DNA of 32,000 bases from the NCBI GenBank assembly GCA_021650915.1, contig CP091279.1, positions 3,000,001 to 3,032,000 of the forward strand. Reading direction: 5' to 3'. Origin of the DNA: Candidatus Brocadia sp. (GTDB lineage: Bacteria > Planctomycetota > Brocadiia > Brocadiales > Brocadiaceae). The notes under the pieces were generated by a model that saw nothing but the letters and a program-made list of their open reading frames with translations, searched no databases and was not told the origin of the DNA. Below, piece by piece: positions 1-32,000 of this stretch. Numbering within the stretch: the first letter of the stretch is position 1; each line of letters opens with the position of its first letter. The translations under genes and the position numbers were made by a program.

Positions 1-1
1 A

Positions 2-634
2 ATTCATTGGATTTCTCGCGCCCAATGGGCTGATTGCGAAGTCCTGGCCAACGACTACGCAGAGAAAAGAAGGGCTGAGGGAGTGAAGATTTTCGTGCTT
101 CCCGAGGGGGCGCATCACCCGTTGGCAGTGCCGGGGTCCCTGAGTCTTCTCGTTGATATTCTTCGCAATGAGCGGGAAGCTGGTGTTCGGTTTGACCACA
201 TTTTTATCGACTCCGGCACCGGTATGGTTGCACAATCTTTGCTGGCAGGGGCTACCGCCCTTGAAAAGAAATCACGGTTTCATGTCGTGGTCCTGGCGGG
301 TTCGTTTGATGATTTTCGGGCAGGATTATCCAGGGTTATGCAGTATGCCGAGTCGTTTCTTGGGGTGTCGCTCCGTTCTTTGCCTGATTATCGTATCTAC
401 TATCCTGCCAGCGCCCGATCATTTGGTAGCGCCAATAAGACGATCTTCAAGGAGATACAACGTATTGCAAGAGAGGATGGTATTCTTACCGACCCCGTAT
501 ACTCCGCCAAACTGTTTCTTACGGCACGTCACGTAATTCTCAACAGCCAATTGAAAGGGAATATCCTCCTCATTCACTCCGGTGGCGGATTGGCCCTAAC
601 GGGTTTTATGGATCATCCTCTGTTCACGGTATAG
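2..634 (+). CDS. PLP-dependent D-cysteine desulfhydrase / ACC deaminase family protein; 5' end lies outside the window
   Basis: The frame is open from base 2 with no stop before the listed ORF start at 83. The C-terminal block NILLIHSGGGLALTGF resembles the conserved IHTGG block at the C-terminus of DcyD/ACC deaminases. VLPEGA resembles the IPxGG block. Family assignment is from memory. Confidence 0.55.
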   Translation: MHWISRAQWADCEVLANDYAEKRRAEGVKIFVLPEGAHHPLAVPGSLSLLVDILRNEREAGVRFDHIFIDSGTGMVAQSLLAGATALEKKSRFHVVVLAGSFDDFRAGLSRVMQYAESFLGVSLRSLPDYRIYYPASARSFGSANKTIFKEIQRIAREDGILTDPVYSAKLFLTARHVILNSQLKGNILLIHSGGGLALTGFMDHPLFTV

Positions 635-853
635 AGAGGGCGCCTGAGGCCAGACCTTCACAGGCCGTCTGAGATGCAATCGGCAAATGAAATAGCAAAG
701 AAAGGAACTTGTGTGCAACTTAACTGCGATTGACAAACAAGTCAAGGAAAGGTTGCAATGTTTTCGTCAAAAGTATAATTTTGTATTTCAATAGTAGCGC
801 AAACACGTGGAGCAGATAGCACCAAAAGTAGGTCTCCATTATTAATGGTATGG

Positions 854-1019
854 GAATTTCGTAACACTTTAGTTTTTTGAAAAAGTAGGGGCGAAGCATT
901 TGCCGGCTTGGGGTGTGAATACATTTATGCCAATTTATGGCAAATGCTTCGCCCCTACACCGTGCGGTAACATCGTTATTATGGTAATTTTTCAAAAAAC
1001 TAAAGTGTTGCGGAATTTC
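854..1019. repeat. Composite palindromic intergenic element. About 31-bp terminal inverted repeats (854-884 / 988-1019) enclose a hairpin with a 20-bp stem (885-904 / 939-958).
   Basis: Read directly. GAATTTCGTAACACTTTAGTTTTTTGAAAAA is nearly the reverse complement of TTTTTCAAAAAACTAAAGTGTTGCGGAATTTC. GTAGGGGCGAAGCATTTGCC ... GGCAAATGCTTCGCCCCTAC is a perfect stem. The core 885-996 recurs at 26841-26952 in reverse orientation. Confidence 0.85.
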
Positions 1020-1119
1020 AAAGTGACGCTTTTCTCTCAAAGAATAAAGGGTGCTCCATTGAAAACATTCTTTTTCTCATGTCCCGCTGAAAATAAAAAC
1101 ATTACGAGGGACTTTCCCC

Positions 1120-1149
1120 TTGACATTTCATAAAGATTAACCGTATAAT
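1120..1149 (+). promoter_or_regulatory. Sigma70-type promoter candidate for the mreBCD-mrdA operon
   Basis: TTGACA (1120-1125), an 18-nt spacer, then TATAAT (1144-1149). It sits about 200 nt upstream of the mreB ATG. Confidence 0.5.
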
Positions 1150-1355
1150 TTTGCCGTTATTGTATTACCAAGTAACATCTTCCTTACTTTTAGCAAGTTT
1201 TTTTCACCCCCCCTTAGCCCGCCTTTGATAGGGGGGGAAGGATTTGGTTGTGGCTTTGCTGCCATTATGGTCTTCAGTTACTAACTATAAAACTTCAGCA
1301 CGTGTGAAAAACTGACCCTTAACAAAAAAATGCCCTCAAAAGAGAAAAGATCCGA

Positions 1356-2411
1356 ATGCACCCATTAGATTTTATATTAGGTTTCGTTTCCACAGACATG
1401 GGAATCGATCTTGGCACGGCAAACACCCTTGTTTGTATACCGGGACAAGGGATCGTGCTGTCGGAACCCTCGGTTGTTGCCGTGAAGCCAGGTACAAACA
1501 AAGTGCTTTTAAACGGGAATGCCGTGGGAAACGTTGCGAAGGCCATGCTGGAAAAGGCACCGAGCAGCATCTCCGTTATCCGCCCGCTCAAAAACGGCGT
1601 TATTGCGGACTTTGACATCACCGAGGCGATGCTCAAATATTTTATCACCCGGGTGCATAAACGGAAATGGGGTGTCCGACCCAGGGTACTGATTGCAATC
1701 CCGTCCGGTATTACCGCCGTGGAGAAACGGGCAGTCGTCAACTCCGCTGAGCGCGCCGGCGCAAGGGAGGTCTACCTGGTTTCCGAACCAAAGGCAGCGG
1801 CAATCGGCGTCGGCCTTCCGGTAGGTGAGCCAATAGCCAGTATGATTGTGGACATCGGGGGTGGAACCACCGAGGTGGCGGTTCTATCACTCGGTGATAT
1901 TTTTACTCATGAGAGTCTCAGGATTGCGGGAGATGAATTTGACGAATCGATCCTCCAATACATACGAAAAACCTACAACCTCGACATCGGGCACCGCACG
2001 TCGGAGCAAATAAAGATAGAAATCGGCTCTGCCTATCCTTTAGAAGAAGAACTCACGATGGAAATACGCGGGCGCGATGCCATCGCCGGTTTGCCCAGGG
2101 CGGCAACCATTACTTCTGAAGAGATCAGAGAGGCGTTAAAAGAGCCTATCGATAAGATTGTAGGCGCGGTAAAATCAGCCCTGGAAAGGACGGCGCCGGA
2201 ATTAGCTTCAGATTTAATAACCAATGGACTGGTCGTGGTAGGCGGGGGCGCATTGATCAGAGGCATGGACAAGCTGCTGATAGCAGAAACGGGTCTTCCG
2301 GTGCAAATAGGCAATGACCCTTTAACAGCCGTTGCAAGAGGAACGGGTTATCTCCTCGAAAACCTTGATCTATTTAAGTCTGTTCTGCAGGATGAGGACA
2401 TCCACCCCTAG
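1356..2411 (+). CDS. mreB: Rod shape-determining actin-like protein MreB
   Basis: 351-aa ORF. It has the N-terminal phosphate-1 motif GIDLGTANTLV, DIGGGTTEVAV, and C-terminal GGGALIRGMDKLL. It is followed by mreC and mreD. Confidence 0.95.
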   Translation: MHPLDFILGFVSTDMGIDLGTANTLVCIPGQGIVLSEPSVVAVKPGTNKVLLNGNAVGNVAKAMLEKAPSSISVIRPLKNGVIADFDITEAMLKYFITRVHKRKWGVRPRVLIAIPSGITAVEKRAVVNSAERAGAREVYLVSEPKAAAIGVGLPVGEPIASMIVDIGGGTTEVAVLSLGDIFTHESLRIAGDEFDESILQYIRKTYNLDIGHRTSEQIKIEIGSAYPLEEELTMEIRGRDAIAGLPRAATITSEEIREALKEPIDKIVGAVKSALERTAPELASDLITNGLVVVGGGALIRGMDKLLIAETGLPVQIGNDPLTAVARGTGYLLENLDLFKSVLQDEDIHP

Positions 2412-3228
2412 TTTCAGCAATCTCATTAAGCATCCCCTTGCAACAATAATTACCCTGTTCGTAATATCTCTGGCTCTGTTGTTTTTGCCACCAAACGTTT
2501 CATGCCGCATAAAGATGACCTGCGCTTCCCCGATGAGACCATTCCAGTGGGCAACGTGTTTTTGCAGCAACAAAGCCAGCGTCTTTCTTGATAAAGTGAT
2601 CTCCGCATTCCATGACGCGCACGGAAAAAAACACCTGGAAGAACAAGTCATGCGGTACAAAAATAAACTCGTTGAGCAACAGGACCTCCTTTTCAAATTG
2701 CAGAATAAATTGCATACCCTCTCAAAATTCCGCGCTGAAAATACCACGACGAAAAAAATGCCGGTACCTGCGGATATTATTGGATACGATGCATCAAACT
2801 TCAGGAAAAGTATAACGATCAACGTCGGCTCAAAACAAGGGGTAAAACCCAACGATATTGTCGTTGCGGATAATGCGCTTGTCGGGAAGATTACTGCCGT
2901 CAATGGAAGAAACAGCGTAGTTCAACTTATCACAGACCCCGCGATACGTATACCGGGGCGGGTTGTTCAAACGCGCGAGCAGGTAATTGTTGAGGGAAAT
3001 GCGACTGCCTTTTGCAGATTAAAATATGCACCGCGCTGGGCAAAGCTGAAAAAAGGAGACGTTATTGTCACCTCTGACATCGGGGGGCTGTATCCGCCTT
3101 CTTTACCGATTGCCACCGTCGTGGAACATGAGATGAAAAGCGGCGCACTCTTTCAATCGGTAAAGGCATTGCCCCGGGTAAATATCTCGAAAATTGAGAG
3201 TGTGCTTGTTCTTGTCAATGAGTCCTGA
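2392..3228 (+). CDS. mreC: Rod shape-determining protein MreC
   Basis: Position directly after mreB. It has an N-terminal TM helix (LATIITLFVISLALLFLPP), a coiled-coil segment, then beta-rich repeats (GVKPNDIVVADNALVGKITAV). I prefer the ATG at 2392 (MRTSTP) over the ORF-track start at 2332, which lies deep inside mreB. Confidence 0.8.
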   Translation: MRTSTPSFSNLIKHPLATIITLFVISLALLFLPPNVSCRIKMTCASPMRPFQWATCFCSNKASVFLDKVISAFHDAHGKKHLEEQVMRYKNKLVEQQDLLFKLQNKLHTLSKFRAENTTTKKMPVPADIIGYDASNFRKSITINVGSKQGVKPNDIVVADNALVGKITAVNGRNSVVQLITDPAIRIPGRVVQTREQVIVEGNATAFCRLKYAPRWAKLKKGDVIVTSDIGGLYPPSLPIATVVEHEMKSGALFQSVKALPRVNISKIESVLVLVNES

Positions 3229-3287
3229 GCGCCCTTACCAGGACGAGCCGGAAAAGACAAAGTCCGGAGCACGAAAATCGTGCATCA

Positions 3288-3372
3288 AACCCCGGCGGGG
3301 TTAATTTCAGTTTTTAAAAAAACTTCATTATGAATAATAGCGTAGGGGGGAGGTCTGAAACCCGCCCCTACG
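3288..3372. repeat. Two GC-rich hairpins of the intergenic repeat family, located in the mreC-mreD spacer
   Basis: AACCCCGGCGGGGTT (3288-3302) and CGTAGGGGGGAGGTCTGAAACCCGCCCCTACG (3341-3372). The same GTAGGGG...CCCCTAC and AACCCCnnnGGGGTT stems occur at 885-958, 11671-11700 and 27010-27067. Confidence 0.6.
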
Positions 3373-3389
3373 CAGTGAGGAATATCTGA

Positions 3390-3890
3390 ATGCGCTGGTT
3401 TACCTTTTTTTGTATGCTGTTCTGTATCTCCCTCTTTCAATCCACCCTGATGTCCTGGATTAATCTTGGGTCAGCGGCGCCCGACCTGTACTTTCCCTTC
3501 GTGGTGTTTTATGCATTTCTTACGGATGTGAAGCGAAATACCCTCGCAAATTGGTTGACGGGTATATCAAAAGACTTATTGTCGGAAGGAAGTTTTGGAA
3601 TCAATTCCGTTTTTTTTGTCGCAATAGGCTTTTTCCTTTGGTCATTTCGGGAAATACTCTTCAGAGGACATGTGGTCACCCAAATCCTTATTACCTTTAT
3701 CTTCTCGGTCATATACAACATCGTATACACCATCCACCTGGAAATCTCCTTTCATTCCCTCTGTCTGGCGCCAACACTCCGGATGATCCTTTGCTGTTCT
3801 TTCTACACGGCGATGGTGGTCCCGGCGCTGTTCTGGATATTCAACAAATTTCAGCCTACCCAGAAACTTTTTTTCATCAAGGGTAATTAG
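3390..3890 (+). CDS. mreD: Rod shape-determining protein MreD (polytopic membrane protein)
   Basis: A 166-aa, very hydrophobic ORF between mreC and PBP2. The assignment rests on synteny. Confidence 0.7.
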   Translation: MRWFTFFCMLFCISLFQSTLMSWINLGSAAPDLYFPFVVFYAFLTDVKRNTLANWLTGISKDLLSEGSFGINSVFFVAIGFFLWSFREILFRGHVVTQILITFIFSVIYNIVYTIHLEISFHSLCLAPTLRMILCCSFYTAMVVPALFWIFNKFQPTQKLFFIKGN

Positions 3891-3893
3891 CTT

Positions 3894-5822
3894 ATGTTTT
3901 CTTTCCGTTTCAAGACAATATTTATTCTTTTTATTTTGTTTTTTGTCTGCATCATTGTCCGGCTCTTTCAGCTCCAGATTGTCGAAAGCGACAAATACAA
4001 AGGCATCTCAAAAACCCGTCGCATCGCCACCCATCCCCTGGATTCAACACGGGGTTCGATTTTCGACAGAAACGGGAATATCCTGGCCATCGACCAGCAC
4101 ACCTTTGACATATCTGTGAATTACAAGAACCTGCTCTATTGCTCTATAACGCTCATGAAAAAAACCATTCCACGAATTACCGGACTGGAAGTGCACAAGC
4201 AGACAAAAAAATCGTGCCGTGATTGCCATGCAAATCAGGATATCTGGTTGAAAAAACTATCCCATCTGCTGAATATTCCGCAAGTGAAGTTATTAGAATG
4301 TACAGGCCAGGCAATCGAAAAAGTCGAGAAATTAAAGCAGAATATGGAACAAAAATACGGCAGGGCAATCCGCATAAAAGAAGAAACAGATTTTTATCCC
4401 ATTGTTTCAGAAGTTGACTGGGAAAAGATTATTCAAATAGAGACAAAGCAAGATGATTTTCCCGGCATACGTGTTACTCCCCGGCCGGAAAGAATTTATC
4501 CGGAGCAAACGCTCGCCTCACACATCTTAGGGTATATAGGAAAACTTACCGCGGACGAATGGCAGGCACAGAGCGATAAATGGAATAATTTCATCCTCGC
4601 TTCCAGCAGCGCCGGCCACGAAACCATGTCGCTGCTCTATGACGGCTATGCTGAAAATGACATGATCGGCAGAACGGGGGTCGAGGCATACTACGAAGAC
4701 GAATTGCATGGATTGCGAGGCAAGAGATTTGAAGAAATTACCTGCAAAAACACCCAGATTGAAAAAGTCGTGCTGGAAAGGCCTCCCGTTCCTGGAAACG
4801 ACCTTTATCTCACCATCGACAGCCAAATTCAGGCCCATGCAGAAAAATCACTTGGTACAAATTCAGGCGCTATTATCGTTATGAACCCCTGGACAGGCGA
4901 AATAGTCGCCATGGCCAGCAACCCACGCTTTAATCCCAATACGGTTGAAAAGGACTTTCGCAAACTGAACAAGCACCCCTCAAAGCCCTTTCTCAACCGT
5001 GCCATACAGGGGGCATTGCCGCCAGGATCCATTTTCAAAGTGATTACGACAACCGCAGCCCTGAGTTCAAATAGAATAACAACCCAAACGACCTTTGAGT
5101 GTCCGGGTTATATCAGATATAAGAATATCCTTTTTCGATGCTGGTCGGAGTATGGCCACGGATTGGTTACCGCCGAGGACGCTATTCCCTATTCCTGCAA
5201 CGTATTTTTCTTTGAGACGGCAAAGATGCTTCCCGGGGAGACGTTATACTCATGGGCAAAAAAGTTTGGTATTGGCGAGAAGACAGGCATTGACCTTCCC
5301 CATGAAAAGGCTGGCAATATACCAAAATTAGCCACCACTGCTTCGACCATGAACGTTGCCATCGGGCAGGGGGCGTTGCTTACCACGCCGCTTCAGCTGG
5401 CACGGGTGTATGCGGCCATAGCAAACGGCGGGACGTTAGTGCAGCCCCATATTCTCTTAAAAATTACCAATAGCCAGGGGGAAACCGTTCGGACCTTTCA
5501 ATCGAAAAATATCCAGAAACTCTCCGTGTCGCCTGATATTATCAACATGTTGCGCACCTCCTTGCAGGAGGTTGTCAGCCGCGGCACTGCTAAAGGCAAG
5601 GGACTGGATGTCTATAAGGTCGCCGGTAAAACAGGCACGGCCGAAACCGGACGTCATAAAGACAACCATGCCTGGTTTGTTGGTTACGCACCCTATGATA
5701 ACCCGGAATACTGTTTTGTCATCCTCGTGGAACACACACCGGGACATGGCGGAGACGTTGCGGGGCCTATTGCCAGAGAACTTATGACACTGTTGTTTCC
5801 GGAAATAGACGCGGCTTCATAG
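3894..5822 (+). CDS. mrdA: Penicillin-binding protein 2 (elongasome transpeptidase)
   Basis: 642 aa with an N-terminal TM anchor. It carries the transpeptidase motifs SxxK (GSIFK), SxN (YSCN) and KTG (KTGTA). It lies downstream of mreBCD. Confidence 0.9.
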   Translation: MFSFRFKTIFILFILFFVCIIVRLFQLQIVESDKYKGISKTRRIATHPLDSTRGSIFDRNGNILAIDQHTFDISVNYKNLLYCSITLMKKTIPRITGLEVHKQTKKSCRDCHANQDIWLKKLSHLLNIPQVKLLECTGQAIEKVEKLKQNMEQKYGRAIRIKEETDFYPIVSEVDWEKIIQIETKQDDFPGIRVTPRPERIYPEQTLASHILGYIGKLTADEWQAQSDKWNNFILASSSAGHETMSLLYDGYAENDMIGRTGVEAYYEDELHGLRGKRFEEITCKNTQIEKVVLERPPVPGNDLYLTIDSQIQAHAEKSLGTNSGAIIVMNPWTGEIVAMASNPRFNPNTVEKDFRKLNKHPSKPFLNRAIQGALPPGSIFKVITTTAALSSNRITTQTTFECPGYIRYKNILFRCWSEYGHGLVTAEDAIPYSCNVFFFETAKMLPGETLYSWAKKFGIGEKTGIDLPHEKAGNIPKLATTASTMNVAIGQGALLTTPLQLARVYAAIANGGTLVQPHILLKITNSQGETVRTFQSKNIQKLSVSPDIINMLRTSLQEVVSRGTAKGKGLDVYKVAGKTGTAETGRHKDNHAWFVGYAPYDNPEYCFVILVEHTPGHGGDVAGPIARELMTLLFPEIDAAS

Positions 5823-6063
5823 AATTGTGATATCAGACCTTCGGCGACTTTTCGCGTCTGGTTCAATCGTGCAGACGGAACCAGATGTTCTGCTTGGCAC
5901 GCATGGTCATGACCTGTGCAATAATAAAAAATCATGCCAAACGTTTTGGCTCAATCGTGGACGATTGAACCGGCCAAAGGCACTGCCGAAGATCTGATTT
6001 ATTACGCGATATACCTCATTTTTCTCGCGGTAATACGAGGTTTTAAGAAAGGGGGGTAAACCC

Positions 6064-6933
6064 ATGAAAGGTATCGTCCTTGCCGGAGGCAGGGCAACAC
6101 GGCTGTATCCCGTAACGAAGGCGGTTTGCAAACAACTGCTTCCCGTTTACGACAAGCCCATGATCTATTATCCTTTGTCAGTTCTGATGCTGGCAGGAAT
6201 ACGGGATATCCTGATCATTTCTTCCCCTGAGGCGCTGCCCAGATTCAGAGATTTATTGGGCGACGGGACCGATTATGGAATAGATCTCCGGTATGCGGAA
6301 CAATGCAAACCGCGGGGGCTGGCGGACGCCTTTCTCGTTGGTGAACATTTTATCGGCAACGACAAGGTCTGCCTTGTATTAGGCGACAATATCTTTTTTG
6401 GCCACGGTCTTTCAGAGATGTTAAAAGCAGCCGCCCTGGGAAAAGAAGGGGCCACCGTCTTTGGGTATTACGTGAAGGACCCTCAACGATACGGAGTTAT
6501 TGAATTCGATAAGGATCACCAGGCAATCTCCATTGAGGAAAAGCCTGCACAGCCAAGATCACATTGGGCTGTTACAGGACTTTATTTTTATGATAATGCC
6601 GTAGTCGGACTCGCAAAGGACGTCAAACCGTCAAAAAGAGGTGAATTGGAGATTACCGATATCAACAATGCGTACCTCCTGAAAAAACAATTAAACGTGC
6701 AACTCATGGGGCGTGGCTATGCCTGGCTTGATACCGGAACGTACGACTCTCTCATTGATGCGTCACTCTTTATCAAAACGATTGAGGAGAGACAGGGACT
6801 TAAGATTGGCTGTATTGAAGAGGTTGCTTACCGGATGGGCTTTATTAACGCCGGCCAGGTGAATAAATTGGCAAGCCAGATCAATACCAGCTACGGCGAA
6901 TATTTAAAAAAGATTTTGCTCGAGGAAGAGTAA
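6064..6933 (+). CDS. rmlA: Glucose-1-phosphate thymidylyltransferase
   Basis: N-terminus [55 protein letters not shown] is the classic RmlA signature. An RBS (AAGGGGGG) lies upstream. Confidence 0.95.
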
Positions 6934-6934
6934 C

Positions 6935-7495
6935 ATGCCCTTCTCTTTTAAAAAACTTGCGATACCAGAGGTGCTTCTCATTGAACCTGCGGTATTTCCG
7001 GATACCAGGGGGGCTTTTGCAGAACTGTACAAGTATCCCGACTTTTTTCGCGCCGGCATACCAAAACAGATCGTTCAGATCAACTACTCAAGGTCAGACA
7101 GGTATGTCCTGAGAGGACTCCATTACCAGAAAAACCCCATGGCGCAGGGGAAAATTATGAGCGTCCTGTCGGGCGAGATATTCGATGTTGCTGTGGATAT
7201 ACGGCAAGGATCGCCCTCGTACCGAAAGTGGGTTTGTGAAACCTTATCATCGGCAAATATGAAAATGCTGTATATCCCCGAAGGTTTTGCGCATGGATTC
7301 TGCGTGCTCTCTGAAAAAGCGGAAATCACCTATCAATGCACCAATACCTATTCACCGGAGCATGAGCGGGGCATTCTCTGGAACGACCCTGATTTAGCTA
7401 TACCATGGCCTCTGAACCATCCGCTTTTATCAGAGAAAGACGGCCGATTCCCCCCGTTAAAAAATGCGGATAATAATTTTGTGTACGGCATGTGA
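6935..7495 (+). CDS. rmlC: dTDP-4-dehydrorhamnose 3,5-epimerase
   Basis: 186 aa, cupin-type. Motifs are FPDTRGAFAELY and LRGLHYQ. There is a 1-nt gap after rmlA. Confidence 0.9.
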   Translation: MPFSFKKLAIPEVLLIEPAVFPDTRGAFAELYKYPDFFRAGIPKQIVQINYSRSDRYVLRGLHYQKNPMAQGKIMSVLSGEIFDVAVDIRQGSPSYRKWVCETLSSANMKMLYIPEGFAHGFCVLSEKAEITYQCTNTYSPEHERGILWNDPDLAIPWPLNHPLLSEKDGRFPPLKNADNNFVYGM

Positions 7496-7509
7496 ACCTC
7501 CACGGAGAT

Positions 7510-9045
7510 TCATTTCCACAGACCCCTGTCCAGGTTTCGGTACTGTATTGCTTCTGATACATGCTCCGGCTTTATCAGCCCACTTTCATCCAGGTCGGCA
7601 ATCGTACGGGCAACCTTGAGAATCTTACTGTAGCCCCGGGCGGAAAGCCCCAATTCGGTCATTGCCTGATGAAGCAACACTTCTGCGGTTTTTTCCACAA
7701 CACAGTATTTTTTGATGTGCCTGGAAGACATATGCGCGTTCACCATGATTGCCTGATCCCGAAACCGTTCTTTTTGCATCGTGCGGGCTACCGCAATTTT
7801 TTCCCGTATCTCTTTTGATGATTGTGCATCCTTCTCTGAAACAAGCTCGCGGTACCGGACAGACGGCACTTCTATCTGAATGTCAATCCTATCCAATAAT
7901 GGCCCCGAAACCTTTGACATGTACGTCTGGATTTGATGAGGCGTGCAACGGCACACCTTCTGATGATCGGTGAAAAAGCCACACGGGCAGGGATTGAGCG
8001 CCAAACAAACAAAAAATTGGGCCGGATAGGTGACGGAACTCATGGCTCGTGAAATCGTCACACAACCTGTTTCAAGCGGTTGCCTGAGCACCTCGATCGT
8101 TTTTCGGTCAAATTCCGGAAGTTCATCCAGAAACAATACCCCATTGTGGGAAAGGCTAATTTCGCCTGGCCGTGGAAATGAACCCCCCCCGATTAATCCG
8201 GCAGTGCTGATTGTATGATGGGGCGCACGGAAGGGTCTCGTTACAATCAACGACTGCCCCGGCGGAAGAAGTCCCACAACGCTATAAATCTTTGTTGTTT
8301 CTAAAGCCTCTTCCAGGGTAAGGGATGGCATGATGGTAGGAATACGCTGTGCAAGCATGGTCTTGCCTGCCCCTGGCGGCCCTACCATGATAACGTTATG
8401 ATTTCCCGCAACGGCAACCGTCAGCGCCCTTTTGGCATGTTCCTGTCCTTTTACGTCTGCATAATCAACGTCATACCCGGAAGATTCCCTGAACACCGTG
8501 CTCAGTTCAACTTTACAGGGAACAGCAGGAAGTGCTGCGGTTAAAATACCTACGGTATCAGCAAGGGTTTTGACCGGAATCGTGTCGATGCCGTCAATAA
8601 CAGCCGCCTCAGATGCATTTTCCGATGGCACGAGAAATTTTTTTATTCCCATCTCCTTGCACTTAAATGCCATGGATAAACAACCCTTGACCGGGCGGAG
8701 CTTGCCGTCGAGAGATAATTCACCGACAATAGCGTACTCCTGGACATCGGACACCTTAATTTGTTTCGTTGCGATAAGGATGCCGATTGCTATGGGCAAT
8801 TCAAAGACCGGCCCCTCCTTCTTGCGGTCTGCCGGGGCAAGATTGATAGTCATGGGCCCATAGGGAAACCGGTAACCGCTATTATTGATGGCCGCTTTGA
8901 CACGATCGCGGCTTTCTTTCACCGCCGTATCCGGCAACCCAACGATGGCAATATACGGCATATCACCCGTGGCAATATAAACTTCAATATCCAGGAGATA
9001 CGCATCAATACCAAAAACAGCTACGCTTTTGACTTTTGCCAGCAT
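7510..9045 (-). CDS. comM: Mg-chelatase-like AAA+ ATPase ComM/YifB
   Basis: 511 aa. It has an N-terminal Lon-protease-like domain (VFGIDAYLLDIEV), Walker A GPPGAGKT, and the C-terminal Mg_chelatase_C-like region. Confidence 0.9.
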   Translation of the reverse strand: MLAKVKSVAVFGIDAYLLDIEVYIATGDMPYIAIVGLPDTAVKESRDRVKAAINNSGYRFPYGPMTINLAPADRKKEGPVFELPIAIGILIATKQIKVSDVQEYAIVGELSLDGKLRPVKGCLSMAFKCKEMGIKKFLVPSENASEAAVIDGIDTIPVKTLADTVGILTAALPAVPCKVELSTVFRESSGYDVDYADVKGQEHAKRALTVAVAGNHNVIMVGPPGAGKTMLAQRIPTIMPSLTLEEALETTKIYSVVGLLPPGQSLIVTRPFRAPHHTISTAGLIGGGSFPRPGEISLSHNGVLFLDELPEFDRKTIEVLRQPLETGCVTISRAMSSVTYPAQFFVCLALNPCPCGFFTDHQKVCRCTPHQIQTYMSKVSGPLLDRIDIQIEVPSVRYRELVSEKDAQSSKEIREKIAVARTMQKERFRDQAIMVNAHMSSRHIKKYCVVEKTAEVLLHQAMTELGLSARGYSKILKVARTIADLDESGLIKPEHVSEAIQYRNLDRGLWK

Positions 9046-9166
9046 GAAGTAGATACCAATGGCCGTCGAATAATGAATATGCTGCCTTCGGCAGCGACGC
9101 TGGAACTCCTCCCGAAGACCGCCGTTTTTCGCTTATCCGGAAAAATGCAAAGAAAAACGCGTTATG

Positions 9167-9361
9167 CTACTTGCTGCCGGCTTGTACAACCTTATTTAAA
9201 GCCGCAAGCAAGGCATTCATGTCTATCCCGCTTGTAGCCACGGTCTTTTCAATACTGAAACCGCCGCCACAACACGCATCCACTTTAAAATTGCTGAAAA
9301 CCGTAACGGTCTTCGGATATTTCCTGATCACATCATTAATAACCATGTCTTTGGTAATCAT
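9167..9361 (-). CDS. Small ScdA_N (DUF542, YtfE/RIC N-terminal domain)-only protein
   Basis: VFSNFKVDACCGGGFSIEKTVATSGIDMNALLAAL aligns with the E. coli YtfE N-terminus (LFRKYDMDYCCGGKQTL...), recalled from memory. The ORF is open to 9418. However, GGGAGG (9375-9370) is optimally spaced (8 nt) only for the ATG at 9361. Confidence 0.65.
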   Translation of the reverse strand: MITKDMVINDVIRKYPKTVTVFSNFKVDACCGGGFSIEKTVATSGIDMNALLAALNKVVQAGSK

Positions 9362-9720
9362 TTTCATTTCCTCCCAAATTTTACCCTCAAAATACGTTTC
9401 TTTTTTAAGTCCCACCATGTCTCAATTATCTGATAAAACCCGGTCATAATAAAGCAAAATTTCATGAAAAAGCAATGTATTTTTCTTGAATTTTTCCTGA
9501 AAAACACGTATCGTATTTTCAAAAATGGTTCGCAGTCCAACAAACAAACGAAGCAGAGACAAAACCTTTTTTAGAGATAATTCCACGCAGGAGGAAAGGA
9601 CCACTATGTTCAGTATAAATAAATTAATTATATATAGTAATTGTTCACTGCCTGTGATAAAATATTTTTCTTTTGGATAATGAATCTATCACCATTTTTA
9701 TGTATGAAAGGGGGAATAAT

Positions 9721-10620
9721 ATGTCTGATATGCAGAATAACGGCACAAATCAGGAGTATGCCTTGCCCGTCATTGAAATTGACGCCTACGCTCCGGCGAA
9801 GATGGCCGATCGGGTAGGGCATGTTGGTGTGGCAAAATCTCAGCTCAGCACGCTGACAACGCTGGCGTTGAGCATTCTTGCGGGCGTCTTTATTGCGTTG
9901 GGTATGCAGCTCTCCATGCTCGTTACTCATACCGCCACCAATAACTACGGCTTAAACCAGCTGGTCGGCGGCGTAGCGTTTACCTTAGCCTTGATTCTGA
10001 TCGTCATTGCCGGCGCCGAACTTTTTACCGGAAATTGCCTCATCGCCATGTCCTTTATGGCAAGGAAGATTACCGGCAGGGACCTTGCCAGAAATTTGAT
10101 CGTTGCCTTTGTTGGCAACTTTATCGGCGCGCTCACCCTCGTGCTATGGATTTACAACTCCAACCAGTGGACGATCAACAACTATCTTCTCGGCGCTAAA
10201 ATTGTTCTTGCAGCAAACGACAAAGTAAATATCCCCTTTGGCGCCGCTTTTTGCCGCGGGGTGCTCTGTAATGCATTAGTATGTCTGGGTATCTGGTTAT
10301 GCTACAGCGGAAGAAGCAATCTGGACAAGATACTGGCATTGCTGTGGCCTATCTCCTGTCTCATTGCCTGTGGATTTGAACATTGTGTCGTTAATATGTG
10401 GCTGATTCCCATGGCGCTTATCCTGAAAGGAAACAGCAGCGTCCTGGAGGCTATAGCAAGGATTCACGAAGGACCGGCAGACCTTTCCCATCTTACCTTT
10501 TTTCACGGTTTTTTAATAAACAATCTGGTTCCGGTCGTCCTGGGAAATCTGTTTGGCGGCGTCGTCCTCATTGCAGGCGCGTACTGGTTCGTCTATTTGC
10601 GTCCATCAAGAACGATCTAA
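9721..10620 (+). CDS. Formate/nitrite transporter family channel (FocA/NirC-like), paralog 1
   Basis: FNT signatures are AELFTGN and GFEHCVVNM (central His). The protein is polytopic. The start at 9721 follows AGGGGG; the ORF track extends to 9673. Confidence 0.9.
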   Translation: MSDMQNNGTNQEYALPVIEIDAYAPAKMADRVGHVGVAKSQLSTLTTLALSILAGVFIALGMQLSMLVTHTATNNYGLNQLVGGVAFTLALILIVIAGAELFTGNCLIAMSFMARKITGRDLARNLIVAFVGNFIGALTLVLWIYNSNQWTINNYLLGAKIVLAANDKVNIPFGAAFCRGVLCNALVCLGIWLCYSGRSNLDKILALLWPISCLIACGFEHCVVNMWLIPMALILKGNSSVLEAIARIHEGPADLSHLTFFHGFLINNLVPVVLGNLFGGVVLIAGAYWFVYLRPSRTI

Positions 10621-10635
10621 AAGGAGACCTCAAAT

Positions 10636-11556
10636 ATGGCCGATCAAAATACACCAAAAACGGTAAAAATTGTCGATATCGACGCCTATTCACCACCTCA
10701 GATTGCCGAAAGGATAGACACGATTGCAACGGTAAAGGCAAGTATCGATACCACAAAGACCTTTCTGCTGGGGATCCTTGCTGGCGCGTATATTGCCTTT
10801 GGAGCACAATTCGCCACGCTGGTAACCTGCGACTCTACCTTGCATTACGGTCTTACTGCACTTGTTGCAGGCATTGTCTTTTCCCTCGGTCTTATTCTTG
10901 TCGTGATCGCTAGCGCGGAGCTATTTACGGGGAATACCTTAATAATCATGGGATACGTAAGCAGAAGAATCAATACCCGCGACATGCTCAACAACTGGGT
11001 TATTTCGTATGCAGGGAATTTCGTTGGCAGCATCTCCATGGTATTCTGGATGTATCATAGCCATCAGTTTGAATTCTTTCATCACATGGTCGGGGCAAAG
11101 GCGCTTCTTATTGCAAACATGAAAGTCAATTATACCTTCAAAACGGCTTTAGCGCGGGGCGTGCTCTGCAATTCCATGGTGTGTCTCGCCGTCTGGCTAT
11201 GCTTTAGCGGCAGAAGCGTTGCCGACAAGGTCATCTCTATTATCTTTCCGATCGGAGGATTCGTTGCCAGCGGCTTTGAACACTCCATCGCCAATATGTA
11301 CTTTATCCCGATTGGTATTGTATTGAGAAAAAATCCTGATGTTGTTGCCGCCGCAGAAAAGATGACAGGGAAGGCGCTGGACCTCTCACAACTCACGTGG
11401 AAGGGCTTTGTCTTTAATAATCTTATTGCCGTTACGCTTGGCAACATTGTGGGTGGCGTTATCCTGGTTGGCATTATGTTCTGGTTCGTTTACCTGCGGC
11501 CAAATATCAGCTTGTCCTTCAGCGTAAAACAGGATTTCTTCCGTGAAAAAAAATAA
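10636..11556 (+). CDS. Formate/nitrite transporter family channel (FocA/NirC-like), paralog 2
   Basis: FNT signatures are AELFTGN and GFEHSIANM. An RBS (AAGGAG) lies upstream. The gene starts 15 nt after paralog 1. Confidence 0.9.
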   Translation: MADQNTPKTVKIVDIDAYSPPQIAERIDTIATVKASIDTTKTFLLGILAGAYIAFGAQFATLVTCDSTLHYGLTALVAGIVFSLGLILVVIASAELFTGNTLIIMGYVSRRINTRDMLNNWVISYAGNFVGSISMVFWMYHSHQFEFFHHMVGAKALLIANMKVNYTFKTALARGVLCNSMVCLAVWLCFSGRSVADKVISIIFPIGGFVASGFEHSIANMYFIPIGIVLRKNPDVVAAAEKMTGKALDLSQLTWKGFVFNNLIAVTLGNIVGGVILVGIMFWFVYLRPNISLSFSVKQDFFREKK

Positions 11557-11574
11557 GTATTTGTTGCTGGGGAA

Positions 11575-11750
11575 ATAATTACCTTGAAAAAATCCCGGTG
11601 GAGAATGAGCTGCGTCTTCGCAACGATTTGATTTTGAAGATTTCCCAAAAAAACAGCATGTTGCCTGCAGCGTAGGGGCAGGCTTGAAACCTGCCCCTGC
11701 AAATCAATATCTTCCATACAGAAGTTTTTTCAAAAAGGCGAATTGTTACA
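11575..11750. repeat. Degenerate member of the modular intergenic repeat family
   Basis: It contains CCTTGAAAAAATCCCG (compare 26951-26968), the hairpin CGTAGGGGCAGGCTTGAAACCTGCCCCTGC (11671-11700), and TTTTTTCAAAAAGGCGAATTGTTACA (11725-11750; compare 27136-27160 and 988-1012). Confidence 0.5.
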
Positions 11751-11793
11751 GAGGAAAAAATGACTATTCATCAGAAGATCATTAGGTGGTAAA

Positions 11794-12141
11794 GTGCCTC
11801 CTTATCTCTTACTTATAGGAACGTTTGCCGCCTTCATCGCCTCTGCAGGAAGTTATTTTTTTGCCAAACCGAGGTTGGCAGCGGTTTTCCTTACCCTGTT
11901 TTACACCGGCAGCACGTTGCTCTCTTCTTCCTTGCTTTCACATCATCCCGCTGTTCTCTGCAGTATAATCATCGTCTTTGTTGCCCTGCCGGTACTGTGT
12001 CTTCTCCTCTTTGCCGCTGATGTACAGTACGGGCTCTTTTGCACGGACACATCTTTTGTCTTCGTGCTTGTCTGGTTATTGATTCCCCTGCTTTTCTCCA
12101 TAAACCTCATCATCTACCTTTTCAAGGATATCTATGCCTGA
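11794..12141 (+). CDS. Small hydrophobic membrane protein of unknown function, translationally coupled to lpxB
   Basis: 115 aa with about 4 predicted TM helices. It has a GTG start preceded by AGGTGG. Its 3' end overlaps the lpxB start by 8 nt. I recognise no family. Confidence 0.45.
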   Translation: MPPYLLLIGTFAAFIASAGSYFFAKPRLAAVFLTLFYTGSTLLSSSLLSHHPAVLCSIIIVFVALPVLCLLLFAADVQYGLFCTDTSFVFVLVWLLIPLLFSINLIIYLFKDIYA

Positions 12142-13264
12142 CATGTACAAAGTATTCATTAGTGCGGGCGACTCCTCCGGGGATATTCACGGCGCGAATC
12201 TCATGTCCTGTATGAAGGAAAAAAATCCCCGGATACAATTTTATGGACTGGGAAAGAACCGCATGAAACAGGCCGGTTTACATTGTCTGCATGATATGTC
12301 TGCCAAATCACTCATGTGGCTCCACGTCCTGACGGAACTCACCACCTTTTTTAACATAAAAAAAGATTGTGTCCGTTTCCTCCAACGGGATCGACCCCGG
12401 GTAGTTATTCTGATCGACTATTGCGGTTTTAATTTTCATCTGGCCAGGGCAGCAAAGAAACTGAAAATTCCTGTTGTTTATTATATCTGTCCGCAGCTCT
12501 GGGCGCACGGGCCGTGGCGGGTGAAAAAGATGAAAAAACTCGTGGATAAATTAATCGTCATTTACCCCTTTGAGAAACCCTTTTACGAGGCGGCGGCGAT
12601 TCCTGTTACATACGTGGGACATCCGTTATTCGATGAAATGCACATCAAGGCCGTAGACGAGGGGACAGTCTCAGAACTCAAAAAAACCGGTGAGCCTATT
12701 ATCTCTTTCCTGCCGGGAAGCCGCAGGCAGGAAATCGTCCGGTTATTGCCCTTGTTCCTCCGGGCGGCTGAACTCATATATCAGTCAAACCCTGCTGCCC
12801 AATTTCTTGTCTCCTGCAGTGAAGAACACTATGCTCCGCTTATCCAGGATATTGTCAGGCAGACAACTATTCCTTGTAAAATTATCCAGGGAAGCGCTCA
12901 TGAGATCATCAAGGCGTCCAGCCTCTGTATCGCCGGTGCGGGAACGATTACCTTGCAGATAGCCTCCTACCTGAAACCGATGGTCATTCTTTACAAAGTA
13001 TCTCCCTTCGCTTACTTCATTGCCCGTCCTTTCCTGACAACCCCTTATATTGGACTGGTAAATGCCCTTGCGCAAGAGACCATTGTTCCCGAACTCCTTA
13101 TGTGCAGAAAAAATTATCGCTGGTTAGCTCGTGAGGCCATGCAACTACTCAGCAACAGCCAAAAAAGACAAGCCTGTATAGATGAATTAACTTCTTTGAT
13201 TGGCGAGATTGGAAGGCCCGGGGCGTCTGAACATGCAGCGGAGGAGATAGTAAAACTTCTATAA
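12134..13264 (+). CDS. lpxB: Lipid-A-disaccharide synthase
   Basis: 376 aa. The N-terminal motif SAGDSSGDIHGANLM matches the GExSGD motif of LpxB, and the length is GT19-like. Confidence 0.9.
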   Translation: MPDMYKVFISAGDSSGDIHGANLMSCMKEKNPRIQFYGLGKNRMKQAGLHCLHDMSAKSLMWLHVLTELTTFFNIKKDCVRFLQRDRPRVVILIDYCGFNFHLARAAKKLKIPVVYYICPQLWAHGPWRVKKMKKLVDKLIVIYPFEKPFYEAAAIPVTYVGHPLFDEMHIKAVDEGTVSELKKTGEPIISFLPGSRRQEIVRLLPLFLRAAELIYQSNPAAQFLVSCSEEHYAPLIQDIVRQTTIPCKIIQGSAHEIIKASSLCIAGAGTITLQIASYLKPMVILYKVSPFAYFIARPFLTTPYIGLVNALAQETIVPELLMCRKNYRWLAREAMQLLSNSQKRQACIDELTSLIGEIGRPGASEHAAEEIVKLL

Positions 13265-13312
13265 GAAGTTTAATTTACAGAACATGCTTTACACGGTATT
13301 TTACAGAACGTT

Positions 13313-13375
13313 CTATTTTAGCAAAAGAATTCCAACCAATTTTGGTGATAGATTTTGGTCGAAGCGCAGATTCAT
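13313..13375 (-). pseudogene. 20-codon remnant of a DUF5615 (PIN-like toxin) gene, coupled to the DUF433 gene
   Basis: The ATG shares one base with the DUF433 TGA stop (TGATG, 13377-13373). The translation MNLRFDQNLSPKLVGILLLK* resembles the typical DUF5615 N-terminus (M..F..DENLSP.LV..L), then terminates. Confidence 0.4.
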
Positions 13376-13761
13376 CACTGCGCTATCAATAACTGACAAT
13401 CACGATCAGCAGCATAACCCAAACATACCTGAATGTCTTCTTTCGTCAGGCAAGAAAAATCTTTTAGTATATCTTGTGTGGTCATTCCCGCCGCTAAATA
13501 TGACAATACATCATACACCGTAATGCGCATACCGCGAATACATGGTTTCCCACAACGTTTGCCAGGTTCGATTGTTATTACTTCCTGATATTTCACAGAT
13601 AGGTTAAGAATCTCAAATAAAGTATCTAAAAGCGTGGTAATTACTACATAGCGCGGCACAGCCGCAACCAAATTTCCTTTATAAAAGCGGGGAGATTGCT
13701 TCGGAAAAGGCCCTCGCAAGACACCGGCCATGCACTTTGATGGCACACTGCACGTTGTCAT
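13375..13761 (-). CDS. DUF433 domain protein (antitoxin-like)
   Basis: The C-terminal 70 aa, ITIEPGKRCGKPCIRGMRITVYDVLSYLAAGMTTQDILKDFSCLTKEDIQVCLGYA, match the DUF433 pattern. The start is uncertain. Typical family members are about 75 aa, and an in-frame GTG at 13598 would give 74 aa. Confidence 0.7.
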   Translation of the reverse strand: MTTCSVPSKCMAGVLRGPFPKQSPRFYKGNLVAAVPRYVVITTLLDTLFEILNLSVKYQEVITIEPGKRCGKPCIRGMRITVYDVLSYLAAGMTTQDILKDFSCLTKEDIQVCLGYAADRDCQLLIAQ

Positions 13762-13999
13762 CTATGAAAAAGCATGTCAAGAAAAAATATTATCCCTGTT
13801 GACAAAAAAACCAAAGAAATGTTTTCTTGCCATGCGTCCCTTCCGCTTAACTGAGGCTAATCAAGCCATAAAGTCCTGAGTGCATGAATGACAAACAGAT
13901 TATTATCGTTTTCTTTCTACTACCTTCTCTGAAATACCTTCGGCAATCGGTTTTCAGTCATCTATCGGTGCTCTTTGCTGAGCATGGTAATTTTCGATT

Positions 14000-15330
14000 T
14001 AAACGAGGGCGGATCAACCATTGCGTTGGACCTCTTTGGGTCAATGACACGTGGATCTCATCCCTCTCTCAAGAAAACAGGTGCGAACCAGCCTTTCATG
14101 CCCTCTTGCCCTGTTTTACTTGATTAGATTGCCAGTGATCAGTCTGTCATTATATTTCTCACTCTTCCTCCACACGCTTAAAGATATTGCCGCTATCTTA
14201 CGACATACTGCATTATAGGCATTGTCATGACCGATGCCTTTCAACCGCAAGGTATCGTAATAGTTCCTTAAACCGCTCTTACCCTTTAAAACCGAATGTC
14301 CTGCCATCTTGTATACGCATTTTAATATCCGATTTCCCCAAATCTTTTCACTCCCATATCCCCTCCCATCACTTATCCTCTTATGCCTCACCAACCCACA
14401 GTAGCTGTAATATTTGTACTTACTGCTAAACCTCTCCGGGTCTATTACCTGTGATACGATCTTCGCCGCCTGGATACTCCCAATGCCGGGAATGCTCTTG
14501 AGATATTTTATCTCTTTAAATCCCTTACTGCATCGAACGATCTCTTTTACATATTCCTGCCTGCCTTCTTCCATCTTCTCTAAAAGCTGATAGATCTGCG
14601 TGCCAATAAATTGAAAGTCTCTTCGCTCTAATCCTTCCAGGAAACTCTCGTCGTTATATAACGCTTCACCTTTGATTTTCTTCCCACTTTTCCGAAATAA
14701 GGATTTGTATCGGTTCTTTAGCCTCACACCCTCTTCAATGAAATCCTGATACCCGGACATTAAACTCCTTAACCTCTCCCTCTTTGAACCATCATGATAT
14801 ACCGGTACGAGAAAACCTCCTCGCAAAAGATTCGACAGCTTCCTGGCATCCATCTTGTCCGTCTTTTTCTTCTTGTAGTCTCCGTTTGCTACTGGATTGC
14901 ATACGATCAACTCATCTACTTCTGGTCTCAATATCTCATACAGCCAGTTGCTTAATTCACACTCTTCAAAGGTCAGTTTCTTAACACCCTCCACTCCCCT
15001 CAAGTACTTCACCAAAAGCCGACCATTGCTCTCAATCGTAGTGTTGTCTACTTCCCTCCCTCTTTCATCCGTCACATTGAATGTACATGTTGACGAATGT
15101 GCATCCAATCCTATATACTTTATCATACAGCCTCCTTTCCAAGGTTTAAAGACTTACCACCTTAATTGGTGGTCTAAAGCCTTTATGATATTTAATATCA
15201 CAAAAGGTTATCGCCTATTCAAGGCTTTTTAACCTCCTTGGAAGGACGCTGCTTTTTCATATTACCATTGCGAGTGAAGCGAAGCAATCTTTCACTCATA
15301 AAAAACGGTACCTCCTGAAAAGGGTTTGTG
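14000..15330 (-). mobile_element. IS110-family insertion sequence; boundaries are approximate and not determined
   Basis: A single transposase ORF with non-coding ends. IS110 elements lack clear terminal inverted repeats, and there is no second copy in the window, so the ends cannot be fixed from the sequence alone. Confidence 0.5.
14116..15126 (-). CDS. IS110-family (DEDD) transposase/recombinase
   Basis: 336 aa. It has the N-terminal IGLDAHS motif (DEDD RuvC-like) and the C-terminal Transposase_20-type motif IPGIGSIQAAKIVSQVIDPERFSS...YCGLVRHKRISDG. Confidence 0.9.
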   Translation of the reverse strand: MIKYIGLDAHSSTCTFNVTDERGREVDNTTIESNGRLLVKYLRGVEGVKKLTFEECELSNWLYEILRPEVDELIVCNPVANGDYKKKKTDKMDARKLSNLLRGGFLVPVYHDGSKRERLRSLMSGYQDFIEEGVRLKNRYKSLFRKSGKKIKGEALYNDESFLEGLERRDFQFIGTQIYQLLEKMEEGRQEYVKEIVRCSKGFKEIKYLKSIPGIGSIQAAKIVSQVIDPERFSSKYKYYSYCGLVRHKRISDGRGYGSEKIWGNRILKCVYKMAGHSVLKGKSGLRNYYDTLRLKGIGHDNAYNAVCRKIAAISLSVWRKSEKYNDRLITGNLIK

Positions 15331-15882
15331 AAAAAACTTACAGAAAAAAGAAGTTTTTATACAGTAATACCATAAATGATGCTTACTATAAGTTTTTTTT
15401 AAACTCCTTCTGCGCAGATTGGTTACTCTTGAGTGCTTGGCATTCGGTCGCGCCTTTTTCTATCCATGACGCACCAGCAATCGATATATAGTTGACAGAG
15501 GCGTGTTATGTCCAAGTCATTTTACCAGAGATGCATGAATAGGAGGCACTGAAAGGACGTCCATGAAGGGCTTTCATCAAAAAACAAAGTCTGCTAAGAA
15601 AGCAGAATCTGCGATCACAACCACATAGGTTCCTAGTGTAAAGACATATTAGTAACGAAACATATAAATGCTGTTTCGCAGCGCGATATAGCTAAAATTG
15701 TCCACAATATATAATTTGTAATTAATATGTCTGCACACTAGAGGAATTTGAATCTCTTGGAGTCTCTCAACAACAAGTTGGTTTCGGATTTTAATTGTTC
15801 TTTGGCAGAATTTCTCGGTAAAATAAGAATTTATCGTTACAAAATGCTCTGAGTCATCTTCATATATAAGGATATTTGTCAA

Positions 15883-16926
15883 ATGTTCGGAATGTATCGC
15901 ACATTATTAGCCCTTCTTGTGGTTTTGTCACATTTAGGCGGCATTCCTGTAATTGGTGGATATGCCGTTTTTGCGTTTTATATACTAAGTGGTTATTTGA
16001 TAACGCTGATAATGCAAAAAACCTATGGTTACTCACGCGTAGGTTTTTTCAGATATGCATTAAATAGATTTTTAAGAATATTTCCAATGTATTGGTTTTC
16101 ATGCCTTATTTCTATTGTATTAATACTCTGGGTGGGAAAAGAATTTACCATTAATTATTGCGACGCATTGTATATACCAGAAAATGTTCGTTCAACCATA
16201 AATAATTTATTTATCGTTTTCCCAAATAGTACGAAGGACATGCCTCGGCTAACACCACCAACATGGGCTCTCAGTATAGAGTGTTTTTTTTACCTATGCA
16301 TTGGTCTTGGATTGTCTAAAACGAGACGCTTGGTGTTAATATGGTTCTTTTTAAGTGTCGCATACCATATTGGTGTTAATCTTTTAGGCTTGAGCTTTGC
16401 GTACAAGTACACGATTATTACTGCCGCTTCACTTCCTTTCTCGACAGGGGCATTAATATATTTTTACAAAGATACTTTCCTAAAAGCCTTTGCGTTTTTA
16501 AGAAACCCTTTTATGCCTTACCTGCTTATATTTCTCTTTTTTTTAAATTGGTACTTAGGTTATCAATTGCACGCTCTGTATGGTATTTCTTTTTATATTA
16601 ATTACGTCCTTAATGCAACGATGATAATTTCACTTGCAGAGAGAACATCGTTACCCTGGATACCGAAGCGGATCGATGCGCAGATAGGGGATTACAGCTA
16701 TCCAATATACCTCATTCATTATCAAGCCGGATTAATACTGCTTATAATTCTTGCGGTTTTTGGTATTCGAGTTACTCGGCCTAATGGACTGCTAATGATT
16801 ACTTCAATTCCTCTTATTTTTGCTGTGTCATGGGTTTTAATAATTATAATAGAACACCCAATCGAGCTTGTAAGGGTTAGAATAAAAACTCGTGGCTTCA
16901 AATCAAGCCGGACGATCACAACCTAG
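15883..16926 (+). CDS. Acyltransferase family 3 (AT3, OafA/YrhL-like) integral membrane O-acyltransferase
   Basis: 347 aa with about 10 TM helices. The N-terminus RTLLALLVVLSHLGG...FYILSGYLIT is typical of Acyl_transf_3. The gene is AT-rich compared with its flanks. Confidence 0.85.
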   Translation: MFGMYRTLLALLVVLSHLGGIPVIGGYAVFAFYILSGYLITLIMQKTYGYSRVGFFRYALNRFLRIFPMYWFSCLISIVLILWVGKEFTINYCDALYIPENVRSTINNLFIVFPNSTKDMPRLTPPTWALSIECFFYLCIGLGLSKTRRLVLIWFFLSVAYHIGVNLLGLSFAYKYTIITAASLPFSTGALIYFYKDTFLKAFAFLRNPFMPYLLIFLFFLNWYLGYQLHALYGISFYINYVLNATMIISLAERTSLPWIPKRIDAQIGDYSYPIYLIHYQAGLILLIILAVFGIRVTRPNGLLMITSIPLIFAVSWVLIIIIEHPIELVRVRIKTRGFKSSRTITT

Positions 16927-17008
16927 CATCGATTAGTTGCAACATAGCTTGATTAGGCACTTGAAGTGTAAATTTGATCTTGCAAATGAATTTGCTTGTA
17001 ACTTTATC

Positions 17009-17766
17009 ATGATTATTGTTACGTTAATCCTTATTTTGATTGTTTCAATCCTTTTGAACTTCTACCTTTTCAATCAAAGCCGGAAATACTCTTCCCGACT
17101 CCTTTTAACCCGTTTGGACCCTTTAGGTCTGAGCGTTTATCCTCCTCGAAATAATCAAAAAAAATTTCCTGCAAAACTACGTTTCGTTTTTTTTTGGTGA
17201 CTCCAGAGCTTATCAATGGCCAGCACCAGCCGGTCTCGATCAATTTGAGTTCATCAATCGCGGTATTGGTGCACAAACTTCGGCTCAGGCTGTCCAACGA
17301 TTCGATAAACACGTTGCCCCCTTACATCCTGATATCTTACTTATTCAAACGTGTATCAACGACTTGCAGGCAATTCCTTCGCTCGTTGATTTACAATCCT
17401 GGATTATCTCGAACTGCAAAGATAATATTAGATGGATTGTACAGAAAGCGCGAATTCAAGGAGCTATAGTCGTTTTGACAACGATCTTTCCGCAGGGGGA
17501 AACCTCGTCTTGGACGCAGCTGGTTTTGGTCTGATGATGTTAGCAAGGCGATTAGAGAAGTCAACGAATTTATGTATACGTTGCAAGAGCAAAAAGTAAT
17601 TATGTTTGATACAGGACAGGTATTGGCAGATGAAAAAGGGTTGATTCGAGCGAGATACAGCAGGGATTTCTTACATTTAAATAAAGTTGGTTACGAAGCA
17701 TTGAATGGAAAACTGGTAGAAATTTTAAAAGCATTAATGTCTATAAAGCCAACCAATGAAGTGTAG
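17009..17766 (+). pseudogene. Membrane-anchored SGNH/GDSL hydrolase, split over three frames by two single-base frameshifts
   Basis: Frame 2 gives a TM anchor, MIIVTLILILIVSILL...LRFVFFW*. Frame 0 gives FFGDSRAYQW...NRGIGAQTS...IQTCINDL...TTIFPQGE. Frame 1 gives ...WFWSDDVSKAIREVNEF...DFLHLNKVGYEAL. All four SGNH blocks are present (GDS, G, ND, DxxH). The breaks sit at a T9 run (17187-17195) and probably at a G5 run (17495-17499). Confidence 0.75.
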
Positions 17767-17944
17767 AGAAAAACAAGGGTTACTCATCTTAACCCGCACT
17801 TCGCAATTCGAAGGGTAGGCAAACCGCTAAGTCAGGAACACTATCTGTCCTGAGGCATAAATTTTGGGTGATTCTTTTCTGGACACGTCAATATCAACTG
17901 CATTAAAAGAAGCGCGACGTCCTTCTCCGGCTGGATATAATGAC

Positions 17945-18946
17945 TTATGACCATGTGCAGGCCATTGGTATCCGGTAGAGACATTTGTGGATTTGTTCGG
18001 GATGGAAAACCATGTGATCCGGGCGGTCATGATGCCAATCGTTCCCGTCGGGAACGTGGTCGTCCAGATACGGCCATTTGCGGAAAGGATCGATCCCTAA
18101 TGCCTGGATAAGCTTTTGATTATTCATGGTAACATTTCCAGCCCGCGGCGGCATTGGGCCAGCTTCCTTGCGCATACACCCTTTCAATAGATGGGGTGCA
18201 TAACCCCCTACCTTATTTACAATTTGTCCGATCTGATAGAGGCTAAGGTGCCGGTGCGAACCAAGATGGTAAATACCCCTGATATTATTTCCCAGGGTCC
18301 GCGCTATAACCTCATTAAAATCCTCACAATAAAAAGGCGACCGTAATTCATCAAAGTATAAGGTGGCCGGATTATTCTTTTTAAACCGCGACAGGATCCA
18401 GTCGATTGCCCCGGCATGCCCATTAACGCTTACCCCCATAGGAAGTGATATGCGGAAAATTGCCGCGGATGAATACCGGAGCATAAGAATTTCCTCAGCT
18501 ATAGCCATCGTCTTGCCATACATGGTTACAGGCGCTATAGCATCTTCCTCCTTATAGAAACCTTCCACTTTTCCGGGAAATACCAGGTCGGTGGAGAGAT
18601 GAATCAGCCGCACGTCACGATCCCCTATCATCTCCAGCACATTTAAAACCGACTGCACATTCACACGATAGGCCAGTACGCTATTCATCTCACAGGATTT
18701 CAGGGCACAGGAACCGGCGCCATTCAGGACAGATTTAAACTGCTTCTGTTTCATCAAGGCTGCAAGCCCCTGGCGGTCTTCTATGTCGAGAGGAACGATC
18801 CCTTTCCCTCTCAGAGGCCAATATCGGACAGGACGAATAGCAGTAACGTGGTCGGGGTATCGAGCGTGAAAATACTGAAAGGCGCTGTATCCGGGCACGC
18901 CGGTTACACCGGTAATCAGCAGGGGTAAAAAAGGCGGCAAAGACAT
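17945..18946 (-). CDS. RmlD-like NAD(P)-dependent sugar-nucleotide reductase (SDR, dTDP-4-dehydrorhamnose reductase family)
   Basis: Motifs are the Rossmann ITGVTGVPG, LIHLSTDLVFPG (compare STDYVFDG in RmlD) and the catalytic YGKTMAIAE (YxxxK). Confidence 0.65.
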   Translation of the reverse strand: MSLPPFLPLLITGVTGVPGYSAFQYFHARYPDHVTAIRPVRYWPLRGKGIVPLDIEDRQGLAALMKQKQFKSVLNGAGSCALKSCEMNSVLAYRVNVQSVLNVLEMIGDRDVRLIHLSTDLVFPGKVEGFYKEEDAIAPVTMYGKTMAIAEEILMLRYSSAAIFRISLPMGVSVNGHAGAIDWILSRFKKNNPATLYFDELRSPFYCEDFNEVIARTLGNNIRGIYHLGSHRHLSLYQIGQIVNKVGGYAPHLLKGCMRKEAGPMPPRAGNVTMNNQKLIQALGIDPFRKWPYLDDHVPDGNDWHHDRPDHMVFHPEQIHKCLYRIPMACTWS

Positions 18947-19092
18947 AAAACGTCCATACAGTAATCAAAATTGATTTTACCCACAAAAGCACAAAGAAGA
19001 AGGTGGGCGGTTGGTTGGAAATTTGAGGAGTTAAAAAACAGATTCACATCTTCTTAACAGGTTCTTCGTGTCTGGTTTATGCTAAAGGACTT

Positions 19093-20559
19093 CTATTCCT
19101 TCAATGCCCTTTTTAAAATCTTTCCGGTGGGACCATGAGGCAGCTCTCTGTGGAATACGAAATATTTTGGCACCTTATAGTGCGGCAACCGCGTCATACA
19201 GTAGTCCCTGATTTCTTCTTCGCTACACGTTGCATGCTCACGCAAGGCGATAAATGCCTTAGGCACTTCTCCCCGAACTTTGTCAGGCACACCAACGACA
19301 GCAACTTCAAAGACCTTCTCATACCTGCTAATGACATGTTCAATCTCCGTGGGAGATACATTTTCTCCGCTGATAATAATGAGTTCTTTTTTCCTTCCCG
19401 TGATCCACAAAAACCCTTCTTCATCAAGCTTGCCATAGTCTCCCGTCTTCAGCCATCTGTCGGAGGTGATGGTCTCCGCCGTTTCCTTCGGCAGTTTATG
19501 ATACCCCTTCATTACGTTCGGCCCTTTCACCCATATCTCACCCTCCCTGTTTGCTGGCTGTCCCTGCCCGTTATCGTTTACAATCTTTACCTCAACGTTA
19601 TCCAAAGGGGGGCCAATACTGCCTGGTTCGGATTTTTCGGGGAGATTTACTGAAACGATCGCTGTGGCTTCCGTTAATCCATAACCTTCCGTCAGGGGGA
19701 CAGGAAATACTTTGCAAAATGCCTCTAAGACATCGCCAGGCAAGGGTTCACCTCCGGACGTGCAGAGTCTCAAGGTGCGCAGGTCATGTTTTGTTGATTC
19801 CGCCGTTCGCAGGAGCACCCGGTACATGGATGGAATGGCGAATAAGGATGTGACTTTGTGTTTTTCAATCATCTCCAGTACCTTCGGCCCAGAAAATCGC
19901 GGAAGATAAAGAATCGTAGCGCCAACACAGACAGGCAAGATGAGGGTTGTGGTCAGCGCATAGGTATGAAAAAGCGGCAGGATGCCAAGCAATATGTCTT
20001 TTTCCGTAAAATGAAAGGCATGTATGCACCCTTCAAGGTTGCTCAGGAAATTGTTGTGGGTTAAGATTACTCCTTTCGGGTTGGCACTCGTCCCTGAGGT
20101 GTACAGCATCGCGGCCTGTTCTTCCGCATTGCCGTATTGAATACTGCCTTCATTCAGGCATGCATCGGTATGTCCCTCTTCGACCAGAAAGAGATGCTTT
20201 ATCTGATCTCCCAGGAGGGGTGCGAACAGCTTACAGGTAAATACCGTGTCTATCTCCGCATCCCGGATTACATAGAACAGTTGCGCTGGCGAGAGCAAAA
20301 AATTCAACGGAACTGGCGTCTTTCCGGTAGCAAGAATTCCATAGAATGCCGCCGCAAATTCCTTCCCGTTGGGGAGAAGGATTCCGACATTTTTCCCGGC
20401 GCCACCTGACAGTACCCTTCCGGTATATCTTAAAACTTCTTTACGGAGATCTTCGTAACAAAGGGATCCATTTTGGTCTAAAATTGCCGTTTTGCCGGGG
20501 TATTTTTTGCACGTATTTAAAAAACTCGTGATGAGCGTCATTCTGTGAACTTTTTCCAA
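19093..20559 (-). CDS. AMP-dependent acyl-CoA synthetase/ligase (FadD-like)
   Basis: ANL-superfamily motifs are YTSGTSANPKG, GYGLTE, TGDYGKLDEEGFLWITGRKKE and the C-terminal GKILKR. Confidence 0.85.
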   Translation of the reverse strand: MEKVHRMTLITSFLNTCKKYPGKTAILDQNGSLCYEDLRKEVLRYTGRVLSGGAGKNVGILLPNGKEFAAAFYGILATGKTPVPLNFLLSPAQLFYVIRDAEIDTVFTCKLFAPLLGDQIKHLFLVEEGHTDACLNEGSIQYGNAEEQAAMLYTSGTSANPKGVILTHNNFLSNLEGCIHAFHFTEKDILLGILPLFHTYALTTTLILPVCVGATILYLPRFSGPKVLEMIEKHKVTSLFAIPSMYRVLLRTAESTKHDLRTLRLCTSGGEPLPGDVLEAFCKVFPVPLTEGYGLTEATAIVSVNLPEKSEPGSIGPPLDNVEVKIVNDNGQGQPANREGEIWVKGPNVMKGYHKLPKETAETITSDRWLKTGDYGKLDEEGFLWITGRKKELIIISGENVSPTEIEHVISRYEKVFEVAVVGVPDKVRGEVPKAFIALREHATCSEEEIRDYCMTRLPHYKVPKYFVFHRELPHGPTGKILKRALKE

Positions 20560-20562
20560 AAG

Positions 20563-21063
20563 CTAGTTTCTGTTATCGTCATACTCAAGTTCCATGATTT
20601 TTTTGCCGACGTGTAGTGTGTCCATATCATCTGTTTCCACATTTTCCGGTCTATCGGCAATCTCTTCTGCTCTTTCCCGAAATGCCCTGTCATCACACGC
20701 CTTTTCTTCTTCCTCTTTACAACTCACGCACAGGGTAGCGAATGGAATTGCCTTTAGCCGCGCTTTTTTTATCACTTTGCCGCATTGCTCGCATACGCCA
20801 TACTGTCCTGTTTTAATCCTGGACAGGGCATCTTCTATCTGCTTTAACTCCCTGGCGCCTTCTTCCGCAACGGCAAATTCCAGCACTTCACTGGAAGAAC
20901 TTGACGCTATCTCAACAACATCTGTCGCTTTTTCACTTCCCGCGTCACGATATTTCTTAGCCCGCTTCTCGAATTCCTTCAACAGGATATTTTTTCTGCT
21001 TTTCAGCAGATTTTCAATTTGTTTTAATTCTTTCTTTTGCATGAAATTTCTCTGGCTCCCCAT
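20563..21063 (-). CDS. DksA/TraR-family C4 zinc-finger protein
   Basis: It has a coiled-coil N-terminal half and the finger CEQCGKVIKKARLKAIPFATLCVSC (CxxC-N17-CxxC). An acidic C-terminal tail is present. Confidence 0.8.
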   Translation of the reverse strand: MGSQRNFMQKKELKQIENLLKSRKNILLKEFEKRAKKYRDAGSEKATDVVEIASSSSSEVLEFAVAEEGARELKQIEDALSRIKTGQYGVCEQCGKVIKKARLKAIPFATLCVSCKEEEEKACDDRAFRERAEEIADRPENVETDDMDTLHVGKKIMELEYDDNRN

Positions 21064-21075
21064 ACACCATACAAA

Positions 21076-23854
<2,779 letters not shown>

Positions 23855-23881
23855 GGCAACCGTTTCTCCACCACAAAAGCC

Positions 23882-24982
23882 TTACTTCGTTTCAATTGGC
23901 ATAATAACATCCAGCTGTTCGTAGCCCGTCCTGATCAAAGCTGCACTATCGCAATCGCTAAGTTCAATAACTACCGTATCATTATCCGAAACTTTCAATG
24001 CATCTATAACGTATTCCGGATCAAAACTAATTTCCAAATCCGGTCCATCATATCCAACGGCAATTTCCAACTCTGCCTCCCCCACGTCCGCGGTCCTGGA
24101 CGAAAGCAGCAACTTTCCCTGCCGGAAGATAAACTTTACTATACGATATTCCTCATTCGTCATAAACGAGGCCATCCGCACCCCTGATAACAATTGATTT
24201 CTGTCAACTTCTACTCTCTTGTCATTTCCCTTCGGTATAAGCTCCTCATATTTTGGATACTGACCCTCTATTAACTGTGAAATAATTTCACCCTTTTCAC
24301 CCGCAAAACACACCTGCTGTTCGCCCATCCCTAATGTTAAAATCCCTTTGCATTCCGACACAAACCGTTGCAGAAACGTTAAACACTTCACCGCCACTAT
24401 TCCATCAAACGATATCCCTTCAGGGTTGTTTACCTTACGTTTAACACTGGACATCCTGTTTCCGTCTGCGGCAACCATGATAATATAGTCATCCATAACC
24501 CTCACAAAGATACCGCACAACATACTTCGCACCTTAACCGTCGATACAGAATGAACAACCCTTCCCACCATATCAGCGATAATTCCTCCGTCTACTTCAA
24601 CAAGACCCTTGGTCTTTATCCTACCAATTTCCGGAAACTGCCTGAAATCTTCTCCCGCTATCTTGAAGTGCCCACCTCCCGATTTCAAGGTGCAATTTCC
24701 TTCTTCAATTGACACAGAAATTTCATCATTTCCAGCCCACTCTCTTAACACATTATTTACCCGAACCGCCGGCAGGACAATGCCACCTTCTCCTTCACAT
24801 TTTCCCGCCGGTAACACGTATTTAACCAAAACTTCCAAATCAGTAGCAACAAATTCTACCCGCTCATTTTTTACCTCAACCTTAACGCCTTTTAACACCC
24901 CTTTCAGTGCGGATGTTGGAACAATACCAGCTACCAAGTTAAAACCACCGAACAAGTCTTTTCCTGAGAAATGTAATTTCAT
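23882..24982 (-). CDS. dnaN: DNA polymerase III beta sliding clamp
   Basis: 366 aa. The N-terminus ...VEFVATDLEVLVKY is typical of DnaN. Position is directly downstream of dnaA. Confidence 0.9.
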   Translation of the reverse strand: MKLHFSGKDLFGGFNLVAGIVPTSALKGVLKGVKVEVKNERVEFVATDLEVLVKYVLPAGKCEGEGGIVLPAVRVNNVLREWAGNDEISVSIEEGNCTLKSGGGHFKIAGEDFRQFPEIGRIKTKGLVEVDGGIIADMVGRVVHSVSTVKVRSMLCGIFVRVMDDYIIMVAADGNRMSSVKRKVNNPEGISFDGIVAVKCLTFLQRFVSECKGILTLGMGEQQVCFAGEKGEIISQLIEGQYPKYEELIPKGNDKRVEVDRNQLLSGVRMASFMTNEEYRIVKFIFRQGKLLLSSRTADVGEAELEIAVGYDGPDLEISFDPEYVIDALKVSDNDTVVIELSDCDSAALIRTGYEQLDVIMPIETK

Positions 24983-25223
24983 GTAATCTTCCTAACGTTT
25001 TATTATATTTTAAAAGATATATAAACCGTAACCTTACTATATGATGATCATACTTCTGCTATATGAATATAACTGTTAAGAACATAAGCCTCTACGTCAA
25101 TTTGCCGCATGTAGAGAACCTGTAGAAAGTTTGGATGGTAAAGCATCCTCTGCAAGGGCAGAGAAATAAAAAGCCTCTTATTCCGGATTAATTTATACAA
25201 GTATTTTACATATTATGAACATA
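24983..25223. other. Candidate oriC segment (the dnaA-dnaN spacer): an AT-rich stretch plus degenerate DnaA-box-like 9-mers
   Basis: The AT-rich run is TTTTATTATATTTTAAAAGATATATAAA (about 25002-25028). Three clustered 9-mers resemble TGTGGATAA: TGTAGAGAA (25110-25118, 7/9), TGTAGAAAG (25121-25129, 6/9) and TTTGGATGG (25130-25138, 6/9). There is no perfect box. Confidence 0.35.
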
Positions 25224-26588
25224 CTACTTCTGTAATTCACTTTCCAGCTTTTGAAGTATAATACTAAGGTTTTTGTCTTTTTTTAACATCTTGGTTATTT
25301 TTTCGTCTGCATGAATTACCGTTGAATGATCTCTTCCTCCTAAATATCCGCCAATTTCCATAAGCGACATCTTCGTTAATTTCCTTGACAGGTGCATGGC
25401 TATTTGTCTGGGAAGCGCAAGACTTCTTGTTCTGCACCGTGACTGAAGCTGGGAGACGCGTATGTTGAACCTCTCAGAGACGGCCTTAATGACCGTTTCT
25501 ATACTAATGTACCTTTTGTTGCCTGAAAGCTCCCAGACAATTTTTCTCATACGGTCGAGGGTAATACTATTTTTCGTTATCTTTTCCTCCCGGCTCAGAC
25601 GCGCAATAGCTCCTTCGAGCTCACGAATGCTTCCGGTTACGTTCTCTGCAAGATATGATGCGGCTTCATGCGATAGATTAATACCCCATAATGACGCTTT
25701 TTTCTCCGCTATTGCGATGCGCGTTTCCCGAGTCGTATTATCAATACTGCAGAGAAGCCCCCATTTAAAACGGGAAATAAGCCTGTCTTCAAGAGTGGCA
25801 ATTAATTCAGGCGGACAATCACTCGTGATAACAATTTGTTTTTTGGCGTTATAAAGGGTATTAAAGGTATGAAAAAATTCCTCTCTGCTTTCCTGAGAAT
25901 TTTCAAATGCCTGTATATCATCTATAAGAAGTGCATCGATGTTTCTGTAGAAAGCTCTGAAAGAGTCCCAGCTATTTGTTCGTATTGTTGAAATGTAGTG
26001 ATTTACAAAACGTTCGCAGGGCACATAAAGGGTCTTCATCTTGTGTTTGGATGACAATACGTTATTTATAGCATGCAGAAGATGGGTCTTTCCGAGACCG
26101 GAAGCTCCATGAATAAACAGAGGATTATACGCAAGGCCTGGCGTTTCTGAAACGGCAAAGGCTGCTGCGTGCGCTAATCTGTTGCAGGGACCTACAACAA
26201 AATTTTCAAAGCTATAATATTTGTTTAAAGGCACATGATAATTTTCCTCAGGAGGTTTCTTTCCTGCAAAGAACTCCTCCGGTGGAAAAGACGTAGCTGA
26301 TAATTTATCAAAGACCTCTTCCTCAGTGGAAAAGTGAACTTCTCTTGACGAGTTTAATACTTTATATACTGCGCTCGAAAAAAGGTCGTGGTAATGGCTT
26401 TTAAGCCACTCTCGGATAAAAGAATTCGGCGTAACAAAGGTAATTCTATTGCTGGTAACGGATGATACCCTAAGACACGAAAACCATATTTCAAACTGTT
26501 GAGCGGTAACAACCTCTTTTATTATGGATAATATGCCTTTAAGGATAAAATCCCTCTCGTTATTGGAAACTACAGGTGTTTCTAGCAT
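25224..26588 (-). CDS. dnaA: Chromosomal replication initiator protein DnaA
   Basis: 454 aa. It has Walker A GASGLGKTHLL, an AAA+ domain III, and the domain IV signature GGRDHSTVIHA. Confidence 0.97.
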   Translation of the reverse strand: MLETPVVSNNERDFILKGILSIIKEVVTAQQFEIWFSCLRVSSVTSNRITFVTPNSFIREWLKSHYHDLFSSAVYKVLNSSREVHFSTEEEVFDKLSATSFPPEEFFAGKKPPEENYHVPLNKYYSFENFVVGPCNRLAHAAAFAVSETPGLAYNPLFIHGASGLGKTHLLHAINNVLSSKHKMKTLYVPCERFVNHYISTIRTNSWDSFRAFYRNIDALLIDDIQAFENSQESREEFFHTFNTLYNAKKQIVITSDCPPELIATLEDRLISRFKWGLLCSIDNTTRETRIAIAEKKASLWGINLSHEAASYLAENVTGSIRELEGAIARLSREEKITKNSITLDRMRKIVWELSGNKRYISIETVIKAVSERFNIRVSQLQSRCRTRSLALPRQIAMHLSRKLTKMSLMEIGGYLGGRDHSTVIHADEKITKMLKKDKNLSIILQKLESELQK

Positions 26589-26840
26589 TGCAGAGTGCGG
26601 TTCATTTTTCTCAATAGGTTGATAAGCGTTTGAAGTGCAAACTTGTAATTACACGAAGGAACCAGACTATAGAAAAGAACGCTGGAAAGAAAATATCTCT
26701 TGTGGAAATTCCAACGCACGCTAAGGAAAAAATCGGGTAGAATGATACCAAGAAAAGAATGGCAAGTCAAACGATAATACTTCATAATCTTCTTATCAAG
26801 GTTATTAACAGGCACTTAAAGAGATCGATTTGCTCAAGCG

Positions 26841-26952
26841 TTTGAAAAATTACCATAATAACGATGTTACCGCACGGTGTAGGGGCGAAGCATTTGCCAT
26901 AAATTGACATAAATGTATTCACACCCCAAGCTGGCAAATGCTTCGCCCCTAC
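26841..26952. repeat. Second copy of the 112-nt hairpin repeat core, in reverse orientation relative to 885-996
   Basis: The reverse complement of 885-996 aligns to 26841-26952 with 2 mismatches by my manual alignment. It includes the stem GTAGGGGCGAAGCATTTGCC / GGCAAATGCTTCGCCCCTAC. Confidence 0.85.
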
Positions 26953-26961
26953 CTTTTGAAA

Positions 26962-27117
26962 AATCCCGAAGGGATGACATGATTATAGAAAAAACGCGCC
27001 ACCCTATTCAACCCCGTAGGGGTGGAATATCGGGAAAATAGCGATACTATGCCACCCCTGCGGGGTTAGCCATAATTGCATAACCATATGCTATAATCAT
27101 GACATCCCTTCGGGATT
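26962..27117. repeat. 156-nt nested long hairpin
   Basis: The 27-nt arms are AATCCCGAAGGGATGACATGATTATAG (26962-26988) and CTATAATCATGACATCCCTTCGGGATT (27091-27117), matching at 26/27. An inner inverted pair is AACCCCGTAGGGGTGG (27010-27025) / CCACCCCTGCGGGGTT (27052-27067). Confidence 0.8.
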
Positions 27118-27135
27118 ACTGAATGGATACGAGAA

Positions 27136-27160
27136 TTTTTCAAAAAGCTAAATTGTTACA
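27136..27160 (+). repeat. Recurrent 25-nt module TTTTTCAAAAARCTAAAKTGTTRC
   Basis: TTTTTCAAAAAGCTAAATTGTTACA occurs here. Related copies are at 988-1012 and 11725-11750 (plus orientation) and, inverted, at 854-884. Confidence 0.5.
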
Positions 27161-27213
27161 AAAAATTTTGTTTTTTTGGGAGGATGCCTTCAGAAACTAC
27201 CAGTATTATTTTG

Positions 27214-27242
27214 TTGACATCCTATCATGTCGCAGGTATCTT
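27214..27242 (+). promoter_or_regulatory. Sigma70-type promoter candidate for the riboswitch leader
   Basis: TTGACA (27214-27219), a 17-nt spacer, then TATCTT (27237-27242). Confidence 0.45.
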
Positions 27243-27282
27243 AATGGTGTTAGAAACGATTAATGACCAAACAAATAAACAA

Positions 27283-27376
27283 ACACGACAAGGGCAAACC
27301 CTGAGTGATCGGGGGACGCAAAGTAAAGGGTCTTTCAACTAATAAGGATGTAGTTAAAGACGTACCTTATCCTTTA
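27283..27376 (+). promoter_or_regulatory. Candidate c-di-GMP-I (GEMM-I) riboswitch aptamer
   Basis: ACACGACAAGGGCAAACC-CUGA-GUGA-UCGG-GGGACGCAAAG matches the conserved AGGGCAAACC ... GNRA ... GGGACGCAAAG core of GEMM-I. The comparison is to the Vc2 aptamer, from memory. A second helix spans 27324-27376 (UAAAGG/CCUUUA, GUCUUU/AAAGAC, AACUA/UAGUU). Confidence 0.6.
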
Positions 27377-27387
27377 GCAAAAAAGAT

Positions 27388-27443
27388 AGCCTTACTGCCG
27401 AAGATGTTTCACAACAATCTTTGCAGTAAGGCTTTTTTATTTT
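27388..27443 (+). terminator. Rho-independent terminator (putative riboswitch expression platform)
   Basis: The stem is AGCCTTACTGC (27388-27398) / GCAGTAAGGCT (27423-27433), with an inner AAGAT/ATCTT pairing. It is followed by TTTTTATTTT. Confidence 0.75.
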
Positions 27444-27487
27444 AAGGAACCTTTGTTAAAACTTATTTAACCGAACGGGAGGAGTTT

Positions 27488-28324
27488 ATGCCAAAAGGAA
27501 TTGCACTAACAACGGGACTGAATGCCGTCAGTCCGGCGCACTATGGTGGCTGGTCAGGAGAACTCAACGCATGCGAAGCGGATGCAAAAGATATGGCGGA
27601 GATTGCCCGGTCAAAAGATTACGAGGTAAAGACCTTGCTCACCAAAGAAGCCACGCGGAAGAATGTTATCGATGGGATCATAAAGGCTGCCGGCACACTG
27701 ACGTCCGGTGATATCTTTATGCTAAGTTATTCCGGCCACGGCGGACAGCTTCCCGACATGAACAGCGATGAGGATGATGCACAGGATGAAACGTGGTGCT
27801 TATATGATGGAGAAATGGTTGATGATGAGCTCTATACATTGCTTGGAAAATTTGCGAAGGGTGTTCGTGTCCTGGTCTTTTCTGATAGTTGTCACAGCGG
27901 TACCGTGACGAAGCAGGCATACTACCAATCTGCCATGAGGGCTGTGGGTGCAAAAGGGATTGCTCCGGAAGTCCGGTATCGTTTTATGCCAATGGAGGTC
28001 GCCGTTCGCACCTATCGCGATAATAAAAAATTTTATGACCCCATCTTAAAGGACGCTAAATTGAAGGAATCGCGCGATGCCGTAAACGCCTCGGTGATCC
28101 TCATCTCTGGCTGCCAGGATAATCAGCTTTCTGCCGATGGCGCCTTTAATGGCTTGTTCACTGCTAATTTGCTGCAGGTGTGGAATGAGGGAAAATTCAG
28201 AAAAGGATATCGGGCTTTTCGTCGTGCTATTGTCAATCGCATGCCCCCAGACCAGACGCCGAATTATTTCCGTGTGGGCGAGACTAGCCGTGCTTTTGAA
28301 AGACAAAGACCATTTACAATTTAA
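27488..28324 (+). CDS. Caspase-like cysteine peptidase (peptidase C14, orthocaspase-type), single domain
   Basis: 278 aa. The catalytic His is in LSYSGHGG and the catalytic Cys in VFSDSCHSG. An RBS (GGGAGGAG) lies upstream. There is no signal peptide and no accessory domain. Confidence 0.85.
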   Translation: MPKGIALTTGLNAVSPAHYGGWSGELNACEADAKDMAEIARSKDYEVKTLLTKEATRKNVIDGIIKAAGTLTSGDIFMLSYSGHGGQLPDMNSDEDDAQDETWCLYDGEMVDDELYTLLGKFAKGVRVLVFSDSCHSGTVTKQAYYQSAMRAVGAKGIAPEVRYRFMPMEVAVRTYRDNKKFYDPILKDAKLKESRDAVNASVILISGCQDNQLSADGAFNGLFTANLLQVWNEGKFRKGYRAFRRAIVNRMPPDQTPNYFRVGETSRAFERQRPFTI

Positions 28325-28472
28325 CGGGACATTTTATATTGCCACGATGAAAATTATTGTCCTTGTATGGCAATGAAGGGAAATTCGTGTAAACGATAGG
28401 GAATAACCATGACATAGGCTTAGGGAAAAATCGCTCCTTGCGTTCACGCGCGCGAGCAGTTAGGAGGGTTAT

Positions 28473-29144
28473 ATGAAACGAAATAATCTTTTGGTTCTCT
28501 TAGCGATCGTAATCAGCCTCACGGGATGTGCACCAATCTTCAATGACAATTTCGAAGCGGATGTTATTGGAGATCCACCCGCAGTCTCACCAGCCGGAAA
28601 TCCTACCGACGACAGCCTTAATATTCAGGGGCCTCCAAACAGTATCACGGTAATAAACTCCATCCCTCTCGGTTCAAAGTCCGTTAAGATTGACCGCGCA
28701 GCTAAGCCACCTCAGGTTGTTCTTGAATGTGTGACAGGAGGTGGGCCTCATACAACGGGAAATTATCTTATAAGTTATAAGGCATACAGCATACTTGCTG
28801 ATGCAGTCCCAAATTTGACCACGTCCGTTAAATCTTCAGGCGGACAGCACGCCTTTCAACTGCGACTAACAGATGGAAATTATCGGCTGGCAAGCGGTGG
28901 CAATCCAGATGAGATACTCCCGGGCGGATATGCAGCAAATGTGGTTCACTCAATATCCGTCCGTATTAACATGGACACACAAAGGTTCTGGCTGAACGTC
29001 GATGGAACTGATGTGGCCTCTGAAAAAACATTCCTGGAAGCCGGTTTTGCCGATGTGCACCTCCTGCGTTTTGAATATCCGGAACCAATTCTGGAGGCGT
29101 TGCCGGGAACGTATGTAGTTGACAATATTATCATTCGCAAATGA
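28473..29144 (+). CDS. Lipoprotein of unknown function, possibly with a concanavalin/LamG-like beta-sandwich fold
   Basis: It has a signal peptide with a lipobox (LLAIVISLTGC). The start FNDNFEAD... and end ...YVVDNIIIRK are reminiscent of LamG/DUF1080-type domains. The fold assignment is a guess. Confidence 0.6.
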   Translation: MKRNNLLVLLAIVISLTGCAPIFNDNFEADVIGDPPAVSPAGNPTDDSLNIQGPPNSITVINSIPLGSKSVKIDRAAKPPQVVLECVTGGGPHTTGNYLISYKAYSILADAVPNLTTSVKSSGGQHAFQLRLTDGNYRLASGGNPDEILPGGYAANVVHSISVRINMDTQRFWLNVDGTDVASEKTFLEAGFADVHLLRFEYPEPILEALPGTYVVDNIIIRK

Positions 29145-29393
29145 AGGATAGCTGAAACCCGGGGTAAAGAAAGGGGGGATCAAATGTGGGGTTCAGAAGG
29201 AGCGCAGGAATAACAGAAGTACAGATATCGTGTTTGCGACTATGCATGGGCAATACTGAATGAAATCATTGGCAGGAAAACAGAAATCCCCGTAGACCCG
29301 GCAGAATGGGACAAACGGATAGCGGAAATCCTGAAGTAAAAAGGAGTAAAAAATTCCGGCAATAACGCACGTCATTTAAGAAAGCGGTGATTT

Positions 29394-31172
29394 ATGAAAA
29401 TTGCATTAGTAGGCGCGGAATTGGAAGAAAATCTTGGCCTCCGTTATATAGCCTCTACGTTAGAATCGAAGGGGCATGACGTGGAAATCGTTCCCTTTAA
29501 TTCAGAGCATGATATATCGGATGCAGTAAAGCGGGTAGTCACCTTTTCACCACAAATCACCGGCTTATCAATGATGTTCACAAGCCGGGCGCGGGAATTC
29601 TGCCGTCTGGCGCAGGCGCTGCGGGAAGGAGGTTACCAGAATCACATAACAGCCGGAGGGCCTTTCGCCTCGTTCAATTCAGAACAGATGCTCAAGGACT
29701 TTCCCGCATTTGATTCGGTCTGTCTGGGTGAAGGTGAACACATCGTTAGCATGCTGGCTGATTATCCGGAAGATCTGTCCAGGGTACATAGCCTTTGCTA
29801 CCGAAAGCCGGATGGGTCTATAAGAACCAACTTTTCCACAGGCAATCAGGATGATCTTGACACACTGCCGTTTCCCAAACGGATGACATTCCACGAATAT
29901 TTCGATAAGCCGATAGCAAGCATTCTTACCAGCCGGGGATGCTGGCGCAACTGCGCCTTTTGCAGCATCAACGCCTGGTATGAAAGGGGAGGCGGAAAGA
30001 AATTTCGCGTACGAAGCGTGGAGAGTATCGTGGCGGAGATGAAGGACCTTTACTTTCATCACGATGTCAGGATCTTTAATTTTCAGGATGACAACTTCTT
30101 TCTCCCAAAACCGGAACATGCGCTCCGCCGTTTCGAGGAGCTGAGAGATGGATTGAAACATGAGGGAATCGAAGGGATTGCTATTGCTGTGAAGGCGCGG
30201 CCCGATAGCATTACCTATGACTCGATCCGGGTGCTGGATGGGCTGGGGCTGTTTCGCGTATTCCTGGGAGTAGAGAATGCGCATGAGAACGGTTTACGCA
30301 ACTTGAACCGGAAATGTACCCTTGACCAGATCCTGAATGCACTGCGCATCCTCAATGACTTTGATGTGCATCTTGCCTATAATTTACTCATGTTCGAACC
30401 CGACACCGTTTTAGATGATATCCTGGTCAACTTACGCTTTATCGAACGGCATATCGAGAATCCCTTTAATTTTTGCCGCGCAGAGGCTTATCCCGGCACC
30501 GGGCTGGAAGTGAAACTCCGGGCCGAAGGCAGGCTGCTTGGTGATTATTTTGGATTCGATTACCGACTGAAAGACCCGCGATCCGAGGCGTTTCACCAAA
30601 TCGCTAATTACGCATTCTTTGACCGTAATTTCAGTGATTTCGGGCTGCACTACTTCAATATGCAGGTGGATTTCTATTACCAACTGCTGCGTCGGTTCCA
30701 TCCTGAAGTGCTGATGCAGACACTCCGTGCGGCTGTGCGTAATTTCATCAAACAGACCAACCTGGACACGTATGAGTGCCTTTGCCAAATCTATGATTTT
30801 GTGGCAACGGCAGATGCGAATGACCACGTCATGGTCCGTGGTTTTGCACGAGAGATGAGAGAACGCGTTGATGAAAGGAGCAGGGGCTTGCATTCCCAGG
30901 GTGAGCGTATCCTGCGCTGGTTGAGCGACAGGTATGATCGTCGCGGCAAGGATGTCGGAGTGAAAAGATTTATGTCAAATACCGGGGCGTTGTCCTTCCT
31001 GAACTGCAAACCGATGCCATATTCCAGCCGGGACAGTTTGGAAAAACTGGAATTTGTGACGTCAAAGGCTGAATGGATGGATGAGGCAGACCTGCTGGGC
31101 GTAGCGTCTTCGCCCATCCCTTACAACATATTTAAGAACCGATTTGCTGAACAAAAAGAAGAGAGGAGGTAA
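29394..31172 (+). CDS. B12-binding-domain radical SAM enzyme (class B rSAM) with a roughly 200-aa C-terminal extension of unknown function
   Basis: It has an N-terminal flavodoxin-like B12-binding domain (MKIALVGAELEENLGLRYIASTLESKGHDVEIV) and the radical SAM cluster motif SRGCWRNCAFCS (CxxxCxxC). Confidence 0.9.
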   Translation: MKIALVGAELEENLGLRYIASTLESKGHDVEIVPFNSEHDISDAVKRVVTFSPQITGLSMMFTSRAREFCRLAQALREGGYQNHITAGGPFASFNSEQMLKDFPAFDSVCLGEGEHIVSMLADYPEDLSRVHSLCYRKPDGSIRTNFSTGNQDDLDTLPFPKRMTFHEYFDKPIASILTSRGCWRNCAFCSINAWYERGGGKKFRVRSVESIVAEMKDLYFHHDVRIFNFQDDNFFLPKPEHALRRFEELRDGLKHEGIEGIAIAVKARPDSITYDSIRVLDGLGLFRVFLGVENAHENGLRNLNRKCTLDQILNALRILNDFDVHLAYNLLMFEPDTVLDDILVNLRFIERHIENPFNFCRAEAYPGTGLEVKLRAEGRLLGDYFGFDYRLKDPRSEAFHQIANYAFFDRNFSDFGLHYFNMQVDFYYQLLRRFHPEVLMQTLRAAVRNFIKQTNLDTYECLCQIYDFVATADANDHVMVRGFAREMRERVDERSRGLHSQGERILRWLSDRYDRRGKDVGVKRFMSNTGALSFLNCKPMPYSSRDSLEKLEFVTSKAEWMDEADLLGVASSPIPYNIFKNRFAEQKEERR

Positions 31173-31292
31173 AAAACTTGCAAAAGAAGACGCTTTTGCA
31201 GGTTCCTGCGAAAAACCAGAATCTTATAGTGAAAACGGGGGAAGACAGGTTTCCCTCACCTTTTACCTTACGCCATCATAAGGAGGTGCAAT

Positions 31293-32000
31293 ATGGACGG
31301 AAAGACTTTTGCTCGTATACGTGATTGGGTGGAACCGGCGCATCCGGCGGTCGTAAAATTGTATGATGATCTGATCGATATCTATACCCGGATTCGTGAG
31401 AGATATCAGAAGGAAATAGATAATGCATTTGACAGGATATCACGGCAGATTGGGTTTGTGGTAACTACCACGGTGCCGGTCGTGTTCGAAATAGGAGACA
31501 AGGGTGAATTTAAGCGTATGGGCATGGGGGCGGAGCATCTCAAAGATACGCTTTTTGATAAGGAGCTATCTAAAGTATTTGGACCACATCCAGACCCGTG
31601 GAAGGTCGCAGCGGGGAAATACAATCTGTACTTAGTCTGGTTCGATGCACTCCATTTGAAGCTACGGACGGACTGGATGGAGCCTGCGCATTTTTTCAGG
31701 GAAAGGTTTGCGGCGGACATTGCATCAGGACCCATGGCCGGGATCAGCAGTAGGGCATTAAAACAGGGGTGGGAATGGCAGGAACCAGCGCACTGGTTTG
31801 ACCCGGGAATAGCCATTGCGGTAGAAGAGTTGGTGCTGATCGAGGCGATCGACCGGGTATATCCCGAGCTGCGTCTTGTGGATCGGGTGGCCTTTGTCCG
31901 GGATGCCCTCCGGAAGCGAGTAAGGCCTGAAGTGATGGAACCGGCGCATTTCCACCGAGTTGAGAAAGGGATATGTCCGGAAGGTACTGAGGGGAACCGC
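31293..32000 (+). CDS. Protein of unknown function with four [DE][WV]xEPAH[FWP] motifs; 3' end lies outside the window
   Basis: This ORF is not in the ORF track because it runs off the window. AGGAGG (31281-31286) lies 6 nt before the ATG at 31293. There are 236 open codons to the window edge. EPAH occurs at residues 14, 130, 164 and 216, using different synonymous codons, so the conservation is at protein level. Confidence 0.6.
   Translation, partial: MDGKTFARIRDWVEPAHPAVVKLYDDLIDIYTRIRERYQKEIDNAFDRISRQIGFVVTTTVPVVFEIGDKGEFKRMGMGAEHLKDTLFDKELSKVFGPHPDPWKVAAGKYNLYLVWFDALHLKLRTDWMEPAHFFRERFAADIASGPMAGISSRALKQGWEWQEPAHWFDPGIAIAVEELVLIEAIDRVYPELRLVDRVAFVRDALRKRVRPEVMEPAHFHRVEKGICPEGTEGNR

Follow-up and report, generated by a model that had tools for sequence, protein, structure and literature searches.

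The caspase-like gene next to dnaA in an anammox genome is preceded by a long RNA leader. The question raised by this locus is what the leader senses and in which direction it controls the gene. The window, i.e., the whole 32,000-nt stretch of DNA that was analysed, comes from Candidatus Brocadia fulgida, an anammox planctomycete, and its caspase-like product (27488-28324) was identical to KKO19335.1. A first-pass annotation, made from the sequence alone, had proposed a c-di-GMP-I (GEMM-I) riboswitch with a terminator platform in this leader. The Rfam match and the folds described below agree with it on the riboswitch clan, the strand, the leader position ahead of a caspase-family gene, and the use of a terminator.

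Locus and downstream gene

The riboswitch locus is surrounded by the chromosomal dnaA region, and housekeeping genes, i.e., mreB, a PBP2-type transpeptidase gene, and lpxB, were found further upstream. The caspase-like gene and dnaA are divergent, and the 900-nt gap between them holds the riboswitch leader. No DnaA-box cluster was found between dnaA and the riboswitch, and the single near-consensus box nearby sits inside dnaA. Palindromic repeat elements were observed just upstream of the riboswitch cassette. The genes and signals of the locus are as follows.

21076-23520, minus strand: gyrB
23882-24982, minus strand: dnaN
25224-26588, minus strand: dnaA
27477-27484, plus strand: ribosome-binding site GGGAGGAG, read from the sequence, 3 nt before the ATG (27488)
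27488-28324, plus strand: metacaspase gene of the GSU0716 family (peptidase C14), bacterial type I, 278 aa, assigned by Pfam PF00656 and PDB 3BIJ

The product matched Peptidase_C14 (PF00656, E = 3e-26), and the ribosome-binding site, start codon and caspase-like gene named in the first-pass annotation were borne out. It also aligned end to end (residues 1-278, E = 7e-118) with GSU0716 of Geobacter sulfurreducens (PDB 3BIJ), including the His and Cys motifs. The putative catalytic motifs of the translation are YSGH84GG and DSC135HSG, i.e., a His-Cys dyad. Judged from these matches, the gene behind the riboswitch is a GSU0716-type metacaspase gene with a caspase-fold domain, and its product is a predicted protease. 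Choi and Berges placed GSU0716 among the bacterial type-I metacaspases that have no prodomain (PMC3734836). The literature found on GSU0716 gives a crystal structure only, and no function, substrate, or regulation. Defence-system models showed no strong match to the product. Proteins of the GSU0716 type, at 52-89% identity, were found across bacterial and archaeal phyla (80 species). The ribosome-binding site lies outside every predicted switch helix.

Aptamer identification and structure

The whole window was scanned on both strands against 4227 Rfam families at their gathering thresholds. A single match was reported, at 27284-27403 on the plus strand, to c-di-GMP-I-GGC (RF03167), with 66.1 bits (gathering 59), E = 1e-13, and the full model (1-80) aligned. 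Another model of this clan likewise scored above its own threshold at this locus, and was suppressed in the output, where the best model per clan is kept. Because this was the only match above gathering in the window and its E value was 1e-13, it is far beyond chance. The leader element is therefore almost certainly, by its sequence and modelled structure, a genuine riboswitch of the c-di-GMP-I type (clan CL00126). The first-pass annotation had named RF01051 as the model to check; the clan match above gathering stood, but the best model was RF03167. The parts of the aptamer were assigned as follows.

27284-27403, plus strand: aptamer of the c-di-GMP-I clan, 120 nt (Rfam covariance model)
27284/27403, 27286/27400, and 27287/27399, plus strand: P1 (covariance-model alignment)
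27293, plus strand: G20 equivalent, unpaired (Rfam alignment)
27294/27319 and 27295/27318, plus strand: G21-C46 and C22-G45 equivalents (Rfam alignment)
27299-27304 / 27309-27314, plus strand: P1b, 6 bp, CCCUGA/UCGGGG
27305-27308, plus strand: GUGA tetraloop (GNRA) capping P1b
27317, plus strand: C44 equivalent (mapped from the consensus)
27320, plus strand: A47 equivalent (Rfam alignment)
27322-27335 / 27382-27396, plus strand: P2, with bulges A27326 and A27388-G27389 (covariance model)
27336-27381, plus strand: P2-tip insertion, 46 nt, an insertion by the covariance model and outside the conserved aptamer
27389, plus strand: G83 equivalent, bulged (mapped from the consensus)
27398, plus strand: C92 equivalent (Rfam alignment)

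Two adjacent hairpins were present, the first GNRA-capped and the second internally bulged, closed by a short P1 of three pairs only. All of the modelled aptamer pairs (21/21) were standard. The bases that had been quoted for 27283-27323 are in the sequence, and so is the GUGA-capped helix of 6 bp (27299-27304 / 27309-27314). C27317 and the bulged G27389 were invariant in all cassettes of this type, and their labels, C44 and G83, are a mapping from the consensus.

The 3' half of the aptamer differed from the earlier proposal. In the covariance model, the 3' strand of P2 is placed at 27385-27396, C92 at 27398, and the 3' strand of P1 at 27399-27403. The aptamer end is thus at 27403, 27 nt beyond the 27376 given in the first-pass annotation. 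The second helix that had been drawn at 27324-27376 consists mostly of the P2-tip insertion, which is fully divergent between sister copies. Inside the insertion, a local hairpin (27342-27351 / 27360-27370) was found in MFE folds. An outer extension of P1, between the A-rich leader and GAUGUUU 3' of the aptamer, was considered and rejected, with a mean of -4.1 kcal/mol vs. -3.5 (sd 1.8) in shuffled leaders.

Ligand class

RF03167, the GGC variant, was the best-scoring model for the window element, yet the variant-defining position 27320 carries the canonical A. The core consensus of RF01051 contains gggGACGCAAAgCc (GACGCAAAg), with A at the A47 position, whereas that of RF03167 contains GGGACGCGAAgCc (GACGCGAAg), with G at the same position. 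This is the sole core difference between the two consensuses. At the A47 position, RF03167 has the consensus ACGCGAAG, with G, whereas the sequence of the window is ACGCAAAG, whose A is base 27320. Going by the model consensus, the name GGC is presumably to be read as G20/G47/C92. The window matches RF03167 in its P1 sequence (cacga...ccgaag) and at the base of P2 (GGguC...GacAGCC), but the conserved G of the model is replaced by A27320. P1 is base-paired in the RF03167 model, whereas RF01051 leaves the same positions unpaired, and this plausibly explains the higher RF03167 score. No G47 version of the cassette, i.e., a true GGC, was found among 203 fetched loci.

The equivalents of G20, A47, and C92, i.e., G27293, A27320, and C27398, are all canonical, and these residues contact c-di-GMP in known aptamers (PMC4744006, PMC6140456). 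At position 20, A defines the GEMM-Ib riboswitches for c-GAMP, and G marks c-di-GMP sensors (PMC6140456). G was found at 27293, so the comparison of specificity positions that the first-pass annotation had suggested gave the c-di-GMP type, not GEMM-Ib. Because the canonical A47 occurs together with G20 and C92, the element reads as an ordinary c-di-GMP sensor. It was filed as an ordinary c-di-GMP-I riboswitch that passes the RF03167 threshold without the variant-defining base, and c-di-GMP is its predicted ligand.

Promoter, terminator, and proposed mechanism

The signals flanking and overlapping the aptamer are listed here.

27214-27242, plus strand: sigma-70-like promoter, TTGACA (27214-27219), 17-nt spacer, TATCTT (27237-27242), consensus match 10/12
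27388-27443, plus strand: intrinsic terminator (MFE fold of the full leader)
27388-27398 / 27423-27433, plus strand: terminator outer stem, 11 bp
27400-27405 / 27417-27422, plus strand: terminator inner stem, 6 bp, with C27399 bulged
27406-27416, plus strand: terminator loop
27433-27443, plus strand: terminator U tract UUUUUUAUUUU

The promoter-like site was located as first described, and transcription is predicted to start near 27249-27251, approximately 35 nt upstream of the aptamer. Six sister cassettes (L001, L090, L108, L137, L138, and L158) also showed a perfect TTGACA and a -10-like hexamer 16-18 nt downstream, the hexamer ending 23-52 nt before the aptamer. A consensus scan found no promoter-like site between the terminator and the metacaspase ATG.

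The terminator hairpin alone has -24.2 kcal/mol and dominates the whole-leader MFE fold; a simple terminator scan missed it only because its loop is longer than 8 nt. The 11-bp stem and U tract had been recognized in the first-pass annotation, and six more pairs were added here. The hairpin had been placed immediately downstream of the aptamer, but it overlaps the last 16 nt of the aptamer (27388-27403), i.e., CCUUAC plus UGCCGAAG. Its 5' arm is built from aptamer parts: G83, the P2 3' strand CCUUACU, C92, and the P1 3' strand. CCUUAC, previously read as a terminator arm only, is therefore also the P2 3' strand in the covariance model.

Because the same nucleotides (27388-27403) are used by both structures, the aptamer and the terminator are mutually exclusive. 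Over 27284-27445, the fold energy was -50.1 kcal/mol with the terminator vs. -24.7 kcal/mol with the aptamer constrained. The terminator fold is far more stable, so termination should be the default state. Given the overlap, the aptamer, once stabilised by ligand, would serve as antiterminator, and the element would be an ON switch. It is reasonable to consider that the class-I c-di-GMP riboswitch quite probably turns on the metacaspase gene by antitermination, as predicted from the two folds. The aptamer is approximately 25 kcal/mol less stable in secondary-structure energy alone, so the aptamer would have to prevail by kinetics for read-through to occur, and read-through could be weak.

In the proposed mechanism, transcription would start approximately 35 nt upstream of the aptamer. 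When c-di-GMP is bound, P1, P2, and the junction nucleotides (G83 and C92) would hold 27385-27403 in the aptamer. The 5' arm of the terminator (27388-27405) would then be sequestered, and RNA polymerase would read into the metacaspase gene, 44 nt past the U tract. Without ligand, the more stable 17-bp terminator would form, and transcription would stop at the U tract, leaving a leader RNA of approximately 190 nt. We infer the binding of the ligand, the in vivo direction of control, the site at which transcription starts, and any part that the metacaspase may play when c-di-GMP is abundant, i.e., in aggregates or biofilm.

Sister cassettes in Brocadia

Metagenome contigs were pattern-scanned for GEMM-I aptamers in which P2 is long and P1 is that of the window, and many diverse riboswitches were returned. 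A tight cassette family shared nearly the whole aptamer core and the entire terminator (GCCTTACTGCCGAAGATGTTT...ATCTTTGCAGTAAGGCTTTTTT) with the window, whereas the P2 tip was wholly different. Approximately 20 of these near-identical aptamer-plus-terminator cassettes were found in Brocadia DNA, before other genes. The analysed set comprised 20 distinct copies, including the window and the cassette of L001, an ortholog locus. The search pattern and the regular expression fixed many cassette positions, so the invariance, including part of the terminator conservation, is partly imposed. The P2 tip was fully divergent in sequence and length (33-52 nt as cut out). The near-invariance of this multi-copy aptamer-plus-terminator cassette and its variable P2 tip are two side observations.

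In Rfam scoring of 20 metagenomic sister cassettes, 18 scored 60-70 bits with RF03167 as the model, and two scored 55-58 bits on RF01051 (gathering 35). The latter two have the same core as the window. The L001 aptamer scored 66.2 bits, with RF03167 best.

P1b was fully paired (6/6) in 20/20 cassettes and always GNRA-capped, by GUGA, GCAA, GCGA, or GUAA. Compensatory changes occurred at two P1b positions, i.e., C-G to U-A, and U-A to G-C or C-G. Between the window and L001, the substitutions were compensatory or GNRA-preserving (GUGA to GCAA, U-G to U-A). In the alignment of 19 cassette aptamers, 96.9% of the cells were paired and four pairs were changed on both sides. None of 500 shuffles and no slid register matched the observed structure counts. 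The terminator hairpin was found in all 20 cassettes (-20.5 to -28.2 kcal/mol, 98.8% of cells paired). It was essentially invariant, so its support is conservation without covariation. In three Brocadia-type cassettes missed by the regular expression (L087, L195, and L099), the hairpin was visible by eye.

The genes downstream of the cassettes were the following.

Pvc16_N/DUF4255 proteins, at two different loci
M6 metalloprotease with BACON domains
Large secreted proteins, with LamG/CBM9/Big_5 and with PKD/LamG
DUF7948 protein
DUF4347 lipoprotein
Sigma-54 response regulator
WrbA (possibly)

Pvc16-type proteins are a family known from contractile injection systems. Proteins downstream of the cassettes were annotated as those of B. 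sapporoensis, B. fulgida, and UTAMX1/2, and the cassette is therefore considered a Brocadia feature. Mixed, surface-oriented gene sets are known for GEMM riboswitches (PMC7266159), and the targets of the cassette are of this sort.

Alternative explanations

The element may be a true c-di-GMP-I-GGC variant, with another ligand or with altered properties toward c-di-GMP. RF03167 was indeed the best model (66.1 bits against a gathering score of 59), as it was for L001 and 18/20 sister cassettes, and we know of no established ligand for the GGC variant. However, A, not G, follows ACGC in the window and in all sister cassettes, and the P1 pairing in the RF03167 model can account for the extra bits. 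The same-clan model above threshold at the locus and the two sister cassettes that were best on RF01051 with the same core also speak for the ordinary type, so the variant reading is unlikely. A c-GAMP-sensing GEMM-Ib type, or a bispecific riboswitch, shares the fold and the clan, and GEMM-Ib members are hidden inside GEMM-I collections (PMC7266159). It is nevertheless the least probable of the alternatives. G was found at 27293 in the window and in all sister cassettes (where it is fixed by the search pattern GGCAAACC), and wild-type Vc2 with G20 has a Kd of approximately 10 uM for c-GAMP vs. picomolar for c-di-GMP (PMC6140456).

The first-pass annotation had the aptamer end near 27376, followed by a separate terminator, with CCUUAU (27365-27370) competing against CCUUAC (27390-27395) for GUAAGG (27426-27431), and the direction of control was left undefined. 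The leader does contain CCUUAU, CCUUUA, and CCUUAC, and pairing of UAAAGG (27324-27329) with CCUUUA (27371-27376) would be possible. Such an aptamer, however, would be without the P1 3' strand and C92, and the covariance model assigns 27385-27403 to the P2 3' strand, C92, and the P1 3' strand. CCUUAU is locally paired inside the tip hairpin in MFE folds, and CCUUAU/CCUUUA are found only in the window and L001, being missing from 18 other cassettes with the same core and terminator. The competition is accordingly highly improbable. A decayed or non-regulatory repeat copy, i.e., a constitutive terminator or insulator by the dnaA region with the metacaspase expressed from elsewhere, would fit a cassette that is multi-copy and near-identical between loci, like a spreading repeat. 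The very strong terminator and the palindromic repeats just upstream point the same way. This reading is still very unlikely: the ligand-contact and tertiary-contact nucleotides and every modelled pair are intact, and the changes between the window and L001 either compensate one another or leave a GNRA loop in place. In addition, the cassette has a good promoter-like site just ahead of it, the interval from the terminator to the ATG has none, and, with dnaA divergent, no preceding gene is there for the hairpin to terminate. A c-di-GMP-responsive ON switch for the metacaspase gene is the preferred reading.

Distribution of the riboswitch at metacaspase genes

Rfam scans were performed around the gene in 80 species encoding a 52-89% identical protein. 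A riboswitch of the clan was found directly upstream of the gene in only two of them, L001 and L019. L001, another Brocadia, has the same cassette, with approximately 150 extra nt before the gene. In L002, the cassette lies just downstream of the metacaspase gene, and in L006, the riboswitch is on the opposite strand. In the other 76/80 species, the Rfam scan found no riboswitch at the metacaspase gene. B. pituitae, L003, and L200-L202 (including three Logan contigs) showed no riboswitch. The leaders of B. pituitae and several other Brocadia contigs are unrelated to that of the window save for the last approximately 45 nt before the metacaspase ATG, which are conserved in these relatives. A general riboswitch-metacaspase link was therefore rejected, at 2/80 species with the riboswitch directly upstream. 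Because most close relatives are without it, the riboswitch link is not essential to the function of the gene.

L019, a Syntrophaceae MAG, carries a c-di-GMP-I aptamer before the orthologous gene (RF01051, 41.6 bits). This aptamer is unlike that of the window (its G21-C46 pair is flipped and its P2 is short), but its terminator also uses the aptamer 3' strand, GCUGCCA. A different aptamer with the same overlap means that this logic of control arose on two occasions, in separate phyla, before orthologous genes. On the broadest reading, c-di-GMP would directly gate the production of a caspase-family protease both in Brocadia and, by an independent route, in a Syntrophaceae bacterium; in Brocadia, this would be one arm of a genus-wide cassette regulon that also includes Pvc16-type genes and large surface proteins. 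The chances for and against this reading are about equal.

Comparison with known riboswitches

The closest reference is Vc2 of Vibrio cholerae (RF01051, PDB 3IRW). As in Vc2, the window element has a two-hairpin aptamer with the AGGGCAAACC and GGGACGCAAAG strands and a GNRA-capped first hairpin, and the G20, A47, and C92 contacts are present; C27317 and G27389 would, if the consensus mapping is right, form the interhelical C44-G83 pair. The element is also in a 5' leader position, on the same strand as its gene. Unlike Vc2, the tetraloop is GUGA, not GAAA, and the tip of P2 carries the 46-nt insertion. P2 is without the classic CUAAG/UAUG 11-nt receptor of the RF01051 consensus. The terminator of the window overlaps the aptamer 3' end, giving a predicted ON switch, and the target is a metacaspase, which also sets the element apart from Vc2.

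Gs1761 of Geobacter sulfurreducens, a GEMM-Ib riboswitch, has the same scaffold (PMC6140456), but A at position 20 where the window has G. In Clostridioides difficile, the class-I Cd1 is an OFF switch (PMC4744006). The class-II riboswitch before pilA1 of the same species is of the ON type, with a terminator platform: the ligand promotes expression, and high c-di-GMP leads to an aggregate-state function (PMC4744006). Its class-II aptamer, however, has a different fold. A protease, ZmpI of C. difficile, is already known as a c-di-GMP riboswitch target (PMC4744006).

Novelty and biological meaning

The first-pass annotation knew of no description of a second-messenger riboswitch paired with a caspase-family protease. 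In agreement, the literature searched, whose coverage was incomplete, contained no c-di-GMP riboswitch linked to a metacaspase and none in anammox bacteria. This class of RNA is established, as are its contacts with the ligand and expression platforms built on a terminator, and Rfam-based genome annotation would already flag this RNA. What is new is the target gene, i.e., the metacaspase, not the RNA class, and the gain is likewise in target genes rather than in RNA biology.

Growth in pure culture is not possible for these anammox organisms (PMC11224092). The cassette marks other Brocadia genes as candidate c-di-GMP targets, which gives a sequence-based map of part of the regulon. For the metacaspase, the riboswitch would be a concrete regulatory input, and expression should rise with c-di-GMP, a signal of sessile or aggregated life. 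This has relevance to anammox bacteria, which grow as granules. If the proposed reading is true, the aggregated or biofilm state would be coupled to a cell-death-type protease.

Conservation of the metacaspase

The 278-aa metacaspase had homologs in the loci of 80 species (L001-L080), distributed over numerous bacterial phyla and also over several lineages of archaea (Nitrososphaera, Methanothrix, and Bathyarchaeia). The homologs showed 52-89% identity with nearly constant length, and their gene neighborhoods were unrelated to one another. This combination across phyla suggests that the metacaspase is under strong constraint and has been horizontally transferred.

Repeats between dnaA and the riboswitch

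Although this is the dnaA-dnaN-gyrB region, consensus DnaA boxes did not form a cluster in the gap upstream of dnaA (26589-27213). The sole near-consensus box nearby, at 26523-26531, was placed within dnaA. Between dnaA and the riboswitch promoter, nested long inverted repeats were recognized within 26879-27117.

26879-26899 / 26932-26952, inverted repeat, arms of 21 nt, 100%
26962-26988 / 27091-27117, outer inverted repeat, arms of 27 nt, 96%, surrounding the inner one
27010-27029 / 27048-27067, inner inverted repeat, arms of 20 nt, 90%

The region 26870-27125 had a predicted fold of -121 kcal/mol (z = -11.5) and no Rfam match. A palindromic element of ~74 bp, GTAGGGGCGAAGCATTTGCCA...TGGCAAATGCTTCGCCCCTAC, was present in two copies in the window, i.e., 885-958 and 26879-26952, with oppositely oriented loops. 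Its terminal motif, GTAGRGRCR, occurred seven times versus 0.8 expected, and sites at 3363-3371 and 11672-11680 were also recorded with this family. The element resembles repeat families of the REP or MITE type. An IS110-family transposase gene (14116-15126, minus strand) was also located in the window, amid housekeeping genes.

In several sister cassettes, i.e., near-identical aptamer-terminator units elsewhere in Brocadia DNA (L137, L174, L124/L147, and L092), the variable tip of aptamer helix P2 was a perfect palindrome. The palindrome ends in L137 (GTAGGGGCG...CGCCCCTAC) and in L124 and L147 (GTAGAGACG...CGTCTCTAC) were similar to the ~74-bp repeat. These features suggest insertion of palindromic repeats into the P2 loop of the riboswitch.

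Genes adjacent to the sister cassettes

In other Brocadia lineages, a cassette was placed just 3' of the metacaspase gene.

L002, 4157-4259, cassette
L106, 2242-2346, minus strand, cassette; the next gene encodes a lipoprotein (DUF4347) in which a GHG...GCH motif is present

No riboswitch was found in the equivalent gap of the window, 28325-28472. Directly 3' of the same riboswitch-terminator cassette, Pvc16_N/DUF4255 genes were identified on the following contigs, with domain matches of E = 1e-33 and 5e-31.

L090, 1354-2190
L108, 5643-6479
L138
L153, minus strand; in reverse-complement coordinates, the cassette is at 430-590 and the ORF at 818-1396

The Pvc16_N/DUF4255 family is associated with contractile injection systems. 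This arrangement hints that contractile injection systems of Brocadia may be under c-di-GMP control.

Follow-up and report, generated by a model that had tools for sequence, protein, structure and literature searches.

A gene for a cobalamin-dependent radical SAM enzyme (rSAM) and its neighbour, encoding a protein with a repeated EPAH motif, form an undescribed two-gene module conserved across many bacterial and archaeal phyla. We encountered this pair as the last two of four co-oriented genes in a stretch of 32,000 nucleotides (the window) from a Candidatus Brocadia genome, with dnaA/oriC adjoining the window. On balance, we favour reading the region as a mosaic of independent modules and not as a four-gene system, with the rSAM modifying the EPAH motifs of its partner. 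The mosaic would lie in a variable, origin-proximal island of the genome.

Gene layout and setting

The features of the leader and of the genes behind it are as follows.

27214..27242, + strand: candidate sigma-70-like promoter, TTGACA-17-TATCTT, 5' of the riboswitch (consensus scan, 10/12 matches)
27284..27403, + strand: c-di-GMP-I-GGC riboswitch aptamer (Rfam RF03167, 66.1 bits against a gathering score of 59, full-length model)
27388..27443, + strand: intrinsic terminator as predicted expression platform (hairpin 27388-27433, U-tract 27434-27443)
27488-28324, + strand: caspase gene, 278 aa
28473-29144, + strand: lipoprotein gene, 223 aa
29394-31172, + strand: rSAM gene, 592 aa
31175..31265, + strand: pair of stable hairpins between the rSAM and EPAH genes (-33 kcal/mol by RNA fold, z = -2.5)
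31293-32000, + strand: EPAH-protein gene, 236 aa, complete, with its stop codon immediately beyond the end of the window

These coordinates agree with the initial annotation, which had described four open reading frames in the same orientation, separated by 148, 249 and 120 nt. It had also credited all four genes with a strong Shine-Dalgarno sequence, which is true of three of them; the rSAM gene has a weaker one (GGTGA). Neither of the hairpins in the last spacer is followed by a strong U-tract; they may serve as an attenuator or stabilise the RNA. Downstream of the window is a pair of genes encoding a 789-aa protein (p789) and a DUF1360 protein, and then a block of SNF2, BglII and MT-A70 genes. 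The stretch containing the rSAM, EPAH and p789 genes is foreign in composition, as its GC content is 49-58%, compared with 39-45% in the dnaA-dnaN-gyrB backbone.

The riboswitch and the orthocaspase

The riboswitch leader proposed earlier ahead of these genes is borne out by a match to RF03167 above the gathering score. The promoter candidate 5' of it is weakly supported, as the consensus scan returned 12 sites where shuffles predict 8.3. The terminator hairpin (RNA fold, -30.2 kcal/mol, z = -4.3) was equalled by none of 200 shuffles. Because the 5' arm of this hairpin shares positions with the aptamer's 3' strand (as placed by the cmscan alignment), we infer an ON switch, in which binding of c-di-GMP would lead to read-through past the terminator. 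The full-length match and the terminator-type expression platform are as in other c-di-GMP-I (GEMM-I) riboswitches of the GGC variant; what differs here is the orthocaspase as the downstream gene, and c-di-GMP is the presumed ligand.

The caspase matches Peptidase_C14 (Pfam PF00656, E 3e-26), has no signal peptide and, as read from the sequence, keeps both members of its catalytic dyad (H84 in YSGHGG and C135 in DSCHSG), so that its first description as a minimal cytosolic caspase-fold protease with an intact His/Cys dyad stands. It aligns over its full length with PDB 3BIJ (GSU0716; E 7e-118), the dyad included, and its sequence identifies it as a close homologue, a cytosolic GSU0716-type orthocaspase (bacterial metacaspase). 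GSU0716, from Geobacter sulfurreducens, is a prodomain-less bacterial metacaspase/orthocaspase of type I (PMC3734836). A c-di-GMP-I(GGC) riboswitch driving this GSU0716-type orthocaspase would make up the first module of the mosaic. Within the GSU0716 family, the riboswitch precedes the caspase here and in B. carolinensis, but in none of 20 other loci. In B. carolinensis, a near-identical aptamer (contig L011, 3384-3503) is followed by a decayed caspase gene, and the rSAM-EPAH pair is intact. At 80 of 80 metagenome loci with homologues of the caspase (58-89% identical), many of them on short contigs, there is neither an rSAM nor an EPAH, lipoprotein or p789 gene nearby, and in the relative with the 89% identical caspase the gene is followed by a different lipoprotein and then by an SNF2 gene, with no rSAM block. 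The caspase is a module separate from the rSAM pair.

The lipoprotein

The second module, a surface lipoprotein, is a stand-alone gene, found in none of about 50 other loci of the rSAM-EPAH pair and at none of the caspase loci. Its lipobox (LTG|C, residues 17-20) and the lack of any matching family in Pfam or NCBIfam agree with its earlier description as an exported lipoprotein of no recognisable family. It is matched by 140 representative clusters at E<=1e-3; in some of them the matching part is the C-terminal domain of a large surface protein containing beta-helix, PKD or BACON domains, and to judge from these similarities the domain is probably beta-rich, with a surface or binding role.

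The radical SAM enzyme and its conserved partner

The product of the third gene belongs to an uncharacterised subfamily of class B (cobalamin-dependent) radical SAM enzymes and has B12-binding (PF02310) and Radical_SAM (PF04055) domains and the cluster motif CWRNCAFC (CX3CX2C). Residues ~395-515 form a helical C-terminal domain without a family match, so the earlier reading of a 592-aa class B enzyme with an uncharacterised C-terminal domain holds. Neither the rSAM nor the EPAH protein matches a curated family model. For the rSAM, no NCBIfam equivalog model comes anywhere near its cut-off, the best similarities being to the lipid and tetrapyrrole enzymes HpnR, HpnJ and BchE, and a recognisable peptide-binding RRE domain was not found. 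The best PDB fold matches of its AF2 model are OxsB, TsrM, MgmA, CysS and TokK, although identity to any solved class B member is only 14-17%. Homologues 59-92% identical occur across phyla and in both domains of life.

Many rSAM and EPAH homologues show the same longest-contig size, which suggested that they share contigs. Of 53 species-level genome loci found with the EPAHWF stretch as search pattern, 49 have the rSAM gene next to, and co-oriented with, the EPAH gene; they represent more than 10 bacterial and archaeal phyla, including Planctomycetota, Acidobacteriota, Geobacter relatives, Chloroflexota, Methanoperedens/ANME-2 and Bathyarchaeota. Two of the four exceptions are cut by contig ends and the other two have a truncated EPAH gene. 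Look-ups begun from the rSAM recovered the EPAH partner in both cases (2/2). The spacer has a median of 76 nt and lies between -4 and 125 nt in 44 of the 49. Among 124 co-oriented neighbours of the pair, no other gene family is represented more than 4 times, nor did we find a small conserved open reading frame beside it that could be a separate precursor peptide. The pair sits at another genomic site in Brocadia sp. UTAMX1, without caspase or lipoprotein, and is kept in different contexts in other Brocadia genomes. Peptidases are the most recurrent functional class nearby (Peptidase_C1 at 4 loci, S9/DPPIV at 2-3, C39/C70-like proteases in 3 lineages, caspase at 2), although at about 80% of the loci the pair has no peptidase next to it, and a conserved transporter is absent from all. 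The suggestion that an rSAM beside a repeat-motif protein points to peptide or protein maturation holds up, in that the two form a tightly conserved pair.

The EPAH protein

The protein in the window carries the motif at residues 14, 130, 164 and 216, against a chance expectation of 0.0034 copies per protein, so that its initial description as a repeat-motif protein is well founded.

31332..31343, + strand: EPAH motif 1, residues 14-17, context DWVEPAHP, invariant in 47/47 aligned homologues
31680..31691, + strand: EPAH motif 2, residues 130-133, context DWMEPAHFF, in a low-pLDDT segment
31782..31793, + strand: EPAH motif 3, residues 164-167, context EWQEPAHWFDPG, pLDDT about 46-51
31938..31949, + strand: EPAH motif 4, residues 216-219, context VRPEVMEPAHFH, a unit tandemly duplicated in homologues

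A proline follows motif 1 in 119 of 120 proteins; in motif 2, P131 and H133 are invariant, with E130 and A132 conserved in at least 90% of sequences; and EPAHWF, at motif 3, is the most conserved stretch of the protein. There are 507 instances of the motif in 120 proteins, with the consensus (R)P[DE][WV]xEPAH[FWP]; E, P and H are the same in every one. Arginine is found at -5 in 47% of instances and at +5 in 26%. Copy number is 4 in 91 of the 120 proteins and 5-7 in another 23, with an overall range of 2 to 12, the highest in one Methanosarcinales protein, and it changes through local duplication. Copies may be as close as 7-9 residues, although in most members they are 25-120 residues apart.

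The protein has 655 homologues at E<=1e-3, the best 120 of which contain no Pfam domain, and it has no match in the PDB by fold or by sequence. It is conserved along its full length (50-65% identity). The AF2 model (pLDDT 77) is folded in a core made up of residues 20-125 and 170-210, and three of the four motifs fall in low-confidence segments (pLDDT about 46-57). Neither this protein nor the rSAM has an export signal. The EPAH protein is a cytosolic protein of ~240 aa, modelled as a folded core broken by flexible segments. Because E, P and H are invariant while copies range from 2 to 12, may be spaced by only 7-9 residues and, for three of the four here, lie in low-pLDDT segments, the motif behaves like a modification site.

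Comparison with known radical SAM systems

Class B enzymes acting on proteins or peptides include MgmA and Mmp10 (on methyl-coenzyme M reductase), PoyB/PoyC, the bottromycin methyltransferases and MpcB/MpcC, and MgmA methylates a full-length protein. The rSAM described here resembles class B enzymes in its N-terminal B12-binding domain followed by a radical SAM TIM barrel, and in having its gene beside that of a likely target or partner. The partner, however, is a 240-aa folded protein in which one invariant motif recurs 4 to 12 times, unlike both the short leader-core peptides and the large enzyme subunits, and the pair brings no additional conserved biosynthetic genes with it. PqqA/PqqE, QhpC/QhpD and MftA/MftC share the two-gene logic of an rSAM with a dedicated polypeptide; these systems build a protein-derived cofactor or crosslink, and the only known role of the polypeptide is to be modified. 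Their rSAMs are SPASM/twitch enzymes with RRE domains and are accompanied by additional conserved pathway genes, none of which we see here. A short invariant motif in variable copies, with a single rSAM next door, is also found in TvgA/TvgB (TVGG) and TigB/TigE (TIGSVS; PMC10878394), but TvgB and TigE are SPASM-type rather than B12-type, and the precursors are ~60 aa with back-to-back repeats and are accompanied by transporters, whereas the motifs here are spread through a conserved folded protein.

Alternative interpretations

That riboswitch, caspase, lipoprotein, rSAM and EPAH protein might be one pathway or defence system, to which p789 could be added, is an idea that goes back to the initial annotation, which had itself cautioned that the linkage was unproven, a caution that was justified. 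The evidence against the set of four comes from the caspase loci and the pair loci (the lipoprotein in none of the ~50 others and a caspase in only one), from B. carolinensis, which has lost the caspase and retains riboswitch and pair, and from UTAMX1. The 20 caspase loci without a riboswitch and the 89% identical caspase without an rSAM block also speak against a c-di-GMP-controlled conflict, programmed-death or defence system, as do the separate life of p789, which has its own conserved partner in DUF1360 and occurs without the pair, the PADLOC matches, which are weak and single-protein only, and a search that found no phage or plasmid copies. In its favour, all genes are co-oriented with no intrinsic terminator in the spacers, GC content is foreign, the block just downstream combines SNF2 (DpdE/ZorD-like), BglII and methyltransferase genes, and p789 lies directly 3' of the EPAH gene in two further loci. 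One Geobacter operon joins the rSAM, the EPAH protein, a 65% identical caspase, an amidase (Amidase_2/SH3) and p789 in that order, with spacers of 24-64 nt, and also DUF6345. As caspase and p789 recur there beside the pair, the modules are not fully independent, and the operon, along with the several kinds of peptidase near the pair, is residual support for a looser link; a single system is nevertheless very improbable.

Within the pair, the EPAH protein might instead be an obligatory partner of the rSAM (a scaffold, a substrate-recognition subunit or a metal- or cofactor-binding subunit), the true substrate being a small molecule, a lipid or an unlinked peptide. End-to-end conservation and a confidently folded core would fit this role as well. 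The gene is 3' of that for the enzyme, in some pairs overlapping it or only 4 nt away, which is commoner for enzyme subunits than for RiPP precursors and suggests stoichiometric co-production; EPAH fits the pattern ExxH and so, by sequence, could bind metal; and the lipid and tetrapyrrole enzymes as nearest, if distant, models point the same way. The missing RRE domain counts against the EPAH protein as substrate. There is a precedent in clavusporin biosynthesis, where the B12-rSAM MpcB requires the DUF5825 protein MpcC (PMC10849626), a partner of unknown function, although the EPAH protein has no sequence similarity to DUF5825 or to any Pfam family. Motifs varying from 2 to 12, some in tandem in disordered stretches, fit a fixed binding or metal site poorly, and neither a conserved precursor reading frame nor any other biosynthetic gene accompanies the pair, so we regard an obligatory partner as possible but unlikely. 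Metacaspases cut after Arg or Lys, and the basic residues that often flank the motif, together with the recurrence of peptidases, would suit a multi-core precursor from which a protease frees modified EPAH peptides, so that the end product would be RiPP-like or a cofactor of peptide origin; TvgA and TigB show that repeat-motif precursors with a single rSAM exist (PMC10878394). Such a precursor seems improbable, given how few loci have a peptidase, the lack of a conserved transporter, the strong conservation and folding of the inter-motif regions, unlike multi-core spacers, and the C39/C70-like protease and its own partner, both of which carry export signals that the rSAM and the EPAH protein lack.

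Under the favoured reading, with the EPAH protein as substrate, the rSAM would recognise its partner and alter a single residue within each EPAH motif, by chemistry based on the 5'-deoxyadenosyl radical and methylcobalamin. The most likely reaction would be C-methylation, either of an unactivated carbon or of the histidine ring, and the modified EPAH protein would itself be the working product.

Gene neighborhoods of the riboswitch-led set

The initial annotation grouped a riboswitch leader with the four co-oriented genes behind it and suggested that they might form one set with a role in conflict or defence. The features of the locus are as follows; the four protein-coding frames come from an ORF reading of the window, and L001 denotes the window locus extended beyond its end.

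Features of the window locus
27284-27403, plus strand: c-di-GMP-I-GGC aptamer (RF03167; 66.1 bits against a gathering threshold of 59; model positions 1-80 of 80)
27388-27443, plus strand: terminator hairpin with U-tract (z = -4.3)
27488-28324, plus strand: caspase, a 278-aa orthocaspase
28473-29144, plus strand: lipoprotein, 223 aa, exported
29394-31172, plus strand: rSAM, a 592-aa radical SAM enzyme
31175-31265: two stable hairpins in the rSAM-EPAH spacer (z = -2.5); the T-run of the first is found only on the opposite strand
31293-32000, plus strand: EPAH protein, full 236 aa, with its stop codon just past the window
L001 12655-15544 (3 to 3544 bases past the window end): p789, a 789-aa protein starting 44 nt behind the EPAH gene, and a DUF1360-like protein
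L001 16087-20270, beyond the window: SNF2 helicase (DpdE/ZorD-like, E 3e-130), BglII-type endonuclease and MT-A70 type II methyltransferase

The four frames lie where the initial annotation had placed them, with the spacers of 148, 249 and 120 nt that it gave, and its account of the individual proteins holds. The caspase-fold protease has an intact dyad (PF00656, E 3e-26; H84 and C135 present) and is a close homologue of GSU0716 (PDB 3BIJ, E 7e-118), a bacterial type I metacaspase lacking a prodomain (PMC3734836). The second protein has a predicted lipobox, MKRNNLLVLLAIVISLTG followed by Cys, that fits the pattern [LVI][ASTG][GA]C, and no family for it was found in Pfam or NCBIfam. Its relatives form a small family of 140 representative clusters, and its domain also occurs as the C-terminal part of large surface proteins. 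Taken singly, the parts are of known kinds: a class B radical SAM enzyme, an orthocaspase, a GEMM-I riboswitch and a lipoprotein.

The proposal that the four genes form one system fails on comparison of neighborhoods, for which we examined 53 loci anchored on the rSAM-EPAH pair and 80 anchored on the caspase: the set is a chance juxtaposition inside a variable island. None of the 80 metagenome loci with a 58-89% identical caspase has any of the other genes nearby, many of these contigs being short, and the closest relative (89% identity) is followed by a different lipoprotein and then a SNF2 gene, with no rSAM block. The lipoprotein is present in none of the other loci examined. We also considered whether it is related to an exported protein of 212 aa encoded ahead of the pair in other Brocadia, and rejected this (E 5.4). 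PADLOC models detected no complete anti-phage system in the locus, giving weak single-protein matches for the caspase (PDLC02987, 1.2e-09) and rSAM (PDC-M51A, 7.5e-10) and none for the EPAH protein, the lipoprotein or p789. A single c-di-GMP-controlled system made up of all of these genes is, in our estimation, very improbable, and the negative result guards against annotating caspase, lipoprotein and rSAM together as a system.

The 5' arm of the terminator belongs to the 3' strand of the aptamer, from which we infer that the riboswitch is an ON switch in its response to ligand. A scan of 20 caspase loci found no riboswitch upstream of the caspase in any of them; the one c-di-GMP-I match obtained was unrelated and on the opposite strand, and the riboswitch was rejected as a conserved partner of the caspase. 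In Brocadia carolinensis (L011) the pair is preceded by a riboswitch, a decayed caspase, a GEVED-domain protein, a C39/C70-like protease and a protein of no known family. There the GGC riboswitch and terminator (3384-3846) are kept almost base for base, while the caspase frame is truncated and interrupted by stops; the leader has either outlived its gene or now controls another. A second c-di-GMP-I riboswitch in the same locus (RF01051, 53.9 bits, 11853-11946, minus strand) comes after the EPAH gene and is oriented back towards it, with no ORF of at least 90 aa behind it.

The window, which comes from Candidatus Brocadia sp., adjoins dnaA, at a change of sign in GC skew. The block of rSAM, EPAH and p789 genes has a GC content of 49-58%, against 39-45% for the replication genes, which fits acquisition by transfer; p789 and its DUF1360-like neighbor are the most GC-rich genes of the locus (56-58%). 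The restriction- or defence-type block downstream marks the region as a variable island. In Brocadia sp. UTAMX1 the pair is found at another chromosomal site, again behind the C39/C70-like protease and the protein of no known family, both of which carry export signals. In the other Brocadia genomes the pair is thus seen to move independently. Between dnaA and the riboswitch is a perfect 21-nt palindromic element, GTAGGGGCGAAGCATTTGCCA ... TGGCAAATGCTTCGCCCCTAC, with a 32-nt loop (26879-26952), which recurs near position 900 (888-955); chance predicts no such element. Adjoining it is another inverted repeat, of 27 nt with a 102-nt spacer (26962-27117). They could be elements of REP or MITE type in the intergenic DNA close to oriC.

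Conservation of the rSAM-EPAH pair

One association in the initial annotation, that of the radical SAM enzyme with the adjacent repeat-motif protein, proved to be conserved. A scan of one genome per species gave 53 loci, in 49 of which the rSAM and EPAH genes are immediate neighbors on one strand (one of the 49 with reversed gene order and one with a single gene inserted). The four exceptions comprise two loci cut by contig ends and two with truncated EPAH genes. The median spacer is 76 nt, and the two hairpins in the Brocadia spacer may tune the ratio of enzyme to partner. Starting from rSAM homologues instead, both of two look-ups had an EPAH gene downstream.

The EPAH protein has homologues in at least 655 cluster representatives, at 50-65% identity, from widely differing lineages. 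For rSAM there are at least 978, the best 120 of the 978 being 65-92% identical and including Methanoperedens; identity falls to about 58% among the relatives in pair-anchored loci and is 59-77% across bacterial and archaeal phyla. No relatives were found in viral contigs or plasmids. A 'Nitrospinae' MAG (L012) has genes 83-87% identical to their Brocadia counterparts, with a group II intron domain (RF02005, 108.8 bits, 4820-5047) and a DDE transposase a short distance ahead of the pair; this suggests either a mobile context or a misbinned anammox contig.

Among 124 co-oriented neighbors within 3 kb, no Pfam family appears more than four times, giving no conserved third gene, and no conserved small ORF that might encode a hidden precursor peptide flanks the pair. 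The pair is therefore a self-contained module. For neither protein family did the collections searched contain a curated model, a solved structure or a publication. The literature searched held no paper linking the EPAH motif with radical SAM (EPAH alone returned unrelated uses), and that on class B enzymes more broadly offered analogies only. The module is undescribed in these family libraries and this literature.

p789, which directly follows the EPAH gene just past the window end, was considered as a third member and rejected: only 4 of about 52 loci have it behind the EPAH gene, and elsewhere its partner is a DUF1360 protein. It matches no family in Pfam, NCBIfam or PADLOC, has two Cys/Trp-rich hydrophobic segments near its N-terminus, and is represented by 563 homologues. 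It also occurs without the rSAM-EPAH pair, with a conserved DUF1360-like membrane protein downstream, and these two genes keep together on their own in unrelated genomes; a small protein of this kind directly follows it in the window locus as well. Other loci with p789 directly after the EPAH gene are Geobacter hydrogenophilus DSM 13691 and one more. A Geobacter MAG (L042) has a tight operon of rSAM, EPAH, a 65% identical caspase, an Amidase_2/SH3 protein, p789 and DUF6345. In G. hydrogenophilus (L049, 13400-15312) the p789 homologue is followed by a short ORF with a Cys-rich tail, CPFCTTCITSCLECVTSCTACVACSNDVF, and then a radical SAM gene, which looks like a separate sactipeptide- or ranthipeptide-like cluster. 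SPASM domains occur in two neighbor proteins among the scanned set.

Peptidases of several rare and unrelated families recur near the pair: C1 at four loci, S9 at two or three, C39/C70-like in three lineages and C14 at two. By a rough estimate this is above chance. The peptidases are found at only about one fifth of loci and some are exported; we count them as a lead, outside the system itself. In Geomobilimonas luticola (L047) a predicted lipoprotein, alpha/beta-hydrolase-like by eye, lies between the rSAM and EPAH genes (8646-9842), and the EPAH gene is followed by a cytosolic C1 (papain-family) protease whose long C-terminal extension belongs to no known family (10913-12838).

Domain architecture of rSAM and the EPAH protein

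The enzyme combines an N-terminal B12-binding domain (PF02310, E 2.8e-18, residues 12-119) with a radical SAM core (PF04055, E 1.4e-17), whose CX3CX2C motif (CWRNCAFC, residues 183-190) does not vary among 33 homologues. The best matches of its AF2 model are OxsB (E 5.5e-19), TsrM, MgmA, CysS and TokK, at only 14-17% identity, and the C-terminal domain is modeled as an all-helical bundle. By this predicted fold the architecture is that of class B, the cobalamin-dependent enzymes. We compared it with the named class B equivalogs (HpnR, HpnJ, BchE, the ladderane rSAM, MgmA, ApyD and others), and it belongs to none: all 32 NCBIfam matches fall far under their cut-offs, the best being HpnR with 97.9 bits against 650.

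The partner is defined by its motif, with the consensus (R)P[DE][WV]xEPAH[FWP], of which 120 proteins contain 507 copies (0.0034 per protein expected by chance) with E, P and H invariant. Most proteins have four copies; 23 of the 120 have five to seven through duplication of VRPEVMEPAHFR-like units, and in archaeal proteins runs like WMEPVHHRPWCEPVHTPWMEPVH bring the number to as many as 12. In the archaeal partners of a Methanosarcinales MAG (L060, 9851-11368; 12 copies) and Methanoperedens (L030), EPVH appears beside EPAH, and the tandem motifs, spaced by 7-9 residues, sit in His/Trp/Pro-rich stretches that recall metal-binding octarepeats.

The EPAH protein has no Pfam or NCBIfam match at E<=0.1, and no relative in the PDB by fold or sequence, its profile returning only noise against PDB sequences. 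In its AF2 model (pLDDT 77) residues 20-125 and 170-210 form a confident core, while motifs 2, 3 and 4 of the window protein fall in blocks with pLDDT of about 46-57. A motif of invariant sequence, set in a flexible context and present in varying numbers, has the signature of a site recognised by something else. Many homologues (alignment A1, columns ~323-338) have a conserved helix-like end, ...L(A/S)xVLR(K/R)YG(Y/F), which is absent from the window Brocadia protein. A di-iron ExxH reading of EPAH is unlikely, because the motif is found where helices begin or in disordered linkers, and because none of its four residues varies whereas the number of copies does.

Possible functions of the pair

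We lean towards the EPAH protein being the substrate of rSAM, which would modify one residue within each EPAH motif. C-methylation is the commonest class B reaction, and MgmA and Mmp10 are class B enzymes able to act on whole proteins; MgmA is also among the fold matches of rSAM. A rather unlikely but possible alternative is that the enzyme needs the EPAH protein as a subunit or scaffold, or that this protein binds metal. MpcC, which MpcB requires, provides a likeness for the subunit or scaffold (PMC10849626).

A role for the EPAH protein as multi-core precursor, with a local protease making the cuts, is doubtful; TvgA and TigB are analogies for it (PMC10878394). A short leader-core precursor of the RiPP type was not found, the partner having 208-350 aa with a folded core. 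Neither a leader peptidase nor an exporter is conserved, peptidases occurring at only about 20% of loci with no conserved transporter, and the EPAH protein contains no Nif11 or NHLP leader family by Pfam or NCBIfam (E<=0.1). No RRE domain was apparent in rSAM from the all-helical model of its C-terminal part. The fuller form of this proposal seems improbable to us: the precursor would belong to a new class of B12-rSAM-modified peptides or peptide-derived cofactors, and a local cysteine protease, here the predicted Arg/Lys-specific, c-di-GMP-switched orthocaspase, would free the EPAH units. Modified units such as EPAHFR, cut after the preceding Arg and after their own last Arg, would be released, and c-di-GMP, by turning on transcription of the caspase, would gate the maturation step. 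The peptide class would then be common to anammox bacteria, relatives of Geobacter, Acidobacteriota and methane-oxidising or methanogen-related archaea through horizontal transfer.

The pair is small enough for direct testing in E. coli, and cultured strains that carry it include Geobacter hydrogenophilus DSM 13691 and Geomobilimonas luticola JCM 17780. If rSAM does modify the EPAH motifs, class B chemistry would be making either a post-translational modification of proteins or a protein-derived product that is new, in organisms central to the anaerobic nitrogen, methane and metal cycles.

Follow-up and report, generated by a model that had tools for sequence, protein, structure and literature searches.

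The window analysed here, a 32,000-nt stretch of a Candidatus Brocadia sp. genome, ends with two genes on the same strand: a predicted B12-binding radical SAM gene and, directly downstream of it, as the initial annotation had noted, a short gene whose 236 codons encode the tetrapeptide Glu-Pro-Ala-His (EPAH) four times (Table 1). The product of the second gene is called the EPAH protein below. Its neighbours on the Brocadia chromosome segment, shared by the pair as a whole, include a caspase-like gene, a DpdE/ZorD-like SNF2 helicase, BglII and an MT-A70 methylase.

Table 1. Features of the locus, in window coordinates
Feature	Coordinates	Strand	Basis
Peptidase C14 (caspase-like) gene; lineage-specific context, outside the conserved module	27488..28324	+	Pfam
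Predicted class B (B12-binding) radical SAM enzyme, 592 aa; conserved partner	29394..31172	+	PF02310, PF04055, CxxxCxxC, Foldseek
Shine-Dalgarno-like AAGGAGG, 6 nt 5' of the ATG at 31293	31280..31286	+	read from sequence
EPAH-protein CDS, complete, stop just past the window	31293..32000	+	translation; 98 contigs; homologs; AlphaFold model
EPAH site 1, residues 14-17, RDWVEPAHP, immediately N-terminal to helix 1	31332..31343	+	
EPAH site 2, residues 130-133, RTDWMEPAHF, exit of the folded N-terminal core	31680..31691	+	
EPAH site 3, residues 164-167, context WEWQEPAHWFDPG, end of a disordered loop	31782..31793	+	
EPAH site 4, residues 216-219, VRPEVMEPAHF, C-terminal tail	31938..31949	+	

The EPAH coding sequence had been taken for a partial reading frame, which proved incorrect, since the window stops on its last sense codon and, in four assemblies that match the end of the window at 99.9% identity over 4.9–6 kb, TAA comes next. 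Only this stop codon lies beyond base 32000; the protein is complete at 236 aa, and exactly this product was called on 98 contigs. Re-translation of the coding strand reproduced the four decapeptides quoted earlier without change, although the residue numbers given with them (11, 127, 161 and 213) mark the acidic residue three positions ahead of the motif (position -3), and EPAH itself begins at residues 14, 130, 164 and 216.

The motif is encoded by GAACCGGCGCAT at sites 1 and 4 (31332–31343 and 31938–31949), by GAGCCTGCGCAT at site 2 (31680–31691) and by GAACCAGCGCAC at site 3 (31782–31793). The DNA likeness among the copies consists of a 12–14 nt core with weak 31-nt flanks of 61–74% identity. 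Because the similarity is restricted to the 14-nt core and weak flanks, EPAH is a repeat at the level of the peptide and not of the DNA, as had been proposed. From composition, the chance expectation for the EPAH count was 0.0035; none of 20,000 shuffles of the 236-aa protein contained any four-residue word four times, and a six-frame translation of the whole window revealed no EPAH or EPVH elsewhere. The sequence VRPEVMEPAHFHR is an example of a short peptide for work on an EPAH site.

The partner enzyme comprises an N-terminal Rossmann-type B12-binding domain (PF02310, E = 2.8e-18, residues 12–119), a radical SAM core (PF04055, E = 1.4e-17) and a C-terminal helical bundle, and its cluster motif C183-W-R-N-C187-A-F-C190 (CxxxCxxC) is invariant in 48 orthologs. 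Its AF2 model (pLDDT 82.5) was matched by Foldseek to OxsB (3e-22, the top match), MgmA (2e-18), TsrM (3e-18), CysS (4e-16) and TokK (3e-15). By its domains, cluster motif and modelled fold, it is a predicted class B (cobalamin-dependent) radical SAM enzyme. In NCBIfam, it fell under the cut-off of every family, with 56 bits against 360 for TIGR04014 (MgmA), 74.6 bits against 281.85 for TIGR03975, and weak likenesses, all far below cut-off, that include HpnR, HpnJ, BchE and a ladderane family; PADLOC gave a weak generic hit only. The enzyme family comprises at least 877 clusters and is also present in non-methanogenic bacteria.

Family, conservation and predicted structure of the EPAH protein

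The EPAH protein had no match in Pfam, NCBIfam or PADLOC, and a profile search against the PDB returned noise only (E > 0.3). A search for homologs recovered 655 of them, corresponding to at least 655 clusters at 90% identity. The family is compact and is found in Acidobacteriota, Geobacterales, Brocadia (anammox Planctomycetes), Bathyarchaeota, Methanoperedens/ANME-2 (methane-oxidising archaea) and other groups. Geobacter hydrogenophilus DSM 13691 is a cultured host that is usable for genetics. A profile search of 1.84 billion representatives for remote homologs and other architectures yielded 181 clusters, all of which were EPAH-family members or fragments; a 525-aa apparent fusion (P0318) was rejected as a new architecture, as it looks like a chimeric gene call. 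In the literature, we found neither a paper joining EPAH with a radical SAM enzyme nor a relevant mention of EPAHF or EPAHW. The EPAH protein family is previously undescribed.

In an alignment of 61 diverse homologs, all four EPAH sites were conserved, with surrounding loops that differ in length. At site 1, E14, P15, A16, H17 and P18 are invariant, and among 52 species-level loci this site reads EP[AV]H in 46; at site 2, P131 and H133 never vary, and at least 90% of the sequences keep E130 and A132; at site 3, E164, H167, W168 and F169 are invariant, as are E216, P217 and H219 at site 4. The core of the protein likewise has many invariant non-motif residues, which are conserved as strongly as the motifs. 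In the same alignment, Glu and His are the sole invariant potential ligands, and there is no conserved Cys. The motif consensus is [LV]-R-P-[DEG]-[WVI]-x-E-P-[AV]-H-[aromatic], in which the hydrophobic positions flanking EPAH are conserved as well. The earlier statement that an acidic residue always lies at position -3 holds for the four copies in the window but not for the family, in which 177 of 289 motif copies have D or E there and 63 have G.

A single protein has between 3 and 12 EPAH copies, a number that varies by tandem duplication. The added copies are tandem units of 8–30 residues, every one of which retains E-P-[AV]-H; the unit of site 4 is the one multiplied in many homologs, and in one locus (L052) tandem 30-nt repeats are visible in the DNA. 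Canonical sites are lost now and then, for instance in a protein with 12 copies (L061). Therefore, the sites behave as redundant, independently recognised units. In a single MAG (L056), the radical SAM enzyme is intact and the core of the partner protein is present, yet all four EPAH sites are gone.

The AlphaFold model of the EPAH protein has a mean pLDDT of 74.6, with 103 residues at pLDDT 90 or above. It predicts an alpha/beta core made of a helix at residues 18–53, strands at 60–67, 73–78 and 108–115, and helices at 117–125, 177–189 and 195–209, around which flexible loops and a tail would bear the motifs. Three sites (2 to 4) lie in regions of low confidence, with a mean pLDDT of about 52 or lower: values fall below 50 at residues 131–133 for site 2 and at residues 144–165 for site 3, and average 52 over residues 211–220 for site 4. 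The sites in the model are placed before, between and after structured elements, not in the order of a leader followed by one or more cores. Foldseek with this model found nothing below E = 0.1, with only a faint likeness to the TonB/TolA C-terminal domain, and neither a signal peptide nor DNA-binding features were seen in the sequence.

Gene pairing and genomic context

In 52 of 56 species-level GTDB loci, the gene directly upstream of the EPAH gene, on the same strand, encodes a radical SAM ortholog with 57–92% identity. Of the four loci without a match, two (L047 and L064) start no more than about 270 nt from a contig end, another (L060) has a partner gene that is truncated N-terminally, and in the last (L037) a group II intron sits just upstream. 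When the look-up started from the radical SAM gene, an EPAH partner was found 22–67 nt downstream in all four cases. The two genes are separated by 4 nt in the Bathyarchaeota loci and overlap in some others. Between them in the window, no terminator was predicted on the + strand; a hairpin at 31179–31200 lacks a T tract. The pairwise identities of the enzyme and of the EPAH protein are correlated (Mantel r = 0.83, equalled in 0 of 2000 permutations), and the two proteins co-evolve.

Nothing else travels with the pair. All-against-all clustering of the open reading frames of 58 non-duplicate loci revealed no third conserved gene, only the pair itself, shadow ORFs and generic two-component regulators. 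Searches with Pfam and NCBIfam together with this clustering showed no RRE/PqqD-like domain, protease or exporter conserved with the pair, and the clustering showed no co-occurring biosynthetic genes for a candidate small-molecule substrate. The genomic contexts of the pair are unrelated to one another and consist mostly of ordinary metabolic or housekeeping genes. A mobile or viral origin was rejected, as the module had no match on viral contigs or plasmids. Control of the module by a riboswitch was also rejected: a c-di-GMP-I-GGC aptamer that precedes the caspase gene is a conserved feature of Brocadia but was not found beside the pair in 19 other loci.

Concerning the caspase-like peptidase, the suggestion that it cleaves the EPAH protein, with the acidic residue ahead of EPAH as a recognition feature, was not supported, because its gene is missing from nearly all loci: 53 of the 56 GTDB loci have no homolog, and outside the species of the window one occurs only in a Geobacter locus (L042) and as a fragment in another locus (L009). 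The incomplete conservation of the acidic residue at position -3 also argues against this suggestion. To our knowledge, the bacterial C14 peptidases characterised to date cut after Arg or Lys, not Asp.

Interpretation of the two-gene module

Since the EPAH protein is almost always encoded just after one B12-radical SAM gene, it is most likely the protein substrate of that enzyme. The multi-site substrate proposed in the initial annotation is thus the best-supported reading, on evidence that is comparative throughout: the pairing found from both genes, the co-evolution, a conserved motif with a variable copy number, and sites in predicted flexible segments. We give about an even chance to the view that the two genes form a self-contained module, with the class B radical SAM enzyme acting on every EPAH site of a substrate dedicated to it. 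In such a module, the conserved folded core would probably act as a docking or 'leader-like' element and would present short flexible segments, each with the consensus given above; the enzyme would recognise each E-P-A/V-H site independently and would modify one invariant residue per site, namely Glu, Pro or His. C-methylation is the activity of most characterised class B enzymes, although not all of them are methylases. It is the probable chemistry at the EPAH sites, and a different radical reaction is possible, for instance one that joins Glu and His in a cross-link; the top structural match of the partner enzyme, OxsB, counts against a methylase. As no protease or exporter accompanies the two genes, it is likelier that the protein functions in its modified, full-length form than that a peptide is cut out of it and secreted.

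Systems that pair a radical SAM enzyme with a substrate bearing a repeated motif are already known. In one such system, TvgB modifies all copies of a repeated TVGG tetrapeptide in TvgA, the copy number of which varies, and the radical SAM gene likewise adjoins that of a substrate with a repeated, conserved four-residue motif (PMC9062424). However, TvgB is a SPASM-type radical SAM (IPR023867), whereas the enzyme described here is B12-binding; TvgA is a short peptide of contiguous repeats, whereas the candidate substrate is folded, has 236 aa and carries its sites apart from one another; and the tvg cluster adds an oxidase and a peptidase/transporter to what is here a module of two genes. In the HXS system, HxsB and HxsC mature HxsA, a repeat-bearing protein with His-Xaa-Ser, so that a protein, as opposed to a small peptide, with short motif repeats is matured by adjoining radical SAM enzymes, and the modified protein is the effector (PMC13128918). 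HXS differs in using two non-B12, SPASM-type radical SAMs (HxsB/C) with HxsD instead of a single B12-radical SAM, and HxsA is secreted, binds peptidoglycan and has an HxS motif, whereas the EPAH protein has no signal peptide; no Hxs family was among the NCBIfam matches, which places the pair outside HXS.

Among the best sequence and structure matches of the partner enzyme is MgmA, a B12-radical SAM glutamine C-methyltransferase of McrA (QCMT; PDB 9ccb), which C-methylates an unactivated carbon of a protein residue (PMC11796369). MgmA has 16% identity to the partner enzyme in the structural alignment and acts on a single McrA site with no repeat motif. Proteusins, which are precursors with an NHLP leader, are modified by B12-radical SAM C-methyltransferases (PoyB/PoyC; TIGR03975-type), which act at many sites of one product with a large, folded, leader-like region. 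The EPAH protein differs in having no NHLP or Nif11 match, and no epimerase, protease or other proteusin gene occurs with the pair.

Several features of the EPAH protein would also fit other roles. Its size, its fold and a core as conserved as the motifs would fit an accessory subunit, that is, a scaffold, chaperone or substrate-delivery factor for an enzyme whose true substrate would be, for example, a lipid or small metabolite, with the EPAH segments as multivalent enzyme-binding tethers. We consider this unlikely, although the gene follows closely behind that of the enzyme or even overlaps it, the MAG that keeps the core and an intact enzyme with zero EPAH sites agrees with it and counts against a substrate, and some of the families that the enzyme weakly resembles are B12-radical SAMs that modify lipids or tetrapyrroles. 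It is not obvious why an accessory subunit should carry 3–12 copies of a strictly invariant tetrapeptide in flexible segments, or expand them in tandem, and neither the mutually unrelated genomic contexts nor the lack of co-occurring biosynthetic genes points to a small-molecule substrate. Glu and His are also classic metal ligands, and EPAH may still have a binding role. In this case, EPAH would be an ExxH-type ligand pair for a metal or cofactor, and the protein would be a metal or corrinoid chaperone or store for the enzyme, or a metalloprotein itself. Metallochaperones typically have disordered tails in which the number of ligand motifs varies, a pattern that the variable EPAH copy number resembles, and the partner enzyme, judging from its domains, needs cobalamin and Fe-S clusters. 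However, the intervening Pro and Ala/Val are as invariant as the only two potential ligands, and together with the conserved hydrophobic flanks they look like enzyme or peptide recognition, not chelation. The modelled motifs lie apart in low-confidence loops and tails of an alpha/beta core, not on the paired helices of a four-helix bundle; no ferritin-like, di-iron or other metalloprotein was matched in Pfam, NCBIfam, the PDB sequence search or Foldseek; and where single sites are lost, nothing restores the geometry. The metal- or cofactor-binding alternative raised earlier is therefore less favoured than a substrate, and we regard it as rather improbable.

Within the substrate model itself, the EPAH protein could be a multi-core RiPP-like precursor, from which modified EPAH units would be excised (by the C14 peptidase in Brocadia and some Geobacter) to give copies of a small peptide or an amino-acid-derived molecule. 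The conserved flanks of the unit (R-P-E-V ... F-R) could be processing sites, and in three Geobacter loci (L042, L048 and L051) the pair has as neighbours a caspase-like gene with 65% identity and a homolog of the Cys-rich, 789-aa protein encoded downstream. Nevertheless, we hold this sub-case to be improbable, given the peptidase's absence from most loci and the lack of any other conserved protease or exporter. A bond between Arg and a following Pro is a poor context for cleavage, and the Arg at position -5 does precede a Pro. Further, the sites are scattered through a conserved folded core instead of following a leader, and a folded protein of 236 aa is larger and better folded than the typical short leader-core precursor, even though multi-copy precursors such as TvgA are known (PMC9062424). 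A role for the pair in anti-phage defence, with the radical SAM enzyme maturing a repeat-bearing effector as in HXS, appears very improbable. The patchy spread over bacteria and archaea, with enzyme identities of 57–70% across phyla, suggests horizontal transfer, and both the Brocadia neighbours and the HXS precedent (PMC13128918) would agree with defence; on the other side stand the PADLOC results, the ordinary genes of most other neighbourhoods, the absence from the viral contigs and plasmids searched, and an EPAH protein with neither a signal peptide nor DNA-binding features.

Returning to the EPAH protein as a multi-site substrate, this reading offers a hypothetical substrate to the enzymes of an entire orphan family. 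The databases contain thousands of class B radical SAM enzymes, which catalyse chemically demanding alkylations, and few of them have a known substrate. The predicted target, E-P-A-H, is sharp and occurs several times per molecule, which would make a modification easy to find by mass spectrometry. Tentatively, and with a probability that we would call low, the pair may install a previously unknown modification on the Glu, Pro or His of EPAH (C-methyl-His, -Pro or -Glu, or a Glu-His cross-link), in which case the product would be a modified protein with a new physiological role in anaerobic bacteria and archaea, or else, once cut by a protease, several copies of a cofactor-like small molecule obtained from a peptide, as PQQ and mycofactocin are from ribosomal peptides. 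If the substrate model is true, a new protein modification would be added to the radical SAM repertoire, together with a new architecture: a folded protein with dispersed, expandable sites that works with no leader, recognition element or protease.

The EPAH protein and its repeated motif

Translation of the ORF at the end of the window yielded 236 stop-free codons, in which the four motif contexts quoted in the initial annotation were matched exactly. The ORF had been described there as partial, which was wrong, since the last 4.9–6 kb of the window are 99.9% identical to four public assemblies in which TAA directly follows ...AAC CGC and the gene called encodes a 236-aa product; the ORF is therefore complete. 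From composition, 0.0035 copies of Glu-Pro-Ala-His (EPAH) are expected, none of 20,000 shuffles of the protein contained any tetrapeptide four times, and neither EPAH nor EPVH was found outside this ORF in the six-frame translation of the window. As the annotation had also held, the repetition is at the peptide level, because the direct-repeat search found DNA likeness among the copies limited to a 14-nt core with weak 31-nt flanks (61–74% identity).

Features of the window and of related loci (window coordinates unless a locus, L, is named)
Feature	Position	Strand	Remarks
mreB-mreC-PBP2	1356-5822		
Two tandem formate/nitrite transporter (FNT) paralogs (spans given jointly with the next row)	9673-11556; 14116-15126	+; -	
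IS110-family transposase			
gyrB, dciA, dnaN, dnaA, then non-coding stretch	21076-27283	-	non-coding, ~700 nt: 26589-27283
c-di-GMP-I-GGC aptamer	27284-27403	+	Rfam RF03167; 66.1 bits vs gathering score 59
Caspase-like C14 peptidase	27488-28324	+	
B12-binding radical SAM protein (rSAM), 592 aa	29394-31172	+	directly before EPAH gene; domain matches
Hairpin, 8-bp stem	31179-31200		TGCAAAAG...CTTTTGCA
Shine-Dalgarno AAGGAGG	31280-31286		before EPAH-gene ATG; read from sequence; judged good
EPAH ORF	31293-32000	+	
EPAH site 1	residues 14-17	+	translation; codons GAACCGGCGCAT
EPAH site 2	residues 130-133	+	translation; codons GAGCCTGCGCAT
EPAH site 3	residues 164-167	+	translation; codons GAACCAGCGCAC
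EPAH site 4	residues 216-219	+	translation; codons GAACCGGCGCAT, same as site 1
Aptamer, Brocadia carolinensis	L009 1384-1503		
789-aa protein, window's species	L001 8756-11125		
789-aa homologs, Geobacter-type	L042 10635-12986; L048 8958-11285; L051 8934-10799		
Group II intron D1-D4 elements near module	L037 1624-1798; L010 2820-3047	-; +	
EPAH gene with altered sites	L056 8001-8900		Terriglobia MAG DATFYM010000094

The EPAH protein matched no Pfam, NCBIfam or PADLOC model and no PDB sequence. Relatives numbered 655 at E <= 1e-3 in a collection of 5.8 billion clusters, mostly of 208–300 aa, and an exhaustive search with a profile against 1.84 billion representatives retrieved 181 clusters, all from the EPAH family, so that no remote relatives were detectable. 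In an alignment of 61 sequences, down to about 49% identity, the four sites and about 15 core residues were invariant. The AlphaFold model (mean pLDDT 74.6; pLDDT >= 90 at 103 residues) contains a confident alpha/beta core of helix 18–53, three strands, and helices 117–125, 177–189 and 195–209; site 1 abuts the first helix, the segments holding sites 2, 3 and 4 have mean pLDDT values of about 44–52, and Foldseek returned no significant structural neighbour of the model.

Homologs carry 3 to 12 motifs, the additional copies being tandem units of 8–30 residues that extend the loop joining sites 2 and 3 or follow site 4; in one locus (L052), they are detectable in the DNA as 30-nt tandem repeats. 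The consensus of 289 copies is [LV]-R-P-[DEG]-[WVI]-x-E-P-[AV]-H-[FWPLY], in which E, P and H hardly vary and A is exchanged only for V. EP[AV]H was present at each canonical site in 45–47 of 52 species-level loci, with scattered losses, mostly H to Q, and an archaeal protein with 12 copies (L061) has lost sites 2 and 3; therefore, the sites behave as redundant, individually recognised units. In L056, all four sites are altered (ELVQ, ESAH, EPAQ, and three tandem copies of RPEPGWHHAEMAPYPLSF... for the fourth), and the folded core is kept beside an intact rSAM enzyme (595 aa, 85% identity to its nearest relative); this could reflect decay, a switched target motif, or a role of the core that does not depend on EPAH. 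Most homologs (e.g., P0008, P0022, P0029, L052 and L061) have at the C-terminus a conserved amphipathic helix, ...LSELAxVLRRYGY, which in archaeal proteins is duplicated along with every extra EPAH unit; the protein of the window ends in ...EKGICPEGTEGNR, without this tail.

Pairing with a class B radical SAM enzyme

Scanning a single genome for each GTDB species gave 56 loci, from bacteria (Acidobacteriota, Geobacterales and other Desulfobacterota, Brocadia, Nitrospinae, Anaerolinea, Chlorobium, Phycisphaerales) and archaea (Bathyarchaeota, Methanoperedens/ANME-2, Methanosarcinales), with Geobacter hydrogenophilus DSM 13691 as the single cultured-strain source. An rSAM ortholog (57–92% identity) was found by tblastn in 52 of the 56. 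Of the 52 full-length pairs analysed, 51 have it directly ahead of the EPAH gene in the same orientation, typically with a gap of 4–125 nt; the order is reversed in L011. Reciprocally, an EPAH-family gene with 4–8 motifs followed 22–67 nt downstream of all four rSAM members picked solely for long contigs. Four loci had no rSAM match: L047 and L064 begin within ~270 nt of a contig end, the partner gene of L060 is N-terminally truncated, and in L037 a group II intron lies directly upstream of the partner gene, exactly at the missing rSAM position, suggesting that a mobile element disrupted the gene. Pairwise identities for the enzyme and for the EPAH protein were correlated (Mantel r = 0.83, reached by none of 2000 permutations). 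No third conserved gene family was found by all-against-all clustering of neighbouring ORFs, and the module was not found in the viral contigs and plasmids searched.

The CxxxCxxC motif of the enzyme (C183/187/190) is invariant in 48 orthologs, whose mean column identity is 73%. The enzyme scores far below the cut-off of all curated NCBIfam radical SAM families, the best being HpnR (97.9 bits vs 650) and the RiPP C-methyltransferase TIGR03975 (74.6 vs 281.85). The model of the enzyme (pLDDT 82.5) can be aligned with solved structures of the cobalamin-dependent radical SAM enzymes OxsB, MgmA, TsrM, CysS, TokK and AprD4, with OxsB and MgmA as the only PDB sequence matches, and contains a helical bundle at residues 418–515 and no apparent RRE-like domain. 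The protein is a true member of class B of the radical SAM enzymes, in a subfamily without a name.

Lineage-specific neighbours

Upstream of the rSAM gene, the window holds a lipoprotein-like 223-aa ORF and the C14 peptidase gene. Of the 56 loci, 53 lack a caspase homolog; the only recurrences are in Geobacter (L042, 65% identity) and in Brocadia carolinensis (L009), the latter a fragment. The early idea of caspase cleavage should be dropped. A Cys-rich 789-aa protein, matching no Pfam or PADLOC model, is encoded just beyond the window after the EPAH gene; its homologs (40–44% identity) lie downstream of the pair, directly adjacent in L048 and L051 and behind the caspase-like gene in L042. These two genes may form a lineage-specific accessory set.

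The aptamer precedes the caspase-like gene by 84 nt and is kept in Brocadia carolinensis, whereas none was found next to the pair in 19 further loci. As no + strand terminator was predicted in the gaps before the rSAM and EPAH genes, all four genes could in principle be under its control. The hairpin in the rSAM–EPAH spacer lacks a + strand T tract, scored as terminator-like for the minus strand only, and may serve mRNA processing or stability. The replication-origin genes (dnaA-dnaN-dciA-gyrB) are encoded on the strand opposite to the module, and the non-coding stretch beside them is probably the chromosomal replication origin. The FNT paralogs agree with the nitrite-dependent (anammox) Brocadia-type lifestyle and with the 99.9% identity to Brocadia-type assemblies.

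Proposed function and alternatives

The motifs are genuine, are conserved and can multiply, and in the model three of them occupy flexible regions; the pairing, co-evolution and enzyme class are established here. The simplest account, to which we give about an even chance, is a two-gene substrate–enzyme module. The folded core would dock on the rSAM enzyme or maintain solubility, and the flexible EPAH segments would enter the active site singly, in turn, where one of the invariant residues would be modified by C-methylation, the commonest reaction of class B, or by other radical chemistry; the substrate role, target residue and chemistry are what we infer. As neither protease nor exporter is linked to the pair, we favour a modified full-length protein over an excised peptide as the product.

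That the EPAH protein is instead an accessory or scaffold subunit of an enzyme acting on another substrate seems unlikely: the strongly conserved core, and its retention with an intact enzyme in L056, would fit such a role, but the tetrapeptide is invariant and multiplying. Binding of a metal or cofactor by Glu and His is improbable, since Pro and Ala are no less invariant than these two residues, the sites do not sit on a helical bundle, and single sites can be lost. We also judge improbable a version of the substrate model in which the C14 peptidase cuts a multi-core precursor: it agrees with the recurrence of the caspase and 789-aa genes beside the pair in some Geobacter loci, yet both are missing from the great majority of loci. 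The Brocadia neighbourhood resembles a defence island (DpdE/ZorD-like helicase, BglII, MT-A70), whereas neighbourhoods outside Brocadia do not, and an HXS-like defence module is very improbable.

For the substrate–enzyme module, the closest functional analogue in multi-copy tetrapeptide modification is TvgA/TvgB, where each copy of a repeated tetrapeptide is modified (PMC9062424); HxsA/HxsBC is the closest for maturation of a repeat-bearing protein by radical SAM enzymes (PMC13128918), and MgmA for protein methylation by a B12-radical SAM enzyme (PMC11796369). The EPAH/rSAM pair belongs to none of these systems, and it differs from classical RiPP clusters, since the EPAH protein is not a short leader-core peptide and lacks the RRE/protease/exporter context. 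The finding of the initial annotation is genuine, and better than could be told at that stage, because motif and pairing alike are conserved in bacteria and archaea. Judged from sequence, an orphan enzyme family would gain a sharply defined and easily testable substrate hypothesis.
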